Positions 1 to 64,000 of a stretch of 64,000 nucleotides of DNA are shown piece after piece. The position numbers were made by a program, and so were the translations under genes. Positions within the stretch are counted from its first letter, which is position 1. Each line of letters begins with the position of its first letter. The notes beneath the pieces were generated by a model. The model was not told the DNA's origin, ran no database searches, and was given only the letters and a program-made list of their open reading frames with translations. Source of the DNA: a phage; the sequence record PZ452595.1, one strand, 5' to 3'.

Positions 1-93
1 ACCGTAAGAAGCTAATTTAGCAGCCAGACTTTCCGGAGTCTCACGCGACAAAGCTTTATCTAACAGAGCTAAACGTTCTTTAAAAGTTTTCAT
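1..93 (-). CDS. hypothetical protein, N-terminal part only (gene runs off window start)
   Basis: ATG at 91-93 (minus) overlaps stop of 90..419 ORF (ATGA); open to window edge; begins MKTFKERLALLDKALS. Confidence 0.4.
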   Translation of the reverse strand, partial: MKTFKERLALLDKALSRETPESLAAKLASYG

Positions 94-419
94 TTAAACC
101 ATCCTTTAATACGTTGCCACAAAGTTTTCTGCTGAGCTTTGTTAACACCAATTGAGCGAATAACTGGTTGAGATTCCTGGAATTCTTTATAATCAGCAAG
201 ATAAATTTCGTAAGCTGCATCCGTAAATGAACTTATCGCTGCCATAAAATTATTGCGAATACCTACTGGAGCATCTTTACTTTCACGAATAATCATGTAT
301 TTACCAGTCTTAATCTTTACGATAGTTCCAAGATAAGCTCCATGATACCAGATGTCCCACCCCTCTTGAGTGGGTTCTGCGCAACGACGAAGTTCATTAA
401 CAATTTCTAACTTGTTCAT
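90..419 (-). CDS. hypothetical protein (109 aa) downstream of motA
   Basis: ORF track; tightly packed after motA on same strand. Confidence 0.55.
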   Translation of the reverse strand: MNKLEIVNELRRCAEPTQEGWDIWYHGAYLGTIVKIKTGKYMIIRESKDAPVGIRNNFMAAISSFTDAAYEIYLADYKEFQESQPVIRSIGVNKAQQKTLWQRIKGWFK

Positions 420-429
420 TATTTATTCC

Positions 430-1065
430 TCACAGTTCAGATGCTACAGTGATTACTGCTTCAATGTTTTCTGCCGAGCGTTTAATGTCAAGATACACAT
501 TACCGTTTTTAGCGATTTTACATGACATTCCAATATCAGTAAATTTCTGAATATGATGTTCCATCATTTTGTATCCAAAAATTCGCATATTTCCATTGTT
601 GTTAATTTCAAAATTACGAATTCCGTGAGTACGTTTTTCTAAAATAGCGAGATAGTTACTACGATAAGTTTCAACCTTTTTAAGAACAAATCCATTTTCA
701 TCTAAAAGTTTTAACATGAAGTCTTTATCTTCTTCCATATCGGAAGTAATTTCGCGAGCTTTACGAGTTGCTCGTTTTTTCAGCAGTTCCGGAGCATTTT
801 CTTGTGCGTATAAAGTTGCTGCATTTGAAATAATATCCTGAGCTTCGCCTGTAATGATTAATCCATCACCAGATTTCTCTACCAGGCCTTTTTTAATCAA
901 TACCCCAATATTACTATTAACTACTGCGTTACCTAAATCTGGATGCACTTCACGAACTTCTGCAGCTGTAATGAAATCTTTCTTAGCAATAGTAATTAAA
1001 ATCGCAGCAGTTTTTTCATTCAGAACATCGTTAGAAGCTTTGATGATGTAAGTTACTTTAGACAT
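430..1065 (-). CDS. motA: MotA, activator of middle transcription
   Basis: 211 aa; N-terminus MSKVTYIIKASNDVLNEK matches T4 MotA by recall; SD GGAG upstream. Confidence 0.9.
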   Translation of the reverse strand: MSKVTYIIKASNDVLNEKTAAILITIAKKDFITAAEVREVHPDLGNAVVNSNIGVLIKKGLVEKSGDGLIITGEAQDIISNAATLYAQENAPELLKKRATRKAREITSDMEEDKDFMLKLLDENGFVLKKVETYRSNYLAILEKRTHGIRNFEINNNGNMRIFGYKMMEHHIQKFTDIGMSCKIAKNGNVYLDIKRSAENIEAVITVASEL

Positions 1066-1106
1066 TTTCTAATCTCCGTAATTCTGTATCAGTAGTTGAT
1101 AGTTGT

Positions 1107-1136
1107 ATAGTACCACAGTATGCTTTGGTTGTAAAC
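1107..1136 (-). promoter_or_regulatory. T4-type early promoter upstream of motA
   Basis: Minus strand GTTTACA - 17 nt - TACTAT; conserved cassette. Confidence 0.6.
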
Positions 1137-1166
1137 CGTTTTGTGAAAAATTTTTGAAATAAAAAA

Positions 1167-1186
1167 GGGAGAGCCGAGGCTCTCCC
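1167..1186 (-). terminator. GC-rich hairpin after small gene downstream of 52 (terminator/RNA-stabilising)
   Basis: gggagagccgaggctctccc inverted repeat. Confidence 0.5.
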
Positions 1187-1191
1187 TAAAA

Positions 1192-1341
1192 TTACTGCTC
1201 GAACGCGATAACTATCGTGATAACACGTTGAATTCCGAACGCAAGAAGACCTCCTGCTACGGCTGGAACAACGCCTAAACCCGCCAGTAAAATGCTACCG
1301 GATACTAATGCAGCGCTTGTAATACCAATGAATGGACTCAT
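1192..1341 (-). CDS. small hydrophobic protein (~49 aa)
   Basis: Hand-translated; ATG overlaps gene 52 stop (ATGA); not in ORF track (<60 aa). Confidence 0.4.
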   Translation of the reverse strand: MSPFIGITSAALVSGSILLAGLGVVPAVAGGLLAFGIQRVITIVIAFEQ

Positions 1342-2666
1342 TTGATTTCCTCTAAATCTTTAGTGTATTCAGTAACTACATCAGTAGTTTTCCAATATTC
1401 ATTTTCTTCTTTTTTAGCTTTAGCTTCTTCAGCAAGTTTCTTTGCTTCATCGGAAGTCATATGAAAAATATTCATTCCAACTAGTTTATCAACATAAGAA
1501 GAATACATATCGATTTTCGAAAGTTCTTCGGTCAGTTCTTTACGAGTTTTACCCTGCACAACAATTTCACCTGAAATTACTTTCTTAATGAAATGTGCCT
1601 TGGCAAAGGCTAAACGAAAAGCTGACTCAGTTTCTTTAATTTTGTTATCAATTCGTTTTTGGACATAAGTTTTACGAACTTCAACGAAGTCTTTAATTAA
1701 ATCAACCACGTTATCGTAAACTTGTAGTTTTCCTTTCTCATTAATAACCGTAATATTCTGAGAACGACGCTCAATCAACCCGAAGTCTTTCATAATTTTT
1801 GCATGGCGTTCTTCTTCGTTATCGCTCAAAGAGTATTCTTTGCGGAATTTAACTTTGAAGCCAAAACCATGCTCACCACAAGCATCATCCCATGTAATGA
1901 AGCCTTTATCTTCAAGTGGGTCTAAGATTTTACTCACGTAAGTTTCACGATCATACTTATACGGAATCTCAGTGATATGCATTTGAGTTCGTGAAGTAAA
2001 CTTATATGTTCCACGAATTTCATATTGCCCATCAATTTCAACGACTTCACCACGAAATTCTGGGAATTCTACCTTCGGTTTAGTTACTTTCTTTCCTTGA
2101 AGAGCTTGTAGTACAGCTTTCTTGACAGAAGAAACACTATGAGGAAGAATGTAAGTTGCATAACCAGTTGCAATACCGGAAACGCCATTAAGAAGAACAG
2201 TAGGAATAATAGGCAAATAGAAAGCAGGCGGAATGTGTTCTTTATCTTGATGTACTGGAGCATATTCAGTATCTTTATATACGTTATAGAAATTTTTACT
2301 TACACGAGCAAAAATATAACGACTTGCCGCTGCCTTTTGGACAGTACGAGAACCGAAGTTTCCTTGACCATCTAACAGAGGAAAGTTATTATTCCAAGTG
2401 TTAGCCATCAAAGCTCCCGCATCTTGCGCAGAGTTTTCGCCATGGTGATATCCAAGGTCCGCTACACCACCTGCAATAGAAGCGAGTTTGTGAAACTTAT
2501 CTTTATTTCCTCGTGCCAAATCAAGAGCTCGAGCAATAACAAATCGTTGAACTGGCTTAAATCCATCAATCATATTTGGAATGGCACGATTTTCAACCGT
2601 GTACATAGCATAAGCCAATGCTTCATTATCAATGATACTTTTTAAATCGCGATTATTCAGTTGCAT
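1338..2666 (-). CDS. 52: DNA topoisomerase II medium subunit gp52 (GyrA-like)
   Basis: 442 aa as in T4 gp52; position between motA and ndd. Confidence 0.9.
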   Translation of the reverse strand: MQLNNRDLKSIIDNEALAYAMYTVENRAIPNMIDGFKPVQRFVIARALDLARGNKDKFHKLASIAGGVADLGYHHGENSAQDAGALMANTWNNNFPLLDGQGNFGSRTVQKAAASRYIFARVSKNFYNVYKDTEYAPVHQDKEHIPPAFYLPIIPTVLLNGVSGIATGYATYILPHSVSSVKKAVLQALQGKKVTKPKVEFPEFRGEVVEIDGQYEIRGTYKFTSRTQMHITEIPYKYDRETYVSKILDPLEDKGFITWDDACGEHGFGFKVKFRKEYSLSDNEEERHAKIMKDFGLIERRSQNITVINEKGKLQVYDNVVDLIKDFVEVRKTYVQKRIDNKIKETESAFRLAFAKAHFIKKVISGEIVVQGKTRKELTEELSKIDMYSSYVDKLVGMNIFHMTSDEAKKLAEEAKAKKEENEYWKTTDVVTEYTKDLEEIK

Positions 2667-2670
2667 AAAT

Positions 2671-2811
2671 TTACCATACTAGTGAATGTAGTGCCATAAT
2701 AACATCAGAAATGAAAAGCACGACTTGAATTAATCCGAACATTACTCCATAATATAGTGCTACCAATAAAGTAGCAAGGGCTAATGAATAGCCCAAGATT
2801 TTCTTAATCAT
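2671..2811 (-). CDS. small membrane peptide (~46 aa)
   Basis: Hand-translated MIKKILGYSLALATLLVALYYG...; ends 4 nt before gene 52 start. Confidence 0.4.
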   Translation of the reverse strand: MIKKILGYSLALATLLVALYYGVMFGLIQVVLFISDVIMALHSLVW

Positions 2812-2971
2812 TAGTAGATAACAACACAAATGTTAAATATGCACACATACCCTGGGCTAAAGCTTGTGAAAACACACTGCTAGCATCGATCAGATAGTTA
2901 AAACACATGCTACTATCCAACAAATAAATGAAATAACTCCTAATAATTTTGCGATATTCATAATATTCTCC

Positions 2972-3127
2972 TCAACTATTTTTAGAACCAATGTACGCGA
3001 ATAATGATAAAATCGCTAATACGCCCTGAGCTGATGCTTGTAAAAATACTGAAGTTTCTCCAGTTATTACTGTTCCGATGCATAAAAAGAACCAACAGAA
3101 AAAGGCTATACCGTGAACAAATTTCAT
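2972..3127 (-). CDS. small membrane protein (~51 aa), possibly ac (acridine sensitivity)
   Basis: Hand-translated MKFVHGIAFFCWFFLCIGTV...; size and position fit T4 ac by recall. Confidence 0.4.
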   Translation of the reverse strand: MKFVHGIAFFCWFFLCIGTVITGETSVFLQASAQGVLAILSLFAYIGSKNS

Positions 3128-3139
3128 ATTTTCCTCACT

Positions 3140-3155
3140 GGCGTCCGAAGACGCC
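3140..3155 (-). terminator. UUCG-tetraloop hairpin
   Basis: ggcgtccgaagacgcc; minus-strand loop UUCG. Confidence 0.5.
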
Positions 3156-3214
3156 TTTGGTTTTAAGATTGTTACGATAGAACTGCATCACATGTTCGTT
3201 ATGGAAATTACTCA

Positions 3215-3658
3215 TTAATATGCCTGCAAAACAAATTTAAAGTTATCAGCCAACATACGGTTCATTTCTTCAAGTGTTTGATACTCAGAATGATGATTAC
3301 GAGTAAACGCCAAAGCTAACTGACCTTTTCCAAATCCCGTCGTCAGAGGTTTCATCTTAGAAGCAGGCAGATAAAACACTGCGTATACCATATTGTTATT
3401 TGCAATAGTACGCGCAAGTTGAGACCGGCGTTGACGAATATGACTTAGAACTGCACTGAATCCTTGCTTAGAACGCTGATTACCTACATAAAATCGTGCA
3501 GATACGCATGAACCATCGAATTCACTTACTAAAAAGTAAAATCCAGGTTTAGACAAAATGTCTTTATGCGGAGTTCCCAAAAACCATTCACCACCCTTGA
3601 TTGTACCAATAACAGTAGCGCCTGCATCATTCAGATCAGTAACAGTCATATATTTCAT
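3215..3658 (-). CDS. ndd: Ndd, host nucleoid disruption protein
   Basis: C-terminal 147 aa (from [10 protein letters not shown]) match T4 Ndd by recall; SD GAGGAAA before ATG at 3658; track ORF extends to 3706. Confidence 0.8.
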
Positions 3659-3718
3659 ATTAATTTCCTCTAAATTATTTTCTACTCCAAGGCCGCATGA
3701 ATACACACGGCCATTAAA

Positions 3719-3934
3719 TTAATCGTCGCAGTCGACGCTCAATTCCCAAAACTCTTCTACAGTATAAGTTTCAGTATCATTTTCAATACAGAAACGTTCA
3801 TTACTATTATTTTCTAAAGTAGCGTTAACTGTCATTTTCTCGCTAGTGCTCTTAAGAGGTGAAATACGAATTAACTGATCACCGTTATCTAAACAAAAAA
3901 TTTCACCAACTTTTACATCTTTAAAGATTTTCAT
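3719..3934 (-). CDS. hypothetical protein (71 aa)
   Basis: ORF track; SD-like GAGG upstream. Confidence 0.55.
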   Translation of the reverse strand: MKIFKDVKVGEIFCLDNGDQLIRISPLKSTSEKMTVNATLENNSNERFCIENDTETYTVEEFWELSVDCDD

Positions 3935-4049
3935 AATTCACCTCAGGGAGTATAAAATCCAAACGCAGTTGTTGACCATCCCATCCAATACGGAAAATTT
4001 GCACCAATGTAAAACATAAGAATATAAAACCAACCGCTCAGCAAATTCA

Positions 4050-4268
4050 TCATTTTACACCGTTCCAAATTGTTTCAACCACAGATTTTAAACCATTTTG
4101 ATGAATATCAATTCCGACTACTGTCATCAAATAGATTCCAACTACAACTGAACCTAAGGCAAAAATCAGCATGAAAATGAATAAAGCCGGAAAAATATTA
4201 TCGAAAAACCATTCAATAAATGTAAAAGCACTGCGTTTACGCTTCATATTTTCCTCACATAAATCCAA
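4050..4268 (-). CDS. small membrane protein (72 aa)
   Basis: ORF track; long hydrophobic segment FPALFIFMLIFALGSVVVGIYLMTVVGI. Confidence 0.55.
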   Translation of the reverse strand: MDLCEENMKRKRSAFTFIEWFFDNIFPALFIFMLIFALGSVVVGIYLMTVVGIDIHQNGLKSVVETIWNGVK

Positions 4269-4368
4269 AGTAAACGTTTAATACATCAATCATTAAAACG
4301 ATTGGGAATATACTCAAAACTATTAGTATTATAACTACATTCCATATAGCTTTAACAATCTTTTTCAT
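4255..4368 (-). CDS. small membrane peptide (~37 aa)
   Basis: Internal ATG after conserved GGAGGAAC SD; track ORF (to 4464) is a read-through of the promoter cassette. Confidence 0.4.
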   Translation of the reverse strand: MKKIVKAIWNVVIILIVLSIFPIVLMIDVLNVYFGFM

Positions 4369-4396
4369 TTTCTGTTCCTCCGTAGTTGATAGGGTA

Positions 4397-4426
4397 ATAG
4401 TACCACGGAAGAACAGTCTTGTAAAC
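4397..4426 (-). promoter_or_regulatory. T4-type early promoter
   Basis: GTTTACA - 17 nt - TACTAT followed by conserved 5' UTR and GGAGGAAC SD. Confidence 0.55.
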
Positions 4427-4432
4427 AACTTT

Positions 4433-4531
4433 TTAAAAATATTCGTAATAAATGTGAATACCAACTACTACCGCTGAAACTTGCACAACCCACCACGCAC
4501 AAGCAATAAGTACAGAATTCAAAATTTTCAT
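4433..4531 (-). CDS. small hydrophobic peptide (~32 aa)
   Basis: Hand-translated MKILNSVLIACAWWVVQVSAVVVG...; ATGA coupling to upstream peptide ORF. Confidence 0.35.
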   Translation of the reverse strand: MKILNSVLIACAWWVVQVSAVVVGIHIYYEYF

Positions 4532-4614
4532 AATAACCTCATTACAAAAGTAAATGTTAAACAAATTACTGGAATACTAATTAACCAAACAAAACACCAC
4601 CACAGTGAACTCAT
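4528..4614 (-). CDS. small hydrophobic peptide (~28 aa)
   Basis: Hand-translated MSSLWWCFVWLISIPVICLTFTFVMRLL; coupled to 8-codon leader ORF starting ~4637. Confidence 0.3.
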   Translation of the reverse strand: MSSLWWCFVWLISIPVICLTFTFVMRLL

Positions 4615-4684
4615 AGTTCAATCTCAGCGATTTTCATTTTATTCTCCAAATCCGTATCAGTAGTTGTCAGTAGTTGATAGTTGT

Positions 4685-4714
4685 ATAGTACCACGGTCCT
4701 TGTGGTATGTAAAC
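4685..4714 (-). promoter_or_regulatory. T4-type early promoter
   Basis: GTTTACA - 17 nt - TACTAT just downstream of denB. Confidence 0.55.
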
Positions 4715-4729
4715 CATTTTGTGAAATTT

Positions 4730-5287
4730 TTAAATGGAAAGATACCATCCGTTGTAGTTGCTTTTTCTTACAACCTTACGAAGGTCTTCTCTATCACCGA
4801 TGAACTTCGGAGTGTACTGGATGACACCTGGATGAATTTCTTTAGTGTTGAATATAATTATACAGTCAGCGACTTGATGATTTAGAATGGGCCCTAGATT
4901 TATTCCAGAACCGTATGGATACTCTCCGCTGCATCCTGTTGTTACAGAAATCCAACGTGAGTCAGTTTGATGTGTCTTAACTTCTACACGAAGCCCGCAG
5001 TATTTTGGATGCGCCAATACATCCCATGCATATGTGTACGGATCATCGACATCTTCTTGGCCTTTATTGACATATCCGCTTAGCCAATCTGCCACAAAAA
5101 ACTCTGCGTACACAGCGATACGGCATCTTTCGATAACTTCTGCCTTATCCTGATTTGGGTTCTGTTTTAAAGAGTATCTTGCAGTATCAGCAATTTTGAC
5201 CTTCATTTCACTAGTCAAGTCACTGTTCGATAGGGTAAATGTCGGAATCTGAAACAGTCTCTGTAAACCCGGATTCGTTTTCTGCAT
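4730..5287 (-). CDS. denB: DenB, endonuclease IV
   Basis: 185 aa as T4 DenB; position next to rIIB. Confidence 0.8.
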   Translation of the reverse strand: MQKTNPGLQRLFQIPTFTLSNSDLTSEMKVKIADTARYSLKQNPNQDKAEVIERCRIAVYAEFFVADWLSGYVNKGQEDVDDPYTYAWDVLAHPKYCGLRVEVKTHQTDSRWISVTTGCSGEYPYGSGINLGPILNHQVADCIIIFNTKEIHPGVIQYTPKFIGDREDLRKVVRKSNYNGWYLSI

Positions 5288-5352
5288 TTAAACTTTCCTT
5301 TTATGTCGGAATCACCGATATTCATATAAATCATAATTTCTCTTAAAACAAA

Positions 5353-5367
5353 AGGGCCGAAGCCCCT
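5353..5367 (-). terminator. UUCG-tetraloop hairpin
   Basis: gggccgaagcccc after 5372..5566 ORF. Confidence 0.5.
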
Positions 5368-5371
5368 TATT

Positions 5372-5566
5372 TTACTTGAATTGTGCAATTCTTTTCTCTA
5401 GACATTCAGCATAAGATTTCATTGAGATAAACTGCGAAAGTAACAGTTCTTGCTCAACTGCATTAACTGTTAGAAACTTTGCGCTTTCTAAAAATTTGCT
5501 CAGTGCATTAATTTTGAGCATTAATTGATCGTATTCTTCTTTTACTCGTGCTTGATAACCTAACAT
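5372..5566 (-). CDS. hypothetical protein (64 aa)
   Basis: ORF track; followed by UUCG hairpin. Confidence 0.55.
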   Translation of the reverse strand: MLGYQARVKEEYDQLMLKINALSKFLESAKFLTVNAVEQELLLSQFISMKSYAECLEKRIAQFK

Positions 5567-5580
5567 AATTTTCCTTAGTT

Positions 5581-5596
5581 AAGGGCCGAAGCCCTT
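5581..5596 (-). terminator. UUCG-tetraloop hairpin after rIIB
   Basis: aagggccgaagccctt overlapping rIIB stop. Confidence 0.55.
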
Positions 5597-6533
5597 ATTT
5601 AAATTGTTCAGTAACGTCTTCAACTACTTCGTATTGGCAGGTACGCATTTTAGCATCGTTGTAATCAATCGGAATTGATACTACATCGCGAGGATGAACT
5701 TTAACTTTTACAACTCGGCTGGTTGAACTGCCAAAGTGACGAATATAAGATTTAGAACACACATGCAGACCACGAGAACAAGTTTGTGTATCATCGTCAT
5801 TCACACGAGTACGTGGCATTTTAACTACTTTACCCGGACTGTTATCAAAGGTATTTGAGTGACAGTCAAAGTAATTGCTACGAACTACTTTCCAAGCATA
5901 GAAGTAACCATCTTCTGTAATTTCAATATCGTTTGCTACCAAGAAATCAAAGAGTCGAGATACCGCTTTTTGGCTTGGGTTTTCCAGCAGATTTTCCAAG
6001 AACGGAAAATAAAATTCAAAGTTTTCGCCTTTTTCCATCGAGTCAAGAATACGATCAACCAAACCAGACCGCAATTCAATATTTTGATAGAACAAGCTTC
6101 CACCTTCAATTCGAACATCGCCGGAAATATATTTTTCAACAGCGCGACGAACATTAATTTTTTGTGCCGCTTCTTCCAACTTATCCGCTACAAGCAGATT
6201 AAGAATTTCCTGGAAGTTTGAATGAGTATTAGGAGTTGCATTATAAGTTACACCGTCAACAGTAATTGAAATGAATTTTTTAGATGCATTCCAAATAATG
6301 TCAGATTTAGCAACTGGAGCAATAACTGCATCGCTATTAACTTTAACTGTAATATCACCGCTAATAGTAACTTTAGGGCGTTTAGCTTCTTCAGCATTTT
6401 TCAAAACACGACGGATTGTGTCAACCGATACACCTTGCCAATCAGCCAATTCCTGTTGGGTGTAATTACCACTTGAATACAGTTTAACAATTTCAGCTTG
6501 TTCGTTTTTGGTCAGGCATTTAATATTGTACAT
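5595..6533 (-). CDS. rIIB: RIIB, rapid-lysis/membrane integrity protein
   Basis: 312 aa as T4 rIIB; adjacent to rIIA. Confidence 0.9.
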   Translation of the reverse strand: MYNIKCLTKNEQAEIVKLYSSGNYTQQELADWQGVSVDTIRRVLKNAEEAKRPKVTISGDITVKVNSDAVIAPVAKSDIIWNASKKFISITVDGVTYNATPNTHSNFQEILNLLVADKLEEAAQKINVRRAVEKYISGDVRIEGGSLFYQNIELRSGLVDRILDSMEKGENFEFYFPFLENLLENPSQKAVSRLFDFLVANDIEITEDGYFYAWKVVRSNYFDCHSNTFDNSPGKVVKMPRTRVNDDDTQTCSRGLHVCSKSYIRHFGSSTSRVVKVKVHPRDVVSIPIDYNDAKMRTCQYEVVEDVTEQFK

Positions 6534-6544
6534 AATTTTCCTTA

Positions 6545-8722
6545 TTAGGCCGCAAGGGCCTTCATAGTTTTAGCGATTTGGGAAACTTCATCATCACTTA
6601 AAGAGTTGCGATAACTGATGAAGTCGGAAACAATACGGAATTTCTTGGTAAACTCAGCAACCATTTTATCACTGTTTTTTGAAGCATTATTTGATAATAC
6701 ATCAAAAAGATTAGTTACTGTCCAGATGTCATGACCGATGGTATCTTTTCCACCATTAAAATATACACCCTGTAATGAACTAACCATATTAGCGAGTCGT
6801 GTATATTCTTCAGAAACTTCATCTACACTGAAGTACTTCATCATAAAATCTAACTCAGGATACTTGATAATTTTATCAATATATCGTTTAGCTGAACTTG
6901 AATAACCTACATACTTATCATAATCTACATCATCAAAAGCATCTACATATAAATCACGCAAAGCTTCAAAAATACATTGGCACTGACCGAGTTCTTTTAC
7001 CTTTTTCTGTAAAAGCGGACGAATAACATAAAATTCATTAATGCCAATAAGATTAGCCATACGAATCAAAATATTCATAGATGGATGACAAAGAGATGTA
7101 GTACCATCCATAGAGAAAATATCAGAACGATGCATATACGCTACATAACCAGTAATTTCATCTGCTTCTGACGTAAGTGTAAATAGTTCCTCTTTTTCCC
7201 AGCGCCCGTCTTTAATTTCAAACTTAAATGCTGTAGCAGCTTTAGGACGAGGAGCTTTACTTTTAACTACCTTTGGAATATAGCTTTTAACTAAAGCTTC
7301 AATTTCTGACAAATAATGAATGTTAACTTCATCACTTTCAAACATCGCCATAATATCAGGAAGTAAATCAATCTGCGATTCTACTTCTGGGTTAATAAAC
7401 AGAAGGCGTTCGTTATGATGAATATTTAAAGTGTTATTAAATTCACTATCATCTAACGCATGTGCTAATCCACGGACAATATTAACACGATTTTTAATAT
7501 CATCAATAACGATATTAATTTTTGTTGTATTAATACCAAACAGACGATAGCTTGATGCAACGGCTGAAGTTTCATGGCTTTGCTTAATACGTTTCAGCCG
7601 AGGGTCAAGATTTACTTCATACACAACTCCTGCATTGCATAACTTACTATCAGGTTCAAACATGCTCTGCATCTTTTTATATGACAGATTTTTAGTCGTG
7701 AATTTGACTGAATTACTAATCATATAATCTCGAGCAGAATACCCCATCTTCATCAATTCACGATATGTATGACGAGGAGATGTAGATTCTTTAAATCGTT
7801 TTACATCTTCATTAAATGCTTTCTCACTGAGTTCTTTAACTCGTTCAATAATATTTTTACGAGTACGATCATCCAGTGAAAGAGCCTCGCGAGATGGAGC
7901 AATATCAAGTGAACCCATTGGAAACTTAATGTAATTCACTTCATTGCGAATGCTTAGCCAGTTACGGTCTCTAATAACACCATCGATAGGATAAACAATA
8001 CCGCCGTAGATAGCATACAATCCACCACGATCAGGCCAGTATCTTTCTGGATTTACGCCGTAATAATCATCGAAATCCGGAAAATAATCAATTTCGCGGT
8101 CAAGACCATTAATGATAGCCAAATCTTTGAACGGTCGCATGATATAAGAAACTTCATAAGCAAAGTTTCTAAAGTCTTTTTCTTCAACTGGAACTACGAT
8201 TTCAATACCAGTTTTATCATCTGGACCCATTTCTTTTACGAATGTAGGTTTAATCTGTGGACCATCACCATCCATGTAAGCTACATAACCACGAATTTCA
8301 CCTTTATGATAAGAAGTAATACTAAACGTATCAGTATAACTAAACGGAGATTTAGAACCTAAACCAAATCCGCCAATAAAGTCATTAGATTCAGCTTTAG
8401 ATGAACTGAAGTATGAATTATACAACCCAGGAGAATTATCATCACCTTGAATATCAAAATCACTCATACCCGGACCAAAATCTCGACAAACAAATCGTGG
8501 GTCTAAACGTCCAGGAACTTGTATGATAAATTTCTCTGGATTTCCATTAAGTGCATGAGCATCAATCATGTTAGTAATCAATTCACGGACTACTGCGCGA
8601 ATCTTGTTTGTATATAAATCAGATGACAGAATTTTAAATACTTTAGGAGATGCTGTGATGCTAAATGCTTTTGATTTAGAACCATTGCCAAGAATTGTTT
8701 CTTTTTCAGTGGTGATAATCAT
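6545..8722 (-). CDS. rIIA: RIIA, rapid-lysis protein
   Basis: 725 aa as T4 rIIA; position. Confidence 0.9.
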
Positions 8723-8732
8723 AATTTCCTCA

Positions 8733-8936
8733 TTAATTCATATTACGCTTAATAACTTCAGCAACTTCTAGTAGTTCATCTTTAGTTGCGGTGTCGGATT
8801 GAATTTTATCTCTAATATCTTTAAAGCGGTTTTTAAATTCTTCGGCTTCTCCCATATCGAAAAAGCGTTGAATGATTCTATATTCTCGATGAACTGCTTT
8901 ATCAAAAAGTTCTAAATTTACTTTATATGATTTCAT
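8733..8936 (-). CDS. hypothetical protein (67 aa), rIIA.1-like position
   Basis: ORF track; SD GAGGA; early promoter just upstream. Confidence 0.6.
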
Positions 8937-8961
8937 TTCAATATCCTCATTTGCCCAATTA

Positions 8962-8991
8962 ATTATACCACATCCTTGTGGTAAAGTAAAC
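8962..8991 (-). promoter_or_regulatory. T4-type early promoter upstream of rIIA.1/rIIA
   Basis: GTTTACT - 17 nt - TATAAT; 32-nt identity with promoter at 53189. Confidence 0.65.
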
Positions 8992-10808
8992 TATTGGCTC
9001 ATCCATTCTTTACGAAGGTCAGCATTATCTCCCATGAGCATTTCAAAAAGCTCTTTCCAGTTCTCAGGAAGTTTAACAACATCATATACTGGGTTTTGAA
9101 TCATCTCACGATATTCAGATTTTTCCAAAGAGCCAAGTCCTTTAATATAACGGATGCTATGTTTAGGTAAAGCATCTTTAGCACTCTCATATTCAGCGAC
9201 TGTATAAAACCATTCTTGTTTTTTACCGACCTGAGCGATGATTACAGGAGTTTTGACGAAGCGAATTCGTCCTTGCTCAAACAATTCTGGCCAATTACTA
9301 AAAAATCCAAGCAGAGAAGGATAAATGCTTCCTAGACCATCATGGTCAGCATCAGTCATAATAGCAATATTATGATAATTCAAGTTTTCAGCTTTTTCAC
9401 CGAGAACTAATCCAGTGATTGCGCAAATATCAAATAGTTCTTTGTTTTTAAGCATATCTGCATAAGACATACCCCAGCTATTAAGAACTTTACCACGCAA
9501 TGGATAACCACCGTGAAGTTCTTTATCACGAACATCAATAAGATATCCGATAGCAGAATCACCCTCAGTCAAGAAAAGAGTAGTGTCAGCATCTTTACCA
9601 CAAAGATTCGCTTTGATATGTTTATGAACCTTAGCTTTAGAAGCCTTTTTAGCTGCTTTAGTTTCTGCTGCTTTTTCTGCCGCCAATTTACGAGCCAAAG
9701 CAGCTTCAATAATCGGCATTAGAATTGCTTCATTATTTAGAATAGCACGTGAAATCTTTTTAGCATCAAGCTGAATATGACTACGGATTTCACCAAATGG
9801 AGAAGTCAAACGCTCTTTAGTTTGAGAATCAAATCGCATGTTTTTCATATCACGAACAAACATAACGATTGTCAAACATTCTTTTACACGCGCTTTAGTT
9901 ACATCAATTTTGAACTTACGTTTGATTTGTGGAATAAGGTCTTCACAAATATCATCCATAACACAGTCAATGTGATGGCCACCATTCTTAGTGTGAATGT
10001 TATTGACGTATGTTAATTGACGAAAACCATCCGGTGAACGACCAACCGCAATAGAACAATTTTCTTGTTCTTGAACGATAGCATGCTCATCATATTGGCG
10101 TGCATATTTCTTAAAATTGCCCTGAACCTTTTTACCATTAAAGGTAAATTGAATATCAGGATAAACTACTGCAAGTGTCTGGAGACGATCTAGTGTAATG
10201 TCAAGATAAACTTGGGACAGCTCATTAGTTTCAAATGACATAAAATCAGGAATGAAAGTAACACGAGTTCCTTTCCATTTTCCAGGAATATCTTCCCATG
10301 ATTTATTTTCCATGCCATTTGAACAACGAACTACAATATTATTTTGACCATCACCAGTTTCACCGACAAACATCACAGAAAAAATGTTTGTCAAACTAGA
10401 ACCAACACCATTCATACCACCGGTGACGCGTTCTTTATCATCACCGAAGTTACCACCTGCTTTTGGAATAGTCCATGCAGCAACAGGACCAGGAATTTCT
10501 TCACCGGTAGGTGTTTTAACCATCGCTTGTGGAATACCACGACCGTTATCTTCAACTGTTACTTGATTGTTTTTAATAGTAACATTAATTTTATTTGCGA
10601 ATTTAAACTTAGTACGAATACCTTCATCTACTGAGTTATCGATAATTTCATCAATAAGCTTAACAAGACCAGGTACATACTGAACACTTTCCCATTTACC
10701 AAACAGAAAGCGCTCATGCATTTCATTAGCAGAAGAGCCGATGTACATGCCACTGCGCTTTTTGATATGTTCAATATCGCTCAGAATTTTAATTTCATTC
10801 TTAATCAT
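8991..10808 (-). CDS. 39: DNA topoisomerase II large subunit gp39 (GyrB-like ATPase), uninterrupted form
   Basis: 605 aa from ATG (track ORF begins one codon earlier at GTG); MIKNEIKILSDIEHIKKRSGMYIGS GHKL N-terminus; single ORF, no gene 60 split. Confidence 0.9.
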   Translation of the reverse strand: MIKNEIKILSDIEHIKKRSGMYIGSSANEMHERFLFGKWESVQYVPGLVKLIDEIIDNSVDEGIRTKFKFANKINVTIKNNQVTVEDNGRGIPQAMVKTPTGEEIPGPVAAWTIPKAGGNFGDDKERVTGGMNGVGSSLTNIFSVMFVGETGDGQNNIVVRCSNGMENKSWEDIPGKWKGTRVTFIPDFMSFETNELSQVYLDITLDRLQTLAVVYPDIQFTFNGKKVQGNFKKYARQYDEHAIVQEQENCSIAVGRSPDGFRQLTYVNNIHTKNGGHHIDCVMDDICEDLIPQIKRKFKIDVTKARVKECLTIVMFVRDMKNMRFDSQTKERLTSPFGEIRSHIQLDAKKISRAILNNEAILMPIIEAALARKLAAEKAAETKAAKKASKAKVHKHIKANLCGKDADTTLFLTEGDSAIGYLIDVRDKELHGGYPLRGKVLNSWGMSYADMLKNKELFDICAITGLVLGEKAENLNYHNIAIMTDADHDGLGSIYPSLLGFFSNWPELFEQGRIRFVKTPVIIAQVGKKQEWFYTVAEYESAKDALPKHSIRYIKGLGSLEKSEYREMIQNPVYDVVKLPENWKELFEMLMGDNADLRKEWMSQ

Positions 10809-10860
10809 CACTTATCCTCGTTTGGTTTCGGGAATATTATACTCCAATAATCATAAAGCT

Positions 10861-10878
10861 AAAGGCCCGAAGGCCTTT
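10861..10878 (-). terminator. UUCG-tetraloop hairpin
   Basis: aaaggcccgaaggccttt. Confidence 0.55.
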
Positions 10879-11147
10879 TATTTAAAACGGATAGTCGAAT
10901 CCTTAAAGAACAGCCCAGAACATACTGTTCCTTCTACTTTCTGCCCAGTAGGTCCAATAGCACGAAATCCAGTATGCTGGAAATCATTTTCAGAGCAACC
11001 GAACCAATTATATCCAGTGATTTCAATATTAGTAAAACCACTTGAAGATAAAACTTTGGTTGCATTATCAGCATCAGTACATCCTGCTAACGACACTGCT
11101 AATACTAATGCTGCGATAGAACGATTAATATATTTCATAATTTTCAC
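10878..11147 (-). CDS. putative lipoprotein (89 aa)
   Basis: ORF track; signal peptide with lipobox LAGC. Confidence 0.6.
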   Translation of the reverse strand: MKIMKYINRSIAALVLAVSLAGCTDADNATKVLSSSGFTNIEITGYNWFGCSENDFQHTGFRAIGPTGQKVEGTVCSGLFFKDSTIRFK

Positions 11148-11515
11148 TTAAATTTAATGGCTTGAAGAAGACTAATAACTCTCAAGCGACTTCTTTCATC
11201 TTTAACTGTAAAAGAAAGAGGGTCACCAGATTTCATAGTAATAGTACATTCAAAATCAAAATCTTCGGAAACTTCTTTGAAGAAGTCAAATTCTTCATCA
11301 TAAATTAGAACATTACTCTGACAACTATGAAGAATTTTTCCATCATTTCCAGATGCTGTACTAATCATTGTAACATTATGACCTTTCATATCTTCAACGA
11401 TAAATTCACTAGTCAATATTACAGCATTAATAGAACTATTCCTATTACTAGCAGAAAGTAGATATTTCTGTTCTTCACCTTCACGAATGCGATATTTCTT
11501 ACCGATTTTAAACAT
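11144..11515 (-). CDS. hypothetical protein (123 aa)
   Basis: ORF track; 4-nt overlap with downstream gene. Confidence 0.6.
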   Translation of the reverse strand: MFKIGKKYRIREGEEQKYLLSASNRNSSINAVILTSEFIVEDMKGHNVTMISTASGNDGKILHSCQSNVLIYDEEFDFFKEVSEDFDFECTITMKSGDPLSFTVKDERSRLRVISLLQAIKFK

Positions 11516-11517
11516 AA

Positions 11518-11694
11518 TTACCCTTTAAGTAAGTCGTAAAAACCACCATTCACATGCTTAGGAGCAGAAGGCCGACGAGTAGACAAACGATGACATTTAG
11601 GGCAAACATCATTTTCTCGTTCAGAAATCTTTTTAATTTTTTCATATTCATGCCCACAATCTTCGGATTGGCATTTATAATCATACATTGGCAT
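11518..11694 (-). CDS. FmdB-like zinc-ribbon protein (~58 aa)
   Basis: Hand-translated MPMYDYKCQSEDCGHEYEKI...CPKCH; two CxxC pairs; not in ORF track. Confidence 0.5.
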   Translation of the reverse strand: MPMYDYKCQSEDCGHEYEKIKKISERENDVCPKCHRLSTRRPSAPKHVNGGFYDLLKG

Positions 11695-11696
11695 AA

Positions 11697-12122
11697 TTAT
11701 TCCTTAAAGTGTGCTTTCAGCATTTGATACAAGGACCATGCCTGTTCATTATTTTCAATAGTAACTTTCATGACTGGGAATTCTGTGAAATCTTCTATTT
11801 GATCTTGCTCTTTCTCTTCCTGCTCTTGCTCTTCAACTGCCTGATATGGATTTTCCACTTCATCAAAGAACCCAGCTTCGTTAGTAGAAAGCCAGATAAA
11901 GTTTTCGTCAAGGATATCACCATGTGTTGCATATCCAACTGTGCCAGTAGATGTCACAATTTTAGTAGGACGACCAAGATGGTCAACATCTAAAATTTTA
12001 AAAGGATGCATACCTAAACGGCGCGCATAGATTCCGTTATCAGTATGATCTTTAATAAAATTTTCTTGAGCTTGTTTATTTTTAAATTGATACCATTTAT
12101 TAACTTCAAATCTAATAGCCAT
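11697..12122 (-). CDS. goF: GoF-like protein (141 aa)
   Basis: Size and position (between 39 and motB) as T4 goF by recall; acidic [11 protein letters not shown] tract. Confidence 0.6.
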
Positions 12123-12340
12123 TAATAAATTTCCTTCCAGTAAGTTGTACCGTCTTCAGTGATTTCACGGAATACACCATAAATCGGTTGTTTATCACCA
12201 ACCTTTTCATACACATAAACCGAAGTCAAGTGAGTAAACTTGATGGTGTGTTCCTTTTGAACTACTACCAAATTTGGATCAAATAATACATCTTCAAATT
12301 CATCATTAGTGCAATTCTGAACAATTTTACGTTTCATCAT
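12122..12340 (-). CDS. Cef-like small protein (72 aa)
   Basis: ORF track; position/size like T4 cef (recall only). Confidence 0.5.
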
Positions 12341-12350
12341 AATTTCCTCA

Positions 12351-12620
12351 TTAATTGAACATTGGAGCGATGCGTTTCAGAAGAGTAGCAGCACCTTTGG
12401 CGAATTTTACATCATGAAAAACAGTTTCTTCTTCCGTTACAACACGAGCTTTAATGTTTTCGCAATCCCAATTTTTGCGAACAATCTTCAAAAGCTGCAA
12501 TAAATCTTTACATTCAGCAATATCGATAACATATCCACGAGAATCTTCCATTATCGCACGATAACCATAAGCCATACCATAATCATTGAAAGATTGCTCG
12601 ATGATAATTAAGTTTTCCAT
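12351..12620 (-). CDS. hypothetical protein (~89 aa)
   Basis: ATG preceded by GGAG + AATAAA spacer; track ORF starts at TTG 12632. Confidence 0.55.
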   Translation of the reverse strand: MENLIIIEQSFNDYGMAYGYRAIMEDSRGYVIDIAECKDLLQLLKIVRKNWDCENIKARVVTEEETVFHDVKFAKGAATLLKRIAPMFN

Positions 12621-12717
12621 TTTATTCTCCAAGTTATTTTCTGTATCAGTAGTTGATATTGATATAGTACCATAATCAACTACTGATGTATATAGTTTTA
12701 TGAAAAAATTTTAAACT

Positions 12718-13209
12718 TTATGCATAGCGAGCTTTGCTGTAGTGTTTAATCCAACTTTCAGGAATGACTTTGTATGTTCCTAAAAATACCGCGTTGTATA
12801 ACTTAACGCCATCTTCTACCCATTGATCAGTAATGTATGCACACATGGCGCGAGTACGGTTAACAACCCCTTCCTCACCTTCAGTAAATTCAAACTCATA
12901 AGGAGCAACGAACTTAATAGCTTGACCGAGTTTCCACTTAAAGTCTACGCCTACATGCGAAGTATCAATCGTTTCAATTCCTTTAGCAGGAACAGCTTTT
13001 AAAAACGCAGACTCAAGAAATTTCGCACGAACATAGCCAAACTGAGGTTTAGACTTTCCATCTTTAGGAATGATACGCACTTTTACTTCAGAATCTTCAT
13101 CTTTAACACCGTGTTTAAGCTGAATGCTTACAACTTCAACCAATTTTCCTGCTGCTTTAGAACGGGATTTATCAGATACACGAGCAATTTCACCGATATT
13201 AATAATCAT
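12718..13209 (-). CDS. motB: MotB-like DNA-binding protein
   Basis: 163 aa; N-terminus MIINIGEIARVSDKS and position fit T4 MotB by recall. Confidence 0.65.
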   Translation of the reverse strand: MIINIGEIARVSDKSRSKAAGKLVEVVSIQLKHGVKDEDSEVKVRIIPKDGKSKPQFGYVRAKFLESAFLKAVPAKGIETIDTSHVGVDFKWKLGQAIKFVAPYEFEFTEGEEGVVNRTRAMCAYITDQWVEDGVKLYNAVFLGTYKVIPESWIKHYSKARYA

Positions 13210-13253
13210 AGTTATCTCTCACTTGTTAAAAAGATTTTATACTCCACGGGACC

Positions 13254-13283
13254 ATTATACTCTGGTCCCAAGAGTTTGTAAAC
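13254..13283 (-). promoter_or_regulatory. T4-type early promoter upstream of motB
   Basis: GTTTACA - 17 nt - TATAAT. Confidence 0.6.
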
Positions 13284-13285
13284 TA

Positions 13286-13828
13286 TTAATTCAAAATAGC
13301 TACCACTGCACTACGAGGTACTACGCTAAAATCACCTGCATGAACAACGTTCAGAAGTTCAACACCATCTTCAATCCACTGGTCTGTTACCCAACCACAG
13401 ACCGAAATAAATGGGGTCTTGATAGCTACTGCACGAGTCAAAAGGTCAGTAGGATCAACTTCTTGGAAGAGGATAATCTCTGCTTCAAAGACTATAGTTT
13501 TAATTACTTCATCATTATCTAAGCGATGTGCTCGAATCACGTAAGCTTTATTCTTATCATACCAATTACTTTTTGAAAAACTTTTAACCACAAACTCACC
13601 TTCACCAAAAACACTGGTCAATGCTTTATAACCCAAATTTAGTTCAGTAGTTTTAATTTCAGTTTCAACCAGTTTGTAGGTTTTGCCAGTTTCGATGGTC
13701 CGAGCAGTCATAAATGTTTCCTTAATTTCTAATGGTTTAACAAGAGTGCCGTACATGCTTGCTATATCCATATCAAACGGTTTATCTACAGGATTCGGTG
13801 TGTATTCAGGATTATAATTAAATTTCAT
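13286..13828 (-). CDS. MotB paralogue (180 aa, shared C-terminal domain)
   Basis: C-terminal TDQWIEDGVELLNVV aligns with TDQWVEDGVKLYNAV of 12718..13209. Confidence 0.6.
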   Translation of the reverse strand: MKFNYNPEYTPNPVDKPFDMDIASMYGTLVKPLEIKETFMTARTIETGKTYKLVETEIKTTELNLGYKALTSVFGEGEFVVKSFSKSNWYDKNKAYVIRAHRLDNDEVIKTIVFEAEIILFQEVDPTDLLTRAVAIKTPFISVCGWVTDQWIEDGVELLNVVHAGDFSVVPRSAVVAILN

Positions 13829-13830
13829 AA

Positions 13831-14343
13831 TTATCTCATTTCAATAAAATCTACAAGTTCAGCATGGGATTTACGGAACATTACTTGATGCCCACCAATG
13901 ATAACTTGGTCATCTGGCACTTCATAAATCGCAATGTACATTCCACGATCTTTTAAGTCTTCACGCTCTTCTCGGGTGAACCATCTCATCATATCATATT
14001 CAGTAGCGAAAGCAAAATGATATAATGCAATAAACCACAATGGAATATAATTTTCAATTCGTGAATAATCTTTATTCCATTTAGTTTTAATAGCATCATT
14101 AGCATTTTCAACTAATAACTTATCATCGTGCGGAATAGGAATACTTTCATGACTTTCATAATTATCGCTATGATGATGAAATGACGATGAATTAATACCG
14201 CAAAATTTTAGCCAAGTTCGAGTTTTCATAGAATCAAATCCACGATAAGGAGTTGATTGAACGCATAACTCTTGCCTAATTTTCATTATACCACTATCAT
14301 CATTTAATGCGCTAAACGATGATTCAACACGATAAATTTTCAT
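13831..14343 (-). CDS. hypothetical protein (~170 aa)
   Basis: ATG after GAGGA SD; track ORF starts at TTG and reads through the upstream promoter. Confidence 0.55.
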   Translation of the reverse strand: MKIYRVESSFSALNDDSGIMKIRQELCVQSTPYRGFDSMKTRTWLKFCGINSSSFHHHSDNYESHESIPIPHDDKLLVENANDAIKTKWNKDYSRIENYIPLWFIALYHFAFATEYDMMRWFTREEREDLKDRGMYIAIYEVPDDQVIIGGHQVMFRKSHAELVDFIEMR

Positions 14344-14370
14344 TTTATTATCCTCAGTAGCTATGGTGTT

Positions 14371-14400
14371 ATAATACCACAACTGACCGAGGAAGTAAAC
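14371..14400 (-). promoter_or_regulatory. T4-type early promoter
   Basis: GTTTACT - 17 nt - TATTAT. Confidence 0.5.
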
Positions 14401-14406
14401 AACTTT

Positions 14407-15090
14407 TTATCGTTTTGTTGGAAGAGACAGAGGATCGCATTCTTCCTCTGACGGAGCATCTTCAAGACCCATAGCGTATCGCAAAGCATACTTCATCATC
14501 AGGATGTCTTTCGCACAGTCATGAATAGAATCATGTGCAACGAATCCATCTAAGGTTCCCTTTGGAAGAGGACATGTGGTCATATCACGAACAAGCAGAA
14601 GTGCTTCAATTCTGGTACGAATATCACGCTGATTCCAGAATTTACACGGTTCTAACTTAAATGTGTCAAGCTCATTCTCAGAAACACCATTAAGACGTTG
14701 AATATCACGAATGAGATCGACTAAAATTGGAAAATCAAACGACATTCCGCGACACCAGCCTTGAGATTTCCAAGGATCGATATTATGTGCATTGATGTAA
14801 TCATTAAATTTTGTAATACCATCGATAGTGCTTACATCTTCATCTGATGGTGCAATATTTTTTCTAGCTTCAGGAGATTGATTTTTCCACCATTCGATAG
14901 TGCTTTTAGTAAAAAGACGATGTCCTTTTTGGCTTTTTAAATCAAATTTGATTTTAATGCCACGTGAAACTAATTCATCAAACGTTTCAACTACTTCTGG
15001 ATTAGGGTCAAAAGCAATTACAGCCAAATCAATAACAGCTGCTTTTTCACCGCTTCCCATTGTTTCAAAATCTATAATAAAATCAAACAT
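14407..15090 (-). CDS. dexA: DexA, exonuclease A
   Basis: 227 aa as T4 DexA; acidic exonuclease motif FIIDFETMG. Confidence 0.85.
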   Translation of the reverse strand: MFDFIIDFETMGSGEKAAVIDLAVIAFDPNPEVVETFDELVSRGIKIKFDLKSQKGHRLFTKSTIEWWKNQSPEARKNIAPSDEDVSTIDGITKFNDYINAHNIDPWKSQGWCRGMSFDFPILVDLIRDIQRLNGVSENELDTFKLEPCKFWNQRDIRTRIEALLLVRDMTTCPLPKGTLDGFVAHDSIHDCAKDILMMKYALRYAMGLEDAPSEEECDPLSLPTKR

Positions 15091-15347
15091 TAAATTTTCC
15101 TCGCTAAATCACGAATTTGATCTACAGTATAGTCTTGAATATAAACTTTATTGATAGGCTCATCAATAAATTTTGCCATAGATTCAATGTCTTTTTGTAT
15201 TTCTTCAAGACTGTATACTATCTTTAAAGCTTTTTCGCGAATAGTAATATTTTCAGGACCCTGATTTTCTTCAATGACAGCTTTAACATTTGTCATAAGA
15301 GATTTAAATTGGTACCAACTTAATTCAATCATTAATAATCGCCTCAT
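15090..15347 (-). CDS. hypothetical small protein (85 aa), member of tandem trio
   Basis: ORF track; shares LEEIQKDI-type motif with neighbour. Confidence 0.5.
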   Translation of the reverse strand: MRRLLMIELSWYQFKSLMTNVKAVIEENQGPENITIREKALKIVYSLEEIQKDIESMAKFIDEPINKVYIQDYTVDQIRDLARKI

Positions 15348-15585
15348 AAAGATAGCTAATTTCGCCTAAAACATAATCATTAATTGTAACAGTTTTCACT
15401 TCACCACAAAAGAATTCTAACGCAATTAAATCTCGTTCAATTTCTTCTAATTGAAGCATCAACTTACTAGATTCAATTTTTACAGTTTCACGATTTTTAC
15501 CATGAGCAATTTCATAAATTTCGCTAACTTTATCCTGAAGAAGATAAAACTGATCTTTAGTTATTTCCACGAATAGCTTCCTCAA
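15325..15585 (-). CDS. hypothetical small protein (86 aa), member of tandem trio
   Basis: ORF track; LQLEEIERDL motif. Confidence 0.5.
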   Translation of the reverse strand: MRKLFVEITKDQFYLLQDKVSEIYEIAHGKNRETVKIESSKLMLQLEEIERDLIALEFFCGEVKTVTINDYVLGEISYLYEAIIND

Positions 15586-15817
15586 ATTTAATTAGTAATT
15601 TACAGACACTTTCATCTAGTGTAATTACCGTATCTGTATTACTGTGATATGATTGTTTTTCAATTCGTTTAATTGCTAATATAGTATCACTTATAAGATA
15701 AAGCTTATGAAGGAGCTCAGCTCCTGTTACCATAACATTAAGATTATCTTGCTTATTAGTATGCTTCCTTATACCATCTATTAGACGATTTAAATATTTT
15801 GAATTGATGTTAATCAT
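15557..15817 (-). CDS. hypothetical small protein (86 aa), member of tandem trio
   Basis: ORF track; overlaps neighbours by ~25 nt. Confidence 0.5.
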   Translation of the reverse strand: MININSKYLNRLIDGIRKHTNKQDNLNVMVTGAELLHKLYLISDTILAIKRIEKQSYHSNTDTVITLDESVCKLLIKFEEAIRGNN

Positions 15818-15823
15818 ATATCC

Positions 15824-17143
15824 TCACACATAAAACACATCATAACGACCACGAGTGACACCTACATAAAGAAGTTGCTGAGCTAATTCAGCATCTGCAT
15901 AATGAATACAAGGCGTATAGATGAAAGCACGGTCTACAGACATACCCTGTGCTTTATGGAATGTTGATGCAGGAAGTGCTTTCACTTTACTAAACTGTGA
16001 TTTAGCATCCCAAAAATCACTCCATGGAGCTTTTCCGCCTTTGTTCCAATTTTTATAAGTTTCTGCTGTTTTACCTAAAAATAGGTTAAACTTATACAAT
16101 TCTTCATCAGATGAAATTATTTTAATCTTTTCACGATAATATTCATCATCGCCGTAAGTTTCTACTGTTAAATCCCAATGACGAATTAAGTATTCTCCTG
16201 GAACACCACGAGCTTTAACAAACGTTGATGTATACTCTGCTTCTATAATACGAACTAACTGTCCGTTATTAAAAATAATTTCTGACACAGGCTTTCCATC
16301 AATTTTATATGTTTTAATTAATGGTTCCTGCATTACAATAATTTCACCGACAATAAAATCTTTATCGGTTTCAAAAATCTTTTTACGAATAATGCTATTT
16401 AACTTGTCAACAGATTTATTCGTAAATGCCATTACGCGATTTTCAAACAAATCATCTAGTGATTTTACGATTGAAAAATAATTTACCATAAAATCACGTA
16501 AAGCAGTATCACCAGTAAATCCACGTACTCCATGCCCGTCAACAACTTTGTCATAAATCCACTTACCGTTGCGAACGTCAGTAGCTACATCAATAATAGG
16601 AGCATTACTGCGTTTAACTTCAGTAAGTTCACACTGATAAAAATCTTTATGTGTAAAGAATGGACTGATATAAGCACTGTTTTCTCCTGGGTCAACAGGT
16701 CTAATTTGCTTATTATCGCCTATTCCAATTATAGTACACCAAGGTGGAATAGTTGAAAGCAGAATTTTAAACAGCTTTCTATCATACATTGACACTTCGT
16801 CACAGATTAATACTCTGCATTTAGCTAAATCTGGTACTTCCTTCTGCTCAAAGAGGACATTTTCTTCATATGTTACCGGGTTAATTTTAAGAATACTATG
16901 AATAGTACTTGCTTCTTTCCCTGATAGTTTTGAAAGAATCTTTTTAGCTGCATGAGTAGGAGCTGCTAAAATAATACCAGTTTCACCCGTAGATATTAAA
17001 GCTTCAATGATGAATTTGGTAAGAGTAGTCTTACCGGTGCCAGCAGGTCCATTAATAGTTACATGATGTTTCTTTTCTTTAATAGCCTTCATAACAATGT
17101 TAAAGGCATTTTTCTGGCCTTCGGTCAAATCATCAAATGTCAT
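15824..17143 (-). CDS. dda: Dda DNA helicase (SF1B)
   Basis: 439 aa as T4 Dda; Walker A GPAGTGKTT. Confidence 0.9.
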   Translation of the reverse strand: MTFDDLTEGQKNAFNIVMKAIKEKKHHVTINGPAGTGKTTLTKFIIEALISTGETGIILAAPTHAAKKILSKLSGKEASTIHSILKINPVTYEENVLFEQKEVPDLAKCRVLICDEVSMYDRKLFKILLSTIPPWCTIIGIGDNKQIRPVDPGENSAYISPFFTHKDFYQCELTEVKRSNAPIIDVATDVRNGKWIYDKVVDGHGVRGFTGDTALRDFMVNYFSIVKSLDDLFENRVMAFTNKSVDKLNSIIRKKIFETDKDFIVGEIIVMQEPLIKTYKIDGKPVSEIIFNNGQLVRIIEAEYTSTFVKARGVPGEYLIRHWDLTVETYGDDEYYREKIKIISSDEELYKFNLFLGKTAETYKNWNKGGKAPWSDFWDAKSQFSKVKALPASTFHKAQGMSVDRAFIYTPCIHYADAELAQQLLYVGVTRGRYDVFYV

Positions 17144-17451
17144 CGTAAATTCCCTGCAATTGGTATACTAACAATACGCCCAGTATCTAAAATTCGCTGA
17201 TATAATCTTTGTGTGTCTACGTCAGGCTTAACATGTTTAACTTCTATTTTATTAAACCAAAACTTACGTGGAGTCTCAACTAATCTTGGAATTCCCTTAC
17301 CTAAAGCTAGTCGATACTGTTCTTTAAGAGTAGTAAATACTTTATCAGCAATCTTCCATTCAAAAAATACAGCAGGACGATGTTCATCAAGCGGAACTGG
17401 CGCCGTAAATCCGTCTTTGTCTCGGTAAACTATCGCATATACATAAACCAT
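17140..17451 (-). CDS. hypothetical protein (103 aa)
   Basis: ORF track; 4-nt overlap with dda. Confidence 0.6.
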   Translation of the reverse strand: MVYVYAIVYRDKDGFTAPVPLDEHRPAVFFEWKIADKVFTTLKEQYRLALGKGIPRLVETPRKFWFNKIEVKHVKPDVDTQRLYQRILDTGRIVSIPIAGNLR

Positions 17452-17452
17452 A

Positions 17453-18199
17453 TTATCCTCGGATAAGTTTAAAAATTGAACAATTTAGCGGATATCCTCT
17501 TTTCAGTTTAAGTTTATCAATAAAAGACAAATTTTGATACCGCTCTACACCTTGAATAATTTTATCACACATATCATATTGCATTTCTGCTTCTGACAAC
17601 TTTTTCACAATTTTCCAATCCGAGCCTTTAAGAAGAACGTTCAATTTAACAACTTCAGCGCCTTCTGCTATGCGAGAACCATCAATACGAGCTTTAAGTG
17701 CTATAATTCTTAGCTTAATGTCAGAGGTCTGTTTTGATTTAGAAAGCTGAGAAATGTGTTCAATTCGGTTTTCACGTTTTTTCTGTATAGCTTTAATTTG
17801 ATTATAAGTCTTTTTGATTTTAGCCCATTTCTTTTCATCTAAATTTAGTTTATGAACTTTTTTCGCAGATGAACGACCAATTCGCAAAGCAAATAAATCA
17901 CGCTTTTCAATTAACTCTTCTAAAGTATAATCAGAACGAAATGTATTATACTTTTTCTTTACTGCAATAACATTCCCTTTAATGTATCCAACGTTATTAT
18001 CAAAACGTTCTAATGATAATTTCTCTCCTTCAATACGATTATCAAAAGGTTCTCCCGAGTAAGCGCAAACTTTTTGATCTAAAATGTTCTTAATGTAATT
18101 GAAGTCTAAGTTAAAATCTTTAGAACGTCTTTTTGCAGATGCCTGAGTATGCTCTAAACGACGTTTAATTTTACGAATTTGGTTATTAGACAGCTTCAT
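17453..18199 (-). CDS. Srd-like protein (248 aa)
   Basis: Size/position as T4 srd between dda and modA (recall); basic, helical. Confidence 0.55.
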   Translation of the reverse strand: MKLSNNQIRKIKRRLEHTQASAKRRSKDFNLDFNYIKNILDQKVCAYSGEPFDNRIEGEKLSLERFDNNVGYIKGNVIAVKKKYNTFRSDYTLEELIEKRDLFALRIGRSSAKKVHKLNLDEKKWAKIKKTYNQIKAIQKKRENRIEHISQLSKSKQTSDIKLRIIALKARIDGSRIAEGAEVVKLNVLLKGSDWKIVKKLSEAEMQYDMCDKIIQGVERYQNLSFIDKLKLKRGYPLNCSIFKLIRG

Positions 18200-18235
18200 A
18201 TTTTTCTCACATCTTACGGACGGTTAACTACTTAT

Positions 18236-18265
18236 ACTATAACATTTTTACTTTAACTTGTAAAC
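18236..18265 (-). promoter_or_regulatory. T4-type early promoter upstream of srd-like gene
   Basis: GTTTACA - 17 nt - TATAGT. Confidence 0.5.
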
Positions 18266-18280
18266 AACTTTATGTAAAAA

Positions 18281-18305
18281 TGCTTTAAAACTTTCATGGT
18301 ATAAT
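18281..18305 (+). promoter_or_regulatory. MotA-box middle-promoter match on the plus strand (antisense to modA)
   Basis: Plus strand TGCTTTA - 12 nt - TATAAT; no plus-strand ORF >=60 aa downstream. Confidence 0.4.
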
Positions 18306-18322
18306 GAATCTAAGTCCTTCCA

Positions 18323-18925
18323 TTATAGATTAAATCCTTCAAATTCAAGAGTATAGATAGTGTATGTTGAATACTTTTTGTACTCATATCTATCTGCAAT
18401 TCTAAATACACTTCCAGCTGGTATCATTACTTCTTGTTCATCTGAAACTAATTCCATATTACGATAACGATGGCTATCCGGAAACTTAAAGTTTGGATTG
18501 TATTCTTTACAGCGTAGAGCTTTTATAGCATACTCCTGGAAATTGAATACCATAGGAGCTTTGAATTCAAAAATAACTTGTGTGTTATACTCTAAACCAG
18601 AAGCAAAATGTAGAGCTATATTTTTATCATATGAAGCTGATACTACTTTATCAAATGTAATAATATCAATTCCTTGATTTAACACCTGCTTAGTCTCAGC
18701 TGGAACACCTCTCCAAAGAGGTTTATCGTTTGGAACCAAACGAGATTTGATTATTTCATTTAACCAAGAATGATCGTCTGGTTTATTAGTAATACAATGA
18801 ATTAAAAGTTCAATTTCAGATAAATTAAACCCTTCAGAAAGTAATTCTTCACGAATAGAAGCACGCACCGATGCATCCATTGATTTTATTTTAAAATCTT
18901 TTAGTTGCATTACTGAGTATTTCAT
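18323..18925 (-). CDS. modA: ModA ADP-ribosyltransferase
   Basis: 200 aa as T4 ModA; tandem with modB. Confidence 0.8.
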   Translation of the reverse strand: MKYSVMQLKDFKIKSMDASVRASIREELLSEGFNLSEIELLIHCITNKPDDHSWLNEIIKSRLVPNDKPLWRGVPAETKQVLNQGIDIITFDKVVSASYDKNIALHFASGLEYNTQVIFEFKAPMVFNFQEYAIKALRCKEYNPNFKFPDSHRYRNMELVSDEQEVMIPAGSVFRIADRYEYKKYSTYTIYTLEFEGFNL

Positions 18926-19545
18926 TCAACTACCTCAATATCATAAACTTTAAATGTTCCAAATGAATCGTGTAATTTTTCTTTTGAAATAGAAGTTATT
19001 CTATACTTTCCAATTGGAATCATCCATTCTTGTTCACGCACAATCATCATTAAGTTATCAGTACGCTCTGAATCTAGCCCATCAGTATCTTCATACGTGT
19101 ACTTAAACTCAGTATTAGGAGAAGAAAGTATAATATCGCTGATATGGTCAGAATAATTAAAAGCTTTATTAGTTTTTAAGCGAAGTATTATTTTAGTAAA
19201 ATATTCAGCGTAAGAAAAAGAACATGCTGTGAGCAAACTAGTAGTAAATGAATCTACTCTATTCGTTGAAAACACTTCTCCAACTTGTAAATCTTTAATA
19301 AGTTCTTCTGTTGATTTTGATATACCACGATATAACTGATAAGGTGATTTAGTTAAATGCTTTTTAATGATTTTATTCAACTGCCGATGAAGAGCTTCAT
19401 TCTTTTTGGCTTCCATACGTTGCCAAAGAACTGACTGCTCAAAGTCAGTAAATTTTTCACAGACCTTTTTATACATATCATATTGAAAATCGACGCTTTC
19501 AGCTTTTATAGATAACTGTTCAACATCTGCAAGATTAATAATCAT
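18922..19545 (-). CDS. modB: ModB ADP-ribosyltransferase
   Basis: 207 aa as T4 ModB; SD GGAGG; early promoter upstream. Confidence 0.8.
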   Translation of the reverse strand: MIINLADVEQLSIKAESVDFQYDMYKKVCEKFTDFEQSVLWQRMEAKKNEALHRQLNKIIKKHLTKSPYQLYRGISKSTEELIKDLQVGEVFSTNRVDSFTTSLLTACSFSYAEYFTKIILRLKTNKAFNYSDHISDIILSSPNTEFKYTYEDTDGLDSERTDNLMMIVREQEWMIPIGKYRITSISKEKLHDSFGTFKVYDIEVVE

Positions 19546-19571
19546 GATAGCCTCCGTATACTTCAGAAGCT

Positions 19572-19601
19572 ATCATATCATCGTTAGAAAGGAAAGTAAA
19601 C
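19572..19601 (-). promoter_or_regulatory. T4-type early promoter upstream of modB
   Basis: GTTTACT - 17 nt - TATGAT. Confidence 0.5.
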
Positions 19602-19612
19602 AACTTTTTGAA

Positions 19613-19795
19613 TTATTTTGCCCAGGGAGCCCAGGGCGGAGGGTCAAGATGGTATGAAGCTAGTTCTTCTAGAAGAGCATCTGGGGCTTCAATTCCATAA
19701 TTCTGTAATACTATACGGTACTCTTTCTTATAATCACTGGAATCATTCTGGTTATTCGTAGAATGATTATCTTCTAACATCTCAAATAAATCCAT
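19613..19795 (-). CDS. hypothetical protein (60 aa)
   Basis: ORF track. Confidence 0.5.
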   Translation of the reverse strand: MDLFEMLEDNHSTNNQNDSSDYKKEYRIVLQNYGIEAPDALLEELASYHLDPPPWAPWAK

Positions 19796-19803
19796 ATTAA
19801 TTC

Positions 19804-20274
19804 CTAGCGATAAAAACCAAATTGACGATTAGCTTCAATAATCTTTCTTTCTTCTTCGGACATTCTCCAGCGTAGTCCAACGTCAAAATGAGCCCAGACC
19901 ATCTTAACAAATGCATTTATATCTTTAATATCTTCAATAATGAATGTTTTACTTTTAAAAGGCTGACTCGCTAATTTAACTTTATCATCTTCAAACAGGT
20001 CAAAAAGACCATATTCATGAGCTCTTTTATAGCCTTTAATAGTTAAAGCTTCAGAAGAAGAAAACGGTGAATCAGTATTCTGCAAAATATCTTCAGTATG
20101 CTTTATAATTAGAATAATATTTTCTGGATATTTTCTTTCTTTTATATCTTTAATTAAAAAATCCGGATTTTCTGCTAAAGGAATAATTAATGAGCATTTT
20201 TTATCAAGTGTATTTACTGATTTACCTTCTTTAGACATAAATTCTATTGAATAATGTTTTGCTACTTCAATCAT
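19804..20274 (-). CDS. hypothetical protein (156 aa)
   Basis: ORF track. Confidence 0.55.
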
Positions 20275-20427
20275 GGGATTTCCTTTTGCCTACTAATGGA
20301 CCATCGGGAATTTTGTTTTCCTGGATATATTTCTCATTTTCTTCCATCATTTTACTACCAATTTTAAGAAGCAAATCCAGTGCTTCATTTGCTTTAGCTT
20401 TAGCCTCTTCCAGCGTCATATCTTTGT

Positions 20428-20631
20428 TCACGATTTATCCCCATAGATGTCTCTCATCAATTTAAGCGCTGAGCGTTCTAATTTCTTTTCTTTCTCAGCA
20501 CTAATCATTGATTTCATCCATTCTTCTGATTCGTTCTGCATTTCTTTATTTGCTTGTTCAACCCAACCATCATCAATGTACATTGAGTTTGGTCTATTGA
20601 ACCATTCAAGAATCTTCTTGAGAGCTTTCAT
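20428..20631 (-). CDS. hypothetical protein (67 aa)
   Basis: ORF track. Confidence 0.5.
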
Positions 20632-21091
20632 TTATTTTACCTAAAACAATAGTAGGAGCATCGTCAAATTTATGAATTTTGAGTAAATTTGGATTTAAAT
20701 TATTCCATAAAGAGGTAATAAAATATGATAGCGCATTTTCTTCTGTAATTATAAATTTATTTCCCTTATCTATTTTCCAGTCATATATTGAATCATATGA
20801 ATAGAAGGACAATGGTTTATTATTATAATATGCTTCACTAACATCAATATAGTTAGATTTAGTAAATGCTTGAATTGCCATAAATGGAGAATTTTGTACA
20901 GTTTCAATAATTCCGATCTTTTTAAGTTTTATTTCAACATCTTCTGGAATTGGCATTGAAATAAAATCTTCTACTAGATACATATTATTGTCATATCTTT
21001 TATCAATCATTACTGCTACGGTAATTGGAACATCCTTGACAAACGCCATACTAATACTATTGATAGACATTTCAAACAAAATTGCTTCCAT
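20606..21091 (-). CDS. hypothetical protein (~161 aa)
   Basis: ATG with GAGGAAA SD; track ORF begins at TTG 21124. Confidence 0.5.
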
Positions 21092-21099
21092 AATTTTCC

Positions 21100-21441
21100 T
21101 CAATCGCAAGATGTAGATGAACAACTAGAATCACAAGAACTTCCACATGAATCGCCCGTCCATACATGAACAGGAACATTAGTATCATATGAATCAGAAC
21201 TAGACTGTGTTTTCTGTGTGTTAGATGATGTAGTAGGTACTGACCAGCGCCAAGGATTTTTATAATATTCTTGGGCTTCTTCATAAGTCATAGTAACTGC
21301 TTCTACTGTTCCATCTCCCATATAAACATATTCAACTACAGTTAAAGGAAGGTAGTCATTTGAAATAGGAACTACACCTTCCCCAGGAGTCGTAGAGAAA
21401 AAATCCGTAAAGAAACTTTTAAACCAGTTAAAGATAAACAT
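21100..21441 (-). CDS. hypothetical protein (113 aa) with Cys/Ser-rich C-terminus
   Basis: ORF track; C-terminal [15 protein letters not shown]. Confidence 0.55.
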
Positions 21442-21647
21442 TACAAAAAGCCTCTCTTGAATTCGACTTGCTTTTCGCCATAATCATATCGAATCTCTGC
21501 ATTAAATTCGACAGAACCATCTGCGTACATCATAAATGAATGCACAACAACTTCTGTAGACCATGGTTGTAGTTCATATTTCTTCATTACATGCCGTGAA
21601 ATGATAATATCTAAATCTTCATTTGGTTTAATCCAGCGATTTAACAT
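21441..21647 (-). CDS. hypothetical protein (68 aa)
   Basis: ORF track; SD GAGGAG; early promoter upstream. Confidence 0.55.
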   Translation of the reverse strand: MLNRWIKPNEDLDIIISRHVMKKYELQPWSTEVVVHSFMMYADGSVEFNAEIRYDYGEKQVEFKRGFL

Positions 21648-21673
21648 AGTACTCTCCTCTATAAGATAATTCT

Positions 21674-21703
21674 ATTATACCATACTCATTTTGGAAAGTA
21701 AAC
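21674..21703 (-). promoter_or_regulatory. T4-type early promoter
   Basis: GTTTACT - 17 nt - TATAAT. Confidence 0.6.
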
Positions 21704-21720
21704 CGTTTAAATGAAAAAAA

Positions 21721-21738
21721 GGACTCCCGAAGGAGTCC
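21721..21738 (-). terminator. UUCG-tetraloop hairpin after soc
   Basis: ggactcccgaaggagtcc. Confidence 0.55.
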
Positions 21739-21744
21739 TTGAAT

Positions 21745-21990
21745 TTATTCACCAGTTACTTTCCACAAATCTTCATTTGCAGCAATCCATTCAGTACGTT
21801 GATTTTCTTCATATACTGTAGAATATGCTGCTTTTTCTGAAGGGAATGTCTGGTAATGAGCACCAGAAATTTTGTGAACGTCAGAGTAAAGAGGGAAAGC
21901 TACGGAAATTTCCTTTCCTTCAATTTTCTTATTTCCATCTAATTTCTGCTCAAATGTTTTAATATTAACATAACCGCGAGTACTAGCCAT
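21745..21990 (-). CDS. soc: Soc, small outer capsid protein
   Basis: 81-aa ORF, MASTRGYVNIKTFEQ...WKVTGE matches T4 Soc; late promoter TATAAATA upstream. Confidence 0.9.
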   Translation of the reverse strand: MASTRGYVNIKTFEQKLDGNKKIEGKEISVAFPLYSDVHKISGAHYQTFPSEKAAYSTVYEENQRTEWIAANEDLWKVTGE

Positions 21991-22020
21991 GTAATTCTCC
22001 TTTTATTTAAATTACATGAT

Positions 22021-22028
22021 TATTTATA
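22021..22028 (-). promoter_or_regulatory. late promoter for soc
   Basis: Minus strand TATAAATA ~30 nt upstream of soc ATG. Confidence 0.6.
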
Positions 22029-22073
22029 ATAAATTCTCGCGGCTTTTAAGTCGTCGTTTAAATAAACGAGCTA

Positions 22074-22592
22074 TTAATAGCCTCGATCTTGACGTGCGAA
22101 ATTTTCGGCATTTTTCAGATAATAAAGTTTAAAGATTTCCTCAGCTGACATTCCAAGAGCAATAAATTTATTCATAAAAAAGTGAAATTGGTCAATCAGT
22201 TCAAATTTAATTTCAAGCTGATCTTCAGGAGATAAGTCTTGAATTTTCTTGGATTGCATTTCAGAATAACGTTTCTTCCAAGGTTTCCATACGGCAGAAG
22301 CTTCTTTTTCACCATTACTCATACCACCAAGAGAAGTATATAGCTCGCGAGTTTCATCTGCGATATAATCGTCTTGGTTTCGCAGCCAAGCAAGAACTTC
22401 TCCTGCGGTTTCAAGTGAATCAGGATGACGATTTGTTTCTGGCTTATCATTAGCCAAACGAATCTGTAAAGACCGCTGCATATCAAGCATAACCTGCAAT
22501 GGGTCTTTTTCATCACCGAGAATATCCCAGTATTCATTTTGAGCTTTATCAACACCTTCGATCAAATGAGCGCATTCATTAAAGTGAGCCAT
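22074..22592 (-). CDS. 56: gp56 dCTPase/dUTPase
   Basis: 172 aa from MAHFNECAHLIEG; track ORF has spurious GTG-initiated extension. Confidence 0.85.
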   Translation of the reverse strand: MAHFNECAHLIEGVDKAQNEYWDILGDEKDPLQVMLDMQRSLQIRLANDKPETNRHPDSLETAGEVLAWLRNQDDYIADETRELYTSLGGMSNGEKEASAVWKPWKKRYSEMQSKKIQDLSPEDQLEIKFELIDQFHFFMNKFIALGMSAEEIFKLYYLKNAENFARQDRGY

Positions 22593-22617
22593 TATTTTTC
22601 CTTTCAATTCATGGGTT

Positions 22618-22641
22618 AGTAGATTAATTATACAATAAATA
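22618..22641 (-). promoter_or_regulatory. MotA-box middle promoter upstream of gene 56
   Basis: TGCTTTA - 11 nt - TATAAT. Confidence 0.5.
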
Positions 22642-22663
22642 TATAAAGCAATAAGGAGGACAT

Positions 22664-22864
22664 ATGGTACAAAAATTAATGGCACTTGTTGATGCCATAA
22701 AAGGTAATAAGAAACGTATAGCTTTTACTATTTCTGCTATGGTAGGAATTTTACTCTGGAACTTTATTCTATCACCTGTTGCGATTGCACATGGTATTAA
22801 TATTCCAGTAGTTACTCTTGATACATTCGTAGATTTAGCATTTGCTTTAGTTGGGTTAATTTAA
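22664..22864 (+). CDS. small predicted membrane protein (66 aa), plus strand
   Basis: Perfect SD AAGGAGGA 6 nt before ATG; hydrophobic core; convergent with gene 61 (stop codons overlap). Confidence 0.5.
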   Translation: MVQKLMALVDAIKGNKKRIAFTISAMVGILLWNFILSPVAIAHGINIPVVTLDTFVDLAFALVGLI

Positions 22865-23889
22865 ATCTTGGCATATTTAGATAGCCGCATTTTAGCCATC
22901 AACCCCTGGGCAATATTATTTTTCATATATTCCATAATTTGTTCAGTGGTTGCACCTTCCTTTCTAATCATATCATTAACATCTTTTGATTTCCAGGGAG
23001 ATTTATCCCAAAACATAACCCTTTCTCCTGCATCAACTAATTTAGTCATTCGCTTAATAGTGTCAGGATGACGAGGTTCATTATCTAAAACCCACACACG
23101 TCTATCTTTAAATGGAACAACTTCTAGGTCTAATTGACCACCCGTAATAGCTATACCATTTTCAATAAAAAGTGAATCTATAGGTCCTTCTAGAACATAT
23201 ACATCACCATCTTTAACTCGTTCTACTCCATAGATTTTTGTTGCCTCAGGATAAGCTTTGATGGTGATATATTTTTGAGGAGCATCTTTCTTTAATGCAC
23301 GTCCTTGAAAAGACTCAGCTTTTCCATTAGCATTATAAATTGGAATAACAAGACGAGGCTCAGAAATTTCCTTTTTATATGTTCCCGGTGCTATACTATT
23401 AACTAATTTAGGCCATTCGGTTGTAAACCAAAGATATTTCCATTTATCCTTTGGAATACAACGAGCTTTTACGTATTTTATAATTGGATGGTCTTCCGCC
23501 AGTTTATCTAATCTAACACATGACGGAAGAGATTTAATTATTTTCTTTTCAGGTTGTTTAGGAAGTTCTTTAAGTTTTTCTACTGGACGGCTTTTACCTT
23601 TTTCTTTTCTTATTTCAAAGATATACTCACGATATAAATCAGGTTCAAACTCCTTTAAATATATTCCGATTGGTGCATGATAGTTACAGTTATAACAATG
23701 AATATTTCCTTCATTATTATCACCATAATACCATCCACGAGCTTTATTTTGGTCGGTTTTTGAATCTCCACAAACAGGGCATCTAAACCGTAATTTAAAA
23801 GTTGAACTATTATTTACTTGTGTGAATTTAGGTAAATGGGCTAATGCACGGTATGCAAACTCATTATCAATCCAAGGTATTGATGACAT
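22861..23889 (-). CDS. 61: gp61 DNA primase
   Basis: 342 aa as T4 gp61; zinc ribbon CPVCGDS...CYNC. Confidence 0.9.
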   Translation of the reverse strand: MSSIPWIDNEFAYRALAHLPKFTQVNNSSTFKLRFRCPVCGDSKTDQNKARGWYYGDNNEGNIHCYNCNYHAPIGIYLKEFEPDLYREYIFEIRKEKGKSRPVEKLKELPKQPEKKIIKSLPSCVRLDKLAEDHPIIKYVKARCIPKDKWKYLWFTTEWPKLVNSIAPGTYKKEISEPRLVIPIYNANGKAESFQGRALKKDAPQKYITIKAYPEATKIYGVERVKDGDVYVLEGPIDSLFIENGIAITGGQLDLEVVPFKDRRVWVLDNEPRHPDTIKRMTKLVDAGERVMFWDKSPWKSKDVNDMIRKEGATTEQIMEYMKNNIAQGLMAKMRLSKYAKI

Positions 23890-23891
23890 TT

Positions 23892-24056
23892 TTACTCTTC
23901 TTTTTCTTTAGATTCCTCTTTTTTCTTTTTAGGAATCTGTTCAGGACCTTTATTTACTACAGCGCCTGATGTTGTTCCAGTAGAGATATTTTCAGGATTA
24001 CCACCTGAATCTCCAGCGACCATATCTTCTTTGATAAATTCTTTATATGTTTTCAT
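23892..24056 (-). CDS. small acidic/lysine-rich protein (~54 aa)
   Basis: Hand-translated MKTYKEFIKEDMVAGDSGGNPEN...; ends 2 nt before gene 61 ATG. Confidence 0.45.
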   Translation of the reverse strand: MKTYKEFIKEDMVAGDSGGNPENISTGTTSGAVVNKGPEQIPKKKKEESKEKEE

Positions 24057-24057
24057 A

Positions 24058-24684
24058 TTAACCTCTATTCATAAAAGCATTAAAAATTTGGTCATCAATA
24101 GAAACATTTACTTTAGACTGTTTTTCAGATGGCAATTCATATCCACATATTACAATTTTATGATCAATATCAAAATACACAGAAGCAATATGATTAATGA
24201 TATTTTCAGTGAAGTCTAAATCAACATCAATGTCTTTTTGACCAAAGCCCAAAGGATAAATAATGCGAGTAATTCGATTATCTTTAACAAAGATTCCACC
24301 GACATACTCTGTGCTGCGTTTAAAGTCTACACGCCGACGAAATGAAAAATATTCAGGCTCTTTATGAGCTCGGCTCATAGGGCACAACGAATAACTAGAA
24401 TAAGAGATGTCAAATCCTACGCCTTCAATATGAACTAAATTGTCATGATTAAACCAATTATAATCGTATGCCAAGTCCATTAGATTGTCATATGTGAAAG
24501 GCACCGGATTAACATCATTGGTCACAAGCATATAATTAGCAACTGCTATAATTTCATTATTTTTAACGAATACAAACCGTGATTGATGCGAATGGCCTGG
24601 ACCTGCGTTTTCACGATTAATGATATAACACTGGGCACCTTTATATGTGTACGTGTCTTTACACTTGTGCATTTGATAAAGCAT
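24058..24684 (-). CDS. hypothetical protein (208 aa) at the T4 61.2 position; candidate AdfA (anti-DarT)
   Basis: Position between 61 and sp; assignment from memory of T4 61.2, not verified. Confidence 0.55.
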   Translation of the reverse strand: MLYQMHKCKDTYTYKGAQCYIINRENAGPGHSHQSRFVFVKNNEIIAVANYMLVTNDVNPVPFTYDNLMDLAYDYNWFNHDNLVHIEGVGFDISYSSYSLCPMSRAHKEPEYFSFRRRVDFKRSTEYVGGIFVKDNRITRIIYPLGFGQKDIDVDLDFTENIINHIASVYFDIDHKIVICGYELPSEKQSKVNVSIDDQIFNAFMNRG

Positions 24685-24977
24685 TATTCACCTACCACTT
24701 CAGCGATGATATTTTTATTATTAAAGTTTTTATCACAATACAGAACATAATTATACTGCATTACACCACCAGACTTAAGCTGTTTTTGCACTTCAGCTTT
24801 CATTTCAGGGCGATCGCGCTCAACGATATTCATAATATCTGCTTCAATTTGAGTTTCAACCTCAGTCTGATCTGCCGTCATAGACCATTCGCACAAATCT
24901 TTATCATAACCTGCCATAGCAGGCTGAGCAGCACAAGAAGCTAAAGCAAAAATTGTAGCAAAGATAAATTTTTTCAT
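24684..24977 (-). CDS. sp: Sp (spackle), periplasmic superinfection-exclusion protein
   Basis: 97 aa with signal peptide MKKFIFATIFALASCAAQPAMA as T4 Sp. Confidence 0.85.
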   Translation of the reverse strand: MKKFIFATIFALASCAAQPAMAGYDKDLCEWSMTADQTEVETQIEADIMNIVERDRPEMKAEVQKQLKSGGVMQYNYVLYCDKNFNNKNIIAEVVGE

Positions 24978-25037
24978 GATAATCTCCTCAGTAGTTTATG
25001 TTTATATAGTATCTCAATTTCCAACAAAAGTAAACAG

Positions 25038-25295
25038 TTATTTTAAAATTTCTGCGTAATCACATGTTACAAACTGTTTCTCTAGCTTAACGATCTTACG
25101 AAAATACCTTTTACACTGACGAATCTGTCGCTTCGTAGGACGTACAGCAAACTTAATAAATTCCACTCGACCAAATGGAGGACTTTCTTCTGCTGGAATA
25201 TCTAACACCAATTCCCACGTATCTGCAATAAGTGCTTTAAATTGTGTATTTTTCCTGACGTTATACGGAGTAGGTTTAAATAAAACAATATGCAT
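25038..25295 (-). CDS. small basic protein (~85 aa) at the T4 61.4 position; candidate TifA
   Basis: ATG with GAGGA SD ending 1 nt before dmd stop; Arg/Lys-rich; assignment by synteny only. Confidence 0.5.
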   Translation of the reverse strand: MHIVLFKPTPYNVRKNTQFKALIADTWELVLDIPAEESPPFGRVEFIKFAVRPTKRQIRQCKRYFRKIVKLEKQFVTCDYAEILK

Positions 25296-25296
25296 A

Positions 25297-25479
25297 TTAT
25301 CCTCGGCAATCCACTTCACATACTTTCTTGTCATCAATGAAAGCTTTAACTAATGCTTTATTAACTTCAGCATACTGAGTAGTAGCCCATTGAACGTCAT
25401 CTTTCATCATTGTGGTTTCTTTAGTAAACATGCTTTCATTCTTAAACCACCCCATAAAAACTACCTTTACCAATTCCAT
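25297..25479 (-). CDS. dmd: Dmd, antitoxin against RnlA/LsoA
   Basis: 60 aa as T4 Dmd; early promoter 25509-25538. Confidence 0.85.
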   Translation of the reverse strand: MELVKVVFMGWFKNESMFTKETTMMKDDVQWATTQYAEVNKALVKAFIDDKKVCEVDCRG

Positions 25480-25508
25480 AACAATCTCCTCATTTAACCA
25501 ACAAGACT

Positions 25509-25538
25509 ACTATACCATAGTCTCGTCAGCTTGTAAAC
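25509..25538 (-). promoter_or_regulatory. T4-type early promoter upstream of dmd
   Basis: GTTTACA - 17 nt - TATAGT. Confidence 0.6.
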
Positions 25539-26965
25539 TAAAATTTTAATTCATTCGCCAAAGCATCTAACTGAGCTCGAGTGGATTCATTTCTTTGATA
25601 GCGATTCTGCTCAGCCTGAATCTGTTGTGAACCTGCTACTTCGTTCACTTCAGTTGGAGTAGAATCTTGTTCAATTTCTACCCATTTCTGATTTCCCTTT
25701 TGAACACCCATCAAAAACTTATTCCACTTATTCTTATCACCATATCGTGATTTGATTTGCTTAATGAGTTGTTGTTCAGCAGCTGCTAGCTCCTCGGTTT
25801 CAATGACCGCAAGCATAAAATCAGCTGTCGCTGGAAGACCAGCAGATTCTGCGATATCACTCATGTTAACATCAGAAGAATCCCAAGCTTGTTTGCCGAC
25901 CTGCGCTGCAGTCCAAAGAACAGTTTCGGTTTCAACAGCCAAAGCACGCAATTCCTCTGCAATAGCTTTAACAGTTGTGTAACTATTTTCTGAATAAACT
26001 CTAATACGGCAAGATTTACAAATACCAAGATAGTCGACAATAATGATTGTTGGAACAAAATTCTTCTTGAGCTTCAATTCGTTTAAAAGTGATCGAAATG
26101 TATTAGCATCTGCTCCACCAGTAGGATACTGTTTAACGATTAAACGCCCGAGAGTAGATTTCTCGCGCCATTTTTCCATTTTTCCTTTATACTCAGCGTA
26201 AGAAATATGCCCATCATCAATATCATCAAGAGAAACATCAAGCATATTAGCATCAATACGCTTAGCACAGACTTCTTCTGCCATTTCCATGGAAATGTAA
26301 AGAACGTTATGACCAAGCTGCAAATAATCTGCTGCCAATGAACACAATCCTAATGACTTACCAACGTTAACGCCAGCCATTAAAACGTTCAGTGTTCCAG
26401 TCTCAGCTCCGCCTTTAGTAATTTTGTTTAGAATTCTGAGTTTAAATGGAACCTTACGAGCTTTATTCATATAAGATAGCCAACGTGCTTCGTAGTCATC
26501 CATCCAGTCATGACCAACGTAGCTATCAAATGAAATTGATAATGCTTGCCGCATAATGTCAGGAATAGCACCAACATCCGGCATTTTCTTATTTCGTTTT
26601 TCCGGAGGAAGCTCAGCATTAGTTTGAATTTCGATTATTTTAGATGTAGCATTAAACATCGCCCTTTGCTGAACATATTTTTCTGTTTCTTTTACTAACC
26701 AGCTGTGGTCTTCCGGAGAATCAGCCAGTTTTGAAATAAGTGTTTTTACACCAGAATATTCTGTTTCAGTAAATGAACTATTTTCTAATGCAACATTTAA
26801 CGCATTAATAGATGGAACGCTATGATACTCATTGACATGAGATTTAATTAATTTGAATGTATTTTTAGCTGGACCACTTTCAAAATATTCTGAATCCATA
26901 TATGGCCAAACTTTTGAAAAATAAGCTTGATCAAATATGAGATGAGAAAGAATAATTTCTACCAC
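25538..26965 (-). CDS. 41: gp41 replicative DNA helicase
   Basis: 475 aa as T4 gp41; Walker A GVNVGKS. Confidence 0.9.
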   Translation of the reverse strand: MVEIILSHLIFDQAYFSKVWPYMDSEYFESGPAKNTFKLIKSHVNEYHSVPSINALNVALENSSFTETEYSGVKTLISKLADSPEDHSWLVKETEKYVQQRAMFNATSKIIEIQTNAELPPEKRNKKMPDVGAIPDIMRQALSISFDSYVGHDWMDDYEARWLSYMNKARKVPFKLRILNKITKGGAETGTLNVLMAGVNVGKSLGLCSLAADYLQLGHNVLYISMEMAEEVCAKRIDANMLDVSLDDIDDGHISYAEYKGKMEKWREKSTLGRLIVKQYPTGGADANTFRSLLNELKLKKNFVPTIIIVDYLGICKSCRIRVYSENSYTTVKAIAEELRALAVETETVLWTAAQVGKQAWDSSDVNMSDIAESAGLPATADFMLAVIETEELAAAEQQLIKQIKSRYGDKNKWNKFLMGVQKGNQKWVEIEQDSTPTEVNEVAGSQQIQAEQNRYQRNESTRAQLDALANELKF

Positions 26966-26974
26966 ACTTACTCC

Positions 26975-27337
26975 TTAAAAGAATTTAAATTTTTTCTTTG
27001 ACCTTTTATTAAATGCATCTTGTAGTTGCATTGTAATACATTTTTCTACATGAGGAGCTAACTCAGCTTTTCTTTCTTGGTCAAGAACAGCAAAGTCCAT
27101 TACAACCTTTCCATCAACCCAATCCAGTTTAGTTACATACACTATATGTGTAGAACCATCTTCTAGTTTAATGACAATCTCCTGGATAACATTTTCCATA
27201 GCAGATTTAATTATCTTAAGAGACTCATTAAAAAGACGTTCTTTTCTTTCTTCTTCCCCCTCCGAAGAGGGGGATTCATCGATAATTTCTAGATCTAAAT
27301 CTAAATCATCTTTATTCATTAAATTCTTCCATATCAC
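26975..27337 (-). CDS. 40: gp40-like protein (120 aa)
   Basis: Position between uvsX and 41 as T4 gene 40; acidic N-terminus. Confidence 0.65.
   Translation of the reverse strand: MIWKNLMNKDDLDLDLEIIDESPSSEGEEERKERLFNESLKIIKSAMENVIQEIVIKLEDGSTHIVYVTKLDWVDGKVVMDFAVLDQERKAELAPHVEKCITMQLQDAFNKRSKKKFKFF
27256..27273 (-). terminator. UUCG-tetraloop hairpin inside gene 40 coding sequence, just 3' of uvsX
   Basis: ccccctccgaagaggggg; 7-bp GC stem within codons ESPSSEGEE. Confidence 0.45.
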
Positions 27338-28493
27338 TTAACTGATCTAGATCAGTTTCTAAATCAGCTGCTGATTTACTTTTACTTTCTGGAGATTTAA
27401 ATTTTTCAACCTTTGAGTTAATCAATTCATCAACTTCAGCTTCAACAATTTCATTACTATCAATAGCACCTAACTGATAAGCACGTTTAATAGCATCTCG
27501 GAATGGTTGATGCTTAAATAAAGGACCCCAGAATGTAGTGCAGTTGGTATCTTTTGCACGCCAAGATTTTTCTTCGCGAATCATCTCGCCGGTTTCTTCG
27601 TCAAGAAATTCACGAGCATACCAACCGTTCTTAGGTTTTACCACGAATCCTAATTCTAGAGCCATATCTAACAATCCAGAATAAGGATCGATACCACCGT
27701 CAAATTTAACATCAATAAAGAATTTACTTTTTTCTTTAACGGTACGAGATTTTTCTACATTTAGAACAAATTGATACCCCTGAAGATCAGAACCATCTTT
27801 AATCTGGCGTTTACCGATAATGAATACAGTATCAGCCGAATACATTACGCCTGTACCACCTGTCATCACGGTTTTACTAAACATTTCAATTGTTTCAATT
27901 GTATGGTTAACCGCAACACATGGAATATTTTTAATGCTAAAATAAGGAGTAACAATACGGAATAATGACTTCAGTGATTTAGCACGAGTCATATCTGCCA
28001 CAGATTTTTCATTCAAGGCATCTTCCGTTTCTTTCTTAGAAGCCATATTACCGATTGAGTCGATGAATACAATAACCTTTTCACCACGCTCAATAGCTTC
28101 AAGCTGATTCACCATATCAATTTTCAGCTGTTCAACTGACTGAATTGGCGTATGAATTACTCGTTCCGGGTCAACTCCCATGGAACGTAAATAAGCTGGA
28201 GTAATACCAAATTCGCTATCATAGAATAGACAAACCGCGTCAGGATATTTGTTCAAATATGCCGCAACCATAGTCAAAGACATATTTGATTTAAAGTGTT
28301 TAGAAGGCCCTGCGAAAATAGTTAAACCAGACTGCATACCACCATCAATCGCACCAGAAATAGCGATATTAAGCATTGGGATTTTTGTACGGATTACATC
28401 CTTTTCATTAAAGAATTTAGATGTAGTCAGTTCAGCAGTCATTTTAGAAGTGGAAGCTTTAATCAAACGGGATTTTAAATCTGCAATAGACAT
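27312..28493 (-). CDS. uvsX: UvsX recombinase (RecA-like)
   Basis: 393 aa; MSIADLKSRLIKASTSK N-terminus as T4 UvsX. Confidence 0.9.
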   Translation of the reverse strand: MSIADLKSRLIKASTSKMTAELTTSKFFNEKDVIRTKIPMLNIAISGAIDGGMQSGLTIFAGPSKHFKSNMSLTMVAAYLNKYPDAVCLFYDSEFGITPAYLRSMGVDPERVIHTPIQSVEQLKIDMVNQLEAIERGEKVIVFIDSIGNMASKKETEDALNEKSVADMTRAKSLKSLFRIVTPYFSIKNIPCVAVNHTIETIEMFSKTVMTGGTGVMYSADTVFIIGKRQIKDGSDLQGYQFVLNVEKSRTVKEKSKFFIDVKFDGGIDPYSGLLDMALELGFVVKPKNGWYAREFLDEETGEMIREEKSWRAKDTNCTTFWGPLFKHQPFRDAIKRAYQLGAIDSNEIVEAEVDELINSKVEKFKSPESKSKSAADLETDLDQLSDMEEFNE

Positions 28494-28546
28494 TCATTTT
28501 TTCCATAGGCATCATTATATTTTCCTCACTGGTTAAAGATAGAGTA

Positions 28547-28571
28547 ATTATAACACAATAAATTTAGGCAT
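28547..28571 (-). promoter_or_regulatory. promoter-like element upstream of uvsX (extended -10)
   Basis: TGTTATAAT with TGCCTAA MotA-box-like element ~11 nt upstream. Confidence 0.35.
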
Positions 28572-29413
28572 TAATCAACTGCTATTGGATGAATAGCATT
28601 AAACTTATGAAATGCTTCTGATTTTTCTTTACGCGAAACACACATGCGAAGAACCTTTAATGGCTCATCTTCTTCACCCAACGATTTTCGTTTTTCAATA
28701 TTAGAAGTTTTCCAACGAGCTTGTTCTGGAAACTCTCTATTGATTTGCTCAAGCGCTCTATTATGTTTAGAATTACTACGAATTGAACTGCACCCGCCAG
28801 GAGCTTGTGCTTTTCCAGATACAACCAGATATTTGAACAAGGCCAAATGCGGATAACCTTGATTAATTAAATTGAGAAATGCATACATATCTTCGCATAA
28901 ATCAATTTTTCCATACCCAATTTGTTCTGTCGTAAGTTTTCCGAGGTCATACCATGTATTCGTGAATCCATATGAATTTTCACGATAATTACCCCAAGAT
29001 GAAGTAATTTTAAAAATAGGTAGACGAGCATGGCCATGATAATACCCGCAATCCATGGCATCTTCAACGTATTGAATCAATTCATAGAACTGTTCACGAG
29101 TTAATTGATTAACTTTATCTACGCAGCGACGATCATCTCTCTTTCGCATTGAACTCATACGAATAGTAGTATCATCGTCAATCATCCAGATTCGTTGACC
29201 TGCATACATATCAGTAATAGCTTTACGAGTACCGGCAATTCCATTTACATCATCAGGAATAGTTATAATTTTAGCTCTAGACCCATAGGCATCACAATAA
29301 GCTTTTTCTTCGTGTTCACGCACTACAATATGCGGTTCATAATCAGTCGGAAACATATCAAGGGCAGAAACTGCCCCAACACGCTGATAACTTGGAATTA
29401 CGAATTGAATCAT
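28571..29413 (-). CDS. glycosyltransferase (DxD type), occupying the T4 beta-gt position
   Basis: ~280 aa from ATG (track start is GTG); IWMIDDDTTI DxD motif; ATGA coupling with gene 42. Confidence 0.6.
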   Translation of the reverse strand: MIQFVIPSYQRVGAVSALDMFPTDYEPHIVVREHEEKAYCDAYGSRAKIITIPDDVNGIAGTRKAITDMYAGQRIWMIDDDTTIRMSSMRKRDDRRCVDKVNQLTREQFYELIQYVEDAMDCGYYHGHARLPIFKITSSWGNYRENSYGFTNTWYDLGKLTTEQIGYGKIDLCEDMYAFLNLINQGYPHLALFKYLVVSGKAQAPGGCSSIRSNSKHNRALEQINREFPEQARWKTSNIEKRKSLGEEDEPLKVLRMCVSRKEKSEAFHKFNAIHPIAVD

Positions 29414-30150
29414 TTCCACTCACCTTTATAGTCTTTTTTCACAATATGAGTTTCGCCAGTATTCCACCAATGATCAACCAAGTAAAAATGACGAGAATAT
29501 ACATGAAGACTTCCAACATTCCATATAATAGAACCTGCTTTATACTGACGAGTTGAATCGCCTGCATTCAAATCAGATACTAATTTATCTAATACGTATT
29601 TTTGCCATGCATAATCATTACGGAATCCGAAGACTACGTCATTTGAGCGCATGTTAACAACTGCATTGATTTTCTTGTCACGAATCAGGTATTGTACTGT
29701 ATTCGTACACATGAAATCTGACATACCATCTTTATTGTAGTCAAATTGCATAGATGGACGAGTATAAATCATGATACCACGTCGAGAATCAGGATTTTGA
29801 CCAAGTTCAGCTAAACACATATCATACTGAGCATAATTATCTTCTGACCAAATAGCCCAACCATAATTCGAGTTAATTTCACCTTTAGAAGATGCTACTT
29901 GTTGCCAAATCTTCGGTGTTTCACCCGGAATATCTTTAACGAACAAGCTCTTAGATTTATACCATTCAAGTTCACGCTGGATGTATTCATCATTAAGAGC
30001 GCCAAAAATAAACGGTTCATCTGCTACAAATGATGCGCCAATAATTTCAATAGTTTTAACGCCAGTTTTATCAACTACGAAATCTTTTTCTTTTAATGCA
30101 AGCCCCAAATGAAGACGGATTTCTTCAACTGTCATAGAGTCACTAATCAT
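29410..30150 (-). CDS. 42: gp42 dCMP hydroxymethylase
   Basis: 246 aa as T4 gp42; thymidylate-synthase-like with catalytic Cys in FMCTNT. Confidence 0.85.
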   Translation of the reverse strand: MISDSMTVEEIRLHLGLALKEKDFVVDKTGVKTIEIIGASFVADEPFIFGALNDEYIQRELEWYKSKSLFVKDIPGETPKIWQQVASSKGEINSNYGWAIWSEDNYAQYDMCLAELGQNPDSRRGIMIYTRPSMQFDYNKDGMSDFMCTNTVQYLIRDKKINAVVNMRSNDVVFGFRNDYAWQKYVLDKLVSDLNAGDSTRQYKAGSIIWNVGSLHVYSRHFYLVDHWWNTGETHIVKKDYKGEWK

Positions 30151-30303
30151 TTAAACCTCAATTGATACATTCATATTTAACTTGTAACAGTAATAAACTC
30201 CAACCTAAAATAATAGTTGGAATCATAAGAGGAACCGTTACACTATAGTATATACTTATTATAACCATCAAGATTAAAAGCAACACTGCTATAATTTTGC
30301 TTT

Positions 30304-30555
30304 TCATTCCTTCTCTCTGATGATAATTACTTGATTTGGCTGTGCAGACTTTTTAGTTTCACCCGCAATTGACCAAATAAATGTAATAAACCAACCAATA
30401 ATTGACCAGTTAAACAGCAAAGATGTGAAAAAGATTCCTACTGTCGATTTTGACCCACGCATCAAGGCGATGAACCATGGAAGCATGTATATAATAATAG
30501 CCAACACGCCTGAAACTAAAACCATAAAAATTGAACCTGTTACTAAAGTTTCCAT
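30304..30555 (-). CDS. imm: Imm, superinfection immunity membrane protein
   Basis: 83 aa, two TM segments, as T4 Imm. Confidence 0.8.
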   Translation of the reverse strand: METLVTGSIFMVLVSGVLAIIIYMLPWFIALMRGSKSTVGIFFTSLLFNWSIIGWFITFIWSIAGETKKSAQPNQVIIIREKE

Positions 30556-30562
30556 CTTTTCC

Positions 30563-30943
30563 TCACTTAGTCAAATTTTTTACGCATGAATTATAAGAAT
30601 TCACTACATACTCCATCGGAGCATTTTTACCAGTACGCCATTGGTAATTATTAGCCCAATTAGCCCAAATTTCGGCGCAGTAGTTTTCAATTTTTTCTTC
30701 GCGTGTAATTACATCCGAATTACGATATGCTTGAGCAGATTCATCTGGGCGAATAGCTTCGTCAAAATTCGCCTGCATTTGTTCTACTGTCTGTTTTGGA
30801 GCTTCTTTATAACACTTGACATTAGGATTATAAAATTTGCTTGAACAGTTTACAATTTTTCCTACATCAGACTGATTTACTACCGGTCCTTGAGCTACAC
30901 AACCAGTAAGACCTAATGCAATAACCAAAATAGCGATTTTCAT
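30563..30943 (-). CDS. putative lipoprotein (126 aa)
   Basis: ORF track; signal peptide with lipobox LTGC. Confidence 0.6.
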   Translation of the reverse strand: MKIAILVIALGLTGCVAQGPVVNQSDVGKIVNCSSKFYNPNVKCYKEAPKQTVEQMQANFDEAIRPDESAQAYRNSDVITREEKIENYCAEIWANWANNYQWRTGKNAPMEYVVNSYNSCVKNLTK

Positions 30944-30955
30944 AATAATTTCCTC

Positions 30956-31207
30956 TTAAAACTTAACAAATAACTTTAAAGCATCTTCAGTTTTAATTCC
31001 TTTTCTTACACCCATAACAGAAATTGGCTGTGACTGAAATTTTCCTTTACCATTATAAATTTCTAATCCAGTCACCATTCCATTTTGTTCTATAATACCG
31101 TAAGTGTTACCTTCATTTTCAAATTCTTTAACTTTAAAGAGTTTATTAGCTTTTTCTGCATTAACAACTTTTAAATTTTGAATAAAATTAGTTTGAATAT
31201 TTTTCAT
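30956..31207 (-). CDS. hypothetical protein (83 aa)
   Basis: ORF track; conserved early promoter + SD cassette upstream. Confidence 0.55.
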   Translation of the reverse strand: MKNIQTNFIQNLKVVNAEKANKLFKVKEFENEGNTYGIIEQNGMVTGLEIYNGKGKFQSQPISVMGVRKGIKTEDALKLFVKF

Positions 31208-31235
31208 TTTGTGTTCCTCCGTAGTTGATAGTTGT

Positions 31236-31265
31236 ATAGTACCACAGAGGAACAGTCTTGTAAAC
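31236..31265 (-). promoter_or_regulatory. T4-type early promoter
   Basis: GTTTACA - 17 nt - TACTAT; 54-nt identity with cassette at 56150. Confidence 0.6.
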
Positions 31266-31352
31266 AGTTTTGTGAAAAAATTTTTAGGGAATTCTAAAGG
31301 TCCAGAATCATCTGTTTTTCATAAGTATAGATTTATATTACTTGTATGAAAA

Positions 31353-31370
31353 AGGGACCCGGAGGTCCCT
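31353..31370 (-). terminator. tetraloop hairpin after gene 43
   Basis: agggacccggaggtccct; loop UCCG on minus strand. Confidence 0.55.
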
Positions 31371-31382
31371 AGATTTATTCTA

Positions 31383-34079
31383 TCAGCCAAACAGGAAGTC
31401 TAACGAAGCTTTTTCTTCATAGTCCATACCAGCCGATTCACACATACCCGCAAGCGGTTTAACAAACGATTTTTGGAACAAAGTTGAGTAGTCAATCCAA
31501 GACAGTACATCAGAACGAATTTCTTTTGGAAGTTCTGTGCCCGACGGCCAAGCAATGCACTTGTCACCAAATGGATTTCCTTCACGCAATGGAAGAACCA
31601 TTACCTTATTTCCATCCAAAATTGGAGCTACACCCAGACCACTAACAGCTCGACGATAAGTTAGCACACCACGAATATGGAACGGGCATTTAAATCCTGG
31701 CCAACCTTTATCATCATATTTCGCTATATCGTTCGCAGTTTTTACTTCAGCAATAACTTTATAGTCAAGTTGACGATATTCTTTCTCGAAGTTCTTGTAA
31801 TATTCTTGGACAGACTCTTCGCCTTCCTGAAGAATACGACGAATACTTTCTTCGAGAGCTTCTTGCACTGCTTTTGGTGTTGAGCTCTGCTGAGTTTCCA
31901 TACCCATGATTTTTAGATGTGGTTCAGCAAATCGCTTATCTTCCATATCATAAACGTTCAGAGCATAACGCTTTTTCGCTTTCCAAAATCCACCGACGCC
32001 CTTTGAACCAAGCGGAGGGCAAGAAATAGCTTCACGGTCCATATGCATCAGATGCTCGCGGTTATTCATATAATCACATAACTCACGATATGCAACATCA
32101 ATCATAGGTTCCATCTTTTTCTTACCGAACTGATTCATGAATTCAACTAAATCGTTCTGCTCTTTGAATCGGTCAAGACCAACTTTTTCAATAACTTTAT
32201 CTACGCAAACATATACCGAATCAGTATCACCTGCCGCGATGAAATCTTCACCATTAGTTCCGCATACTTTATTCAGATATTCATTAATTTTACGAGCAAT
32301 CCACTGAATACCAACTTGGCCGAAAATTGTGATAGCAGTAGCATTTCGCAAATCATAGTAACGGAAATGAATATTACCAAGAGCACCATAAAGACTGTTA
32401 ATAAGAATTTTACGGTTCAGCTGATTTGTGTTAGCAAGTGTAGCTGCTTTTTCACATTCCTCAATCAGACTATTGAGAACAGATTCAGTATAATTCGATA
32501 GTTCATTTAAGAAATCATCACTGAACTTAACATATCGTTCAACTTCTGGTTTAGTTGAACAGGACCCTGCGCCTTTCATAATAATCTTTTTAATAGCTTC
32601 GGCATTCATTTCTTCAGCGAACATTTTCTTTTTCCAATCTTTACGCTGGAAAAATACTTTAGCGATTTCCTTTGGAATGATACCTTCTTGATGCTTATCA
32701 TACATCCATCCATTCGGAGAACAAGAATATTCATCACTTGGTTTAGGAGCTGTTCCTGCGATATATTCATGAATTGGATGAACTTTAAACTGTCCACGAA
32801 TAGTCTCAGGACTAATGTTAACCTGACGAATAATGCTCGGATACAGAGACGTCAAGTCAAAACTCATAATATATCGACGAGCAATTGGTTTAGGTTCAAA
32901 CACAAATGCACCCGGAAAACTCTGTTTAACGTGCGAACCTTGTTGAGGAATAACCTTATGTTCACCTTTCAATGAGTTAAAAATAATAGCATCCCAAGTT
33001 TTAATAGGACTCATTACACCAGAAAAAGGCATTTTAGCGTAATAAGACATACTTAAAACTAGATCGATAAACCCGCGAATTTTATCAATTGCTTGAACTG
33101 ATTCTACGTCAATGATGTTATAACTAATGTATCGTTGATGATTAGTCTCACGAAGTTTATTAATAGGACCGTCGTATGGTAATTTACCTTTTTTGGTTTC
33201 ATGTTGAGCAACTGATTCCAAAGAGAATGACGGCAAATTAGTAAAAGCGAATTTCTTGTACAAATCTAAATAATCAAGAATAGATACGCCATCAATAGAA
33301 TAAATTTCTTTGCTACCGTACATATTTTGAATTAGTTTAGATTTTACCCGACCGATTGGAGAGAAACGTTTCATACTGCGTTCACCTAGAATCATTTTAA
33401 CGCGATTCATAATATATGGAACGTCAAACCCCTCAATATTCCAACCAGTAAAAATAGCAGGTCGTTTCTGTTCCCAGAGATTGATATATTCCATGAGCAT
33501 ATCACGCTCATTATCGAATGGCATATAAATTACTCGGTCAAGAATTTCTTGAGGAACTTCATCACCACCTTCACAGTCAAGCTTAGCAGCTAACTTTGCA
33601 TCCCATTTTGATACTGAACCGTACATTGAATTCAACAAATCAAAGACATAAAAACGGTCATCAATTGAATCGTAATGAGTGATAGCATCAATTTCATATT
33701 CTGCTTTCATTGGGTCAGGAAATTTATCACCAGTAACCTCAATGTCACAGTTAGCTACACGAACAAATTTTCGGTCATAAACAATTTCTGAACCATATGT
33801 ATCACTGATATAAGCGAGTTTAAAATCGTTCATACCGAGAGCTTCGAGACCGATGTCTTCCATTCGCTTCATCCAATCTCGAGCATCTTTCATTGATGGA
33901 AATTTTTGAGGAGCACAGTTTTTACCATAGATGTCTTTGTATTTTGACTCTTCCTTACAATGCCTAAACATAGTCGGAAGATATTCTACTTCACGGGTAC
34001 GTTCCTTTCCATTTTCATCAATATAACGTTCAACAATGTTATTTCCGACTGTTTCAATAGAGATATAAAATTCTTTCAT
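31383..34079 (-). CDS. 43: gp43 DNA polymerase (family B)
   Basis: 898 aa as T4 gp43; exonuclease and polymerase motifs (YGDTDS). Confidence 0.95.
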   Translation of the reverse strand: MKEFYISIETVGNNIVERYIDENGKERTREVEYLPTMFRHCKEESKYKDIYGKNCAPQKFPSMKDARDWMKRMEDIGLEALGMNDFKLAYISDTYGSEIVYDRKFVRVANCDIEVTGDKFPDPMKAEYEIDAITHYDSIDDRFYVFDLLNSMYGSVSKWDAKLAAKLDCEGGDEVPQEILDRVIYMPFDNERDMLMEYINLWEQKRPAIFTGWNIEGFDVPYIMNRVKMILGERSMKRFSPIGRVKSKLIQNMYGSKEIYSIDGVSILDYLDLYKKFAFTNLPSFSLESVAQHETKKGKLPYDGPINKLRETNHQRYISYNIIDVESVQAIDKIRGFIDLVLSMSYYAKMPFSGVMSPIKTWDAIIFNSLKGEHKVIPQQGSHVKQSFPGAFVFEPKPIARRYIMSFDLTSLYPSIIRQVNISPETIRGQFKVHPIHEYIAGTAPKPSDEYSCSPNGWMYDKHQEGIIPKEIAKVFFQRKDWKKKMFAEEMNAEAIKKIIMKGAGSCSTKPEVERYVKFSDDFLNELSNYTESVLNSLIEECEKAATLANTNQLNRKILINSLYGALGNIHFRYYDLRNATAITIFGQVGIQWIARKINEYLNKVCGTNGEDFIAAGDTDSVYVCVDKVIEKVGLDRFKEQNDLVEFMNQFGKKKMEPMIDVAYRELCDYMNNREHLMHMDREAISCPPLGSKGVGGFWKAKKRYALNVYDMEDKRFAEPHLKIMGMETQQSSTPKAVQEALEESIRRILQEGEESVQEYYKNFEKEYRQLDYKVIAEVKTANDIAKYDDKGWPGFKCPFHIRGVLTYRRAVSGLGVAPILDGNKVMVLPLREGNPFGDKCIAWPSGTELPKEIRSDVLSWIDYSTLFQKSFVKPLAGMCESAGMDYEEKASLDFLFG

Positions 34080-34096
34080 AGATATTCCTTAGTTTA

Positions 34097-34116
34097 TAGC
34101 CCGAGTTATTAGGCTC
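34097..34116 (-). promoter_or_regulatory. gene 43 translational operator hairpin (autogenous repression by gp43)
   Basis: Minus-strand RNA GAGCCUAAUAACUCGGGCU just 5' of gene 43 SD; loop AAUAACUC is the wild-type T4 operator loop as I recall. Confidence 0.65.
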
Positions 34117-34137
34117 TTGATATATTATACTCCAAAT

Positions 34138-34155
34138 AAGGGGCCGAAGCCCCTT
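34138..34155 (-). terminator. UUCG-tetraloop hairpin between regA operon and gene 43
   Basis: aaggggccgaagcccctt. Confidence 0.55.
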
Positions 34156-34157
34156 GC

Positions 34158-34379
34158 TTAAATTAGTACTATTTGTCGGTGAAAAATTGTCATTCCATCT
34201 GCATTAATTGACTTAACGACTGCGGTAAAGTGTTTTTGTTCTGGATGAATTAATTTTTGAAATTCTACCTGAAATTTTAGTTGAAGGTTTTCTGGTAAAT
34301 CAAAAAGTGTTTCTGTTGCAGAAAGATTATATTTTTCTTTAAGAGACGCCATGTATTCTTGTGGAGTTATAGCAGTCAT
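34158..34379 (-). CDS. hypothetical protein (~73 aa) between regA and 43
   Basis: ATG 1 nt after regA stop; track ORF extends to 34421; followed by UUCG hairpin. Confidence 0.5.
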   Translation of the reverse strand: MTAITPQEYMASLKEKYNLSATETLFDLPENLQLKFQVEFQKLIHPEQKHFTAVVKSINADGMTIFHRQIVLI

Positions 34380-34380
34380 A

Positions 34381-34749
34381 TTAATTACCAATCGTATATT
34401 TAGGAACGAGTTTCCATTCATGCTTTTGTTTAAAAGAAATAACTCGGAAGTTATTAGTTAAATCTTTCATAAAAGTTCTTTGACCAGGAACGATTTCAAT
34501 CAGTCCCCAATCTTCTAACAACCATGCAATCGAATCACGACGAACTTCATCTTCTTCTGTCATTTCAACTTGGCGACCATCCATACGAAGCATTTCTTTA
34601 AAATGAACGATATAGTATAGTCCTTTTTTCTGAAGAATATGACAGGACTGATACAGAACTTTATCTTTATTATTAGCAATTCCCATACGAGTCAAAGTTT
34701 CTTTTACTTTCAGAAAATCTTCAGGTTTTTTAAGAGTAATTTCAATCAT
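34381..34749 (-). CDS. regA: RegA translational repressor
   Basis: 122 aa as T4 RegA. Confidence 0.85.
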   Translation of the reverse strand: MIEITLKKPEDFLKVKETLTRMGIANNKDKVLYQSCHILQKKGLYYIVHFKEMLRMDGRQVEMTEEDEVRRDSIAWLLEDWGLIEIVPGQRTFMKDLTNNFRVISFKQKHEWKLVPKYTIGN

Positions 34750-34750
34750 T

Positions 34751-35314
34751 TTACCATTCCAATGCTAGTTTTTTGAGTTGTTTCTGTTCTTTTACGTTCT
34801 TAGTCACTTCTTTCAAAAAATCATCCGTGACTAAACCTTTTAGTTCTTTTAATACTAAAGGAAGTTTTCCATTTTTAGTAAGAATTGATTTATAGTTAAT
34901 TGCATCATTTGTATTAACTTGATACCGTTTAGCAAGTAACTTAATAATCAATACTTCGGTGGAATCTTCAACCAGTTTTGCCCATTTACCGTATCTTTTA
35001 CCACGAGGAACAGCAGCCATTAGATAATTAAAATGAGCTTCATCACTTAATCCAGAACCGATTAAATTCATTGCATATACAGCTGGCATGCACTCCGGAA
35101 ATTGTGATAATGCATTTTCGACCATGAATTTTGAATAATCTTTTTGAGCAATAGAGCATTTAGTTTTATTATTGATAGCTCCAATTATTTCAAAAAATTC
35201 ATTTTCAGCTTTTTCTTTAAAAGAATCAGCAGCGGATTGGACAGCTGTCCAATCTTTTGAATACCAAGCAATCTGATGCTCGTTTAATTGAATATCATCT
35301 TCAAATAAGCTCAT
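34751..35314 (-). CDS. 62: gp62 clamp-loader subunit
   Basis: 187 aa as T4 gp62. Confidence 0.85.
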
Positions 35315-35315
35315 A

Positions 35316-36275
35316 TCACTTCCACTGCATTTCGCATGCTAATTGAATGAAAAGATAAGCTAAATGCAATTCAGTATTAGCTGCAATACCATGATACTGA
35401 TTATTTTCGCCGACAATTTCGTACATACGAATAATACTTTGTGGAGTTACACGTGAATAGATTTCTTCGGCAAGTTTACCAACGAACCACGAATAATCAG
35501 CCGCATATTTTGGTGCTAAAGCTCTGAGTTGTTTAACATCTTTATTTTTGAGAGACTCAAGAACATCATCAATAGCACCACAATCGTTAGTAACCAGTGA
35601 TAAAATACCAGCATCCAAAACACCTTTAGATGAATAACTATCGAGCTCGCCAATAGTTTTACGAAAATCAGGAAAATTCTTTTTAACCAAAGCTGCTACA
35701 ACTTTCATATCAGCTATAGCAATTCCTTCATGCTTGCAGATTTCAGTCAATCGACGAATCATCTGCTTCATCATTTCAATTTTATCTTCATCGGTCGGTT
35801 GACCGAATGTAATAACTCGGCAGCGTGACTGGAGAGGTTTAATAATACCATCAATATTGTTAGCAGTAATAATAATACTACAGTTTGAACTATAAGCTTC
35901 CATAAAGGAACGAAGATGTCGCTGAGACTCTGCTAACCCTGAGCGGTCAAATTCATCAATAACGATTACTTTTTGACGACCATCAAATGAAGCTGCACTA
36001 GCAAAATTAGTCAAAGGACCACGAACGAAATCAATTTTACAATCTGACCCATTCACAAACATCATATCAGCATTTACATCATGACACAATGCTTTTGCTA
36101 CAGTTGTTTTACCTGTTCCTGGAGAAGGAGAATGAAGAATAATATGTGGAATCTTACCTTTACTTGTAATAGATTTAAAGGTTTCTTTATCAAAGGCTGG
36201 AAGAATACATTCATCGATAGTAGATGGACGATATTTCTGTTCAAGAATGTGTTCTTTTTCATTTACGGTAATCAT
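35316..36275 (-). CDS. 44: gp44 clamp-loader ATPase subunit
   Basis: 319 aa from [17 protein letters not shown] (track start is TTG); Walker A SPGTGKTT. Confidence 0.85.
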
Positions 36276-36307
36276 AATTTCCTCATTCAAGTTTTAGTGT
36301 AAATTAT

Positions 36308-36325
36308 AAAGGGCCGAAGCCCTTT
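36308..36325 (-). terminator. UUCG-tetraloop hairpin after gene 45
   Basis: aaagggccgaagcccttt. Confidence 0.55.
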
Positions 36326-36326
36326 A

Positions 36327-37013
36327 TTAAAAATCGTGGGTAGAATCAGCTTCAAGAGCTACTACATAATTCGCGTGTTCACCTTCAAATTTAGCAGCAC
36401 CTTGTTTACCTTTTGCCCAGAGCAGAAGTTTATAATTTCCTGGTTGCATTTTCATATTTGCCATATTGATAATGAAATTAAATGTATTTTCACCATCATA
36501 ATCACCAAGAGTCAAAGAATATTTAACACGGGTCAGAGCAGAATCTTCTACTTTATTAAAACCGTTAATTACGATTTTACCTTCTTTTACTGTGATAGCA
36601 ATTGTATCAATCTGCAGACCACGAGATACACGCAACAGTTGTTGAAGGTCTTCAGCTTTAATTTCAGTAACAACAGATGCTACCGGGAATGGAATTGGTT
36701 TATTAGGAGCAACTACTGTACTCGGATCGGCTGCTGGCCAAAAAATTGTTGAGCGGGCATCAGCAATTTTAATATTTCCATCTTCTGACTGGGAAATTTC
36801 TGCATCATCATTAACTAGAGACAGAATACCGAGAAAACCGTTCAAATCGTAAATTGCTACATCAAAATCAATAACGTCAGAAATATTTGCTTCCGCATAA
36901 GTTGTGCCATTAACTGCGCGAGTCATAATAAATTGACCGGATTTAAGCATAATACCGGAGTTAATAGTAGCGAAATTTTTAAGCAGAGCAGTAGTATCTT
37001 TAGACAGTTTCAT
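36327..37013 (-). CDS. 45: gp45 sliding clamp
   Basis: 228 aa as T4 gp45; MotA-box promoter upstream. Confidence 0.9.
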   Translation of the reverse strand: MKLSKDTTALLKNFATINSGIMLKSGQFIMTRAVNGTTYAEANISDVIDFDVAIYDLNGFLGILSLVNDDAEISQSEDGNIKIADARSTIFWPAADPSTVVAPNKPIPFPVASVVTEIKAEDLQQLLRVSRGLQIDTIAITVKEGKIVINGFNKVEDSALTRVKYSLTLGDYDGENTFNFIINMANMKMQPGNYKLLLWAKGKQGAAKFEGEHANYVVALEADSTHDF

Positions 37014-37042
37014 GTAATTTCCTTCAATTCAAATGAGATTTA

Positions 37043-37067
37043 ATTTTATAACTAATTTAATAAAGCA
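37043..37067 (-). promoter_or_regulatory. MotA-box middle promoter upstream of gene 45
   Basis: TGCTTTA - 12 nt - TAAAAT. Confidence 0.45.
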
Positions 37068-37068
37068 A

Positions 37069-37458
37069 TTAACGATTAAAATCAGCCGCAATTGTTTCCG
37101 CAACAATTTGTGCAGCAACAATTAGACGTTCATCTGCATTGCCGCAATAATCATCTTCAAGGCGTTCACCACATGAAGTCATAATAAATTTAGCACCGGC
37201 GTTTAGGGATTCTGCAGTATGTTTGCGCATTAGTTCAATCCATTTATTACTTACTTCACGATCGATAGCTTCATAATACGCATGACGAGCAGGTGCAGAT
37301 TTAATTTTGTTCTGAATAACTTCCATTGCGTTATCAGAAAGAGACAAAACCCATGCTCGACGAATTTTATTTTGGTTTTGTGGATTTGATTCAGAACGCA
37401 CGTGTTTTGGCTGAATATCTTTTACATCAACAGTATAATTCACAGTAATTTTAGTCAT
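37069..37458 (-). CDS. rpbA: RpbA, RNA polymerase-binding protein
   Basis: 129 aa as T4 RpbA; position. Confidence 0.7.
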
Positions 37459-37467
37459 AATACACCT

Positions 37468-37656
37468 TTAGTCATAATAATCAGTAACAGTCCAAGCTTC
37501 ATTTCTATTGGACATTATTTTTGTATATTCTGCTTTAAATGCATTCCTAAGCATAGATTCAGTAACTATATGCTCTTCATTAGAAAAATTATTTCTCAGA
37601 ATATATCGTTTTATTTCAGGAATAGTTAATAGATGCTGTCCAGTTGAATATTCCAT
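37468..37656 (-). CDS. hypothetical protein (62 aa)
   Basis: ORF track; SD GGAGG; MotA-box promoter upstream. Confidence 0.5.
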   Translation of the reverse strand: MEYSTGQHLLTIPEIKRYILRNNFSNEEHIVTESMLRNAFKAEYTKIMSNRNEAWTVTDYYD

Positions 37657-37684
37657 GTTTTTCCTCCATAGAGATTATACTCTA

Positions 37685-37708
37685 ATAAATTAAAGCATAA
37701 TCTCTTAT
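37685..37708 (-). promoter_or_regulatory. MotA-box middle promoter upstream of 37468..37656/rpbA
   Basis: TGCTTTA - 11 nt - TATAAT. Confidence 0.5.
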
Positions 37709-37711
37709 AAA

Positions 37712-39394
37712 TTAAACCATTACAGTAAATCGACCAACTTTCTTCATTTGAAGATGCTGACCATATGCTTGTGGGTCATGGTCTCTATGCGAAATAACAA
37801 AAACATTAGTATTTTTTAAACTATCTAAAATAGTTGAAATAGCTTTTACACCTTCAACATCGGTCGCTGAATCAAAAACTTCGTCAAGAATTAACGTGTT
37901 TATTTTAACACCTGAAACTTTTTCAGCAATATCACGCCAAGTAAATAAAAGAGCAATATCAATTCGTGCTTTTTCACCTTGACTGAATGAAGCATAACTA
38001 AAATCTTCACGACCACGGGATTTAATTGTCTCATTAAATTCTTCATCTAATGTAAACACATAATCCGCTTCCATTATTTTAAGATAATGGTTAATCTGCT
38101 TATTAAATAATGGAATGTACTTTTTAATAATAGCACCTTTAATACCAGAATCTTTGAGCATATCAGTCAAAATTCCTCGGTGGTATTTTTCCATTACTAA
38201 ATTAGTTTTTGTCTTAACAATTTTATCAAGTTCTTCTTGAAGCAGTGCTATTTCATCAGCATGGTCAATAAACTCAGAAGATGCTTTTTCTATAGCCGCT
38301 TTAACTTTTTTAGCTTTATCTACCGTCGTGATTAGAGATTGCTTTTTATTGCGAATATCATTTGCCAACGACTGTTGGGTTTTAATATTATCTCGGTATT
38401 CATCAACAAGAACTTTTAAATTATCACGATGTGTTGAAAGCTGTTCAAACGAATGCGTACATTCAGAAACTTTATCTTTAATTTTAGAAACAACTTTATC
38501 ACCGGAACTCAATTGTGACAAACAGGTTGGACATAATCCACCTTCGTGATACATATTAATGACTTTATTATACGAGTCAATTTTTGATTTAATTAAAACT
38601 GCTTCTTGACCGATTTTATTAAATGCATCAGTCGGGTCTTCATCTAAAACAATATTAACTAATCTTTCGTTAGCTTCTTCTATTTCCGATTTTAGCGTTC
38701 TAGCTTCTTTTGCCAAATCATCATACATATTTTGCAGACGAGTAAGGTTGTCACCCGTTAATTTTTTCTGGCGTTCAACGTTATCATTATATATTTTAAT
38801 TTGTTGGATAATACTATATTTTTTAACATCAAGCACTTGGTTCTGCGAATTTAATTCACGTATTAGTGCTTTATTAAGCTTATCCATTTCAGCTAATGTT
38901 CCTACCTCGAGCAGGTCTTCCACAAGCTTTCTTCGCGCAGGGGTCGACAAACCCATGAAAGGGGTATACCCTGCTGTACCAAGGACAACAATCTGCTTGA
39001 AACTGGCATATGACATTCCGATAAGCTGTTCAAATTCTGCTTGGAAATCTTTACTGCTGGCAGATTCATTAAGACGTGTACCGTTAACGGTGATTTCAAA
39101 AACGTTTGGTTTTTGTCCTCTTTTGATATAGTATTTTTTCTCATCATATTCCATCCACAGTTCAACTAAAAGTTCTTTCTTATTTGTGCTGTTTATTAAT
39201 TGACCTTTCTTTACATCACGAAATGGCTTACCAAAAAGCCCAAATGTGATGGCTTCTAGCATAGTAGACTTACCACCGCCATTTCGGCCAGTAATAAGAG
39301 TTTTTTGAACCTTATCTAATTGAATGTCAATAGGATTTCCACCTACTGACATTATATTTTGATACCTAACTCGGTTTAGTTTAAAATTCTTCAC
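37712..39394 (-). CDS. 46: gp46 recombination nuclease subunit (Rad50/SbcC-like)
   Basis: 560 aa as T4 gp46; Walker A GRNGGGKST. Confidence 0.85.
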   Translation of the reverse strand: MKNFKLNRVRYQNIMSVGGNPIDIQLDKVQKTLITGRNGGGKSTMLEAITFGLFGKPFRDVKKGQLINSTNKKELLVELWMEYDEKKYYIKRGQKPNVFEITVNGTRLNESASSKDFQAEFEQLIGMSYASFKQIVVLGTAGYTPFMGLSTPARRKLVEDLLEVGTLAEMDKLNKALIRELNSQNQVLDVKKYSIIQQIKIYNDNVERQKKLTGDNLTRLQNMYDDLAKEARTLKSEIEEANERLVNIVLDEDPTDAFNKIGQEAVLIKSKIDSYNKVINMYHEGGLCPTCLSQLSSGDKVVSKIKDKVSECTHSFEQLSTHRDNLKVLVDEYRDNIKTQQSLANDIRNKKQSLITTVDKAKKVKAAIEKASSEFIDHADEIALLQEELDKIVKTKTNLVMEKYHRGILTDMLKDSGIKGAIIKKYIPLFNKQINHYLKIMEADYVFTLDEEFNETIKSRGREDFSYASFSQGEKARIDIALLFTWRDIAEKVSGVKINTLILDEVFDSATDVEGVKAISTILDSLKNTNVFVISHRDHDPQAYGQHLQMKKVGRFTVMV

Positions 39395-39606
39395 AAAAGA
39401 TTCCTTTTAATGTATCTTTTAGACCATTCTATCATATCATCATAATCTAAAAAGTATTCATCAAATTCAGCCATGCAAACAACACCTTGTGCTGTTTTTG
39501 ATGTAATATAAATTATTCCAACATATCTAGAATCTTCTTCGGTATAATCAATATTTGCTATGAATTCATCATTAATGTCAAATGTCGAAAACTTCACAGT
39601 ATGCAT
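39391..39606 (-). CDS. hypothetical protein (~71 aa)
   Basis: Internal ATG of track ORF 39391..39654; overlaps neighbour. Confidence 0.45.
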   Translation of the reverse strand: MHTVKFSTFDINDEFIANIDYTEEDSRYVGIIYITSKTAQGVVCMAEFDEYFLDYDDMIEWSKRYIKRNLL

Positions 39607-39841
39607 CCTTAATACAAGATACAGCCATATCTCGCAATGATTTAGGTGTGTCATTATCTAAAATGTTGAAGTTAAAAGATACAGCCCAGTCAGTGCAGAC
39701 TGTAACCTTTTTAATACAATTATCTTCAACCTCTAACGGTTCAAACCAATATTCAATAATTTCTTTATGCCCAATATCATCTTTTACTTCGCATTCAAAA
39801 TGCTGACTCATCATAACATTTTTAAATTCATCAAAAGTCAT
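39578..39841 (-). CDS. hypothetical protein (87 aa)
   Basis: ORF track; 4-nt overlap with gene 47. Confidence 0.5.
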   Translation of the reverse strand: MTFDEFKNVMMSQHFECEVKDDIGHKEIIEYWFEPLEVEDNCIKKVTVCTDWAVSFNFNILDNDTPKSLRDMAVSCIKDAYCEVFDI

Positions 39842-40857
39842 TGTGTTGCCTCTACATATAACTGATTTGCATATTGAATAAGTGCTTCACGGTCAGAATC
39901 AGTGATGTCTGGAATTGCATTAATATACTCTTCCATTAATGTCTGAAGCGATTGAACTTCAACTTCTTCACTGTCATCTGACTCGACAGAGTTATCAATC
40001 TTTGACACAACTCGTAATGAATGCACAACTTTTTCTAGTTCAGATTCGAACTTCGTCAGATTTTTGTCTACTTCAGTTACTATAACACGTACTGATAGAT
40101 TTGTAAAATCTTTATAGTCAATTTTTCCTTTAAATGGATAATGAATTCTACGGTGCCAGGTAGTATTGTTTGGAATAAATTCCATTCGTTCTGTTTCTGT
40201 ATCAAACATCCAGAACCCACGAGGGTCATTCTCGTCACCTGCAGTTAGTGTCCATGGTGTCCCAATATATCTGACGTTAGCAGCCTCAGAGATAGTATGG
40301 AAGTGACCAGACCACACCTCTTTATAAGTCTTAAGGAAATCAGGTTCAAGGCCGTGAGATTTCATTCCTTTATAAAAATAAAATCCATTCAGCTCCCAGT
40401 GACCAACACAAAAAGAAGCAGATGAAGTTTTGATGTGTTCAAGAATTTCACCAGTATTTTCTTCACACATCCAAGGAATTAAATCAATCAAACATCCGTC
40501 AAAATCTACTGTAGTAGGCTTATCATATACTTTAACATTAGGATATTTAGCCAAAAGCTCAGTAGAAGCATTTGGAGTTAAAGTATTTTTAAAGTGCATA
40601 TCATGGTTTCCTACAACAGTATGTAGGGTAATACCAGCATCATCAAGCATTTGAACTATTTCACGAGCGAACTCCATAGTTTTATGCGTGATTGCTTTTC
40701 GCACATCAAAAATATCGCCGTATTGAATCCATGTAGTAATTCCATTTTTCTTAGAATATTCTATTGCTTGTTTAATTCCATCCAACTGAATAGATTGAAC
40801 CCACTCATCATCAGCTTTAACGCCTAAATGCCAATCACCTAAATTTAAAATTTTCAT
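39838..40857 (-). CDS. 47: gp47 recombination nuclease subunit (Mre11/SbcD-like)
   Basis: 339 aa as T4 gp47; phosphoesterase motifs (GDWH, GNHD). Confidence 0.85.
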   Translation of the reverse strand: MKILNLGDWHLGVKADDEWVQSIQLDGIKQAIEYSKKNGITTWIQYGDIFDVRKAITHKTMEFAREIVQMLDDAGITLHTVVGNHDMHFKNTLTPNASTELLAKYPNVKVYDKPTTVDFDGCLIDLIPWMCEENTGEILEHIKTSSASFCVGHWELNGFYFYKGMKSHGLEPDFLKTYKEVWSGHFHTISEAANVRYIGTPWTLTAGDENDPRGFWMFDTETERMEFIPNNTTWHRRIHYPFKGKIDYKDFTNLSVRVIVTEVDKNLTKFESELEKVVHSLRVVSKIDNSVESDDSEEVEVQSLQTLMEEYINAIPDITDSDREALIQYANQLYVEATQ

Positions 40858-40992
40858 ATATCAAGAACCGTCATTGAAATGCAAAATAAAATTATTGAAA
40901 TAAATCCATCTGGAGTGCTAAAGAACCCAATCCAACATGCTCTAGTGAATAGATAGAATGCAAGAAAAAGTATCACATATCCAAGAAATATC

Positions 40993-41017
40993 ATTATATC
41001 AAACTCCGTATAAAGCT
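40993..41017 (-). promoter_or_regulatory. MotA-box middle promoter upstream of gene 47
   Basis: AGCTTTA - 12 nt - TATAAT; conflicts with a possible 47-aa ORF start inside the -10. Confidence 0.4.
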
Positions 41018-41035
41018 AAAGGGCCGAAGCCCTTT
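41018..41035 (-). terminator. UUCG-tetraloop hairpin after a-gt
   Basis: aaagggccgaagcccttt. Confidence 0.55.
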
Positions 41036-42236
41036 ATTTTGTAATAATGTCAAACTGTTCTTTAAAGCAGAAGCTTGAATCTTGATGCTGATACAAAAAT
41101 TCATATGCTTTTTCTCGCTCACGGTCATAAAGAGCTCGATCAGATGACAGTTCTTTAATACGCTCGAATGTTGATTCCATGTCATTTTCATCAAACCAAA
41201 TGATACCGCTATCATGCGAGGTCAAAGGAGTATTATCAACACGGAATTTCAAATTATCACCCGTTGATTTCCAGAAAACAGGAATTGTACCGCAAGCACC
41301 AAGCTCGAGATGAGTATATTCTAAAGAACGTTGTAGATATTTTTTGTCCAACTTACTCAGCTGATAACCAAATCCGGATTTACTCATGCGTTCAAGCATT
41401 TCGCTATTTACATAACGGTCAAGAATTTGCGTTGGCAAATTAGGAGCAATTTTAATTTGGTCTACTTGATGAAGACGATAATACTCGTATGGAATTCCTT
41501 TTTCTTTAATAGGAATGAACGCTGGAGAACGTTCCAGACCTTCCATAACAGTACTTAGTCCTGCAGGTTTAAGATGTTTTTCGTGAAAATCAAACATCTG
41601 ATAAAAACCTTTCCATGTAGTCGTACGACCAATCCAACGGTTGATATTCATGTTAATTTCAGAAACATCTTTCCAGTAGGTTGATCGAACCTTCGCAATA
41701 TCCATAGGAGGCTGAAAGTTATATACGGTTGGTGCTTCTTCAATATCATCAAACAGAGAAACTGTTTCTGGATACCATTCTTTCATCAGAACTTTATTAA
41801 AATCACCATTATCAGAATGGCTAAAAATAACATCAGCTCGACGAACAGTTTCTTCTAATCCCAAATTTCGGCGCAAAGAAAGAGAAGAATGGTCATGTTG
41901 ATAAACTACAACACGAACCGAAGGTTTAATGTTATCAATAATTTTTTTATAGTTATTAATAGTATCTTCTTCAACTGAAGTAGCAGGAACTGAATTGATA
42001 ATTAGAATATCACAATCATTTACCAGCTTAAGTGTTTTATCGTATTCTTTTGCCAATAAAACCGGAATTGAAAATGATTTATAATCATGTGCACAGTTAC
42101 GAGTAAATGATTTATCTTTAGCATAAACCAAAGTTACTTCATGACCATTTTTAATAAACCAATCACGTTGCTCAAGAGAAAATTTAGTTACACCACAACC
42201 TTCAAGACCTCGAGCCATAAAAATACATACTTTCAT
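41034..42236 (-). CDS. agt: alpha-glucosyltransferase
   Basis: 400 aa; near-identical to T4 a-gt by recall (CIFMARGLEGCGVTKFSLEQ). Confidence 0.85.
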   Translation of the reverse strand: MKVCIFMARGLEGCGVTKFSLEQRDWFIKNGHEVTLVYAKDKSFTRNCAHDYKSFSIPVLLAKEYDKTLKLVNDCDILIINSVPATSVEEDTINNYKKIIDNIKPSVRVVVYQHDHSSLSLRRNLGLEETVRRADVIFSHSDNGDFNKVLMKEWYPETVSLFDDIEEAPTVYNFQPPMDIAKVRSTYWKDVSEINMNINRWIGRTTTWKGFYQMFDFHEKHLKPAGLSTVMEGLERSPAFIPIKEKGIPYEYYRLHQVDQIKIAPNLPTQILDRYVNSEMLERMSKSGFGYQLSKLDKKYLQRSLEYTHLELGACGTIPVFWKSTGDNLKFRVDNTPLTSHDSGIIWFDENDMESTFERIKELSSDRALYDREREKAYEFLYQHQDSSFCFKEQFDIITK

Positions 42237-42260
42237 TTAATATCCTCTTTGTTTTGGTTT

Positions 42261-42284
42261 ATTTTACCAAAAATTTATAAAGCA
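42261..42284 (-). promoter_or_regulatory. MotA-box middle promoter upstream of a-gt
   Basis: TGCTTTA - 11 nt - TAAAAT. Confidence 0.4.
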
Positions 42285-42286
42285 AT

Positions 42287-42306
42287 ATAGGAGCCGAAGC
42301 TCCTAT
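42287..42306 (-). terminator. UUCG-tetraloop hairpin upstream of a-gt promoter
   Basis: ataggagccgaagctcctat. Confidence 0.5.
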
Positions 42307-42479
42307 CCACATAATACGCCATACAGAGGCTCGTTAGAACTTTTAAATTTTATGCGCTTATATTTTATAGTTCCTTCTGCTTTAGCTTTATCATGAGACT
42401 CTTTAAAGCGTCTCATCATTTCCTCTTTAGAGGAACGAATTTTATTATAATCTATTTCAGAAGTCTGGGTGTTCATCTT

Positions 42480-42683
42480 TCACAGTTGCCACCATTTTTT
42501 AACTTGATAAGAATCAACCCACACTTTCATATTAGGGTCTGCTCTTACAATAGGAGGATTAACTTCTTTAATTGAACTATCATGGTATTCTTTTTCAGAA
42601 ATTTTCACACAAAGATGACCATTCAAAGATTCAGTAAATCCTGCATTAATTTTAAGACGCTTGAATTTTACGTGTGTAAGCAT
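42480..42683 (-). CDS. hypothetical protein (67 aa)
   Basis: ORF track. Confidence 0.45.
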   Translation of the reverse strand: MLTHVKFKRLKINAGFTESLNGHLCVKISEKEYHDSSIKEVNPPIVRADPNMKVWVDSYQVKKWWQL

Positions 42684-42969
42684 TAATCATATCCTCAATT
42701 TGCGATCTAGTAGTCTTCCAAAGAATACTGATGAGTTCATCGTTATATGGCTGTTTTAGAATATCCCGACTTTTCTTGATAGCATATTCGTATTGAGCAA
42801 AATTATTATTTTCAGCTGCAATCTGAGCGTGCTTATAAAGACGATTCAGTTCGCGTTTGTTTTTAGACAATAACTTATTTGCTTTTCTTTCTGCTTCAAG
42901 ACGGTTCTTTTCTTCAATAGAAGAAATAAGCTTTTCCACTTCATCATTAATTTCGGGTTTATCAGTCAT
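42652..42969 (-). CDS. hypothetical protein (105 aa)
   Basis: ORF track. Confidence 0.5.
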   Translation of the reverse strand: MTDKPEINDEVEKLISSIEEKNRLEAERKANKLLSKNKRELNRLYKHAQIAAENNNFAQYEYAIKKSRDILKQPYNDELISILWKTTRSQIEDMINAYTRKIQAS

Positions 42970-42970
42970 A

Positions 42971-43189
42971 TTATTTCTCTAATATAAAATAAAAATCATC
43001 ATCTGTTAAATGATACCGATAATTTAATTCTACACCATTAGATTTAAAAGCGGTATCATACGGATTTTCTGGATCAATATCAATGTCAAGAGCTAAAACT
43101 TCCCTGAGATACATTTTAAGTAAATAGGGAATAGCTTCAACTTCAGGTATTTCTTCCAAAAATCCGGAGAGGTTAATCGTTAGCCTCAT
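42971..43189 (-). CDS. hypothetical protein (72 aa)
   Basis: ORF track. Confidence 0.5.
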
Positions 43190-43730
43190 ATAAAAAATCC
43201 AAACTAGGAGAATCGTCTACAACACTTTTCTTTTCAGCCCCCGGTGTTCTATAGGTTGATTCTTCGTAATGCGTCATTTTATCGTAGATGTCTTGAATAA
43301 AAGTTTCATCTACTAACGCAACCATATCGTCGTCACGGCTGTCATAGACATTGTGAACGAAGTAACTATATTTCTTTGCAACTTCCTTACGTTCTTTTTT
43401 AATACGTTGGACGAATGCATTAAAACAAGCTTGAGTTATATATGCATGTGGGTTTTTATATTTCGTTTCATCAAAATTGTGAAGCCCCTTAATAGAAGCT
43501 TCTATACCATCTGCAATCATTTCTTGTTTCCAAGACTGGGTGTATCCTGAAAAGTTGAAACGTTTAGATAAGCCTTCTGCAATAAGCATAATGGCTAATC
43601 CGATAGTATCATTCTGACGAACTACTTTATTTGGGTCTTTATTATTTGCTAATTCTGTTTTCCAATCAATAATAGCTTGTAAAAGCTCTTTATTGTTTAC
43701 GTAATTATATTTAGGCTTAGTTTCTGACAT
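43173..43730 (-). CDS. 55: gp55 late-transcription sigma factor
   Basis: 185 aa from [18 protein letters not shown] as T4 gp55; track ORF starts 2 codons earlier at GTG. Confidence 0.9.
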
Positions 43731-43808
43731 TTTCACCTCTTAGCTCAATTCATAGATCTATTATATCATAATATTTGAAGATCTATCTTAAAGCATAGAG
43801 GATATCAG

Positions 43809-44078
43809 TTATCTAAGTAAACAGTATGCTTGGAATACTTTCTCCATCATCTTTTTAAATTCATGAATATCTATATAATGACTAGTTAGTTCAGCATGAT
43901 ATAAAAAGTCTAAAAACTTTTCATGTGTACTAACATATTCACTTTCATTTAATTCAGAAACATGGCTTTCCCAATATCCAACACCAGTCTTATTTGGGAA
44001 AAATGAAATTTTCATGTATTGGTCAACATAGAAAATGCCATAATTTTCAATAGTAATAGAAATATTAATAAATTTCAT
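43809..44078 (-). CDS. hypothetical protein (89 aa)
   Basis: ORF track. Confidence 0.5.
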   Translation of the reverse strand: MKFINISITIENYGIFYVDQYMKISFFPNKTGVGYWESHVSELNESEYVSTHEKFLDFLYHAELTSHYIDIHEFKKMMEKVFQAYCLLR

Positions 44079-44290
44079 ACATTTATCAGCTTAGCCGCTC
44101 CAAGAGCTGCATCTAGTGAATCAAATTGATCGACATATTCAATCAGTTTGCCGTAATTAGCATATAACCACCATTGGCTAAATTCATACTCAAGGATGAA
44201 TCCATTTCCTTCAATTTGAGTTAAACCATTGCCGTTTGTATTTACTTCATATCCGGCAAGACGTAAATCGTTAATAAGAGCTTCGTTCAT
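44075..44290 (-). CDS. hypothetical protein (71 aa)
   Basis: ORF track. Confidence 0.5.
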   Translation of the reverse strand: MNEALINDLRLAGYEVNTNGNGLTQIEGNGFILEYEFSQWWLYANYGKLIEYVDQFDSLDAALGAAKLINV

Positions 44291-44292
44291 AA

Positions 44293-44517
44293 TTATGCCT
44301 TAGTAATTTTCAGGTCTGCAAATTTTTTCTTGCGTTGATTTTTCATGCGACGAATAGTTTTATCGGAAATTTCATGCTTTTGATAAGCTTTAGATTCTAC
44401 ACCAAAAGCTTTAACATCAAATTCCGACAAGATATATTGAACCAACAATTCACGGACAGTATTGCGTCCAATTTTCTGATCATTCTGTTTCATCGTCTGA
44501 TGAAGCTCTTTTTCCAT
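44293..44517 (-). CDS. hypothetical basic protein (74 aa)
   Basis: ORF track. Confidence 0.5.
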   Translation of the reverse strand: MEKELHQTMKQNDQKIGRNTVRELLVQYILSEFDVKAFGVESKAYQKHEISDKTIRRMKNQRKKKFADLKITKA

Positions 44518-44670
44518 TTATCCAAAATTTGAGGAGTTACAATATCGCCTTTTTCTAGCAAAGAAACTACTTTATCATATGCGTAAGAATTGATGGCGTT
44601 TTTAATTTGAATAGTCATACATTATCCTCAATTGCGTTAAAATTTTATTATCCAAAAAGGGCCGAAGCCC

Positions 44671-44871
44671 TTAGCTAAACTTTTTGGCACCCTTCCAGCC
44701 TTCGTACATCATTGCGGCTGATATTAATATTGCTCCTGAGCAACTTGAATATTTGTGATTCCAAAACCAGTTTAGAAAAACTTCGTCATCAATACCTTGG
44801 GCTATCATATTTTCAAAGAACTGACGACGAGCTTCGGCAATTCGCTGCGATAATTTAGATTCAGGATTCAT
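44671..44871 (-). CDS. hypothetical protein (66 aa)
   Basis: ORF track; hairpin immediately downstream. Confidence 0.5.
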   Translation of the reverse strand: MNPESKLSQRIAEARRQFFENMIAQGIDDEVFLNWFWNHKYSSCSGAILISAAMMYEGWKGAKKFS

Positions 44872-45010
44872 TTAAATTTTCCAGTTACCGTTTTCATCAA
44901 TAAATTCAATCCAGTCATTTACTGACCACTTAGTTGTATCACCTTTTGGAGTAACATTTAAAGTGTATAACCCCTGCTTAAAAAGCATTCGTTTGATATT
45001 CATATTTTCC

Positions 45011-45349
45011 TCAGCTGTAACGATAACACTCGTTTGATTTACGTTTAGCAACTCGTTGAGATGTATTATAATCTAATTCATCGTCGATGTAAACATCTTT
45101 TTTCAACTTTCTCACTTCATTACGTAATTGACGATTTAATTCATTCTTAACCTCTGAATCAACACCTCGCATACGTCGCCATTTATCTGAACGAAAAATG
45201 TTTTCAACCATATCTTTATGACTTACACCATCAGGAGCTTTACGCTTTCCGAAATAGTCATAATCACGTACTTTTAAATCTTTACGACGATACGTTTTAC
45301 CCATGGAGTTTAATTTCCTTAGCAACTGAACTAAATACAGCACGGTCAC
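45011..45349 (-). CDS. hypothetical basic protein (112 aa)
   Basis: ORF track. Confidence 0.5.
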   Translation of the reverse strand: MTVLYLVQLLRKLNSMGKTYRRKDLKVRDYDYFGKRKAPDGVSHKDMVENIFRSDKWRRMRGVDSEVKNELNRQLRNEVRKLKKDVYIDDELDYNTSQRVAKRKSNECYRYS

Positions 45350-45479
45350 AAATCATCTGTTTATGTAACTTAAGTATAAGATAATAAACTTCAAAACCGT
45401 TTACATAAGTAACACGAACAACATTACCATTAATAAAATAATATTGTCCCCTTTTAATTTCTTTATCAACCACAACCAT
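45297..45479 (-). CDS. hypothetical protein (60 aa)
   Basis: ORF track; SD GAGGA; early promoter upstream. Confidence 0.5.
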   Translation of the reverse strand: MVVVDKEIKRGQYYFINGNVVRVTYVNGFEVYYLILKLHKQMICDRAVFSSVAKEIKLHG

Positions 45480-45509
45480 ATCAAATCCTCAAAGGCAATT
45501 CATATGTTA

Positions 45510-45539
45510 ATAATACCACAGTTTGAACTTGTTGTAAAC
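45510..45539 (-). promoter_or_regulatory. T4-type early promoter
   Basis: GTTTACA - 17 nt - TATTAT. Confidence 0.5.
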
Positions 45540-45620
45540 AACTTTGTGAAAAATATTTTAGGGAATGACAAGAAGGGAACGATAGCTTAGAATGGTAATA
45601 TACAGAATGCGAGAAAGAAA

Positions 45621-45634
45621 GGCCCAGAGGGCCC
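45621..45634 (-). terminator. GC hairpin after nrdH
   Basis: ggcccagagggccc. Confidence 0.45.
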
Positions 45635-45637
45635 GTC

Positions 45638-45961
45638 TTAATCTTCTATGATATCTCTATCATATCCAAGTGAAATGAGAGTTTCTTTGAAGTGTTTAAT
45701 GTTCTTTTGTCTAGAATCATTAATGAAAATGACTGGATAACGAATGTTAAGAGATGTGAATCCAGCGCGTTTAGCAAGAGATACAATCAGTGGACGATCA
45801 TACTCAATCTTACCGTTATTTGTAAGAACTTTATAGAAAGTAAAAGGAGCATTGAGCTCCTTTAGAAGTTTTGTAACTGATTGACATCCAGGACAACGAC
45901 CTACTTCATCTGGAATTCCATAGACTTCAATCTTATTCTTTAAGTTCGAGTTTTGTTCCAC
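45638..45961 (-). CDS. nrdH: NrdH-like glutaredoxin/thioredoxin-fold protein
   Basis: KIEVYGIPDEVGRCPGCQ redox motif; start uncertain (GTG at 45961 with AAGGAA SD, or ATG at 46009). Confidence 0.55.
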   Translation of the reverse strand: MEQNSNLKNKIEVYGIPDEVGRCPGCQSVTKLLKELNAPFTFYKVLTNNGKIEYDRPLIVSLAKRAGFTSLNIRYPVIFINDSRQKNIKHFKETLISLGYDRDIIED

Positions 45962-46244
45962 GAGAAATAATTCCTTGGTAAGCCCAATAAGGAGGATTAA
46001 CAGAATCATCACCAGAATTTTCTTCAGGGAAATAAACCTGGATAACGAAGCCGGATTCATCAAAGGTGAAATAAGTAGTAGGCAGTTCACCTAACAAATC
46101 GGCACGAGCGTCGATTTCTTCGAGGTCTTGTTCACGTCCAGCCCAGAAGCTTGGGTTCAGACTACATTCATAGAAATAATAGTCATTACCGAACATATCA
46201 AAACCATTCCAACTCTCTACTACATACCGCTCAAAACTAATCAT
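45933..46244 (-). CDS. hypothetical protein (103 aa)
   Basis: ORF track. Confidence 0.5.
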   Translation of the reverse strand: MISFERYVVESWNGFDMFGNDYYFYECSLNPSFWAGREQDLEEIDARADLLGELPTTYFTFDESGFVIQVYFPEENSGDDSVNPPYWAYQGIISRGTKLELKE

Positions 46245-46246
46245 AA

Positions 46247-46462
46247 TTAAGCCTTTTTATCAAGAACAGCATTCAGCTTGTTAGTAATTTTATCCAGACG
46301 CTCATTGAACTCACTAGAAGATAAGCCCTTTTCTGGAGAAATTAAACTAATAACGAAAAATACAACAATAAAAGGAATAAGAAAAATAGCTCCAACTGCC
46401 ATAAACAGAAAGAATGTTACAGTTGTAAGAAAATCAGCTAAACCTTTACGAAATTTATACAT
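46247..46462 (-). CDS. small membrane protein (71 aa)
   Basis: ORF track; TM segment VTFFLFMAVGAIFLIPFIVVFFVISLI. Confidence 0.5.
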   Translation of the reverse strand: MYKFRKGLADFLTTVTFFLFMAVGAIFLIPFIVVFFVISLISPEKGLSSSEFNERLDKITNKLNAVLDKKA

Positions 46463-46577
46463 ATTTTACCCTTAATTGATTAACCAAGCATTGATAAGCA
46501 CTAAACTATATTGCGAATAAAATTCTGGACCAAAATGAAAAATCATATCATTTATAGTATCCATAATGTAATTCAAT

Positions 46578-47048
46578 TTAATCATGTGTCCACCCCTCAT
46601 CGGTATTTGACCAAAGTCGCTGATTATCTGATCCTCGCCACAGCTTTTTGGTCGGAAGATTTTTCTCATACTTCCCATCAATAATAACATCAACATATTT
46701 AAGCATTTCTAGTTGTTTAATATCTTCAAACTTATATCCTGTCCACAACCAAATGCTTTTATTGGGATAAAGATTTTTAATAGTTTGAACCACAGAGTGA
46801 ATCACGTCTCTGTTATCAGGATAAAGAGGGTCTCCTCCAGTTATAGTTAATCCTTCTATATAATCATTATTCAAACATTCAATTAATTGCTCTAGTGTTT
46901 CACCAGTGAATGGAATGCCATTTCTAGCATTCCATGTTGATTTATTATAACACCCTTCACATTTATGCAAACAACCTGTAACGAAAAGAACGACCCTGCA
47001 ACCAGGGCCATTCACAAAATCGCAAGGATAAAATCTATCATAATTCAT
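46578..47048 (-). CDS. nrdG: NrdG, anaerobic ribonucleotide reductase activase (radical SAM)
   Basis: 156 aa as T4 NrdG; cysteine cluster CLHKCEGC. Confidence 0.85.
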   Translation of the reverse strand: MNYDRFYPCDFVNGPGCRVVLFVTGCLHKCEGCYNKSTWNARNGIPFTGETLEQLIECLNNDYIEGLTITGGDPLYPDNRDVIHSVVQTIKNLYPNKSIWLWTGYKFEDIKQLEMLKYVDVIIDGKYEKNLPTKKLWRGSDNQRLWSNTDEGWTHD

Positions 47049-48862
47049 TGGTGTTTAACCCTATGCATGATTTCTTTATTTTTACCGAGATTAAATCCGC
47101 GTTCGTTCGGATTTCCCAAATAACCACATGTTCTTCTTATTGTATTCATCTTTTTAGGATCAGTTTCTCCACAAATAGAACAAACAAATCCGTTTTCAGT
47201 AGGAGTCATTTCATGGGTACTTCCGCATGTAAAACATTTATCTACTGGCATATTAACACCAAAATAATCTAAATGTTGTGCAGCATAATCCCATACGGCC
47301 TCAAGACCTTTTAAGTTATTTTTCATATCAGGAAGTTCAACATAAGAAATGTGACCACCTGTCGCAATGAAATGATATGGCGCTTCACGAGAAATCTTTT
47401 CAAACGGAGTAATATTTTCTTCTACTGAAACATGGAAACTGTTAGTGTACCAACCTTTATCGGTAACATCTTTTACGCTTCCATATTTTTCTGTATCGAG
47501 TTTACAGAAGCGATAACAAAGGTTTTCAGCAGGAGTCGAATATAAACTAAAAGCAAATCCGGTTCTTTCAGTCCACTGTTTAAGATGAGCATTCATTTTA
47601 GTTAAAATTTCTCGTCCAATATCACGACCGACAAGAATATTCAATTCGTGAATACCAATGTATCCTAAAGACACTGAACTTCTACCGTTTTTAAATAACT
47701 CAATTATGTCGTCATCAGGTTTAAGACGAACCCCGAATGCACCTTCTTGGTAAAGAATAGGAGCAACAGTAGCTTTAACTCCTTTTAAGGAACTAATTCT
47801 ACACATCAAAGCTTCAAAACATAAATCCATTCGTTCATTGAATAATTCGATAAATTTCTGTTCATTGAACTGTGTTCCAATATAAGAATCTAACGCGATG
47901 CGAGGAAGATTTAATGTTACAACACCGAGATTATTACGTCCATCAAGAATTTCATTACCGGTTGAATCTTTCCACACACTCAAGAAACTACGGCAACCCA
48001 TTGGAGAAACAGGAATAGATGAGCCGGTGATAGCTTTATTGTTCTTAGCTGAAATAATATCAGGATACATTCTTTTGCTTGCGCACTCTAGAGCAAGCTG
48101 TTTAATATCATAGTTCGGATCGTCTTTATAAAGATTAACACCTTCTTCAACGAACATAACAAGTTTAGGGAAAATAGGAGTTATCCCATCACGACCAAGA
48201 CCTTTAATACGATTTTTCAGAATTGCTTTCTGAATCATTCGTTCAGTCCAGTCAGTTCCTGTACCAAATGTAATTGTTACAAAAGGTGTTTGTCCGTTTG
48301 AACTAAAGAGAGTATTTACTTCATATTCATAAGCTTGGAATGCATCGTATACATCTTTTTCTGTTTTAGATTGAGCATAATTCAACGCATCAGCGATTTG
48401 CCATTTTTCTGCATCCTCAATATGTTTTGCATAGGTGCGTTTAACATAAGGAGAAAGTACTTTATCGACATTAGCAAATGTAGTTCCGCCATATTGGTGA
48501 GAAGCAACCTGTGCAGTAATTTGTGCCATAATTGCAGTAGCAACACCGATTGATTTAGGAGTTTCAATCTGTGCATTACCAAGCTTAAATCCGTTCTCAA
48601 GCATTCCTTTTAAATCTACTAAACAGCAATTAGTAAATGGAAGAGCAGGGGAATAATCAATATCGTGGAAATGAATAATTCCGCTTTCATGCGCTTTCAT
48701 AATAAAAGACGGGACCTTATTTTTGGCAATGTGTTTAGACACAATACCAGCCATAAGGTCCCGTTGAGTTGGAAAAACACGAGAATCTTTATTAGCATTC
48801 TCGTTTAAAAGGTCTTTATTAGTTTTATGAATCAATCCTTCAATTTCTTTTTCAATTGTCAT
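47045..48862 (-). CDS. nrdD: NrdD, anaerobic ribonucleoside-triphosphate reductase (intronless)
   Basis: 605 aa continuous ORF; C-terminal glycyl-radical region RRTCGYLG; ATGA coupling with nrdG. Confidence 0.9.
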   Translation of the reverse strand: MTIEKEIEGLIHKTNKDLLNENANKDSRVFPTQRDLMAGIVSKHIAKNKVPSFIMKAHESGIIHFHDIDYSPALPFTNCCLVDLKGMLENGFKLGNAQIETPKSIGVATAIMAQITAQVASHQYGGTTFANVDKVLSPYVKRTYAKHIEDAEKWQIADALNYAQSKTEKDVYDAFQAYEYEVNTLFSSNGQTPFVTITFGTGTDWTERMIQKAILKNRIKGLGRDGITPIFPKLVMFVEEGVNLYKDDPNYDIKQLALECASKRMYPDIISAKNNKAITGSSIPVSPMGCRSFLSVWKDSTGNEILDGRNNLGVVTLNLPRIALDSYIGTQFNEQKFIELFNERMDLCFEALMCRISSLKGVKATVAPILYQEGAFGVRLKPDDDIIELFKNGRSSVSLGYIGIHELNILVGRDIGREILTKMNAHLKQWTERTGFAFSLYSTPAENLCYRFCKLDTEKYGSVKDVTDKGWYTNSFHVSVEENITPFEKISREAPYHFIATGGHISYVELPDMKNNLKGLEAVWDYAAQHLDYFGVNMPVDKCFTCGSTHEMTPTENGFVCSICGETDPKKMNTIRRTCGYLGNPNERGFNLGKNKEIMHRVKHQ

Positions 48863-49332
48863 TTTAAACTCTTTCTAAGCTGCTTCTTAAATGAAGCTAT
48901 TAACTGTGTTTTGGTGTCAGATTCATTATATTCAAATCCTCTTTGAAGCATCTCGGCCATCATTTCCTCTTTTCCTAAACGAGAAAATTCCTTTGATTTA
49001 TCTCCAACAAAGTTAGGGTGAATATTATTTTGGGTGTAATCGGATTTTAAATAAGTAAGTAAATTTTCTAACCATTCAAGATAATCAACACCTTGTCCCT
49101 TTAAGCCAGAACGATTAAATTTATGCTTCATTTGACCTTCTGCGGCATTGCAGAGATTACAAAGCAATCCACGTACCTTTCCAGCTTTCGGTCCGTTTAA
49201 TTCATGGTCATGGTCGAGGTGATTAGCTTGAACATCAGGATTTAGTTCTCGTTGGCAAATTAAGCATTTACCGTTTTGCGCATCATAAAATTTCTGTTTT
49301 TCTTCTTTATATAATTTGCCAGTCAATAACAT
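48859..49332 (-). CDS. 49: gp49 endonuclease VII (Holliday junction resolvase)
   Basis: 157 aa as T4 gp49; zinc-binding CLICQ...HLDHDH. Confidence 0.85.
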   Translation of the reverse strand: MLLTGKLYKEEKQKFYDAQNGKCLICQRELNPDVQANHLDHDHELNGPKAGKVRGLLCNLCNAAEGQMKHKFNRSGLKGQGVDYLEWLENLLTYLKSDYTQNNIHPNFVGDKSKEFSRLGKEEMMAEMLQRGFEYNESDTKTQLIASFKKQLRKSLK

Positions 49333-49373
49333 AATAAACCCTTACCTTAAATAGATAAGGGTATTTATTATTT

Positions 49374-49859
49374 TCAAGTATTGTAAAACATTTGATGCAA
49401 TCGCTTATATTGCCGAATCTTTTGGTCAGAAAAAGAAATTTGATTTTCAAGCCATTCAATGTATTCTGCGGCAGCTTGCATCAGGTTACCTTCATAGCCA
49501 TCGTTATTTTCTTGTGCAGCTAATTTAGCTAATGCGTATGAAATACGTTCACCTTGAAAATCGGCTTTAGGCTTCTGAACAACTTGATTAGTTCGCTCTA
49601 CAACTTCTTCAATTTCGCCATTTTCGACTGATTCAGTATTCCACAAGCACCAATACGTAATTGGCTTATCGTAGATGTTAATAATTTTTCCATCAGAAAG
49701 TTCAATTTCAATAATTCCAGTGTCAGGCTCTATATCATCTTCACATTCTTTTGCAAGTTCACGAACTTTAAAGACAGTACCTGCACTAAGTTCCGGCCAG
49801 TAATTACACAGCCCTGTATCAGCACGATTAATTCTAAACCACTTATCTACTGTAATCAT
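49374..49859 (-). CDS. pin: Pin, inhibitor of host Lon protease
   Basis: 161 aa from MITVDKWFRINR (track start is TTG); position after gene 49. Confidence 0.7.
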   Translation of the reverse strand: MITVDKWFRINRADTGLCNYWPELSAGTVFKVRELAKECEDDIEPDTGIIEIELSDGKIINIYDKPITYWCLWNTESVENGEIEEVVERTNQVVQKPKADFQGERISYALAKLAAQENNDGYEGNLMQAAAEYIEWLENQISFSDQKIRQYKRLHQMFYNT

Positions 49860-49981
49860 GTCCCATCTCCATATCAATTAAGTCATTTATCGTTGGTTCA
49901 TTATATACTGTTTCTTCATCAGTGTAAACCGGTTCTTCCGGCTCTGGCTCTACAGTTTCCCATCTAGCCGCCCACCAAGGT

Positions 49982-50191
49982 TTAACCCCGAAGCTTATTA
50001 AGTTCTTCATAATCAATCCAGGATTCTAATCCTGATGGCAGGTCACATTCAATTTCCCAAAGAAGTTCTTCAATTTTATGAAGACGATCTAATTCTTCAA
50101 CAGGAATAGTAACCATTGATGGAGCTCTTGCTGCACTAATATCGTATATCATATTTACCCCAGTTTGACCATGCAATCGCCGTATTTCCAC
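49982..50191 (-). CDS. hypothetical protein (69 aa)
   Basis: ORF track. Confidence 0.5.
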   Translation of the reverse strand: MEIRRLHGQTGVNMIYDISAARAPSMVTIPVEELDRLHKIEELLWEIECDLPSGLESWIDYEELNKLRG

Positions 50192-50370
50192 TTAGAAATA
50201 GACTTTTCGCCGTTAGAATAATAAACTTCGAGTTTAGCACGATTATTTTTAATTTGAATAACCTTGGCTGTCATCAAAGTTCCATACCCATAGTAAACTG
50301 CAACTTCATCACCTACATATACCGCGCTGCCGCGGTAATCGTGAATATAGTCAGTTCCTTCAAGCATCAT
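50155..50370 (-). CDS. hypothetical protein (71 aa)
   Basis: ORF track; ATGA-type coupling with nrdC. Confidence 0.5.
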   Translation of the reverse strand: MMLEGTDYIHDYRGSAVYVGDEVAVYYGYGTLMTAKVIQIKNNRAKLEVYYSNGEKSISKWKYGDCMVKLG

Positions 50371-50630
50371 TTAAAATATTCTCGCAATTGGTCAAATCCA
50401 CCAATATGACTTCCATCAGGAGCAAATACCTGAGGCATTGTCAAGCCGATTTGAGTATCACGACCTAGTTTAGTCAGAAGCTCAGCAATTTTCTCATCAT
50501 CAAAAACACCTTTTTCTGGCATAATGTTGATAAATTCAAACGGCTGTTTCTTCACAGTCAAAAGACGTTTTGCATTATCGCAGTACACGCATTTATGGAT
50601 GTTGCTATCATAACCATATACTTTAAACAT
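50367..50630 (-). CDS. nrdC: NrdC thioredoxin/glutaredoxin
   Basis: 87 aa; MFKVYGYDSNIHKCVYCDNAKRLL as T4 thioredoxin. Confidence 0.85.
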   Translation of the reverse strand: MFKVYGYDSNIHKCVYCDNAKRLLTVKKQPFEFINIMPEKGVFDDEKIAELLTKLGRDTQIGLTMPQVFAPDGSHIGGFDQLREYFK

Positions 50631-50631
50631 A

Positions 50632-50874
50632 TTATTCCTTAATTCCTAGTACTTGTTTAAAAGTCTCGTCGTAATCAAGACTTTGGCCCGTTTGTTCTTT
50701 ATGTTTGTATATAATATCACTTACTTCTGATAGCATATTTTTATATGAACGAGTTAAAGCTGATTTAAGCACGCTGTATCTATCAGGAAATTTACCATGT
50801 TCATTATAATAAGCTATTGCTAATTCACGGACTGCCTTTTCAGCAGCCTCCATATATTCTTTACGCTTTGTCAT
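50632..50874 (-). CDS. hypothetical protein (~80 aa)
   Basis: Internal ATG ([13 protein letters not shown]); track ORF 50632..51033 overlaps 50861..51178 in another frame. Confidence 0.45.
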
Positions 50875-51178
50875 TTTCTTCTCGGTCAAATCGGTGTTTA
50901 CAATGACGACATTTATAACGAAGATTATTAGTCTGCCAATGGACCAATTGCACCTGTTCAGTTCCACACTCAGGGCAATTAGGAACGTTTTTAGAAGCTC
51001 TTTCACGTCGTTCAACCATAGCCATAATAGCATCCCATGCTGGAGGTTTAAAATCTAAATCGTCGCAGCCGTGAATCTTTCCACGCATTTCCATATCATC
51101 TTCCTCACCAGCCATAATAATTTTAATTAGACTGGAATTACTTGAAGCTGCAATATCTTCTAATAAACGCTTTTTCAT
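50861..51178 (-). CDS. zinc-ribbon protein (105 aa)
   Basis: ORF track; CPECG...CRHCKH. Confidence 0.55.
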
Positions 51179-52098
51179 TTCAGTACCTCAATAGCATCAC
51201 GTAAACCATTTGCTTTGGCTGTTAAAGCCTTAAGAACTTTAGTATGCTCTTCAATCTGTTTTTCAACTTCAATCAAACGAGCACTGAGATATTCGCGTTC
51301 TTCTTTCATAGTATCATTCCCATGATTGGGCTTTGGTGTAGGTTTAAATTTACTAGGGTCCTTTAACTTAATAACAATTTTAGTTTCAAACAGTGAAAGA
51401 CCATAATTCGTATTATCATCAAAGGATTCAACTACGTCCATTTTAGACAATAACGTACGAAGATTATAAGTCAAAGAACGAATCGTTTTATTATGTTTAT
51501 TAGCTTCGCATGGTTTCATATATGGAAGATTTTTATATATTTCATGTGGAGCACAAACAATAATTGACAATTCAACTGGTCCATTCTGCGATGGAATGAA
51601 TTTAGCCGTAACCCAATCTTTTACATTTACATTAATAGTACGGTCATCGCCATGACAAAACAGTCTACGAGAATGCTTAAAAAGCATATTCACATTATTA
51701 TTAAATTCGTGTGAAAACTCACTAGCAAATTTTTCTTTACTATTTTTAGAAAACCATTCTTCTAAATAAGTTCTTTTCACGTCATTAATAATATTAAATG
51801 TAACAACATTAGCATTTGATACATTAGTCTCAATGTAGCTTGGATACATAAATTTTTTAACATTATTAACAGCTATCACAGAAGATAGTAATCGGGAACG
51901 TTTGAACCACTCGAGCAAAGAACCAAGAGAATGTGAATACGCATTTTGTGTATCTTTACAAATATGATTTTCCCATCCAATATAGTCTAAAAAATCACGA
52001 AGAATATTATTGATTACTGCTCTGTGTCCTATCTGATAATTACGATGTTTAGTAATAAGACTGTCAAAATAATCAATATAATGTTTACGAGTTTTCAT
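51175..52098 (-). CDS. hypothetical protein, paralogue family member 1 (307 aa, C-terminal coiled coil)
   Basis: Shares FKHSRRLFCHGDD core and heptad-like C-terminal tail with three neighbours. Confidence 0.6.
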   Translation of the reverse strand: MKTRKHYIDYFDSLITKHRNYQIGHRAVINNILRDFLDYIGWENHICKDTQNAYSHSLGSLLEWFKRSRLLSSVIAVNNVKKFMYPSYIETNVSNANVVTFNIINDVKRTYLEEWFSKNSKEKFASEFSHEFNNNVNMLFKHSRRLFCHGDDRTINVNVKDWVTAKFIPSQNGPVELSIIVCAPHEIYKNLPYMKPCEANKHNKTIRSLTYNLRTLLSKMDVVESFDDNTNYGLSLFETKIVIKLKDPSKFKPTPKPNHGNDTMKEEREYLSARLIEVEKQIEEHTKVLKALTAKANGLRDAIEVLK

Positions 52099-52152
52099 GT
52101 TCTTCTCACTTGGTTAATGATTTATACTCCGAGCCATCCTTGGCTTTAAATT

Positions 52153-53154
52153 TTACTTAATTAACTGTAAAGCTTGTTCAAGACGATCAAGACGATTAAC
52201 AGATTCTTCCCAAATCCTTTTAGCCTGCTCATATTCTTTCTGCGCTTTATTAGAAATTTCTAGAACTTCTTTATAAGCTTTTTCTAATGCAATAACTTCT
52301 GGACGAATTTCTATCGGTTCAGGTGAATCGTCAAGACATTCCATTAGTTCCTCAAGGGTAGTTTCTTCTTTAGGAGTATTCACAATTTCATCACATTTTT
52401 GCTGGTAAATTTCTTTATCAGTCAGTGAGTACGCACACTTTACTTCACGAAGACTAACTACAATTTTATATCCTTCCCAGCCGCATATATTCTTAAAAGG
52501 ATATGTATGAATATTTTCTACTGTTTCCATACAAAGTAATGCGGTCTCTAATTGACGAGTTATAGTGCTAGCAATTGAGAAAAATTTATTAATATTCTTT
52601 TGGTTAGTTTCTGGTGTAAAAAATCTGTAATTAATAAAAATAGCTACTTTGTTTTTATCAAGCTCATATTCTTCTGCTATAATCATATCATCAGCTAATG
52701 GATGAATTTGACGATAATCGCCATAACATAATTTAGAAGCTGATTTTAGAATTTGCTTCGTAAAACTCCTAAATTCACTAACCCAACGACGAGTAAAAAT
52801 ATTCTCAGGGTCTTCTTTATTATTAAGATGATAAGAATTAACATCACCGAACCAATTATATCCTACTACATCTTTGGTTCGTTTAATTTCTTTCCCAAAT
52901 TTACTAAGAATATCTTGATTAACTAAATATGAAAGAAGACGAGACCCTTTAAAGGTTTCCTTAATATCATCTTTATCTGCACGACTAGAAATTTTATGAA
53001 CTTCATGAATAAATTTGCTGGAAGAAACAATACTTGCATCAGTATTATTGAGCCATTGATTGATAATGGAAATAACGCTATTCTGACTAGACATAGGTTT
53101 AACTTTATCATCAATAACGCTATTGAATGATTTGATATATTCGTTACGAGTCAT
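52153..53154 (-). CDS. hypothetical protein, paralogue family member 2 (~333 aa)
   Basis: ATG with GGAG SD (track start 53190 reads through promoter); FTKQILKSASKLCYGD core; coiled-coil tail. Confidence 0.6.
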   Translation of the reverse strand: MTRNEYIKSFNSVIDDKVKPMSSQNSVISIINQWLNNTDASIVSSSKFIHEVHKISSRADKDDIKETFKGSRLLSYLVNQDILSKFGKEIKRTKDVVGYNWFGDVNSYHLNNKEDPENIFTRRWVSEFRSFTKQILKSASKLCYGDYRQIHPLADDMIIAEEYELDKNKVAIFINYRFFTPETNQKNINKFFSIASTITRQLETALLCMETVENIHTYPFKNICGWEGYKIVVSLREVKCAYSLTDKEIYQQKCDEIVNTPKEETTLEELMECLDDSPEPIEIRPEVIALEKAYKEVLEISNKAQKEYEQAKRIWEESVNRLDRLEQALQLIK

Positions 53155-53188
53155 AATAATAATAATCTCCTCAGTAGAAAGTAAGAAC

Positions 53189-53218
53189 ATTATACCACAT
53201 CCTTGTGGTAAAGTAAAC
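53189..53218 (-). promoter_or_regulatory. T4-type early promoter upstream of paralogue 2
   Basis: GTTTACT - 17 nt - TATAAT; identical to 8962-8993. Confidence 0.6.
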
Positions 53219-54246
53219 TAGTTTAGTGCATTTAGTGCATTGTTCAGTTTAGAACGTTGCTTCGTGAGATTTTTGACTTTTTCTTGAGCTTTTTCTAGCA
53301 TCTTTTCAGCTTCTAACACTTCATTGGTTGCTTTAACGAGTTCATCATCTACAGCCTTAAGAGACTTCTCAATCGCGTCAGCGTGCCATTTTTCAACAGG
53401 TTTAAGACTCGGATTTTCAATAGGAAGAAAATTCACTTTATTGAATTTCCATGCATCCTTATTACCTGAACTATACATCCAAAATTTAGGATCGTTTGAT
53501 GAGTAATTGGATAAATTTAAATTTAAGTTATCTTGCACTTCTTGCTTTTTCTCTTGCGTGACTTCGTCTTTTCTCAAAAAATCGTATTTAAATGAAACGA
53601 TCATATCAAGTTCATATGTTGTTGTGTCTAATTTAAATCGTTCGAAATGCTGTGAAATCTTAGACTGAACAGCGGCAACAACATCCATATACTTAAATGC
53701 TTCTGTCAGCTGTGATTTAAGGCATTCGCAAATTGAAAGAGAATTTTTTGTATTAGGTTTAAAGCTAATTCGTGCAGTTCTATTATTTTCTTTTAACGGT
53801 CTTACTTCCATCTGAAGAGTATAACCATCAAATTTCAGGTTCTTTAAGTTAATATCAGAACCTTTTAATCGACTAGCCGTCGACAAAATTTGCTTTAATT
53901 GTTTACGGAATAGAGCAATAAATCTCCATTCAATACGATAATGATTTGGATTAAAAAATCCAGATGATAAATCAACCTTACTCTGACCAACACCTTGAAC
54001 AAATAGAGGATTTTTATAATCAATAGTTTTACAGAAATCAGTGAGCTGCTCACGAGCAGTCATTTGAGTAATATACCCAGCTTCATTAAAATTACGCACC
54101 CATTCACTGCTGTTCAGATGTTTAAAGGCGTGAATGGAACAATTAACTTTACCAAGGTCTAAATTATTTTCGCACAAAAATGTCATAGCATCACGAGTAT
54201 AGCTGGCATTACGAACCATATCTTCAATTTGAGAACGAGTTTTCAT
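53218..54246 (-). CDS. hypothetical protein, paralogue family member 3 (342 aa)
   Basis: FRKQLKQILSTASRLKGSD core; coiled-coil tail. Confidence 0.6.
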   Translation of the reverse strand: MKTRSQIEDMVRNASYTRDAMTFLCENNLDLGKVNCSIHAFKHLNSSEWVRNFNEAGYITQMTAREQLTDFCKTIDYKNPLFVQGVGQSKVDLSSGFFNPNHYRIEWRFIALFRKQLKQILSTASRLKGSDINLKNLKFDGYTLQMEVRPLKENNRTARISFKPNTKNSLSICECLKSQLTEAFKYMDVVAAVQSKISQHFERFKLDTTTYELDMIVSFKYDFLRKDEVTQEKKQEVQDNLNLNLSNYSSNDPKFWMYSSGNKDAWKFNKVNFLPIENPSLKPVEKWHADAIEKSLKAVDDELVKATNEVLEAEKMLEKAQEKVKNLTKQRSKLNNALNALN

Positions 54247-54254
54247 AGTGTTCC

Positions 54255-55157
54255 TTAAGATTTAAGTAAATCAACAATTTTAATTAATTTTTCACGCTCA
54301 GATTTAGCTTTACTACTCAATCCAGATAGTCTGAAAATTTCATCGTCATATTGTTGAATAGAAATATTCAGCTCTTCAATTTGCTTATTAAAATAATCAA
54401 TTTGTTCAGAATGTTTTTCGTTACTACGAACTGGTACAGGTTTTGTAGGCAATTTAGTTGAACTGGATTCATCCGGGCGATAAATTAAAATACAACTTGA
54501 ACCAATAGGGCATTTAGCACCAGATGAATATTCTAACGTTCCAGCTTCTTTTAAAACTTCAAAAGCTAAACAGAGATGATGCCCCATATTAACATAATCT
54601 GTAGAGCGAGCTCTGATATAATAATCATCGCCGCGAATACTAAATTTAAAGCATTTAAGGTCTTCTGTATTATTGGTCTTAAAAATCATTTGTTTATCTA
54701 GACCTTTAGCTAATCGAGCGCCTAATGCTAATAATCGTCGTTGATTTTCCCACAAATCTGCGATCATTTGGTCAAATGATAATTTCGGCATTAGTCGACC
54801 ATAAAGGTCATATCCTTTATTATAATTGCGAAGGATTTCACTCGCATTAATACGAGACAACGCTCCAATTTTATTAAGGGCTTTCATGATGCGATTAGAT
54901 AAACCCATTCCAGACCCGTTTGTTCGTTGTAAATGTTTATCTAATCCAAACCCAATATCAACTTTAAATTTATCTAAAATTTCAGCATGAACATCTCTGT
55001 CAATAACATTCAAATCCAAAGTTGGGTTAAATCTATGAAAAAATTTATCTGGCTCTCCACGACGAAGTACAGTCCATTCATTTAATTTTTTATTAACTAA
55101 AGATTTAATTACTGTATTGACATTATTAATTACTACTGACATATTTTTCTCACTCAA
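54255..55157 (-). CDS. hypothetical protein, paralogue family member 4 (300 aa)
   Basis: NQRRLLALGARLAKGLD core; coiled-coil tail. Confidence 0.6.
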   Translation of the reverse strand: MSEKNMSVVINNVNTVIKSLVNKKLNEWTVLRRGEPDKFFHRFNPTLDLNVIDRDVHAEILDKFKVDIGFGLDKHLQRTNGSGMGLSNRIMKALNKIGALSRINASEILRNYNKGYDLYGRLMPKLSFDQMIADLWENQRRLLALGARLAKGLDKQMIFKTNNTEDLKCFKFSIRGDDYYIRARSTDYVNMGHHLCLAFEVLKEAGTLEYSSGAKCPIGSSCILIYRPDESSSTKLPTKPVPVRSNEKHSEQIDYFNKQIEELNISIQQYDDEIFRLSGLSSKAKSEREKLIKIVDLLKS

Positions 55158-55558
55158 TTTTCAATTTTACTAAATACACAGAATATGATGGAAAAGACTA
55201 TATAAGCACCGCATACAGATTGAACTAATACCATTCCAAAGAACCAAACAATATTATCAAACCATGTCTGTTTTACGTCGAAAGGACGTAAACTTACAGT
55301 AATATTATCGCCTTTTTCTATTGATGAATACATCTCTGGTGAAATATATTCGCTAAATCTATAACCGTCTTTGAGTTCATATACGGCAATAAACGATAAA
55401 CTAGACCCCTTTCCTTGAGTTCCTGTAAAGGTATTAACTACAGTAACATCATAATCTTTATAATGCATATAATCATTAATTGCGTAATAACCATATGCAA
55501 CTACTACACATAAACAACATATCAATAAATTCAATCTTTTAATTATCAACTGTTTCAT
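55154..55558 (-). CDS. membrane protein (134 aa, two TM segments)
   Basis: ORF track; first gene of the operon containing the four paralogues. Confidence 0.55.
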   Translation of the reverse strand: MKQLIIKRLNLLICCLCVVVAYGYYAINDYMHYKDYDVTVVNTFTGTQGKGSSLSFIAVYELKDGYRFSEYISPEMYSSIEKGDNITVSLRPFDVKQTWFDNIVWFFGMVLVQSVCGAYIVFSIIFCVFSKIEN

Positions 55559-55613
55559 AATAATCTCAATTAAAAGAGCTTAGAACCATTATACCATCCT
55601 TGGTATAAAGCGG

Positions 55614-56141
55614 TTATGCGAGTACCGTCTTTAACCGTTCTTCAAACTTCCGAAGAGTATTTTGGCGTTCAGCTCTTTGCTTTTTGTAAGTTTCAATACG
55701 CTCTGAAATGAGAGTGTATCGTTCATTTACTGATTCTTTCATAAAATCAGGAATTTCACGAGAAGCTTTAATCTCGTCAAATTTATCAATAACAGCTTGC
55801 TCTTCAGCAATTAAGTTATCATACATCAAAATATCTTTCTTGATGAACTCAATATCTTCTTGAGTTACACGAGATAACTTAGATGCTTTATCCTTTTTGT
55901 ACTGTTCGTTAGTATCACGAGACCAGTGTAATGTACGATTTTTATTCGTATTCTTGTAAATTTCTACAATACCAATCTCATCGATAATAACGATCCAATT
56001 CCAACGGGATTTGTAAATTTGTCCTCCATCAACAGTGATTTCACCTCCGATTGAGATGTCATTAAAGAACTTGCTTTGTGCTTCAGATTTAAATTTACCA
56101 TCATTGTAGTTTACCAAGTTGAAAATATCTTTAGCATTCAT
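55614..56141 (-). CDS. hypothetical protein (~175 aa)
   Basis: ATG after conserved GGAGGAAC SD; track N-terminal extension is promoter read-through. Confidence 0.6.
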   Translation of the reverse strand: MNAKDIFNLVNYNDGKFKSEAQSKFFNDISIGGEITVDGGQIYKSRWNWIVIIDEIGIVEIYKNTNKNRTLHWSRDTNEQYKKDKASKLSRVTQEDIEFIKKDILMYDNLIAEEQAVIDKFDEIKASREIPDFMKESVNERYTLISERIETYKKQRAERQNTLRKFEERLKTVLA

Positions 56142-56169
56142 TTTCTGTTCCTCCGTAGTTGATAGTTGT

Positions 56170-56199
56170 ATAGTACCACAGAGGAACAGTCTTGTAAAC
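56170..56199 (-). promoter_or_regulatory. T4-type early promoter
   Basis: GTTTACA - 17 nt - TACTAT; same cassette as 31236. Confidence 0.6.
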
Positions 56200-56201
56200 A
56201 A

Positions 56202-56504
56202 CTAAAAGAAACTTCTTTCACAATTTTTTCCACTGAACCACGCGCTCACTGCTTTCTTAGTCTCAGGAGCGGTGTTATCCATAAACCATTCAAAGGCAGC
56301 CTTTTTATGATTCTGGAGGGCTTCTCGGGCTTTAATCTGCTCACGGTCTATTAACACTAACATATGAGCCTTTCTTGTCACCAAGGGCTTCTTATGATTC
56401 TTGGAGTATTCCCAGTCATTTGTCCAACGCATTGTCGTTGCGAACTGATGAACTGCGTCTTTAATTTTAGTTTCATAAATTTCACGAGCCTTTGAGTATA
56501 ACAT
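56202..56504 (-). CDS. hypothetical protein (~100 aa)
   Basis: ATG with GGAGG SD; track ORF begins 4 codons earlier. Confidence 0.5.
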   Translation of the reverse strand: MLYSKAREIYETKIKDAVHQFATTMRWTNDWEYSKNHKKPLVTRKAHMLVLIDREQIKAREALQNHKKAAFEWFMDNTAPETKKAVSAWFSGKNCERSFF

Positions 56505-56605
56505 CACTACCTCCATTTACCAGTTTAATTCTAGTCATCTTTTTAATGGCAGTCCATATAATCTATTTCTGAACTGCCTTTTTGTCATAGAAGTCCTCTT
56601 ATGAA

Positions 56606-57574
56606 TTATTTCAGAAGAGTAACCTCAGCAATTTCTTCCCAACCGTTTTTGTCGGTCATAATAAAGTCAGCAAGATAAAGAGCAGTACGCAGTGAAACAT
56701 TGCGTAAACGATTAACATTAACTTTCATCCATGATAATGCTTTATAAGTTTCTTCATCAGAAAGACCACGCTTTTGCATCATGTCGGTTGAAAGAATAAC
56801 ATCTTCAACCCTGACCATAATTTCTTCATTAGTGTGAACACCCAAATCCAAATAAACTGAGCGGGACACTAATGCTTGTAAATGTGGAGCAAGTTTAGTA
56901 CCACGGTCTAATTCGCGGTCAATGTCAACGTTTGTGATAAAAACAATCGTTCCTTTAAATTCAAACTCACGCTCAATGCCTTTTTCTTCTAAGTAAGAAG
57001 ATGCGGTACTCCAGCAGACTTTACGGGTCTCTCCAGTGTCCAGAGCAGCTTTCAGAAGATTAAGAATGTCCATATCAGAGAAAACATCCACATCATCAAT
57101 CAAAAGGACAGAATTCTCTTCACGATTATTCCAAAGCTGCTCATAAAGACCAATACCAGAGATTTTACCATTAATGCTTTTATACTCAATGTATCCAATA
57201 TCATTTGCTTTATTTAAAGCTTTATCTAAAGAATACGTTTTACCAATACCCGCCGCACCAGAGATAATTAATGAACGAATATTTCCGTTAATAATACCGT
57301 TCGTCATCATTCCCATAACATTAAATCTTTTATTAATGCGGGTTTTCATATCTTCATATGATTCTTTAACTTCTTCAACTTTTACACCATCATATGAAAT
57401 GTCTGATTTGTAAACCCAAACACCGCGACGCTTACCGTCAATTTCAACAAAAACTTTACCATCTCCTTGTGCATCTACCGGAGCATTATCTGGGAACCAT
57501 TCGCCCAAGAGTTCAAAAGTTCCAGAGATTTCTTTACCGAAGTAGATACCCTTATTGATAGTTACAGTTTTCAT
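56606..57574 (-). CDS. P-loop (AAA-like) ATPase, uncharacterised
   Basis: Walker A GAAGIGKT, Walker B VLLIDDVD; ATG after GGAG; track start 57691 reads through terminator and promoter. Confidence 0.65.
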   Translation of the reverse strand: MKTVTINKGIYFGKEISGTFELLGEWFPDNAPVDAQGDGKVFVEIDGKRRGVWVYKSDISYDGVKVEEVKESYEDMKTRINKRFNVMGMMTNGIINGNIRSLIISGAAGIGKTYSLDKALNKANDIGYIEYKSINGKISGIGLYEQLWNNREENSVLLIDDVDVFSDMDILNLLKAALDTGETRKVCWSTASSYLEEKGIEREFEFKGTIVFITNVDIDRELDRGTKLAPHLQALVSRSVYLDLGVHTNEEIMVRVEDVILSTDMMQKRGLSDEETYKALSWMKVNVNRLRNVSLRTALYLADFIMTDKNGWEEIAEVTLLK

Positions 57575-57608
57575 TTTATTCTCCAAATCCGTATCAGTTG
57601 ATAGTTGT

Positions 57609-57638
57609 ATAGTACCATAAAGCTTTATGCTTGTAAAC
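57609..57638 (-). promoter_or_regulatory. T4-type early promoter upstream of P-loop ATPase gene
   Basis: GTTTACA - 17 nt - TACTAT. Confidence 0.55.
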
Positions 57639-57667
57639 AGTTTTGTGAAAAATTTTTGAAATAAAAA

Positions 57668-57685
57668 GGGAGCCCGAAGGCTCCC
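57668..57685 (-). terminator. UUCG-tetraloop hairpin after nucleotidyltransferase-like gene
   Basis: gggagcccgaaggctccc. Confidence 0.55.
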
Positions 57686-57687
57686 TA

Positions 57688-58701
57688 TCATTTATAATAA
57701 CTTCGGTGGTTTTCAAGATAGACCTTCTCAAGGAAGTCATCCCAGAAACCCATGTCTACTTTTTGCTGCATACCATTCTTAGAAGCTTCAGTAGATGCTG
57801 CTTCTACTTGATCGACCACATCTTCCAAAAACTCTTGAACCGTTTTAAATGGATGTTTACCCAACTTCACGTCGAGAATAAATGGAGCATCTTGGAGTGG
57901 ATAAACCAGGTCACCAGTTTTGTAAATTTCCAATAGTTGGAGTCCACCACGACAAGCATGACTCAGAGCTTTCCAGTCAATACCTTCATTGGCTTCGGCC
58001 TTACGAGCGCGTTCACCATATTCAGCATCTAATTTGTTCAGTGACTGCTTAAGCTCAATAAGAGAAAGAGTTGTCTGATATTTACGACCCAACACTGTGT
58101 AAAACATCTGTGGGCCTGTTTTCTCATGATTATGGAACACCCATTCACAGAATTCGTTTTCTGGAAGACGATGCTTAATATCTTCAACTTTAGTACGACG
58201 CTGCTTAATAGAACCATCTTCTTGGTAATCAACCCATTGCTCAGGGATTTGATTAACTACTTTCAATACATCACGTAATGCAGCCAAACGAGAACCCTTG
58301 ACACCGTATTTAGAAGCTTGCTTGCGGACATATCCTAAATATGATTTCATGTTAGTCGTATAAAAACGAGAACGGTTGTCTTGGATAAACTTCCACACAT
58401 CAGGCAAATCAGATTTAACCACTAGTTCAGGTGGAGTGTGAAGCATATCTAATGCTACGGTTTCACCATCTGCTGCTAATTTAAAGAAATACTTAAGACT
58501 GTATAGTTCATGGTCAATATCATCTTTAGTGTTTTTAGATGATGTGTTGTTGGTATTTTTACTCATATGCTCTTTGACGTTTCCGATAAGAATATCGCGA
58601 GCAGGAGGAACAAAGATTTCTTTAAAATCTAAGTCAGATTCTGGGGTAGAAGTTCCATACAGATGACTACCAAAATAGCTTTTCATTACTGTTTTCATCA
58701 T
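57688..58701 (-). CDS. pol-beta-superfamily nucleotidyltransferase-like protein, uncharacterised
   Basis: N-terminal GSHLYGTSTPESDLDF fits hG[GS]x9-13Dx[DE]; 337 aa. Confidence 0.6.
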   Translation of the reverse strand: MMKTVMKSYFGSHLYGTSTPESDLDFKEIFVPPARDILIGNVKEHMSKNTNNTSSKNTKDDIDHELYSLKYFFKLAADGETVALDMLHTPPELVVKSDLPDVWKFIQDNRSRFYTTNMKSYLGYVRKQASKYGVKGSRLAALRDVLKVVNQIPEQWVDYQEDGSIKQRRTKVEDIKHRLPENEFCEWVFHNHEKTGPQMFYTVLGRKYQTTLSLIELKQSLNKLDAEYGERARKAEANEGIDWKALSHACRGGLQLLEIYKTGDLVYPLQDAPFILDVKLGKHPFKTVQEFLEDVVDQVEAASTEASKNGMQQKVDMGFWDDFLEKVYLENHRSYYK

Positions 58702-59159
58702 TCAGCCTTATATTCAATAACAGGACATACTTTAGCTTTACGCGCTTTTAAAAATTCGACGATAATCGATTTCTTTGGTTGAATAGGAGGTAAACCTTTA
58801 TACGCCCTATCAATATTTTCTAGGTGTAAAGCATAATCCTTTTTCCATTTATAATCTTTATATTTTTCACGCAAATGTGCAGGAATAACAAATGAACCGA
58901 TAATAAGTAAAACAACCAAAAGCGCAAGTATAAATGCCGATGGAAGAAGAGTCCATAAACTACCGAAAATAAGCCAACGTTGTAGGCTTTCTGCACAAAT
59001 AATTGTTAACCCTACGAGTATAGCACACCCAAAAATAGAAACGAAAAATGTAGGAATGACAATAGACCAAAAATATGCGCATAGTGTCTTAGGTCGTTGC
59101 CATTCATCGTTAAACAATTTGAATAATTTATAGTGCCAAGAGTTTTCATTAATAATCAT
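58698..59159 (-). CDS. membrane protein (153 aa)
   Basis: ORF track; two long hydrophobic segments. Confidence 0.55.
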   Translation of the reverse strand: MIINENSWHYKLFKLFNDEWQRPKTLCAYFWSIVIPTFFVSIFGCAILVGLTIICAESLQRWLIFGSLWTLLPSAFILALLVVLLIIGSFVIPAHLREKYKDYKWKKDYALHLENIDRAYKGLPPIQPKKSIIVEFLKARKAKVCPVIEYKAE

Positions 59160-59161
59160 AA

Positions 59162-59683
59162 TTATCCTTTCATTGAAGGCGTAACGGTTGTTAAATACTT
59201 AATCATAGCTTCAGCTTCTGATTTTGATAATGAAATTTCTCCATTGTTTTGACGAATAGAAATAAAATCCGGATGACGGTCACCACCAGCTTTTAAAACA
59301 CACATATAAGTATCAACTTCGCCTTCAATATTTGAAATGATTGAAGCAGTTCCACATGAATGCGGTTTTTGATAAATCAATACAGCTTTTCTTCCACCGT
59401 TTGACTGCTCATAGGCTTTTAATACATCAAGCAAATCAGTTCTTTTATCAATAGCTAAAATGTTGTTTTCATCTTCAATGTTAAATCCTTCGGATACTTC
59501 ATAAAGCGTTACCCATAAATCACCAATGTCAATAACAGCATTTACTTTTCCACGGCTTTTAAGAGTATGACAAATTTTCTTGATTTCGTCATAACTCATT
59601 TTAATAATATCATCTCCTTGACTAAGGAAGATGTCATTTTTAAATTCAACACGAATTAAACCACTTCCACTTGAAATAAACAT
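59162..59683 (-). CDS. hypothetical protein (173 aa), tandem paralogue A
   Basis: C-terminal SKSEAEAMIKYLTTVTPSM aligns with neighbour. Confidence 0.55.
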   Translation of the reverse strand: MFISSGSGLIRVEFKNDIFLSQGDDIIKMSYDEIKKICHTLKSRGKVNAVIDIGDLWVTLYEVSEGFNIEDENNILAIDKRTDLLDVLKAYEQSNGGRKAVLIYQKPHSCGTASIISNIEGEVDTYMCVLKAGGDRHPDFISIRQNNGEISLSKSEAEAMIKYLTTVTPSMKG

Positions 59684-59689
59684 ATTTCC

Positions 59690-60244
59690 TCACTTTGAAA
59701 TCATAGTTGGAATAACAGAATCAAGATAAGTCTTTAGTGCAATAGCTTCGTCTTTGGTAAATGTGACAATATGTGCTCGAGAATCATCAATTTGACGAAT
59801 AGTTAAGACGTCTCCATCTTCATAACATTTTGATACATTTAAAACAGTTTCATCATTCTGATCGCAAGCGTTAGTAATAATAGCATTGCAATTTTTAAGC
59901 CATTTTAGACTGTGTTTTCTTTCATTAGAATAATAAAAATATTTAATCTTAGTTATAAAATTATCCCAATTATTAATTGATAAGCATATTGACTCGCTTT
60001 CAATGTTAAATCCTGGGCATAAAGAATAAAAATGAATTTTATGCTCATCATTAATGCTTACAATTTTATCAGTATAAGAATTTTCAATTTGGGTTAAATG
60101 AATAATTTCGTTAGGCGTAAAATATAGCATATCGTCTTCTTGTGTCAAACGATACATATTATTTACTTTTTCTATGGTCAATTCACCAAAAAGTGAACTA
60201 ACTTCTAATACTAATCGTTTCATATTAATCCTTTTTAATGGCAT
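59690..60244 (-). CDS. hypothetical protein (184 aa), tandem paralogue B
   Basis: C-terminal TKDEAIALKTYLDSVIPTM; shared GFNIE motif. Confidence 0.55.
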   Translation of the reverse strand: MPLKRINMKRLVLEVSSLFGELTIEKVNNMYRLTQEDDMLYFTPNEIIHLTQIENSYTDKIVSINDEHKIHFYSLCPGFNIESESICLSINNWDNFITKIKYFYYSNERKHSLKWLKNCNAIITNACDQNDETVLNVSKCYEDGDVLTIRQIDDSRAHIVTFTKDEAIALKTYLDSVIPTMISK

Positions 60245-60503
60245 GAATTTGTTCTAAAATTTTAGAGTATTCCTTTATATCAGATTTACGTACAATCGAT
60301 ACACTATAAGGCATACTATCGGTGTCTTTTATAAAGCGTTCCAAATGACACTCTAACAAAATTTCTGGATTATAAATCGTGTACATCAAATTACCTGTTG
60401 CTCCACGATATTGACAGATTTCTACTGATTGAGCATCATTCCACAATTTTGTTAAGACTAAATCACCTACTTCTAATTTAGGAAAGCCCATGTTATTCAC
60501 CAA
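60225..60503 (-). CDS. hypothetical protein (92 aa)
   Basis: ORF track. Confidence 0.5.
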   Translation of the reverse strand: MVNNMGFPKLEVGDLVLTKLWNDAQSVEICQYRGATGNLMYTIYNPEILLECHLERFIKDTDSMPYSVSIVRKSDIKEYSKILEQIHAIKKD

Positions 60504-60678
60504 TTAAAGTTTCAATATAAGAATCAAGATTTACTTTAGCTTCTTCCATAAGAGTTTTGTATTTAATCTTGTTAGCATGTCCGGAGAAAGCTGATTCATC
60601 AATAACTGTTGCTGTATGAACAGCTTTGCTATATGTTTCAATTAATTCTCTTAATTTAAAAGCCTGCTCACTTGTCAT
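60493..60678 (-). CDS. small helical protein (61 aa), member of small-protein family
   Basis: ORF track; SD GAGGAG; MTSEQAFKLRELIETYSKAV. Confidence 0.5.
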   Translation of the reverse strand: MTSEQAFKLRELIETYSKAVHTATVIDESAFSGHANKIKYKTLMEEAKVNLDSYIETLIGE

Positions 60679-60782
60679 TACATACTCCTCTGAATCATAT
60701 CAATAATGTTATTCACCAAATTATAAGTAAACATTGGGTAATTATATTGAATCATCACATACACAACAAACAAAACTTTCAT
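60678..60782 (-). CDS. small hydrophobic peptide (~34 aa)
   Basis: Hand-translated; AAGGAG SD; stop overlaps next ATG (TAATG); follows early promoter 60811-60840. Confidence 0.4.
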   Translation of the reverse strand: MKVLFVVYVMIQYNYPMFTYNLVNNIIDMIQRSM

Positions 60783-60810
60783 TCTCTTCTCCTTGGCAGT
60801 TGACAAGATT

Positions 60811-60840
60811 ACTATACCATAACCTTGCCAACTTGTAAAC
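60811..60840 (-). promoter_or_regulatory. T4-type early promoter
   Basis: GTTTACA - 17 nt - TATAGT. Confidence 0.55.
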
Positions 60841-60842
60841 CA

Positions 60843-61016
60843 TTAAATGACGTTTTCGATAAAATTCTGAAGCTTTGTATGAGCATCAACCATGATTTTC
60901 ATTTCTTCTTTGGCGAAAGCTATACCTCTTTCCCGAGAAGAACATTCATAGTCAGAAACTGCATTAGCGTATTCTTCAATTAGCTTCATTAAAAACATCT
61001 GCTTTTCAGTTTTCAT
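60843..61016 (-). CDS. small helical protein (~57 aa), member of small-protein family
   Basis: Hand-translated MKTEKQMFLMKLIEEYANAV...; paralogous to 60493..60678. Confidence 0.45.
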   Translation of the reverse strand: MKTEKQMFLMKLIEEYANAVSDYECSSRERGIAFAKEEMKIMVDAHTKLQNFIENVI

Positions 61017-61200
61017 TATTCCACCTAATCATTTCAAGATATTGAACTAACTTAGCTTTAGATTTATCCAAATCCTTTTTAGCTGCTTCTATACCGTCGT
61101 ATGAATATCCTTCACAATGCTCAACTGCTAATTGATATGAATCTATTTCAATATCATGCGCTAATTTAATGATTTTTTCAAACTGTTCGCGTGTTAGCAT
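61006..61200 (-). CDS. small helical protein (64 aa)
   Basis: ORF track; MLTREQFEKIIKL. Confidence 0.5.
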   Translation of the reverse strand: MLTREQFEKIIKLAHDIEIDSYQLAVEHCEGYSYDGIEAAKKDLDKSKAKLVQYLEMIRWNNEN

Positions 61201-61202
61201 AC

Positions 61203-61394
61203 TTACACTCTCGTATTATGATCGATAATTTCATCAAGAAACATATCTAACGCTTCTACAGCATTATTAAATTTAGCTTCAAATTCTTCAATACCTGATA
61301 AACCTGATAAGGCAAAGTTAATGCGTTCCTCATCTGCTTTACGAATTAAAGCTACCAATTCCTTAATTTTATCCGCTTGTTCGATACTAATCAT
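61203..61394 (-). CDS. small helical protein (~63 aa)
   Basis: Internal ATG ([13 protein letters not shown]) overlapping upstream stop by 1 nt; track ORF to 61430. Confidence 0.5.
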   Translation of the reverse strand: MISIEQADKIKELVALIRKADEERINFALSGLSGIEEFEAKFNNAVEALDMFLDEIIDHNTRV

Positions 61395-61582
61395 TATTCC
61401 ACCACATATGAAAGAGAGAATATTGCACACGCCATGTGAGTTGCAACTTCATCACACATATTATAACGTTTCTTAAGAAGTTCTACAAGTTCTTCACTAG
61501 TAACTTCATCCATGTCGACGAAAAAATCACCATTAATGATGACGTAGATATTTCCTTCTTGATTGAGTGCTTCAATTTTCAT
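61394..61582 (-). CDS. small acidic protein (~62 aa)
   Basis: ATG after promoter cassette; track start 61627 is TTG read-through. Confidence 0.5.
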
Positions 61583-61610
61583 GATGTTCTCCTCTTTATC
61601 CGATAGTTGT

Positions 61611-61640
61611 ATAGTACCACAGCTCAAACGGAAAGTAAAC
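61611..61640 (-). promoter_or_regulatory. T4-type early promoter
   Basis: GTTTACT - 17 nt - TACTAT. Confidence 0.55.
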
Positions 61641-61656
61641 CGGTAAAATGAAAAAA

Positions 61657-61672
61657 GTCTCCCGAAGGAGAC
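61657..61672 (-). terminator. UUCG-tetraloop hairpin after rI.-1-like gene
   Basis: gtctcccgaaggagac. Confidence 0.5.
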
Positions 61673-61677
61673 TAATG

Positions 61678-62064
61678 TTATTCGAGGGAAAGAAGATACT
61701 TACTCTGGTAAAACATTCCAGTAATATCATCTATCGTGCTTTGGATGGCTGGAGGCATTTCTTTATAAATGCTGTTAGATTGGTCTAGTATGCGATCAAT
61801 CATTTTAATTGTGTCGGTAGGAAGTTTACTGGCATCTGGAATTGAAGGTGTGTATTTTCTACCAGAATACCCCAAATACTGCTCACCAAATTTGTCAATC
61901 AAATCTGGTAACTCGGAAAAAATAAAATCGTATGCTTTGTGTCTAGCATAGCTTTTAGTTTCAAAATGCGCAGAATGAAAATAAGCTTGTGCAGCCATTA
62001 ATAAACCTAAGTATTCATCTGCCTTTGAAGGTTTTCCACTTTGTGAAAAGTCGCTGAATTTCAT
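61678..62064 (-). CDS. hypothetical protein (128 aa), rI.-1-like position
   Basis: ORF track; 4-nt overlap with rI; hairpin downstream. Confidence 0.55.
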
Positions 62065-62354
62065 TCAGTCTCCAATTTAATGTTCATAATTCTAGCGTAT
62101 GATTGTGCCATCTCCGCGCCTCGCTCTATACATTCAAAATCAGAAGAGCACGGGTCATTTTTATAGGTCGTTCTCATAAAACTATAGAATTGTTCAGACG
62201 ATTCTACGCTTTTATTTTCAAAAAGCATATAAACATGTCTAATACCAGATTCCATAAATTTATCAAAATGAGGATCGACATTCGCTTCAATCGATGGAGA
62301 TAAAACAAATGACAATCCTAGCATGGCAAAAAGTGCCGTTGCTTTTAAGGCCAT
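62061..62354 (-). CDS. rI: RI antiholin (lysis inhibition)
   Basis: 97 aa with N-terminal signal-anchor MALKATALFAMLGLSFVLSPSIEA as T4 RI. Confidence 0.85.
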   Translation of the reverse strand: MALKATALFAMLGLSFVLSPSIEANVDPHFDKFMESGIRHVYMLFENKSVESSEQFYSFMRTTYKNDPCSSDFECIERGAEMAQSYARIMNIKLETE

Positions 62355-62366
62355 AAAGGCCTCCTA

Positions 62367-62579
62367 TCATTTTTGTCCTGTATTTACTTTATGCCGATGC
62401 ACGGCCTTAACTTTATCAAGGTATTTTTCAAAATTTCGCAATCTAGTATAGTCTGCCGGAGATTGGTTGAGTGATACTTCTCGACGCAAAGCTGAAATGA
62501 TATTTCCAACTTCCCTACGAATTTCATCTAATTGAAGCACAGTAAGATTGCGAAGTTGCTTTTCAGTTAATTGTAGCAT
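62367..62579 (-). CDS. hypothetical protein (70 aa)
   Basis: ORF track. Confidence 0.5.
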
Positions 62580-62621
62580 ATATACCCCTTTAGTTAGATA
62601 AACCTATTTATAACTTTTGCA

Positions 62622-63203
62622 CTAACCGAGCTTTTTAGTTAATTCATTCCAATGTTTTCTACACAAAGAAACATAAATTTCATCACCAATACAGATTTGA
62701 TTACCTTCTTTAACTGGTGTTCCATCTTCCATTAATCGAGCTGTCATAATCGCTTTTTTGCCGCAATGACAAACTGCCTTTAGTTCAATAAGTTTATCTG
62801 CAATCGCTAAAAGTTCTTTAGAACCTTCAAACAATTTTCCAGCGAAATCAGTCCTTAATCCATAAGCCATAACAGGAACATTATATGTATCAACAATTCG
62901 GCTCAATTGATGCACCTGTTCAGTTTTTAAAAACTGGGCTTCATCTACAAATACGCAATGAATATCTTTTTGTGCTTCAGCCCATTTATAGAACTCGAAA
63001 ATATCCATATCATCTGTAATAATATTTGCTTCCTGCCTAATTCCAATGCGAGAAACGACTTCACAGACAGAATCGCGAGTATCAATAGCAGGCTTAAGAA
63101 CTAATACACTCATTCCACGTTCTTTATAATTGTGCGCAGCAGTCAAAAGAGAAGCAGATTTTCCAGCATTCATTGCTGCATAAGTAAAAATTAAACTCGC
63201 CAT
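62622..63203 (-). CDS. tk: thymidine kinase
   Basis: 193 aa; P-loop NAGKSASL; zinc site CHCGKKA as T4 Tk. Confidence 0.9.
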   Translation of the reverse strand: MASLIFTYAAMNAGKSASLLTAAHNYKERGMSVLVLKPAIDTRDSVCEVVSRIGIRQEANIITDDMDIFEFYKWAEAQKDIHCVFVDEAQFLKTEQVHQLSRIVDTYNVPVMAYGLRTDFAGKLFEGSKELLAIADKLIELKAVCHCGKKAIMTARLMEDGTPVKEGNQICIGDEIYVSLCRKHWNELTKKLG

Positions 63204-63204
63204 C

Positions 63205-63393
63205 TTAGTCCTTAGTTAAATTTTCTAAATATGTTTCTAAATCATTTTCAGCTTTATCGATAGATTTTACTAATTCGTAATATGTTTCGGCATCTCCATA
63301 TTCAGAAGATATTTCAAAAGACAAATCCTTTTCTAAACTAATAATTTCACCAACTAAAAATAATATTTCGTTCTTTTGTTCGCGAGTAATCAT
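63205..63393 (-). CDS. small helical protein (62 aa)
   Basis: ORF track; MITREQKNEILFL resembles small-protein family. Confidence 0.5.
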   Translation of the reverse strand: MITREQKNEILFLVGEIISLEKDLSFEISSEYGDAETYYELVKSIDKAENDLETYLENLTKD

Positions 63394-63575
63394 AAGGAAT
63401 TTATATAATCAATGAGTTCTTGTTCTTTATTATCGAATTCTTTAGAAAGTTCTTCGTATTCGTCAGTATTAAAAGGACCGCATTCATTACAAACTTTTTC
63501 CAATTCACTATTTTTATCCATAACTTCGTGGATAAGAGAAAAGAGTTTGTCTTTTTGTTCTTTGCTTAGGCTCAT
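63390..63575 (-). CDS. small helical protein (61 aa)
   Basis: ORF track; MSLSKEQKDKLFSL; ATGA coupling. Confidence 0.5.
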   Translation of the reverse strand: MSLSKEQKDKLFSLIHEVMDKNSELEKVCNECGPFNTDEYEELSKEFDNKEQELIDYINSL

Positions 63576-63745
63576 ATATTAATTTCCAGAAGTTTTAAAA
63601 TAATTCGCTTTTGCTTAAATATTTCCATAGTTAAATGATCAGTATCTTTTTGACCAATTCCAATGGCAAAACCTTTATTAGCAGCGAGTTCAATTAAATT
63701 ATCAAGTTCACGTGACACTTCATATTGTAACTCAGAACTATTCAT
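63572..63745 (-). CDS. small protein (~57 aa)
   Basis: Hand-translated MNSSELQYEVSRELDNLIEL...; ATGA overlaps at both ends. Confidence 0.4.
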   Translation of the reverse strand: MNSSELQYEVSRELDNLIELAANKGFAIGIGQKDTDHLTMEIFKQKRIILKLLEINI

Positions 63746-63954
63746 TTCGGTTTACCTTCTTTAACGAAATCTGGATAAGGATAAAATCCCGAATAAAATC
63801 CTTCACCTTTATGATTGATGCATCCTTTATTAGAACAATAGCACCAATAATCGAAATCACAAGCCATTTCATCGTTGCATAAAGCAAAAACAACTGGCCA
63901 TTTACACTTTTCACAATGGGCATTTTTAAGAATACTAGTTTGGCTCATAACCAT
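63742..63954 (-). CDS. Cys-rich small protein (70 aa)
   Basis: ORF track; CEKCKW...CYCSNKGC; preferred over overlapping frame 63738..63923. Confidence 0.5.
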   Translation of the reverse strand: MVMSQTSILKNAHCEKCKWPVVFALCNDEMACDFDYWCYCSNKGCINHKGEGFYSGFYPYPDFVKEGKPK

Positions 63955-64000
63955 GTAACCTTTAAGCAGTATTCTTCTACATGCTGTTTACGACCTTTCT

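Follow-up and report, generated by a model that had tools for sequence, protein, structure and literature searches.

An unchanged T4-type gene 43 operator downstream of the accessory gene ORF43.1 in the regA-43 interval of a T4-like phage

Introduction

Does the short interval upstream of the DNA polymerase gene of a T4-like phage still carry the translational operator known from T4 when an additional open reading frame (ORF) lies in front of it, and is this frame a real gene? These questions are raised by a 64,000-nucleotide stretch of phage DNA (sequence record PZ452595.1, hereafter the window), for which an original prediction, made from the letters alone, proposed a gene 43 operator of the T4 kind immediately 5' of gene 43 and an extra small ORF between regA and gene 43. 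The footprint of the T4 operator is reportedly the work of Andrake et al. (1988), and the SELEX study is said to be that of Tuerk and Gold (1990). The operator consists of an 18-base hairpin-loop 5' of the gene 43 start and of sequence overlapping the ribosome-binding site, its binding by the polymerase (gp43) represses the translation of gp43 itself, and the -UAAC- bases of the loop dominated the first RNA SELEX experiment, which was done with gp43 (PMC3014915).

Both parts of the locus are already known, namely a textbook operator and a catalogued ORF, and the prediction was correct in proposing them. It is very likely that positions 34080..34157 of the window represent the unaltered regA-43 cassette of T4, with a real gene of the PF25760 family, ORF43.1, placed between the regA stop and this cassette. 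Beyond correct annotation this matters little; few translational operators are characterised as well as this one, and it is unaltered in the window.

Locus Layout and Source Phage

The window comes from a T4-like phage (Tequatrovirus). The interval matched 505 phage records in a megablast search, nearly all of which belong to Tequatrovirus or to unclassified T4-like phages. The gene order on the minus strand is gene 62, regA, a 73-aa ORF, a 78-nt intergenic region and gene 43, with the following features:

34381..34749, minus strand: regA, translational repressor of 122 aa (Pfam PF01818, E 1.2e-74); protein identical to T4 RegA
34158..34379, minus strand: ORF43.1, accessory gene of 73 aa (Pfam PF25760; phrog_3826), not in T4
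34080..34157, minus strand: intergenic region of 78 nt between the 73-aa ORF and gene 43
31383..34079, minus strand: gene 43, DNA polymerase of 898 aa, with its AUG at 34079; at once the repressor and the regulated gene

The polymerase is 99.8% identical to T4 gp43 (896 of 898 residues, i.e., two amino acid differences). In T4 (NC_000866), 78 nt without an intervening gene separate the end of regA at 29972 from the start of gene 43 at 29893, in agreement with the original prediction, which called the small ORF an extra one. Alignment of the regA-43 interval with T4, which had been suggested as a check, showed that 34080..34157 is 100% identical over 78 nt to the T4 intergenic region and that the ORF is missing from T4.

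The Gene 43 Operator

The operator and the translation signals of gene 43 are arranged within the intergenic region as follows:

34098..34115, minus strand: operator hairpin of 18 nt, AGCCU[AAUAACUC]GGGCU (T4 identity, MFE and centroid fold, covariation)
34080..34097, minus strand: 3' part of the operator and ribosome-binding site, AUAAACU-AAGGA-AUAUCU (read from the sequence; according to the review, the operator overlaps the ribosome-binding site)
34086..34090, minus strand: Shine-Dalgarno (SD) sequence AAGGA of gene 43 (annotated in X00769)

Relative to the gene 43 AUG, the hairpin occupies -36 to -19 and the SD sequence -11 to -7. A 5-bp stem (pairs A-U, G-C, C-G, C-G and U.G, between AGCCU and GGGCU) with an 8-nt loop was obtained by ViennaRNA in both the MFE and the centroid structure, in which the UUCG hairpin described below was also present, and the operator hairpin alone folds at -5.2 kcal/mol. 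The loop AAUAACUC had been named correctly as that of the T4 polymerase operator. The only error of the original prediction concerned the stem, drawn as GAGCC-UAAUAACUC-GGGCU, which is displaced by one base so that its arms would not pair; the true stem is AGCCU/GGGCU. The 18-mer is found once in the window even when two mismatches are allowed, with 0.00 copies expected from 100 shuffles. Because the fold of the whole 121-nt stretch is unremarkable (z-score -1.08), the evidence for the two hairpins is identity with T4 together with covariation, and not energy. As the intergenic region is base-for-base identical to that of NC_000866, the hairpin is the wild-type T4 operator. A search of 33800..34800 against Rfam at a permissive E-value gave chance-level matches only, and Rfam has no family for the gene 43 operator. 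Transfer from T4, on the strength of the identical operator and of the 896 shared residues among the 898 of gp43, suggests that gp43 would bind this operator and repress gene 43 in the window phage as well.

A broader view of the operator was provided by 80 regA loci from IMG/VR, 43 of which have gene 43 no more than 1.2 kb downstream. A hairpin with the loop motif is located just 5' of the gene 43 SD sequence in 42 of these 43 loci; the lone exception is locus L047, where an HNH endonuclease fills the regA-43 slot and no operator loop motif was found 5' of gene 43. Nineteen distinct versions of the hairpin were distinguished, with the loop AAU[A/C/U]ACU[C/U/G] and with stems of either 5 bp (T4 type) or 4 bp, e.g., AGAC[AAUCACUC]GUCU in JS98-like phages. 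In a gapless alignment of the 19 versions, standard pairs filled 87.4% of cells versus 58.3% after shuffling, a level of pairing that none of 500 shuffles reached, and sliding the 3' partners by 1-3 columns left 24-46% of cells paired. Compensatory changes, with both partners altered, were seen in four of the five stem pairs. The "major variant" loop from SELEX was present in none of the 19 versions, and a direct pattern search for this loop (AGCAACCU) together with T4-like downstream sequence had no match in IMG/VR.

The UUCG Hairpin and the Gene 43 Promoter

A second hairpin and the promoter elements of gene 43 lie between the ORF and the operator:

34138..34155, minus strand: hairpin AAGGGGC[UUCG]GCCCCUU, followed by AUUUGG (fold of -12.1 kcal/mol alone; in MFE and centroid structures)
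34124..34129, minus strand: -10 element TATAAT of the gene 43 promoter ("-10 region (g43)" in the original T4 record X00769)
34145..34151, minus strand: GGCTTCG, putative partial MotA-box-like element at about -30, inside the hairpin

The hairpin begins 2 nt past the ORF43.1 stop, in agreement with the UUCG hairpin that had been predicted to follow the ORF. Its loop is closed by a C-G pair on a GC-rich stem (GGGGC-UUCG-GCCCC), which is the arrangement of the extra-stable C(UUCG)G tetraloop. Hairpins of this kind in T4 intercistronic regions were reportedly described as exceptionally stable RNA structures by Tuerk et al. in 1988. Among relatives, the two stem arms change together (GGGGC/GCCCC, GGGAC/GUCCC, GGGCC/GGCCC and GGAGCC/GGCUCC), and the loops are all stable tetraloops (UUCG, UACG, GAAA and UCCG). 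The general layout, consisting of a stop codon, a GC-rich tetraloop hairpin, (G)GAGTATAAT, 0-20 nt, the operator and the SD sequence, is kept across genera. The tail of the hairpin in the window, UUAUUUGG, is an interrupted U tract, which explains why a simple terminator scan did not call it; in the record of phage R5505 the hairpin is annotated as a terminator (ARNOLD). It is probably a terminator or a 3'-end stabiliser for 45-44-62-regA(-43.1) transcripts.

The -10 element is contained in GGAGTATAAT, the sequence between the two hairpins, which is kept in most relatives. Middle promoters have a MotA box (consensus about TGCTTtA, centred near -30) and a sigma-70-type -10 element, without a -35 element. 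A sigma-70 promoter scan found no -35 element and did not call the gene 43 promoter, and the missing -35 element is consistent with a MotA-type middle promoter. The match to the MotA box comprises GCTT only (gGCTTcg at about -34..-28) and lies inside the UUCG hairpin. In the record of phage fPS-90, GCTTCGG..TATAAT is annotated as a "predicted middle promoter", and a clearer TGCTAT is found at MotA-box distance in more distant relatives. Transcription of gene 43 would start near 34117, at the foot of the operator hairpin, and the operator would then be situated at the very 5' end of the mRNA made from this promoter. Work by Hsu and Karam (1990) and Guild et al. (1988) is said to support both the ending or stabilising of upstream transcripts at the hairpin and the start at the gene 43 promoter.

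ORF43.1 Is a Protein-Coding Gene

ORF43.1 extends from 34379 to 34158 (73 codons plus UAA), and its ATG is located one base past the regA stop (UAA-U-AUG), just as the frame of about 73 aa adjoining the regA stop had been described. The homologue search that had been proposed for it led to a known family, annotated as ORF43.1 in many relatives. Its residues 5-73 match Pfam PF25760, "Phage RB18 ORF43.1 protein", with 105.9 bits against a gathering cutoff of 27 (E 9.6e-31), and it belongs to phrog_3826 in PHROGs, a family of unknown function. In GenBank it appears under the names "ORF43.1", "similar to RB18 43.1" and RB32ORF047c.

ORF43.1 is under purifying selection and is a real protein-coding gene, as judged from its dN/dS, the conservation of its frame and residues, a confident structural model and its start-stop arrangement with regA. 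Pairwise dN/dS among allele 1 and an intermediate relative is about 0.1-0.28, based on at most 26 synonymous differences per pair. The frame is intact across 28 cluster representatives, in which the motifs FDLxE..Q..FQ and a C-terminal EI are kept; K14, Y17, L19, F26-D27-L28 and E30 are invariant, and Q33, F36-Q37, P46, G62, R68 and the C-terminal E-I nearly so. The AlphaFold2 model is confident (pLDDT 89.9) and predicts a helix at residues 6-16, a helix at 30-44 and a beta-hairpin formed by 50-58 and 64-72. ORF43.1 has no strong SD sequence of its own, and in most relatives its start codon directly adjoins the regA stop or overlaps it, an arrangement that points to translational coupling; the allele of RB51 starts 10 nt downstream of the regA stop, behind an SD-like AAGG of its own.

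A mechanical ORF in the same frame is longer (34158..34421, 87 aa), due to an upstream in-frame ATG within regA, and extended versions are also found in public data, with 87 aa in phage Solly, 85 aa in clusters P0007, P0011 and P0016, and 127 aa in P0005. Since it runs through regA in a different frame and its protein sequence is not conserved, the N-terminal extension (34380..34421, minus strand) is probably an annotation artefact. The initiation region of ORF43.1 (34370..34400, minus strand; GGUAAUUAAUAUGACU) is AU-rich and contains an upstream UAA. A context of this type can contribute to recognition by RegA (PMC3014915), and, judging from these bases, ORF43.1 might itself be a RegA target.

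Occupancy of the regA-43 Slot

The difference between the window and T4 is confined to one segment:

34158..34380, minus strand: 223 bp present in the window and missing in T4, with TTAA on both sides (T4 alignment)

At this place, T4 reads GGTAATTAA directly followed by GCAAGGGG, and the window reads GGTAATTAA-TATG...CTAATTTAA followed by GCAAGGGG. Owing to the TTAA boundaries of the indel, the ORF43.1 stop takes the exact place of the T4 regA stop before GCAAGGGG.

Among about 500 close relatives, allele 1, the type found in the window, was present in 178 records at 80% or more protein identity, all but one of them at 90% or more. Allele 2 (e.g., in RB51 and slur07) has 78 aa and is about 45% identical to allele 1, and the slot is empty in about half of the relatives, T4 included. 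An evenly spaced sample of 30 records contained 16 empty slots, 10 copies of allele 1, 3 of allele 2 and 1 partial match. PF25760 occupies the regA-43 slot in at least four genera of Tevenvirinae: Tequatrovirus, Dhakavirus (JS98), Moonvirus (CF1) and Kanagawavirus (IME523). Some slot ORFs from IMG/VR, although more divergent, scored above the Pfam cutoff and had an hhalign probability of 82% against the main alignment; 53-aa slot ORFs (L052 and L053b) reached a probability of only 8% against the family profile, too low to support homology. Full and empty slots sharing the downstream cassette were seen in the locus pairs L026/L027, L033/L034, L043/L044 and L045/L048. The regA-43 junction thus represents a recurrent presence/absence slot for one small family and offers a clean natural knockout series for ORF43.1.

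Several loci have unusual contents. In L047, a 238-aa HNH-type endonuclease ORF (1603..2319) takes the slot instead of a PF25760 gene; L053 has two tandem ORFs (1567..1929), one of 66 aa resembling PF25760 and one of 53 aa; and L040 retains a 38-aa copy of a JS98-type ORF43.1 (1565..1681), internally deleted in frame.

The alleles of Tequatrovirus, about 45% identical between flanks that are 98-100% identical, imply ongoing horizontal replacement. The dS of ORF43.1 is about 0.18-0.22 against RB32 and Solly, and the flanking regA and gene 43 show about 2% nucleotide divergence, the latter figure being measured from T4. This gap between the dS and the flanks, bearing in mind that the flanks were compared with T4, suggests mosaic exchange of the ORF43.1 cassette.

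Possible Function of ORF43.1

Structure and sequence comparisons gave few clues. With the ORF43.1 model as query, Foldseek matched nothing in BFVD apart from uncharacterised proteins of the same family. A sequence profile search of the PDB yielded no hit with E below 0.3, NCBIfam had no match, and nothing relevant was found in the literature on ORF43.1 or RB18 43.1. Two very large protein searches yielded about 31 PF25760 clusters at 90% identity and about 8 at 50%; their members are of about the same size, and those that are named or whose contigs were read come from T4-like phages. A HMMER search of 1.84 billion representatives had 10 matches at E <= 0.001, 8 of which were true family clusters. 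The match to P0032 (3009 aa) was dismissed as a tandem-repeat artefact, and P0036, an EF-hand repeat protein with a weak summed match (E 8e-4 over 5 repeats), was also rejected.

Our guess, made with low confidence, is that ORF43.1 acts as an accessory factor that binds protein, is small and dispensable, and is expressed together with the replication genes. A more specific idea, which we regard as quite unlikely, is that PF25760 proteins take part, as an optional third component, in translational control by RegA and gp43 or in the replisome, either as an adaptor or as an anti-defence factor. An adaptor would bind RegA, gp43 or the clamp via the invariant FDLxE...Q..FQ surface, and for an anti-defence factor the quick turnover of alleles would reflect an arms race. 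Either role, if true, would explain the coupling to regA as well as the divergence of the alleles between their highly similar flanks.

Other Features around Gene 43

Several features near gene 43 were observed in addition:

30956..31207, minus strand: 83-aa ORF (phrog_18567; no Pfam or NCBIfam match) between gene 43 and imm.1, missing in T4
30158..30307, minus strand: 49-aa, very hydrophobic ORF (phrog_3610) between gene 42 and imm
31354..31369, minus strand: second tetraloop hairpin, GGGACC[UCCG]GGUCCC, followed by UUUUU, directly past the gene 43 stop

The 83-aa ORF sits just past an early-type promoter (GTTTACA...TACTAT) that is shared with T4, where the promoter runs straight into imm.1. 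With ORF43.1 on the other side, gene 43 thus lies between two small ORFs that T4 does not have. T4 has an intact copy of the 49-aa ORF with about 94% identity (locus L001, about 4221..4373), which is unannotated in NC_000866. The hairpin past gene 43 looks from its bases like a clean intrinsic terminator, and its T4 counterpart is slightly different (GGACC[UCCA]GGUCC).

Discussion

The following picture of the locus is proposed. The C(UUCG)G hairpin would end or stabilise the upstream 45-44-62-regA transcripts and at the same time overlap a MotA-type middle promoter that has no -35 element and uses TATAAT as its -10 element; transcripts from this promoter would begin at the foot of the 18-nt operator hairpin. 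Free gp43 would bind this hairpin and the adjoining sequence down to the SD sequence AAGGA, block the binding of the 30S subunit and in this way repress its own translation, and polymerase engaged on DNA would not repress. As the final cistron on the regA message, ORF43.1 would be translated by ribosomes that terminate and reinitiate at UAA-U-AUG. The gene may have resided in the regA-43 slot of Tevenvirinae for a long time as a dispensable element, which T4 and roughly half of the phages close to it would have lost by a precise deletion between TTAA repeats. Because the ORF43.1 stop lies at the position of the T4 regA stop, the cassette downstream is untouched.

Other readings of individual parts of the locus have to be weighed against this picture. 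An operator-like hairpin that has been kept while autoregulation is no longer in use in the window phage is extremely improbable, considering that the operator is identical to that of T4 and that gp43 differs at only 2 of 898 residues. It is also highly improbable that the 73-aa ORF is a chance or decaying frame that is not made into a functional protein: the frame has no recognisable SD sequence and no known function and is dispensable, being missing from T4 and many relatives, but a dN/dS of 0.11-0.28 (with at most 26 synonymous differences in a pair), the frame and motifs preserved in all 28 cluster representatives, a curated Pfam family, the pLDDT of 89.9 and the conserved start-stop coupling to regA all speak against it. 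Another reading is a UUCG hairpin that acts mainly as a barrier to 3' exonucleases, as a processing element or as a feature of the middle promoter, with mostly read-through into gene 43. The weak, interrupted U tract and the lack of a terminator call in the consensus scan fit such a role, as do the position of the -30 region within the hairpin and the exceptional stability for which C(UUCG)G hairpins are reportedly known. This reading is nevertheless somewhat unlikely in view of the ARNOLD terminator call in the R5505 record and of the hairpins of relatives, which are always GC-rich and followed by U-rich sequence; the roles can, moreover, coexist.

The history of ORF43.1 is a further point on which two explanations compete. 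We favour an old gene that has been lost repeatedly, with the loss in T4 occurring by deletion between TTAA repeats, since the same slot is occupied in several genera; in the window phage, ORF43.1 would then be an ancestral possession. Its recent gain as a mobile element, i.e., a moron-like or homing-endonuclease-associated cassette and not an ancestral gene lost by T4, appears unlikely. Such a gain would fit the plasticity of the slot, which within single genera may be empty or hold one ORF, two ORFs (L053) or the 238-aa HNH endonuclease (L047). It would also fit the low identity of the Tequatrovirus alleles (about 45%) compared with regA, the intergenic region and gene 43 (98-100%), as well as the literature on the plastic g43 locus and ORF shuffling by promoter/stem-loop elements (PMC2839356). 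On the other hand, in at least four genera members of the family lie in this slot, coupled to regA in the same way and followed by the same hairpin, ORF43.1 has no promoter, terminator or endonuclease of its own, and both boundaries of the indel fall exactly at stop codons, as a TTAA-repeat deletion would give.

Comparison with Known Systems

With respect to family PF25760 (RB18 ORF43.1, RB32ORF047c and JS98 orf47), the ORF in the window is a full-length match of the same size in the same position between regA and gene 43, and no difference was seen; it is a typical allele 1 member and shares 93-100% identity with its counterparts from 178 GenBank phages.

In T4-type genomes, the g43 locus is plastic, and cassettes combining a promoter and a stem-loop (PeSLs) mediate the shuffling of ORFs (Arbiol et al. 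2010, PMC2839356). The window resembles these in that, within the plastic g43 locus, a GGGG...CCCC-type stem-loop and a promoter are joined at the edge of an ORF that is present in some genomes and absent from others. However, a PeSL contains a strong sigma-70-like early promoter with both -35 and -10 elements, whereas the promoter in the window lacks a -35 element and is probably of the middle type, and PeSLs flank an ORF on both sides, whereas ORF43.1 has its cassette at the 3' end alone and is bounded on the 5' side by the regA stop. On both counts the structure departs from a PeSL. Recombination between two PeSLs does not explain the indel either, as the cassette is one-sided and the boundaries are 4-bp TTAA repeats.

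The closest known counterpart is the T4 gene 43 operator itself, to which the whole 78 nt are identical, including the hairpin, the loop AAUAACUC, the SD spacing and the AUG. The difference concerns the upstream context only, in that the cistron ending 2 nt before the UUCG hairpin is ORF43.1 in the window and regA in T4. For the operators of RB69 and RB49, the source papers are reportedly those of Petrov and Karam from 2002 and 2004. These gene 43 operators are covered by the same review as that of T4, and the RB69-type hairpin is shorter, with 16 bases (PMC3014915). They share the position and the loop core AAUxACUC with the operator in the window, and the 16-base hairpin fits the relatives with a 4-bp stem, AGAC[AAU(A/C/U)ACUC]GUCU. 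In contrast to the RB69 type, the window has the 5-bp stem of T4, and its relatives show compensatory stem changes and A, C or U at loop position 4. The comparative record of this operator is extended to 19 natural variants, in which loop position 4 tolerates A, C or U.

Follow-up and report, generated by a model that had tools for sequence, protein, structure and literature searches.

Uninterrupted nrdD and vacant homing-endonuclease sites across the nrd cluster of a T4-like phage

We analyzed a stretch of 64,000 nucleotides of phage DNA (PZ452595.1; hereafter, the window) and found the homing sites of its nrdH-nrdG-nrdD-49-pin-nrdC cluster to be empty, with an nrdD gene that carries no intron and with no homing-endonuclease gene inserted between the neighbors. 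An intronless nrdD without homing endonucleases is the normal state of T4-like phages, and it is T4 that is the exception; the intronless state is in itself already known biology. The source is very probably an ordinary Tequatrovirus, that is, a coliphage of the T4 kind whose glucosylation genes are of T2/T6 type, a judgment that we hold jointly with the whole of the empty-site explanation developed below.

When compared with a phage collection, in which there are roughly 560 to 690 related genomes, the phage showed 96 to 98% nucleotide identity to many Escherichia and Shigella tequatroviruses. The closest records match at about 96 to 98% over long stretches and none is identical, so that the source phage is a separate isolate or a mosaic. 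Which relative is closest varies from one segment of the window to another. Gene order is collinear with that of T4 throughout the 64 kb, and each break in synteny could be explained. In the nrd region, genes, order, and strand are as in T4, and in JK23 and others the entire cluster is colinear with the window and 97 to 98% identical. The features of this region are as follows.

45638..45961, minus strand: nrdH glutaredoxin, ca. 107 aa, probable GTG start at 45961 (T4 nrdH alignment; frame and GTG read from the sequence)
45933..46244, minus strand: conserved hypothetical ORF of 103 aa between nrdH and 55.8, missing from T4, not a nuclease (PHROG 2749)
46247..46462, minus strand: gene 55.8 homologue, small membrane protein (ORF; aligns to T4 from 42128)
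46578..47048, minus strand: nrdG, anaerobic reductase activating enzyme, 156 aa, with a CLHKCEGC cysteine motif (ORF and motif; T4 alignment)
47045..47048, minus strand: ATGA shared by the nrdD stop and the nrdG start; vacant mobC site (sequence CACCAATGAATTATG)
47045..48862, minus strand: nrdD, large subunit of the anaerobic ribonucleoside-triphosphate reductase, 605 aa, uninterrupted (ORF, Pfam, and T4 alignment)
48305..48326, minus strand: 22-nt tract differing from T4 at 7 silent positions; haplotype of intronless phages (alignment)
48324..48325, minus strand: vacant position where T4 nrdD has its group I intron, between CDS nt 538 and 539 (splice-junction mapping, unique best position)
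48859..49332, minus strand: gene 49, endonuclease VII, Holliday-junction resolvase (T4 gp49 identity and Pfam)
49374..49877, minus strand: pin, protease inhibitor (ORF; aligns to T4 pin)
49982..50370, minus strand: two small ORFs of 69 and 71 aa in place of T4 49.2/49.3, not nucleases (no T4 alignment)
50367..50630, minus strand: nrdC thioredoxin, 87 aa (ORF; aligns to T4 nrdC)

The true start of pin is probably the ATG at 49859. The Pfam Glutaredoxin family matched two ORFs in that half of the window, which we took as nrdH and nrdC.

The first-pass annotation had read nrdD as one continuous ORF and the nrdD-nrdG boundary as an ATGA overlap, and both readings were confirmed. The NRDD domain is present at full length (PF13597, E = 8.5e-171, model positions 1 to 562 of 562) and is accompanied by a C-terminal glycyl-radical domain (PF01228 Gly_radical, E = 1.2e-25, residues 481 to 586). 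Adjoining it is nrdG, whose CxxxCxxC-type motif and alignment to T4 nrdG mark it as a radical-SAM activase. With catalytic domain, Gly_radical, and adjacent NrdG all in place, the product is a class III (anaerobic) ribonucleotide reductase NrdD, and it would be produced directly as one polypeptide. Against the spliced T4 nrdD CDS the alignment is colinear and free of gaps, with identity at 1763 of 1818 nt and 601 of 605 aa; it shows no inserted segment at the T4 exon junctions and gives a unique best position for the splice junction. The T4 intron, of 1033 nt, would sit between window positions 48325 and 48324, over which the CDS runs unbroken. Mismatches to T4 also cluster away from this site, at CDS 192-198 and 1012-1023. 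No group I intron was matched by Rfam at gathering thresholds anywhere in the 64 kb, and a permissive scan of 45000..51000 found no RF00028 ribozyme core at E ≤ 1, only two chance-level, non-intron matches; as a positive control, the method recovered the intron of T4 nrdD with a score of 105 bits. Because Rfam gave no match and the protein aligns without gaps to spliced T4 NrdD, a hidden intron or intein is ruled out. The same uninterrupted 605-aa nrdD is found in the intronless nrdD (sunY) alleles of T2/T6 type and in other tequatroviruses (AR1, RB10, JK23, and wV7), whereas in T4 the gene holds a group IA intron encoding I-TevII and is followed by mobC, neither of which is present in the window.

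Around the vacant intron site, 120 nt of the window are 100% identical to AR1 and at least 99% identical in 117 records. Within the 22-nt tract, the version with T4's seven silent nucleotides occurred in 5/5 intron-bearing phages examined, and that of the window in 3/3 intronless phages, which span three genera; the haplotype separates intronless from intron-bearing phages, and the window's version is the majority state among intronless phages in those genera. At the other end of the gene, where T4 has the 633-nt mobC, the start codon of nrdG directly overlaps the stop codon of nrdD, and translation of nrdG is probably coupled to the nrdD stop through the ATGA. Alleles of the AR1, RB10, JK23, and wV7 type have the same direct junction, with no difference of substance. 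The nrdG/55.8 segment is 85.8% identical to T4 at the nucleotide level, and the 5′ 400 nt of nrdG, which have diverged further, merely 74 to 82%.

Other T4 endonuclease sites that fall within the window were located by alignment or by the genes that occupy them.

9327..9390, minus strand: vacant T4 gene 60/60.1/mobA insertion site (T4 alignment)
22029..22073, minus strand: vacant site of segF, flanked by soc and gene 56 (T4 alignment)
28482..29427, minus strand: beta-glucosyl-HMC-alpha-glucosyltransferase, 282 aa, replacing T4 segA and beta-gt (Pfam TAGT; PHROG 842, E = 1e-88)
42228..42251, minus strand: vacant mobB site beside alpha-gt (T4 alignment)
58703..59664, minus strand: membrane-protein ORF of 153 aa and y05I-like ORF of 173 aa replacing T4 mobD (Pfam T4_y05I_N/C; PHROG 944 and 1502)

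All 7 of the T4 homing-endonuclease sites within the window are empty, which bears out the earlier claim that such genes are absent from every T4 seg/mob location in it; gene 39 is unsplit (8991..10811, 606 aa). Identity to T4 falls on just one side of each vacant free-standing site, as in uvsX and in gene 56, which lies next to the segF site and is 72 to 85% identical to T4. Gene 56 and uvsX are the published targets of SegF and SegA, respectively (PMC2988022, Table 1).

This pattern raises the possibility that the empty-site state is actively maintained, the 22-nt haplotype and the one-sided divergence of 56, uvsX, nrdG, alpha-gt, and mobD.1 representing cleavage-resistant variants. We consider this improbable; if it were true, the sharp divergence of the first ca. 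400 nt of nrdG would mark the MobC target. The related proposal that the clustered silent differences at the intron position and the diverged neighbors (56, the uvsX 5′ end, and the nrdG 5′ end) are resistant variants that keep the lineage free of homing endonucleases seems very improbable to us. It draws on the seven silent differences within 22 nt of the I-TevII binding/cleavage region, compared with 3% divergence over the whole gene, and on the one-sided dips in identity. However, the haplotype is so widespread among intronless phages that co-conversion of an intron-linked tract in the few carriers accounts better for the polymorphism, and the mismatch clusters elsewhere in nrdD show that such differences are not confined to the site. 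Moreover, T2-type nrdD and gene 56 alleles are reportedly documented as cleavable recipients in T4 × T2 crosses. Homing endonucleases also tolerate many substitutions in their targets (PMC2988022).

The absence of endonuclease genes was examined at the level of domains as well as sites. In tblastn searches of the 64 kb with all 15 T4 homing endonucleases, nothing fell below E = 0.028, which was the best value with HNH queries (0.039 with GIY-YIG queries). Pfam was applied to 237 window ORFs together with 14 T4 controls, and the counts for GIY-YIG, SegE_GIY-YIG, HNH, NUMOD1, and NUMOD3 were those of the controls alone. Pfam by itself was rejected as an adequate screen, since genuine T4 SegF gave no Pfam match at E ≤ 0.01, and for this reason Seg/Mob profiles built from T4 proteins were added. 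These recover every T4 copy, including a 37-aa mobA remnant, and gave E values from 1e-36 to 0.014 in a leave-one-out check. Against 1,210 six-frame ORFs of the window, nothing fell below E = 0.29, the best value for Mob-type HNH (0.35 for GIY-YIG). In T4 itself, mobA and I-TevIII are decayed copies. That one of the seven T4 sites might hold a decayed remnant was ruled out, in that both tblastn and the local profiles came up empty despite a sensitivity that extends to the 37-aa mobA remnant. No LAGLIDADG match was found in individual Pfam scans of the 20 ORFs specific to the window; for the remaining ORFs, in whose pooled scan a single weak match could lie outside the 25 families listed, the domain's presumed absence rests on their orthology to T4 genes, none of which is known to encode it.

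The profile search thus found no GIY-YIG or HNH homing endonuclease in the 64 kb, and the earlier statement that the window has no GIY-YIG- or HNH-like ORF holds for homing endonucleases. Taken literally, it fails because of gene 49, whose endonuclease VII has a His-Me/HNH-like fold. The gene 49 product is identical to T4 gp49 (157/157 aa, 100%, in the tblastn-stage comparison) and has the same Endonuclease_7 (PF02945, E = 5.4e-22) and dimerization (Endonuc-dimeris, PF09124, E = 1.5e-33) domains; with a catalytic and a T4-type dimerization domain, it can be assigned to the endonuclease VII (gp49) family. Unlike the mobile homing endonucleases, T4 endonuclease VII is a conserved packaging and recombination enzyme. 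Gene 49 was not picked up by the Mob-type HNH profile in the local search, and it is a junction resolvase, neither a selfish element nor a homing endonuclease.

One might still suppose that an undescribed selfish element hides in a small ORF absent from T4, such as that at 45933..46244 or those at the mobD site. Compared with T4, these ORFs are either inserted or stand in for other genes, most are of unknown function, and even a genuine SegF escapes Pfam. Nevertheless, we regard the idea as extremely unlikely. No nuclease domain was found in the 20 ORFs without a T4 counterpart (each scanned with Pfam, and 10 also with PHROGs), nor did Pfam, PHROGs, or the local Seg/Mob profiles detect a DNA-binding homing-endonuclease module in the candidates, most of which are too short (51 to 123 aa). 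A nuclease was in this way ruled out among the window-specific ORFs, including the two at the mobD site and the 103-aa ORF by nrdH; the 69- and 71-aa ORFs at 49982..50370 match Pfam DUF7205 and PHROG 3402 and 2112. The 103-aa ORF, which has no Pfam match and belongs to PHROG 2749 (unknown function, E = 1.9e-48), is further ruled out as a nuclease by its wide conservation: 526 phage records have it in the same position beside nrdH, so that it is T4 that lacks it.

The first-pass annotation had judged the segment to be unusually free of selfish elements. This was not borne out, and the error lay in taking T4 as the norm. Counted as records rather than independent lineages, with RefSeq/GenBank duplicates and many T4 resequencings included, the unbroken 120-nt stretch over the intron site occurs in 603 records versus 27 with the T4 intron, and the direct nrdD-nrdG junction in ca. 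623 (at least one, PST, being a false positive with 82% coverage and mobC present) versus 32 with mobC. T4 itself makes up about half of the 27 intron-bearing records. Among the ca. 560 to 690 related genomes, segF was found in 50 records, segA in 27, mobB in 62, and mobD in 47, in a census that covered T4-type endonuclease genes, other families at these sites (e.g., segH) lying outside it. T4 has been described as an outlier in homing-endonuclease content (PMC2988022; PMC2993671, Table 5): whole genomes contain 15 in T4, 11 in T6, 1 in T2, 2 in RB14, and none in RB26; for RB69, the prediction is likewise none (PMC2993671, Table 5 and text).

The empty-site state of the cluster is common to about 95% of sequenced relatives, and we propose that the T4 intron with I-TevII and mobC are lineage-specific insertions that the window phage may never have received or that may have been replaced through recombination with intronless alleles. 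The alleles of the window are of recipient type: the 22-nt haplotype of intronless phages occupies the I-TevII site, and the genes flanking the free-standing endonuclease sites are T2-like diverged versions. Being of recipient type, these loci would be targets of homing and marker exclusion in mixed infection with a T4-type phage; both their susceptibility to cleavage and their never-invaded history are inferred.

On sequence alone, precise secondary loss or back-conversion would look the same as a history without invasion. Life-cycle models of homing endonucleases predict a succession of invasion, decay, and loss, and an ancestor that carried other endonuclease genes along with the intron and/or mobC and lost them precisely, whether through deletion or by recombining with intronless relatives, would fit such models, as do the decayed copies in T4. 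T-even genomes are also highly mosaic, as the differing best relatives of parts of the window illustrate. We nonetheless think this history unlikely. No remnant of a T4 endonuclease or intron was found, although the mobA remnant is detectable in T4, and the sites are clean, the ATGA overlap, for example, being common to ca. 600 phages. Moreover, the window has the common intronless haplotype and not the intron-linked one, which excludes simple deletion of the intron from a T4-type allele and leaves whole-allele replacement as the only form of loss that fits.

What the analysis contributes is a corrected frame of reference: it is T4 whose stock of homing endonucleases is unusually large, and the window is typical. 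The window offers a clean example of the recipient alleles at seven T4 homing sites together, and the clear intron-linked flanking haplotype could provide a set of markers for crosses on homing or marker exclusion.

The nrd cluster (window 45638..50630) has matches in more than 1,000 phage records in a search of the phage collection, the top ones being Escherichia/Shigella tequatroviruses that are 97-98% identical to this 5-kb region and colinear with it end to end. The remaining parts of the window have different top relatives (wV7, MLF4, T6, and PST, at ~96-97% identity), and no record in the collection is identical to it. These matches identify the window as part of a T4-like phage, T2/T6 in type. 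Its sizeable genes all lie on the minus strand, its G+C content is ~34%, and its length departs from that of the nearest relatives by no more than a few hundred bases across 24-25 kb.

The T4 genome was rebuilt from AF158101 and aligned to the window, the T4 equivalent of which runs from 162.5 kb via the origin to 60.7 kb; each break in the alignment was accounted for. All seven sites within this stretch at which T4 carries the nrdD intron or a homing-endonuclease gene are empty or otherwise occupied, which bears out what the first-pass annotation had said of the T4 seg/mob positions. Unlike T4, the window lacks the insertion at T4 2794..3910 (the 50-nt translational bypass of gene 60, 60.1, and the mobA remnant), and it does not have dam (DNA adenine methyltransferase) at the place between genes 56 and 61 where T4 does (T4 16826..17724); some 20 nt (22633..22652) lie there.

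T4 sites and associated genes in the window, with identity to T4 of the adjoining flank
8991..10811, minus: gene 39 (topoisomerase II large subunit), unsplit 606-aa ORF
9327..9390, minus: mobA/60.1 and gene 60 insertion site, empty
22029..22073, minus: segF site, empty; adjoined by gene 56 (22074..22632), 72-85%
minus: segA site, segA replaced together with beta-gt; adjoined by the uvsX 5' end (27900..28481), 75-81%
28571..29419, minus: beta-glucosyl-HMC-alpha-glucosyltransferase (PHROG 842, E 1e-88)
41034..42236, minus: alpha-gt, T2/T6-type glucosylation gene
42228..42251, minus: mobB site, empty; adjoined by the alpha-gt 5' end (41830..42227), 78-82%
47045..47048, minus: mobC site, empty; adjoined by the nrdG 5' end (46650..47044), 74-82%
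48324/48325, minus: intron and I-TevII site, empty
58703..59664, minus: mobD site, taken over by two ORFs, one for a membrane protein and one y05I-like; adjoined by mobD.1 (59665..60221), 82-92%

Repeated intergenic elements of ~65-130 nt each (1055..1182, 4363..4451, 4626..4735, 12602..12715, 31196..31286, 56137..56203, and 57568..57699) are 72-98% identical to many T4 intergenic sites and are presumably the early-promoter/stem-loop cassettes of T4-type phages.

As had been claimed, nrdD is continuous, a single 605-aa ORF (47045..48862, minus strand) whose product matches Pfam NRDD over its full length and has a Gly_radical domain. The splice junction was mapped by cutting each possible 1033-nt segment from T4 nrdD and comparing the remainder with the window; the best junction was unique and fell after CDS nt 538. 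There the T4 5' exon ends in ...GCTTATGAGT, the intron ends in CACATTG, and the 3' exon begins with ATGAAGTG; the terminal bases (T for the 5' exon, G for the intron) fit the expectation for a group I intron. Aligned at this junction, the window gene is gap-free (1763/1818 nt and 601/605 aa identical) and has no inserted segment, the empty site falling between window 48325 and 48324. Rfam at gathering thresholds gave no match in the whole 64 kb, and a permissive Rfam scan of 45-51 kb gave just two chance-level matches to unrelated families; the T4 nrdD intron, as a positive control, was detected at 105 bits (E 2e-27). NrdD is made here without splicing.

The reported ATGA overlap is likewise present: the nrdD stop directly overlaps the nrdG start, whereas T4 has the 633-nt mobC exactly at this position, and the overlap suggests that nrdG translation is coupled to that of nrdD. 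A 21-nt segment (47028..47048) aligns with the starts of two T4 genes, nrdG and mobC; the N termini of NrdG and MobC both read MNYDR, and Mob proteins all start MNY..(I/V)Y. This double alignment may be due to chance or may reflect microhomology where mobC inserted.

The cluster runs nrdH, small ORF, 55.8, nrdG, nrdD, 49, pin, small ORFs, nrdC, and is the T-even module for anaerobic nucleotide reduction in its plain form. The acidic 103-aa ORF between nrdH and 55.8 (45933..46244; PHROG 2749, function unassigned in PHROG) overlaps the nrdH start by ~29 nt. T4 is without it, it occupies the same place in 526 phage records, and its presence is the common state. In place of T4 49.2/49.3 lies a small ORF (49982..50191; about 56-69 aa) with a match at E 3e-39 to PHROG 3402, annotated as "antitoxin from a toxin-antitoxin system," and a weak one to the T7 gp5.9 RecBCD-inhibitor family (Pfam E 0.012). 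Pfam DUF7438 is matched by six small ORFs in 30500..64000 (e.g., 60493..60678), which points to a set of related paralogues some 60 aa long.

The statement that no GIY-YIG or HNH endonuclease-like ORF is evident held insofar as four independent tests, the synteny map among them, found no homing endonuclease; taken literally, it failed for gene 49 (48859..49332), which encodes endonuclease VII (Pfam Endonuclease_7 plus a dimerisation domain), a protein of the His-Me/HNH-like fold class. This conserved resolvase does not count as a selfish element. A tblastn search of the window with all 15 T4 homing endonucleases and two controls gave nothing under E = 0.028; gp49 was recovered by tblastn at 100% identity. 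The experimentally characterised T4 SegF (segF at L002 15606..16280) matches no Pfam-A family at E<=0.01; Seg-type endonucleases can escape Pfam-only screens, and local profiles were therefore needed. Built for GIY-YIG and HNH from T4 Seg/I-Tev and Mob proteins, these gave leave-one-out E-values of 1e-36 to 0.014 and found all T4 copies, including a 37-aa mobA remnant outside the training set; against 1,210 stop-to-stop ORFs (>=25 aa, six frames) they found nothing under E = 0.29. When 237 window ORFs (minus strand, >=40 aa; plus strand, >=60 aa) were Pfam-scanned with 14 T4 endonucleases spiked in, the member counts for GIY-YIG (6), SegE_GIY-YIG (6), HNH (4), NUMOD3 (4), and NUMOD1 (2) equalled those that the controls give by themselves. 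The proposed profile check for GIY-YIG/HNH, by Pfam and local profiles together, thus found no homing-endonuclease domain in window ORFs. Direct exclusion of LAGLIDADG was limited to window-specific ORFs. Nothing supports the idea that the small ORFs hide a novel element; each of the 20 ORFs in segments without a T4 counterpart was Pfam-scanned, 10 of them also against PHROGs, and no scan turned up a nuclease module.

What did not survive is the description of the segment as unusually free of selfish elements: empty sites are the majority in the phage collection, and the T4-type insertions the minority. Counted as records in that collection (related pool roughly 560-690), the T4 nrdD intron occurs in 27 (T4 itself and laboratory derivatives make up about half), mobC in 32, segF in 50, segA in 27, mobB in 62, and mobD in 47. 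A 120-nt stretch with the empty intron site at its centre is matched without interruption (>=80% coverage) in 603 records (117 at >=99% identity; AR1 at 100%); one with the ATGA junction at its centre is matched without interruption in ~623, including at least one false positive (PST). A screen of 18 phages by Sandegren et al. in 2005 reportedly found mobC in T4 only. Published work points the same way: whole-genome totals of homing endonucleases are 15 in T4, 11 in T6, 8 in RB3, 2 in RB14/RB15/RB18, 1 in T2, and none in RB26, JS98, and others (Petrov et al., PMC2993671, Table 5); RB69 is predicted to be without HEGs (Petrov et al., PMC2993671).

Seven of the 55 nucleotide differences between the window and T4 nrdD, all seven silent, fall within 22 nt at the insertion site (CDS 537-558; window 48305..48326). 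Among the flanks sampled, the T4 version of this tract is present in 5/5 intron carriers (T4, PST, EC128, fPS-2, and G8); the window version recurs in P896 (Gaprivervirus) and AlbertHofmann (Mosigvirus), both intronless and each from another genus, and so spans three genera. Polymorphisms farther from the site show no association with the intron. The intron-associated tract is what one would predict if homing co-converts the exon sequence beside the intron (a mechanism set out in PMC2988022), and it looks like an intron-linked co-conversion tract. In 200-nt bins, identity to T4 drops on one flank only of each empty free-standing site, the opposite flank being mostly 96-100%; SegF and SegA have gene 56 and uvsX, respectively, as their published targets (PMC2988022, Table 1), and by analogy the nrdG dip may mark the target of MobC. 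At the tract and at these flanks, the window carries recipient-type alleles.

That the elements were once present and have since been precisely lost we consider improbable; the window holds no remnants of them, and its haplotype is the majority intronless type, not the intron-linked one. Resistance, by which target-site variants would block cleavage, is unlikely because this haplotype predominates across genera and nrdD has further mismatch clusters elsewhere.

The first-pass annotation was therefore correct that the elements are absent but mistaken in calling this "unusual." The window is an ordinary member of its kind, its biology already known, and its recipient-type loci could, we infer, be converted by a T4-type co-infecting phage.

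What the first reader, a model, noticed from the sequence alone, without database searches (positions are those of the whole stretch)
60493..61582. Dispersed family of ~60-aa helical proteins in translationally coupled arrays
Several small ORFs share an N-terminal pattern M-x-T/S-R/E-EQ-x2-K-h-x2-L plus a conserved ...IEEYxxAV... segment: 60493..60678 (MTSEQAFKLRELIETYSKAV), 60843..61016 (MKTEKQMFLMKLIEEYANAV), 61006..61200 (MLTREQFEKIIKL) and 61203..61394 ([13 protein letters not shown]). Further members appear at 63205..63393 (MITREQKNEILFL) and 63390..63575 (MSLSKEQKDKLFSL), and three ~85-aa tandem paralogues lie at 15090..15817. They are packed with ATGA/TAATG overlaps behind single early promoters. 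Arrays of small early proteins are the usual source of host-takeover and anti-defence factors.
Basis: seen in the sequence. Interest (0 to 1): 0.4.

Follow-up and report, generated by a model that had tools for sequence, protein, structure and literature searches.

The report
Six-copy small helical-hairpin family (DUF7438)
Six ~60-residue early genes around the thymidine kinase gene of this T4-like phage are true paralogues from an already catalogued family of unknown function (Pfam DUF7438); each is predicted to fold into a two-helix hairpin, so the family is real but ordinary.

Summary
The window is a T4-like phage (Tequatrovirus, 98.5% identical to wV7).

**Family.** The six named ORFs are the T4/RB14 genes RB14ncORF101c, mobD.2a, mobD.3, mobD.4, tk.1 and tk.2. 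All six match Pfam PF24219 (DUF7438) at 52-69 bits against a cutoff of 25. Leave-one-out HMMs and profile comparisons against shuffled controls show the similarity is positional, not compositional.

**Structure and expression.** AlphaFold gives confident two-helix hairpins. T4 omics data detect MobD.3, MobD.4, Tk.1 and Tk.2 as proteins made from early RNA. Pooled dN/dS is about 0.18. The genes are dispensable in the laboratory.

**Distribution.** The family is narrow: 42 clusters among 1.84 billion representative proteins. Named hosts are T4-like phages of enterobacteria and Pectobacterium. Copy number varies, and copies sit at two syntenic spots, upstream of tk and downstream of rI.-1.

**Not members.** rI.1 and mobD.5 are not members. 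dexA.1, dexA.2 and dda.1 are a different family.

**Function.** No function is known. My best guess, which is inferred, is that these are acidic, oligomerising hairpins that bind host or phage proteins as accessory early factors.

The "host takeover/anti-defence" reading is untested. Novelty is low.

The parts
60493..60678 (-). DUF7438 member of subfamily B, orthologue of RB14ncORF101c (61 aa). It is absent from T4 itself.
   Evidence: PF24219 at 58.2 bits, E 1e-15. phrog_4859 at E 1e-38. RB14 annotation. AF2 hairpin with helices 3-28 and 34-60, pLDDT 87. Present in 193 phage records. Absent from T4.
60843..61016 (-). DUF7438 member of subfamily B, mobD.2a (57 aa). It overlaps the 3' end of mobD.3 by 11 nt.
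   Evidence: PF24219 at 52.4 bits. phrog_2758. RB14 name. Profile match to the nc101 group at E 2.5e-4. Truncated to 38 aa in T4.
61006..61200 (-). DUF7438 member of subfamily A, mobD.3 (64 aa).
   Evidence: PF24219 at 66.5 bits. phrog_653. AF2 hairpin with helices 4-29 and 34-63, pLDDT 94.3. The T4 protein is detected early.
61203..61394 (-). DUF7438 member of subfamily A, mobD.4 (63 aa). Its start codon shares one base with the mobD.5 stop codon (TAATG). The loop half is highly polymorphic between phages.
   Evidence: PF24219 at 55.5 bits. phrog_653. The loop half varies 7.2 times more than the open end among 42 orthologues. Only 58 of 505 records are 90% identical or more. The T4 protein is detected early.
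63205..63393 (-). DUF7438 member of subfamily A, tk.1 (62 aa). It lies 1 nt upstream of tk and has an ATGA overlap with tk.2.
   Evidence: PF24219 at 55.6 bits. phrog_653. Present in 195 phage records. T4 Tk.1 is detected as a protein.
63390..63575 (-). DUF7438 member of subfamily A, tk.2 (61 aa). It has ATGA overlaps on both sides.
   Evidence: PF24219 at 69.2 bits. Profile match to tk.1 at E 1e-6. Natural tk.2(N-half)-tk.1(C-half) chimeras P0026 and P0090. 742 records carry a match, 573 of them below 60% identity.
61611..61640 (-). Early-type promoter upstream of mobD.5: GTTTAC, then a spacer, then TGg-TACTAT. It would drive mobD.5, mobD.4, mobD.3 and mobD.2a.
   Evidence: Read directly from the sequence. 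It falls below the threshold of the simple scan. The T4 counterpart, the 'mobD.5 promoter', was shown by primer extension (PMC1702504).
60811..60839 (-). Early-type promoter TTTACA-17-TATAGT with an upstream TG. It would drive mobD.2, the 60493-60678 gene and downstream genes.
   Evidence: Scan hit with 10 of 12 matches. The position corresponds to just upstream of T4 mobD.2, which ends at 57932, so it probably matches the early promoters Pe57.9/Pe57954 named in PMC6024815.
61656..61673 (-). Intrinsic-terminator-like hairpin (AGTCTCC-TTCG-GGAGACT plus a T run) after rI.-1. It separates the rI operon from the mobD.5 unit.
   Evidence: sequence.
61394..61582 (-). mobD.5 (62 aa). It is the first gene of the transcription unit and is NOT a family member.
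   Evidence: No DUF7438 hit; phrog_3024.
60678..60782 (-). mobD.2 (34 aa, hydrophobic). It is interleaved with the family genes and is NOT a family member.
   Evidence: RB14 annotation. No Pfam hit.
15090..15585 (-). dexA.1 (15090-15347) and dexA.2 (15325-15585). They are paralogues of each other and belong to a different family from DUF7438.
   Evidence: 30% identity over 83 aa, E 4e-9; hhalign E 3e-6. They match the two halves of phrog_1700. No Pfam hit. Score against the DUF7438 profile is within the null range.
15557..15817 (-). dda.1 (86 aa). It is not shown to be related to dexA.1 or dexA.2 except through weak shared hits to phrog_5263. It is not DUF7438.
   Evidence: Pairwise E 0.06-0.13. 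phrog_5263 at E 1.4e-5.

Best explanation
Shown:
- The six ORFs are diverged paralogues (16-28% identity to mobD.3 in the six-sequence alignment) of one phage-specific family, Pfam DUF7438.
- They fall into two subfamilies: A is mobD.3, mobD.4, tk.1 and tk.2; B is RB14ncORF101c and mobD.2a.
- Each whole protein is a single antiparallel two-helix hairpin of 57-64 residues.
- They are real genes. Pooled dN/dS is about 0.18, their T4 orthologues are transcribed early, and four of them are detected as proteins.
- They are dispensable for growth on laboratory E. coli.
- They are accessory genes. Copy number and alleles vary between closely related phages, adjacent copies recombine into chimeras, and T4 itself has lost or truncated two copies.

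Inferred:
- What is conserved across paralogues lies at the open end of the hairpin: the helix N-cap T-x-E-Q, then I10, L13, I/V14 and I17 packing against L51, Y/F54, L/I55 and L/I58.
- The hydrophobic stripe is wide (heptad positions a, d and e, with Ala at the mid-helix d positions). That is wider than a lone two-helix hairpin needs, and the proteins are acidic (family median pI 4.4, net charge -7).
- The most likely mechanism is therefore that the hairpins pair with themselves, with each other or with a helix of a target to form a four-helix bundle, and act stoichiometrically as small protein-binding modulators early in infection.
- The divergent loop-proximal halves would set target specificity.
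- Which target is bound, and whether the effect is host takeover, anti-defence or modulation of a phage enzyme, is unknown.
For: Homology:
- Pfam hits for all six.
- Leave-one-out HMMs.
- hhalign scores against shuffled and reversed controls.
- PHROG cross-hits.

Fold:
- AF2 pLDDT 94.3 for mobD.3 and 87.3 for nc101, each with two long helices.
- The best BFVD structural matches are family members in Merlin, VR25, IME523, EcS1 and Pectobacterium PM2.

Conserved a/d/e positions, the Ala positions and the polar motif.

Acidity.

Purifying selection: dN/dS 0.18 against RB14 and 0.19 against T4, pooled.

Expression:
- PMC9697503 supplement.
- Promoters.

Dispensability:
- The nrdC.11-mobD.3 stretch was lost in viable reduced T4 genomes.
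- Among T4 genes of unknown function, only frd.2 scored as important for fitness ('Fit') in CRISPRi-ART.

Accessory nature:
- 193 to 742 phage records carry each paralogue.
- Chimeras P0026 and P0090, truncations, and loop insertions and deletions.
- T4 lacks nc101 and has a 38-aa mobD.2a.
- Three copies in IME08, three or four in Merlin and three in phiA85, at the same two syntenic spots.

Narrow range: 42 clusters in 1.84 billion representatives.
Against: - Nothing tests oligomerisation or any binding partner. The monomer AF2 model says nothing about the assembly state.
- Loop-half hypervariability is strong only for mobD.4 (7.2 times) and mild for tk.2 (2 times). It is absent for mobD.3 and tk.1, so 'loop = specificity' is not a general signal.
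- The dN/dS estimate rests on few substitutions (48 against RB14, 13 against T4).
- No phenotype is known for any member.
Confidence: 0.55

Rival explanations
1. The genes modulate phage proteins rather than host proteins. In this view the hairpins are small subunits, chaperones or regulators for phage enzymes encoded nearby, for example thymidine kinase or other nucleotide-metabolism proteins.
For: Copies sit immediately upstream of tk in four genera: Tequatrovirus, Dhakavirus, Moonvirus and Jiaodavirus. tk.1 ends 1 nt before the tk start codon. Tk.1, Tk.2 and Tk share the same RNA and protein timing class.
Against: Gene order in T4-like genomes is conserved in general, so synteny is weak evidence. 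tk.1 is missing from about two thirds of Tequatrovirus records that keep tk-region DNA. The mobD-side copies are not next to any enzyme gene. Variable copy number and alleles look like accessory genes, not enzyme subunits.
Confidence: 0.2
2. The proteins are Rop-like nucleic-acid binders. In this view hairpin dimers form four-helix bundles that bind RNA or DNA structures and regulate phage or host RNA.
Confidence: 0.07
3. The ORFs are translational relay or spacer ORFs. In this view what matters is that ribosomes traverse them and couple onto downstream genes, and the peptide products are irrelevant.
For: Overlapping stop and start codons (ATGA, TAATG, an 11-nt overlap). tk.1 and tk.2 have no recognisable Shine-Dalgarno sequence.
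Against: Amino-acid positions are conserved across paralogues at 16-28% identity while codons differ. Pooled dN/dS is about 0.18. AF2 folds are confident. Four T4 proteins are detected by proteomics.
Confidence: 0.05
4. There is no real family. In this view the resemblance is only the K/E-rich amphipathic-helix composition common to small phage proteins.
For: Pairwise BLAST between paralogues is mostly non-significant; the best pair, tk.1 against mobD.3, has E 0.03. Four long repetitive or compositionally biased proteins (489-3120 aa, 2-13 matched stretches each), probably spurious, also scored in the exhaustive profile search.
Against: The curated Pfam model hits all six far above its cutoff. 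Leave-one-out recovery works for every member. Real profile scores exceed column-shuffled and reversed controls. Other helical small proteins in the window (rI.1, 39.1-like, rIIA.1, RB32ORF110c, the dexA trio) do not score. Length is constant at 54-67 aa, with motifs in register at both ends.
Confidence: 0.02

Closest known systems
Pfam PF24219 (DUF7438), which overlaps PHROGs 653, 4859 and 2758: T4 genes mobD.2a, mobD.3, mobD.4, tk.1, tk.2 and RB14ncORF101c
   Same: It is the same family and the same genes. The six ORFs are 85-100% identical to annotated orthologues in wV7, T6, RB14, T2 and T4 and pass the curated threshold.
   Different: Nothing differs. The family simply has no assigned function and no paper names it. 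Grouping six copies per genome into two subfamilies at two syntenic spots is my description, not something I found stated elsewhere.
Rop (ColE1 repressor of primer), the archetypal 63-aa helical hairpin that dimerises into a four-helix bundle
   Different: There is no sequence relation. Rop binds RNA, whereas DUF7438 proteins are strongly acidic. The oligomeric state of DUF7438 proteins is untested.
Small early accessory proteins of T-even phages with known targets, e.g. AsiA (anti-sigma70), Arn (an acidic inhibitor of McrBC restriction), and Srh and Mrh (from my own knowledge)
   Same: They are early, small, non-essential in the laboratory, often helical and/or acidic, encoded in densely packed same-strand arrays, and act by stoichiometric binding.
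   Different: There is no homology to any of them. No target is known for DUF7438. Unlike those single-copy genes, DUF7438 is a multi-copy paralogous family.

Membership tests
Pfam DUF7438 (PF24219) | Full-length match to the curated HMM above the gathering score of 25 bits | tested here: met
   All six score 52.4-69.2 bits and cover model positions 1-56/57 of 57. rI.1, mobD.5, RB32ORF110c, the dexA trio and PseT.1 do not hit.
Pfam DUF7438 (PF24219) | Single-domain protein of about 55-67 aa, predicted to be all alpha-helical (two helices) | tested here: met
   Lengths are 57-64 aa. AF2 gives helices 4-29 and 34-63 for mobD.3 and 3-28 and 34-60 for nc101.
Pfam DUF7438 (PF24219) | Occurrence in T4-like (Tevenvirinae) phage genomes | tested here: met
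   The window is a Tequatrovirus. Relatives occur in Dhakavirus, Moonvirus, Jiaodavirus, EcS1, CkP1 and Pectobacterium PM2. There are only 42 clusters in the exhaustive search.
Host-takeover or anti-defence early effectors (functional class) | Early expression and dispensability on permissive laboratory hosts | tested here: met
   From the literature on T4 orthologues: early RNA and detected protein, early promoters, and deletable or not scored as important for fitness. None of this was tested for this phage itself.
Host-takeover or anti-defence early effectors (functional class) | A demonstrated host target, toxicity, or inhibition of a defence system | not testable with these tools
   There is no relevant match in PADLOC, NCBIfam or the PDB and no paper. 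This needs experiments.
Rop-like RNA-binding four-helix bundle | Homodimeric four-helix bundle | not testable with these tools
   Only monomer prediction is available. The wide a/d/e hydrophobic stripe is suggestive only.
Rop-like RNA-binding four-helix bundle | A basic or polar nucleic-acid-binding face | tested here: not met
   Net charge is -2 to -10 and pI 4.2-5.3 for the six proteins. The family median pI is 4.44.
'Helicase loader' (label of phrog_4859 and of RefSeq T6/EC121 for the 60493-60678 orthologue) | Homology to a known helicase-loader domain (gp59, DnaC/DnaI, or P-like) | tested here: not met
   The only family that passes a curated cutoff is DUF7438 in Pfam; NCBIfam gives nothing significant. 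T4-type gp59 is a separate gene of 654 nt (about 217 aa) elsewhere in the genome. The label appears only in database annotation.
'Molybdopterin-guanine dinucleotide biosynthesis protein MobD' (RefSeq label on T4 mobD.4 and on several hits) | Homology to Mob proteins of molybdenum-cofactor synthesis | tested here: not met
   No such Pfam or NCBIfam hit. In T4, mobD is annotated as an H-N-H homing endonuclease. The label looks like a gene-symbol confusion.

The most novel reading that the evidence does not exclude
DUF7438 hairpins may be a combinatorial scaffold. In this reading, paralogues homo- and hetero-pair through their conserved open ends into four-helix bundles. The divergent loop-proximal halves, which are hypervariable and mosaic in mobD.4 and strongly dimorphic in tk.2, present different surfaces to host immunity or host machinery. 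T-even phages would then carry a small, recombining repertoire of inhibitor modules whose copy number tracks the host defence landscape. Natural tk.2/tk.1 chimeras joined at the loop would be products of such module shuffling.
Probability: 0.1. Interest if true: 0.6.

Novelty: already known. Interest (0 to 1): 0.25.

Why it matters
The six genes add up to about 370 codons of conserved coding sequence with unknown function in one of the best-studied groups of phages. Knowing that they are one family, with a common hairpin scaffold and two syntenic insertion spots, means they should be deleted and tested together, because redundancy could hide single-gene phenotypes. If they prove to be host-directed inhibitors, they would be a compact, designable binding scaffold. 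As it stands, this result tidies up annotation and is not a discovery. It also exposes two propagated misannotations, 'MobD molybdopterin...' and 'helicase loader'.

Tried and rejected
Candidate extra members that I rejected:
- rI.1 (62367-62579) looked like a seventh member by eye (LTEKQ... and ...NFEKYLDKV). It has no DUF7438 hit, belongs to phrog_1826, and its profile score of 12.7 is within the null range.
- mobD.5 and RB32ORF110c are not members.
- The dexA.1/dexA.2/dda.1 trio is not a member set.
- Other small helical ORFs in the window belong to other families: 5372-5566 is crAss001_48-like and 8733-8936 is RIIA.1-like. 20267-20431 has no hit.

Searches that gave nothing useful:
- Pairwise BLAST alone was nearly blind to the family.
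- The search for related loci with the 40-sequence alignment failed because no conserved 7-10-column stretch exists.
- tblastn of the most distant metagenomic members P0137 and P0138 found no cultured phage.
- Their metagenomic contigs are too short (0.6-4.2 kb) to give context.
- The PDB sequence profile search had nothing below E 0.05.
- PADLOC and NCBIfam gave nothing.
- Literature searches for DUF7438, the gene names, and T4 small-protein toxicity screens found no functional study.
- The four long proteins in the exhaustive search (489-3120 aa, 2-13 matched stretches each) look like repeat or compositional false positives, judged from stretch counts and composition only.

A claim I did not keep: general 'hypervariable loop' behaviour holds only for mobD.4 and partly for tk.2.
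Full report
**Identity of the window.** The 59.5-64 kb stretch is 98.5% identical to Escherichia phage wV7 and about 97% identical to T6 and RB14; 559 phage records match it. Composition is uniform at 32-37% G+C, with negative GC skew throughout, as expected for minus-strand early genes of a T4-like phage.

Using the RB14 record, which carries T4-style names, the ORFs in the finding are:
- 60493-60678: RB14ncORF101c (called nc101 below)
- 60843-61016: mobD.2a
- 61006-61200: mobD.3
- 61203-61394: mobD.4
- 63205-63393: tk.1
- 63390-63575: tk.2

Between the two groups lie rI.-1, rI, rI.1 and tk. mobD.5 (61394-61582) and mobD.2 (60678-60782) are interleaved with the family genes. The ORFs at 15090-15817 are dexA.1, dexA.2 and dda.1, next to dexA and dda.

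**Is the family real?** Pairwise BLAST inside the window is almost blind to it. Only tk.1 against mobD.3 aligns end to end, at 33% identity and E 0.03. Profile methods are unambiguous.
- All six proteins hit the curated Pfam model PF24219 (DUF7438) across their whole length, at 52-69 bits against a cutoff of 25 and E 1e-14 to 4e-19. rI.1, mobD.5 and RB32ORF110c do not hit.
- PHROGs places mobD.3, mobD.4, tk.1 and tk.2 in phrog_653, nc101 in phrog_4859 and mobD.2a in phrog_2758, with weaker cross-hits among the three.
- As an independent test, I built an HMM from five members and searched all 505 ORFs of 30 aa or more on both strands. The omitted member was always the first non-training hit (E 3e-6 to 7e-3), and nothing else scored better than 0.05.
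- hhalign between alignments of the six orthologue groups gave scores of 10.6-33.8 (mean 18.6). tk.1-tk.2 had E 1e-6, mobD.3-tk.1 and mobD.3-tk.2 about 4e-5, nc101-mobD.2a 2.5e-4, and mobD.4-nc101 3e-3.
- The same comparisons with columns shuffled gave 9.5 +/- 2.0 (maximum 14.5). With one alignment reversed, which preserves composition and helical periodicity, the mean was 10.5.

Two subfamilies emerge: A is mobD.3, mobD.4, tk.1 and tk.2; B is nc101 and mobD.2a.

**What is conserved.** In a 40-sequence alignment that includes distant members, the positions that are 88% or more large-hydrophobic are 2, 10, 13, 14, 17, 44, 51, 54, 55 and 58 (mobD.3 numbering). Position 24 is 75% hydrophobic. Ala dominates at positions 20 and 47. 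The conserved polar residues are T/S3, E5, Q6 and K9, and there is a loop Gly at position 31.

This is a heptad a/d/e pattern on both helices. The best-conserved columns cluster at the open end of the hairpin, with a mean column entropy of 2.03 bits against 2.99 bits for the loop-proximal half. T-x-E-Q at residues 3-6 looks like a helix N-cap; that is my inference.

**Structure.** AlphaFold2 models mobD.3 as helices 4-29 and 34-63 (pLDDT 94.3, pTM 0.79) and nc101 as helices 3-28 and 34-60 (pLDDT 87.3).

**Are they genes, and when are they made?**
- Pooled over the six genes, dN/dS is 0.18 against RB14 (26 synonymous and 22 non-synonymous differences) and 0.19 against T4. The counts are small.
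- In the T4 time-resolved omics supplement (PMC9697503), mobD.3 and mobD.4 are classed 'early RNA, early protein'. tk.1 and tk.2 are 'early RNA, middle protein'. mobD.2a has early RNA and no protein value, and it is truncated in T4.
- Upstream of mobD.5 the sequence reads GTTTAC-N18-TACTAT with a TGg extension, at 61640-61611. PMC1702504 mapped a 'mobD.5 promoter' in T4 by primer extension and notes that its transcript is insensitive to RegB.
- Upstream of mobD.2 there is TTTACA-17-TATAGT with TG, at 60839-60811. In T4 this position lies just above mobD.2, which ends at 57932. It probably matches the early promoters Pe57.9/Pe57954, whose downstream genes rise two-fold or more without DksA (PMC6024815).
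- A terminator-like hairpin (61673-61656) separates rI.-1 from this unit.
- Gene junctions have gaps of -4 (tk.2), -4 (tk.1), -1 (mobD.4), +2 (mobD.3), -11 (mobD.2a) and -1 (nc101). tk.1 and tk.2 have no recognisable Shine-Dalgarno sequence, so translational coupling is plausible but inferred.
- No promoter for the tk.2/tk.1 pair lies inside the window.

**Dispensability.** Viable genome-reduced T4 lost nrdC.11-mobD.3 (PMC9825161). In the transcriptome-wide CRISPRi-ART screen of T4, the only gene of unknown function scored as important for fitness ('Fit') was frd.2 (PMC11879866).

**Distribution and dynamics.**
- An exhaustive HMMER search of 1.84 billion cluster representatives found only 42 proteins at E 1e-3 or better. 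Thirty-eight are 37-79 aa. The four long ones (489-3120 aa, 2-13 matched stretches each) look like repeat or compositional false positives.
- The word-indexed search found 109 clusters. All are orthologues of the six, and those with long contigs lie on contigs of about 165-171 kb.
- Scanning the rest of the wV7 genome with a family HMM found no further member (L004-L006). The one marginal hit is PseT.1 (76 aa): HMM E 1.7e-3, hhalign against the family E 5e-5, no Pfam hit.
- Other genera carry copies at the same two syntenic places, immediately upstream of tk and/or downstream of rI.-1. Dhakavirus IME08 has three copies, one of them unannotated. Moonvirus Merlin has three or four. Jiaodavirus phiA85 has three in tandem directly upstream of tk.
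- T4 itself has tk.1, tk.2, mobD.3 and a 60-aa mobD.4. Its mobD.2a is truncated to 38 aa and it has no nc101.
- Across the phage collection, tblastn finds nc101 in 193 records, tk.1 in 195, mobD.4 in 505, mobD.3 in 586, mobD.2a in 643 and tk.2 in 742.
- mobD.4 is 90% identical or more to the window copy in only 58 of 505 records, because its loop carries substitutions, insertions and deletions while both helices are nearly invariant. Its loop half varies 7.2 times more than its open end. Its synonymous divergence from RB14 (pS 0.40) far exceeds that of its neighbours (0-0.2), which points to allele replacement by recombination.
- tk.2 is likewise dimorphic, with 573 of 742 records below 60% identity.
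- Two natural proteins, P0026 from phage UFV-AREG1 and P0090, join the N-terminal helix of tk.2 to the C-terminal helix of tk.1 at the loop.
- Loop hypervariability is not general. The ratio is 0.4 for mobD.3 and 0.9 for tk.1.

**Mechanism.** What is shown is a multi-copy, early, dispensable, variably present family of acidic two-helix hairpins. The six have pI 4.2-5.3 and the family median is 4.44, against a median of 6.0 for other small proteins in the window.

From there I infer the following. The a/d/e hydrophobic stripe is wider than a lone hairpin buries, so the proteins most likely complete a four-helix bundle by pairing with themselves, with each other or with a target helix. They would then act as stoichiometric binders early in infection.

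The acidity argues against Rop-like nucleic-acid binding. Protein detection, dN/dS and residue-level conservation argue against mere relay ORFs. The constant position next to tk keeps open the rival that they modulate phage enzymes rather than host proteins.

No tool here can identify a partner. PADLOC, NCBIfam, the PDB and the literature are silent.

**The other ORFs in the finding.** dexA.1 and dexA.2 are paralogues (30% identity over 83 aa, E 4e-9; hhalign E 3e-6). They match the C- and N-terminal halves respectively of a 160-position PHROG (phrog_1700). dda.1 belongs to phrog_4967 and is tied to them only by weak shared hits to phrog_5263. None has a Pfam family and none scores against DUF7438. 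They should not be pooled with the ~60-aa family.

**Comparison with what is known, and verdict.** The six genes are orthologues of annotated T4 and RB14 genes and are members of a curated Pfam DUF, so the finding is 'already known' as a sequence family with unknown function.

Two database labels attached to members are unsupported. The first is 'molybdopterin-guanine dinucleotide biosynthesis protein MobD', placed on T4 mobD.4 and others; in T4, mobD is a homing endonuclease gene. The second is 'helicase loader', placed on nc101 orthologues and on phrog_4859. Neither has support from any domain match.

Interest is modest.

Noticed in passing
L005 25093-25323 (wV7 133092-133322, minus strand; outside the window): PseT.1 (76 aa) has family-like ends: MISWYQFEHLKGLIYE at the N-terminus and KDLHDYIQSLVE at the C-terminus. 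It scores against the DUF7438 profile (HMM E 1.7e-3; hhalign E 5e-5, score 24.7 over 52 columns) but has no Pfam hit. It may be a divergent seventh member with a longer loop.
   Followed up: partly
window 61203-61394 and 60493-60678; L008 2853-3035: There are two propagated misannotations. RefSeq calls T4 mobD.4 (and several of the hits) 'molybdopterin-guanine dinucleotide biosynthesis protein MobD'. RefSeq T6 and EC121, and phrog_4859, call the 60493-60678 orthologue 'helicase loader' (also labelled kilA). No domain evidence supports either label.
   Followed up: yes
window 15090-15585: dexA.2 and dexA.1 match positions 1-80 and 77-159 of a single 160-position PHROG profile (phrog_1700), and they are also paralogous to each other. 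This suggests that a tandem-duplicated single gene exists in some phages. Here the two ORFs overlap by 23 nt (15325-15347).
   Followed up: partly
P0026 and P0090: These are natural chimeric genes that join the N-terminal helix of tk.2 to the C-terminal helix of tk.1 at the loop, e.g. in phage UFV-AREG1. The result is one hairpin gene where the window has two.
   Followed up: partly
window 59162-59683 and 59690-60244: These two adjacent mobD.1-like ORFs (173 and 184 aa) are paralogues, with 29.5% identity over 176 aa and E 5e-10. RB14 annotates one of them as 'similar to mobD.1'.
   Followed up: no
window 60225-60491, 63742-63954, 61678-62064 and 5372-5566: Neighbouring small ORFs have recent Pfam families: Phage_tudor (PF24144), Phage_zn_bind (PF23895), DUF5856 (this is rI.-1, labelled 'starvation-inducible transcriptional regulator' in RefSeq) and crAss001_48-like (PF21825).
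   Followed up: no
window 4255-4464 vs 55614-56201; 12718-13209 vs 13286-13828: There are short but strong local protein similarities between otherwise different ORFs: 66% identity over 32 aa (E 1e-7) and 50% identity over 32 aa (E 4e-9). Both are unexplained. They could be shared terminal modules or recombination scars.
   Followed up: no
window 61203-61394 vs L001 3203-3406: Synonymous divergence of mobD.4 from RB14 (pS 0.40) is much higher than that of the flanking genes (0-0.2). This indicates a mosaic allele replacement confined to this ~190-bp gene.
   Followed up: partly
L002 9504-9686 (IME08 52289-52471): There is an unannotated 60-aa ORF between orf90 and mobD.1 of phage IME08. It is a weak DUF7438 match: local HMM E 1.5e-6, and Pfam 21.6 bits, just under the cutoff.
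   Followed up: partly
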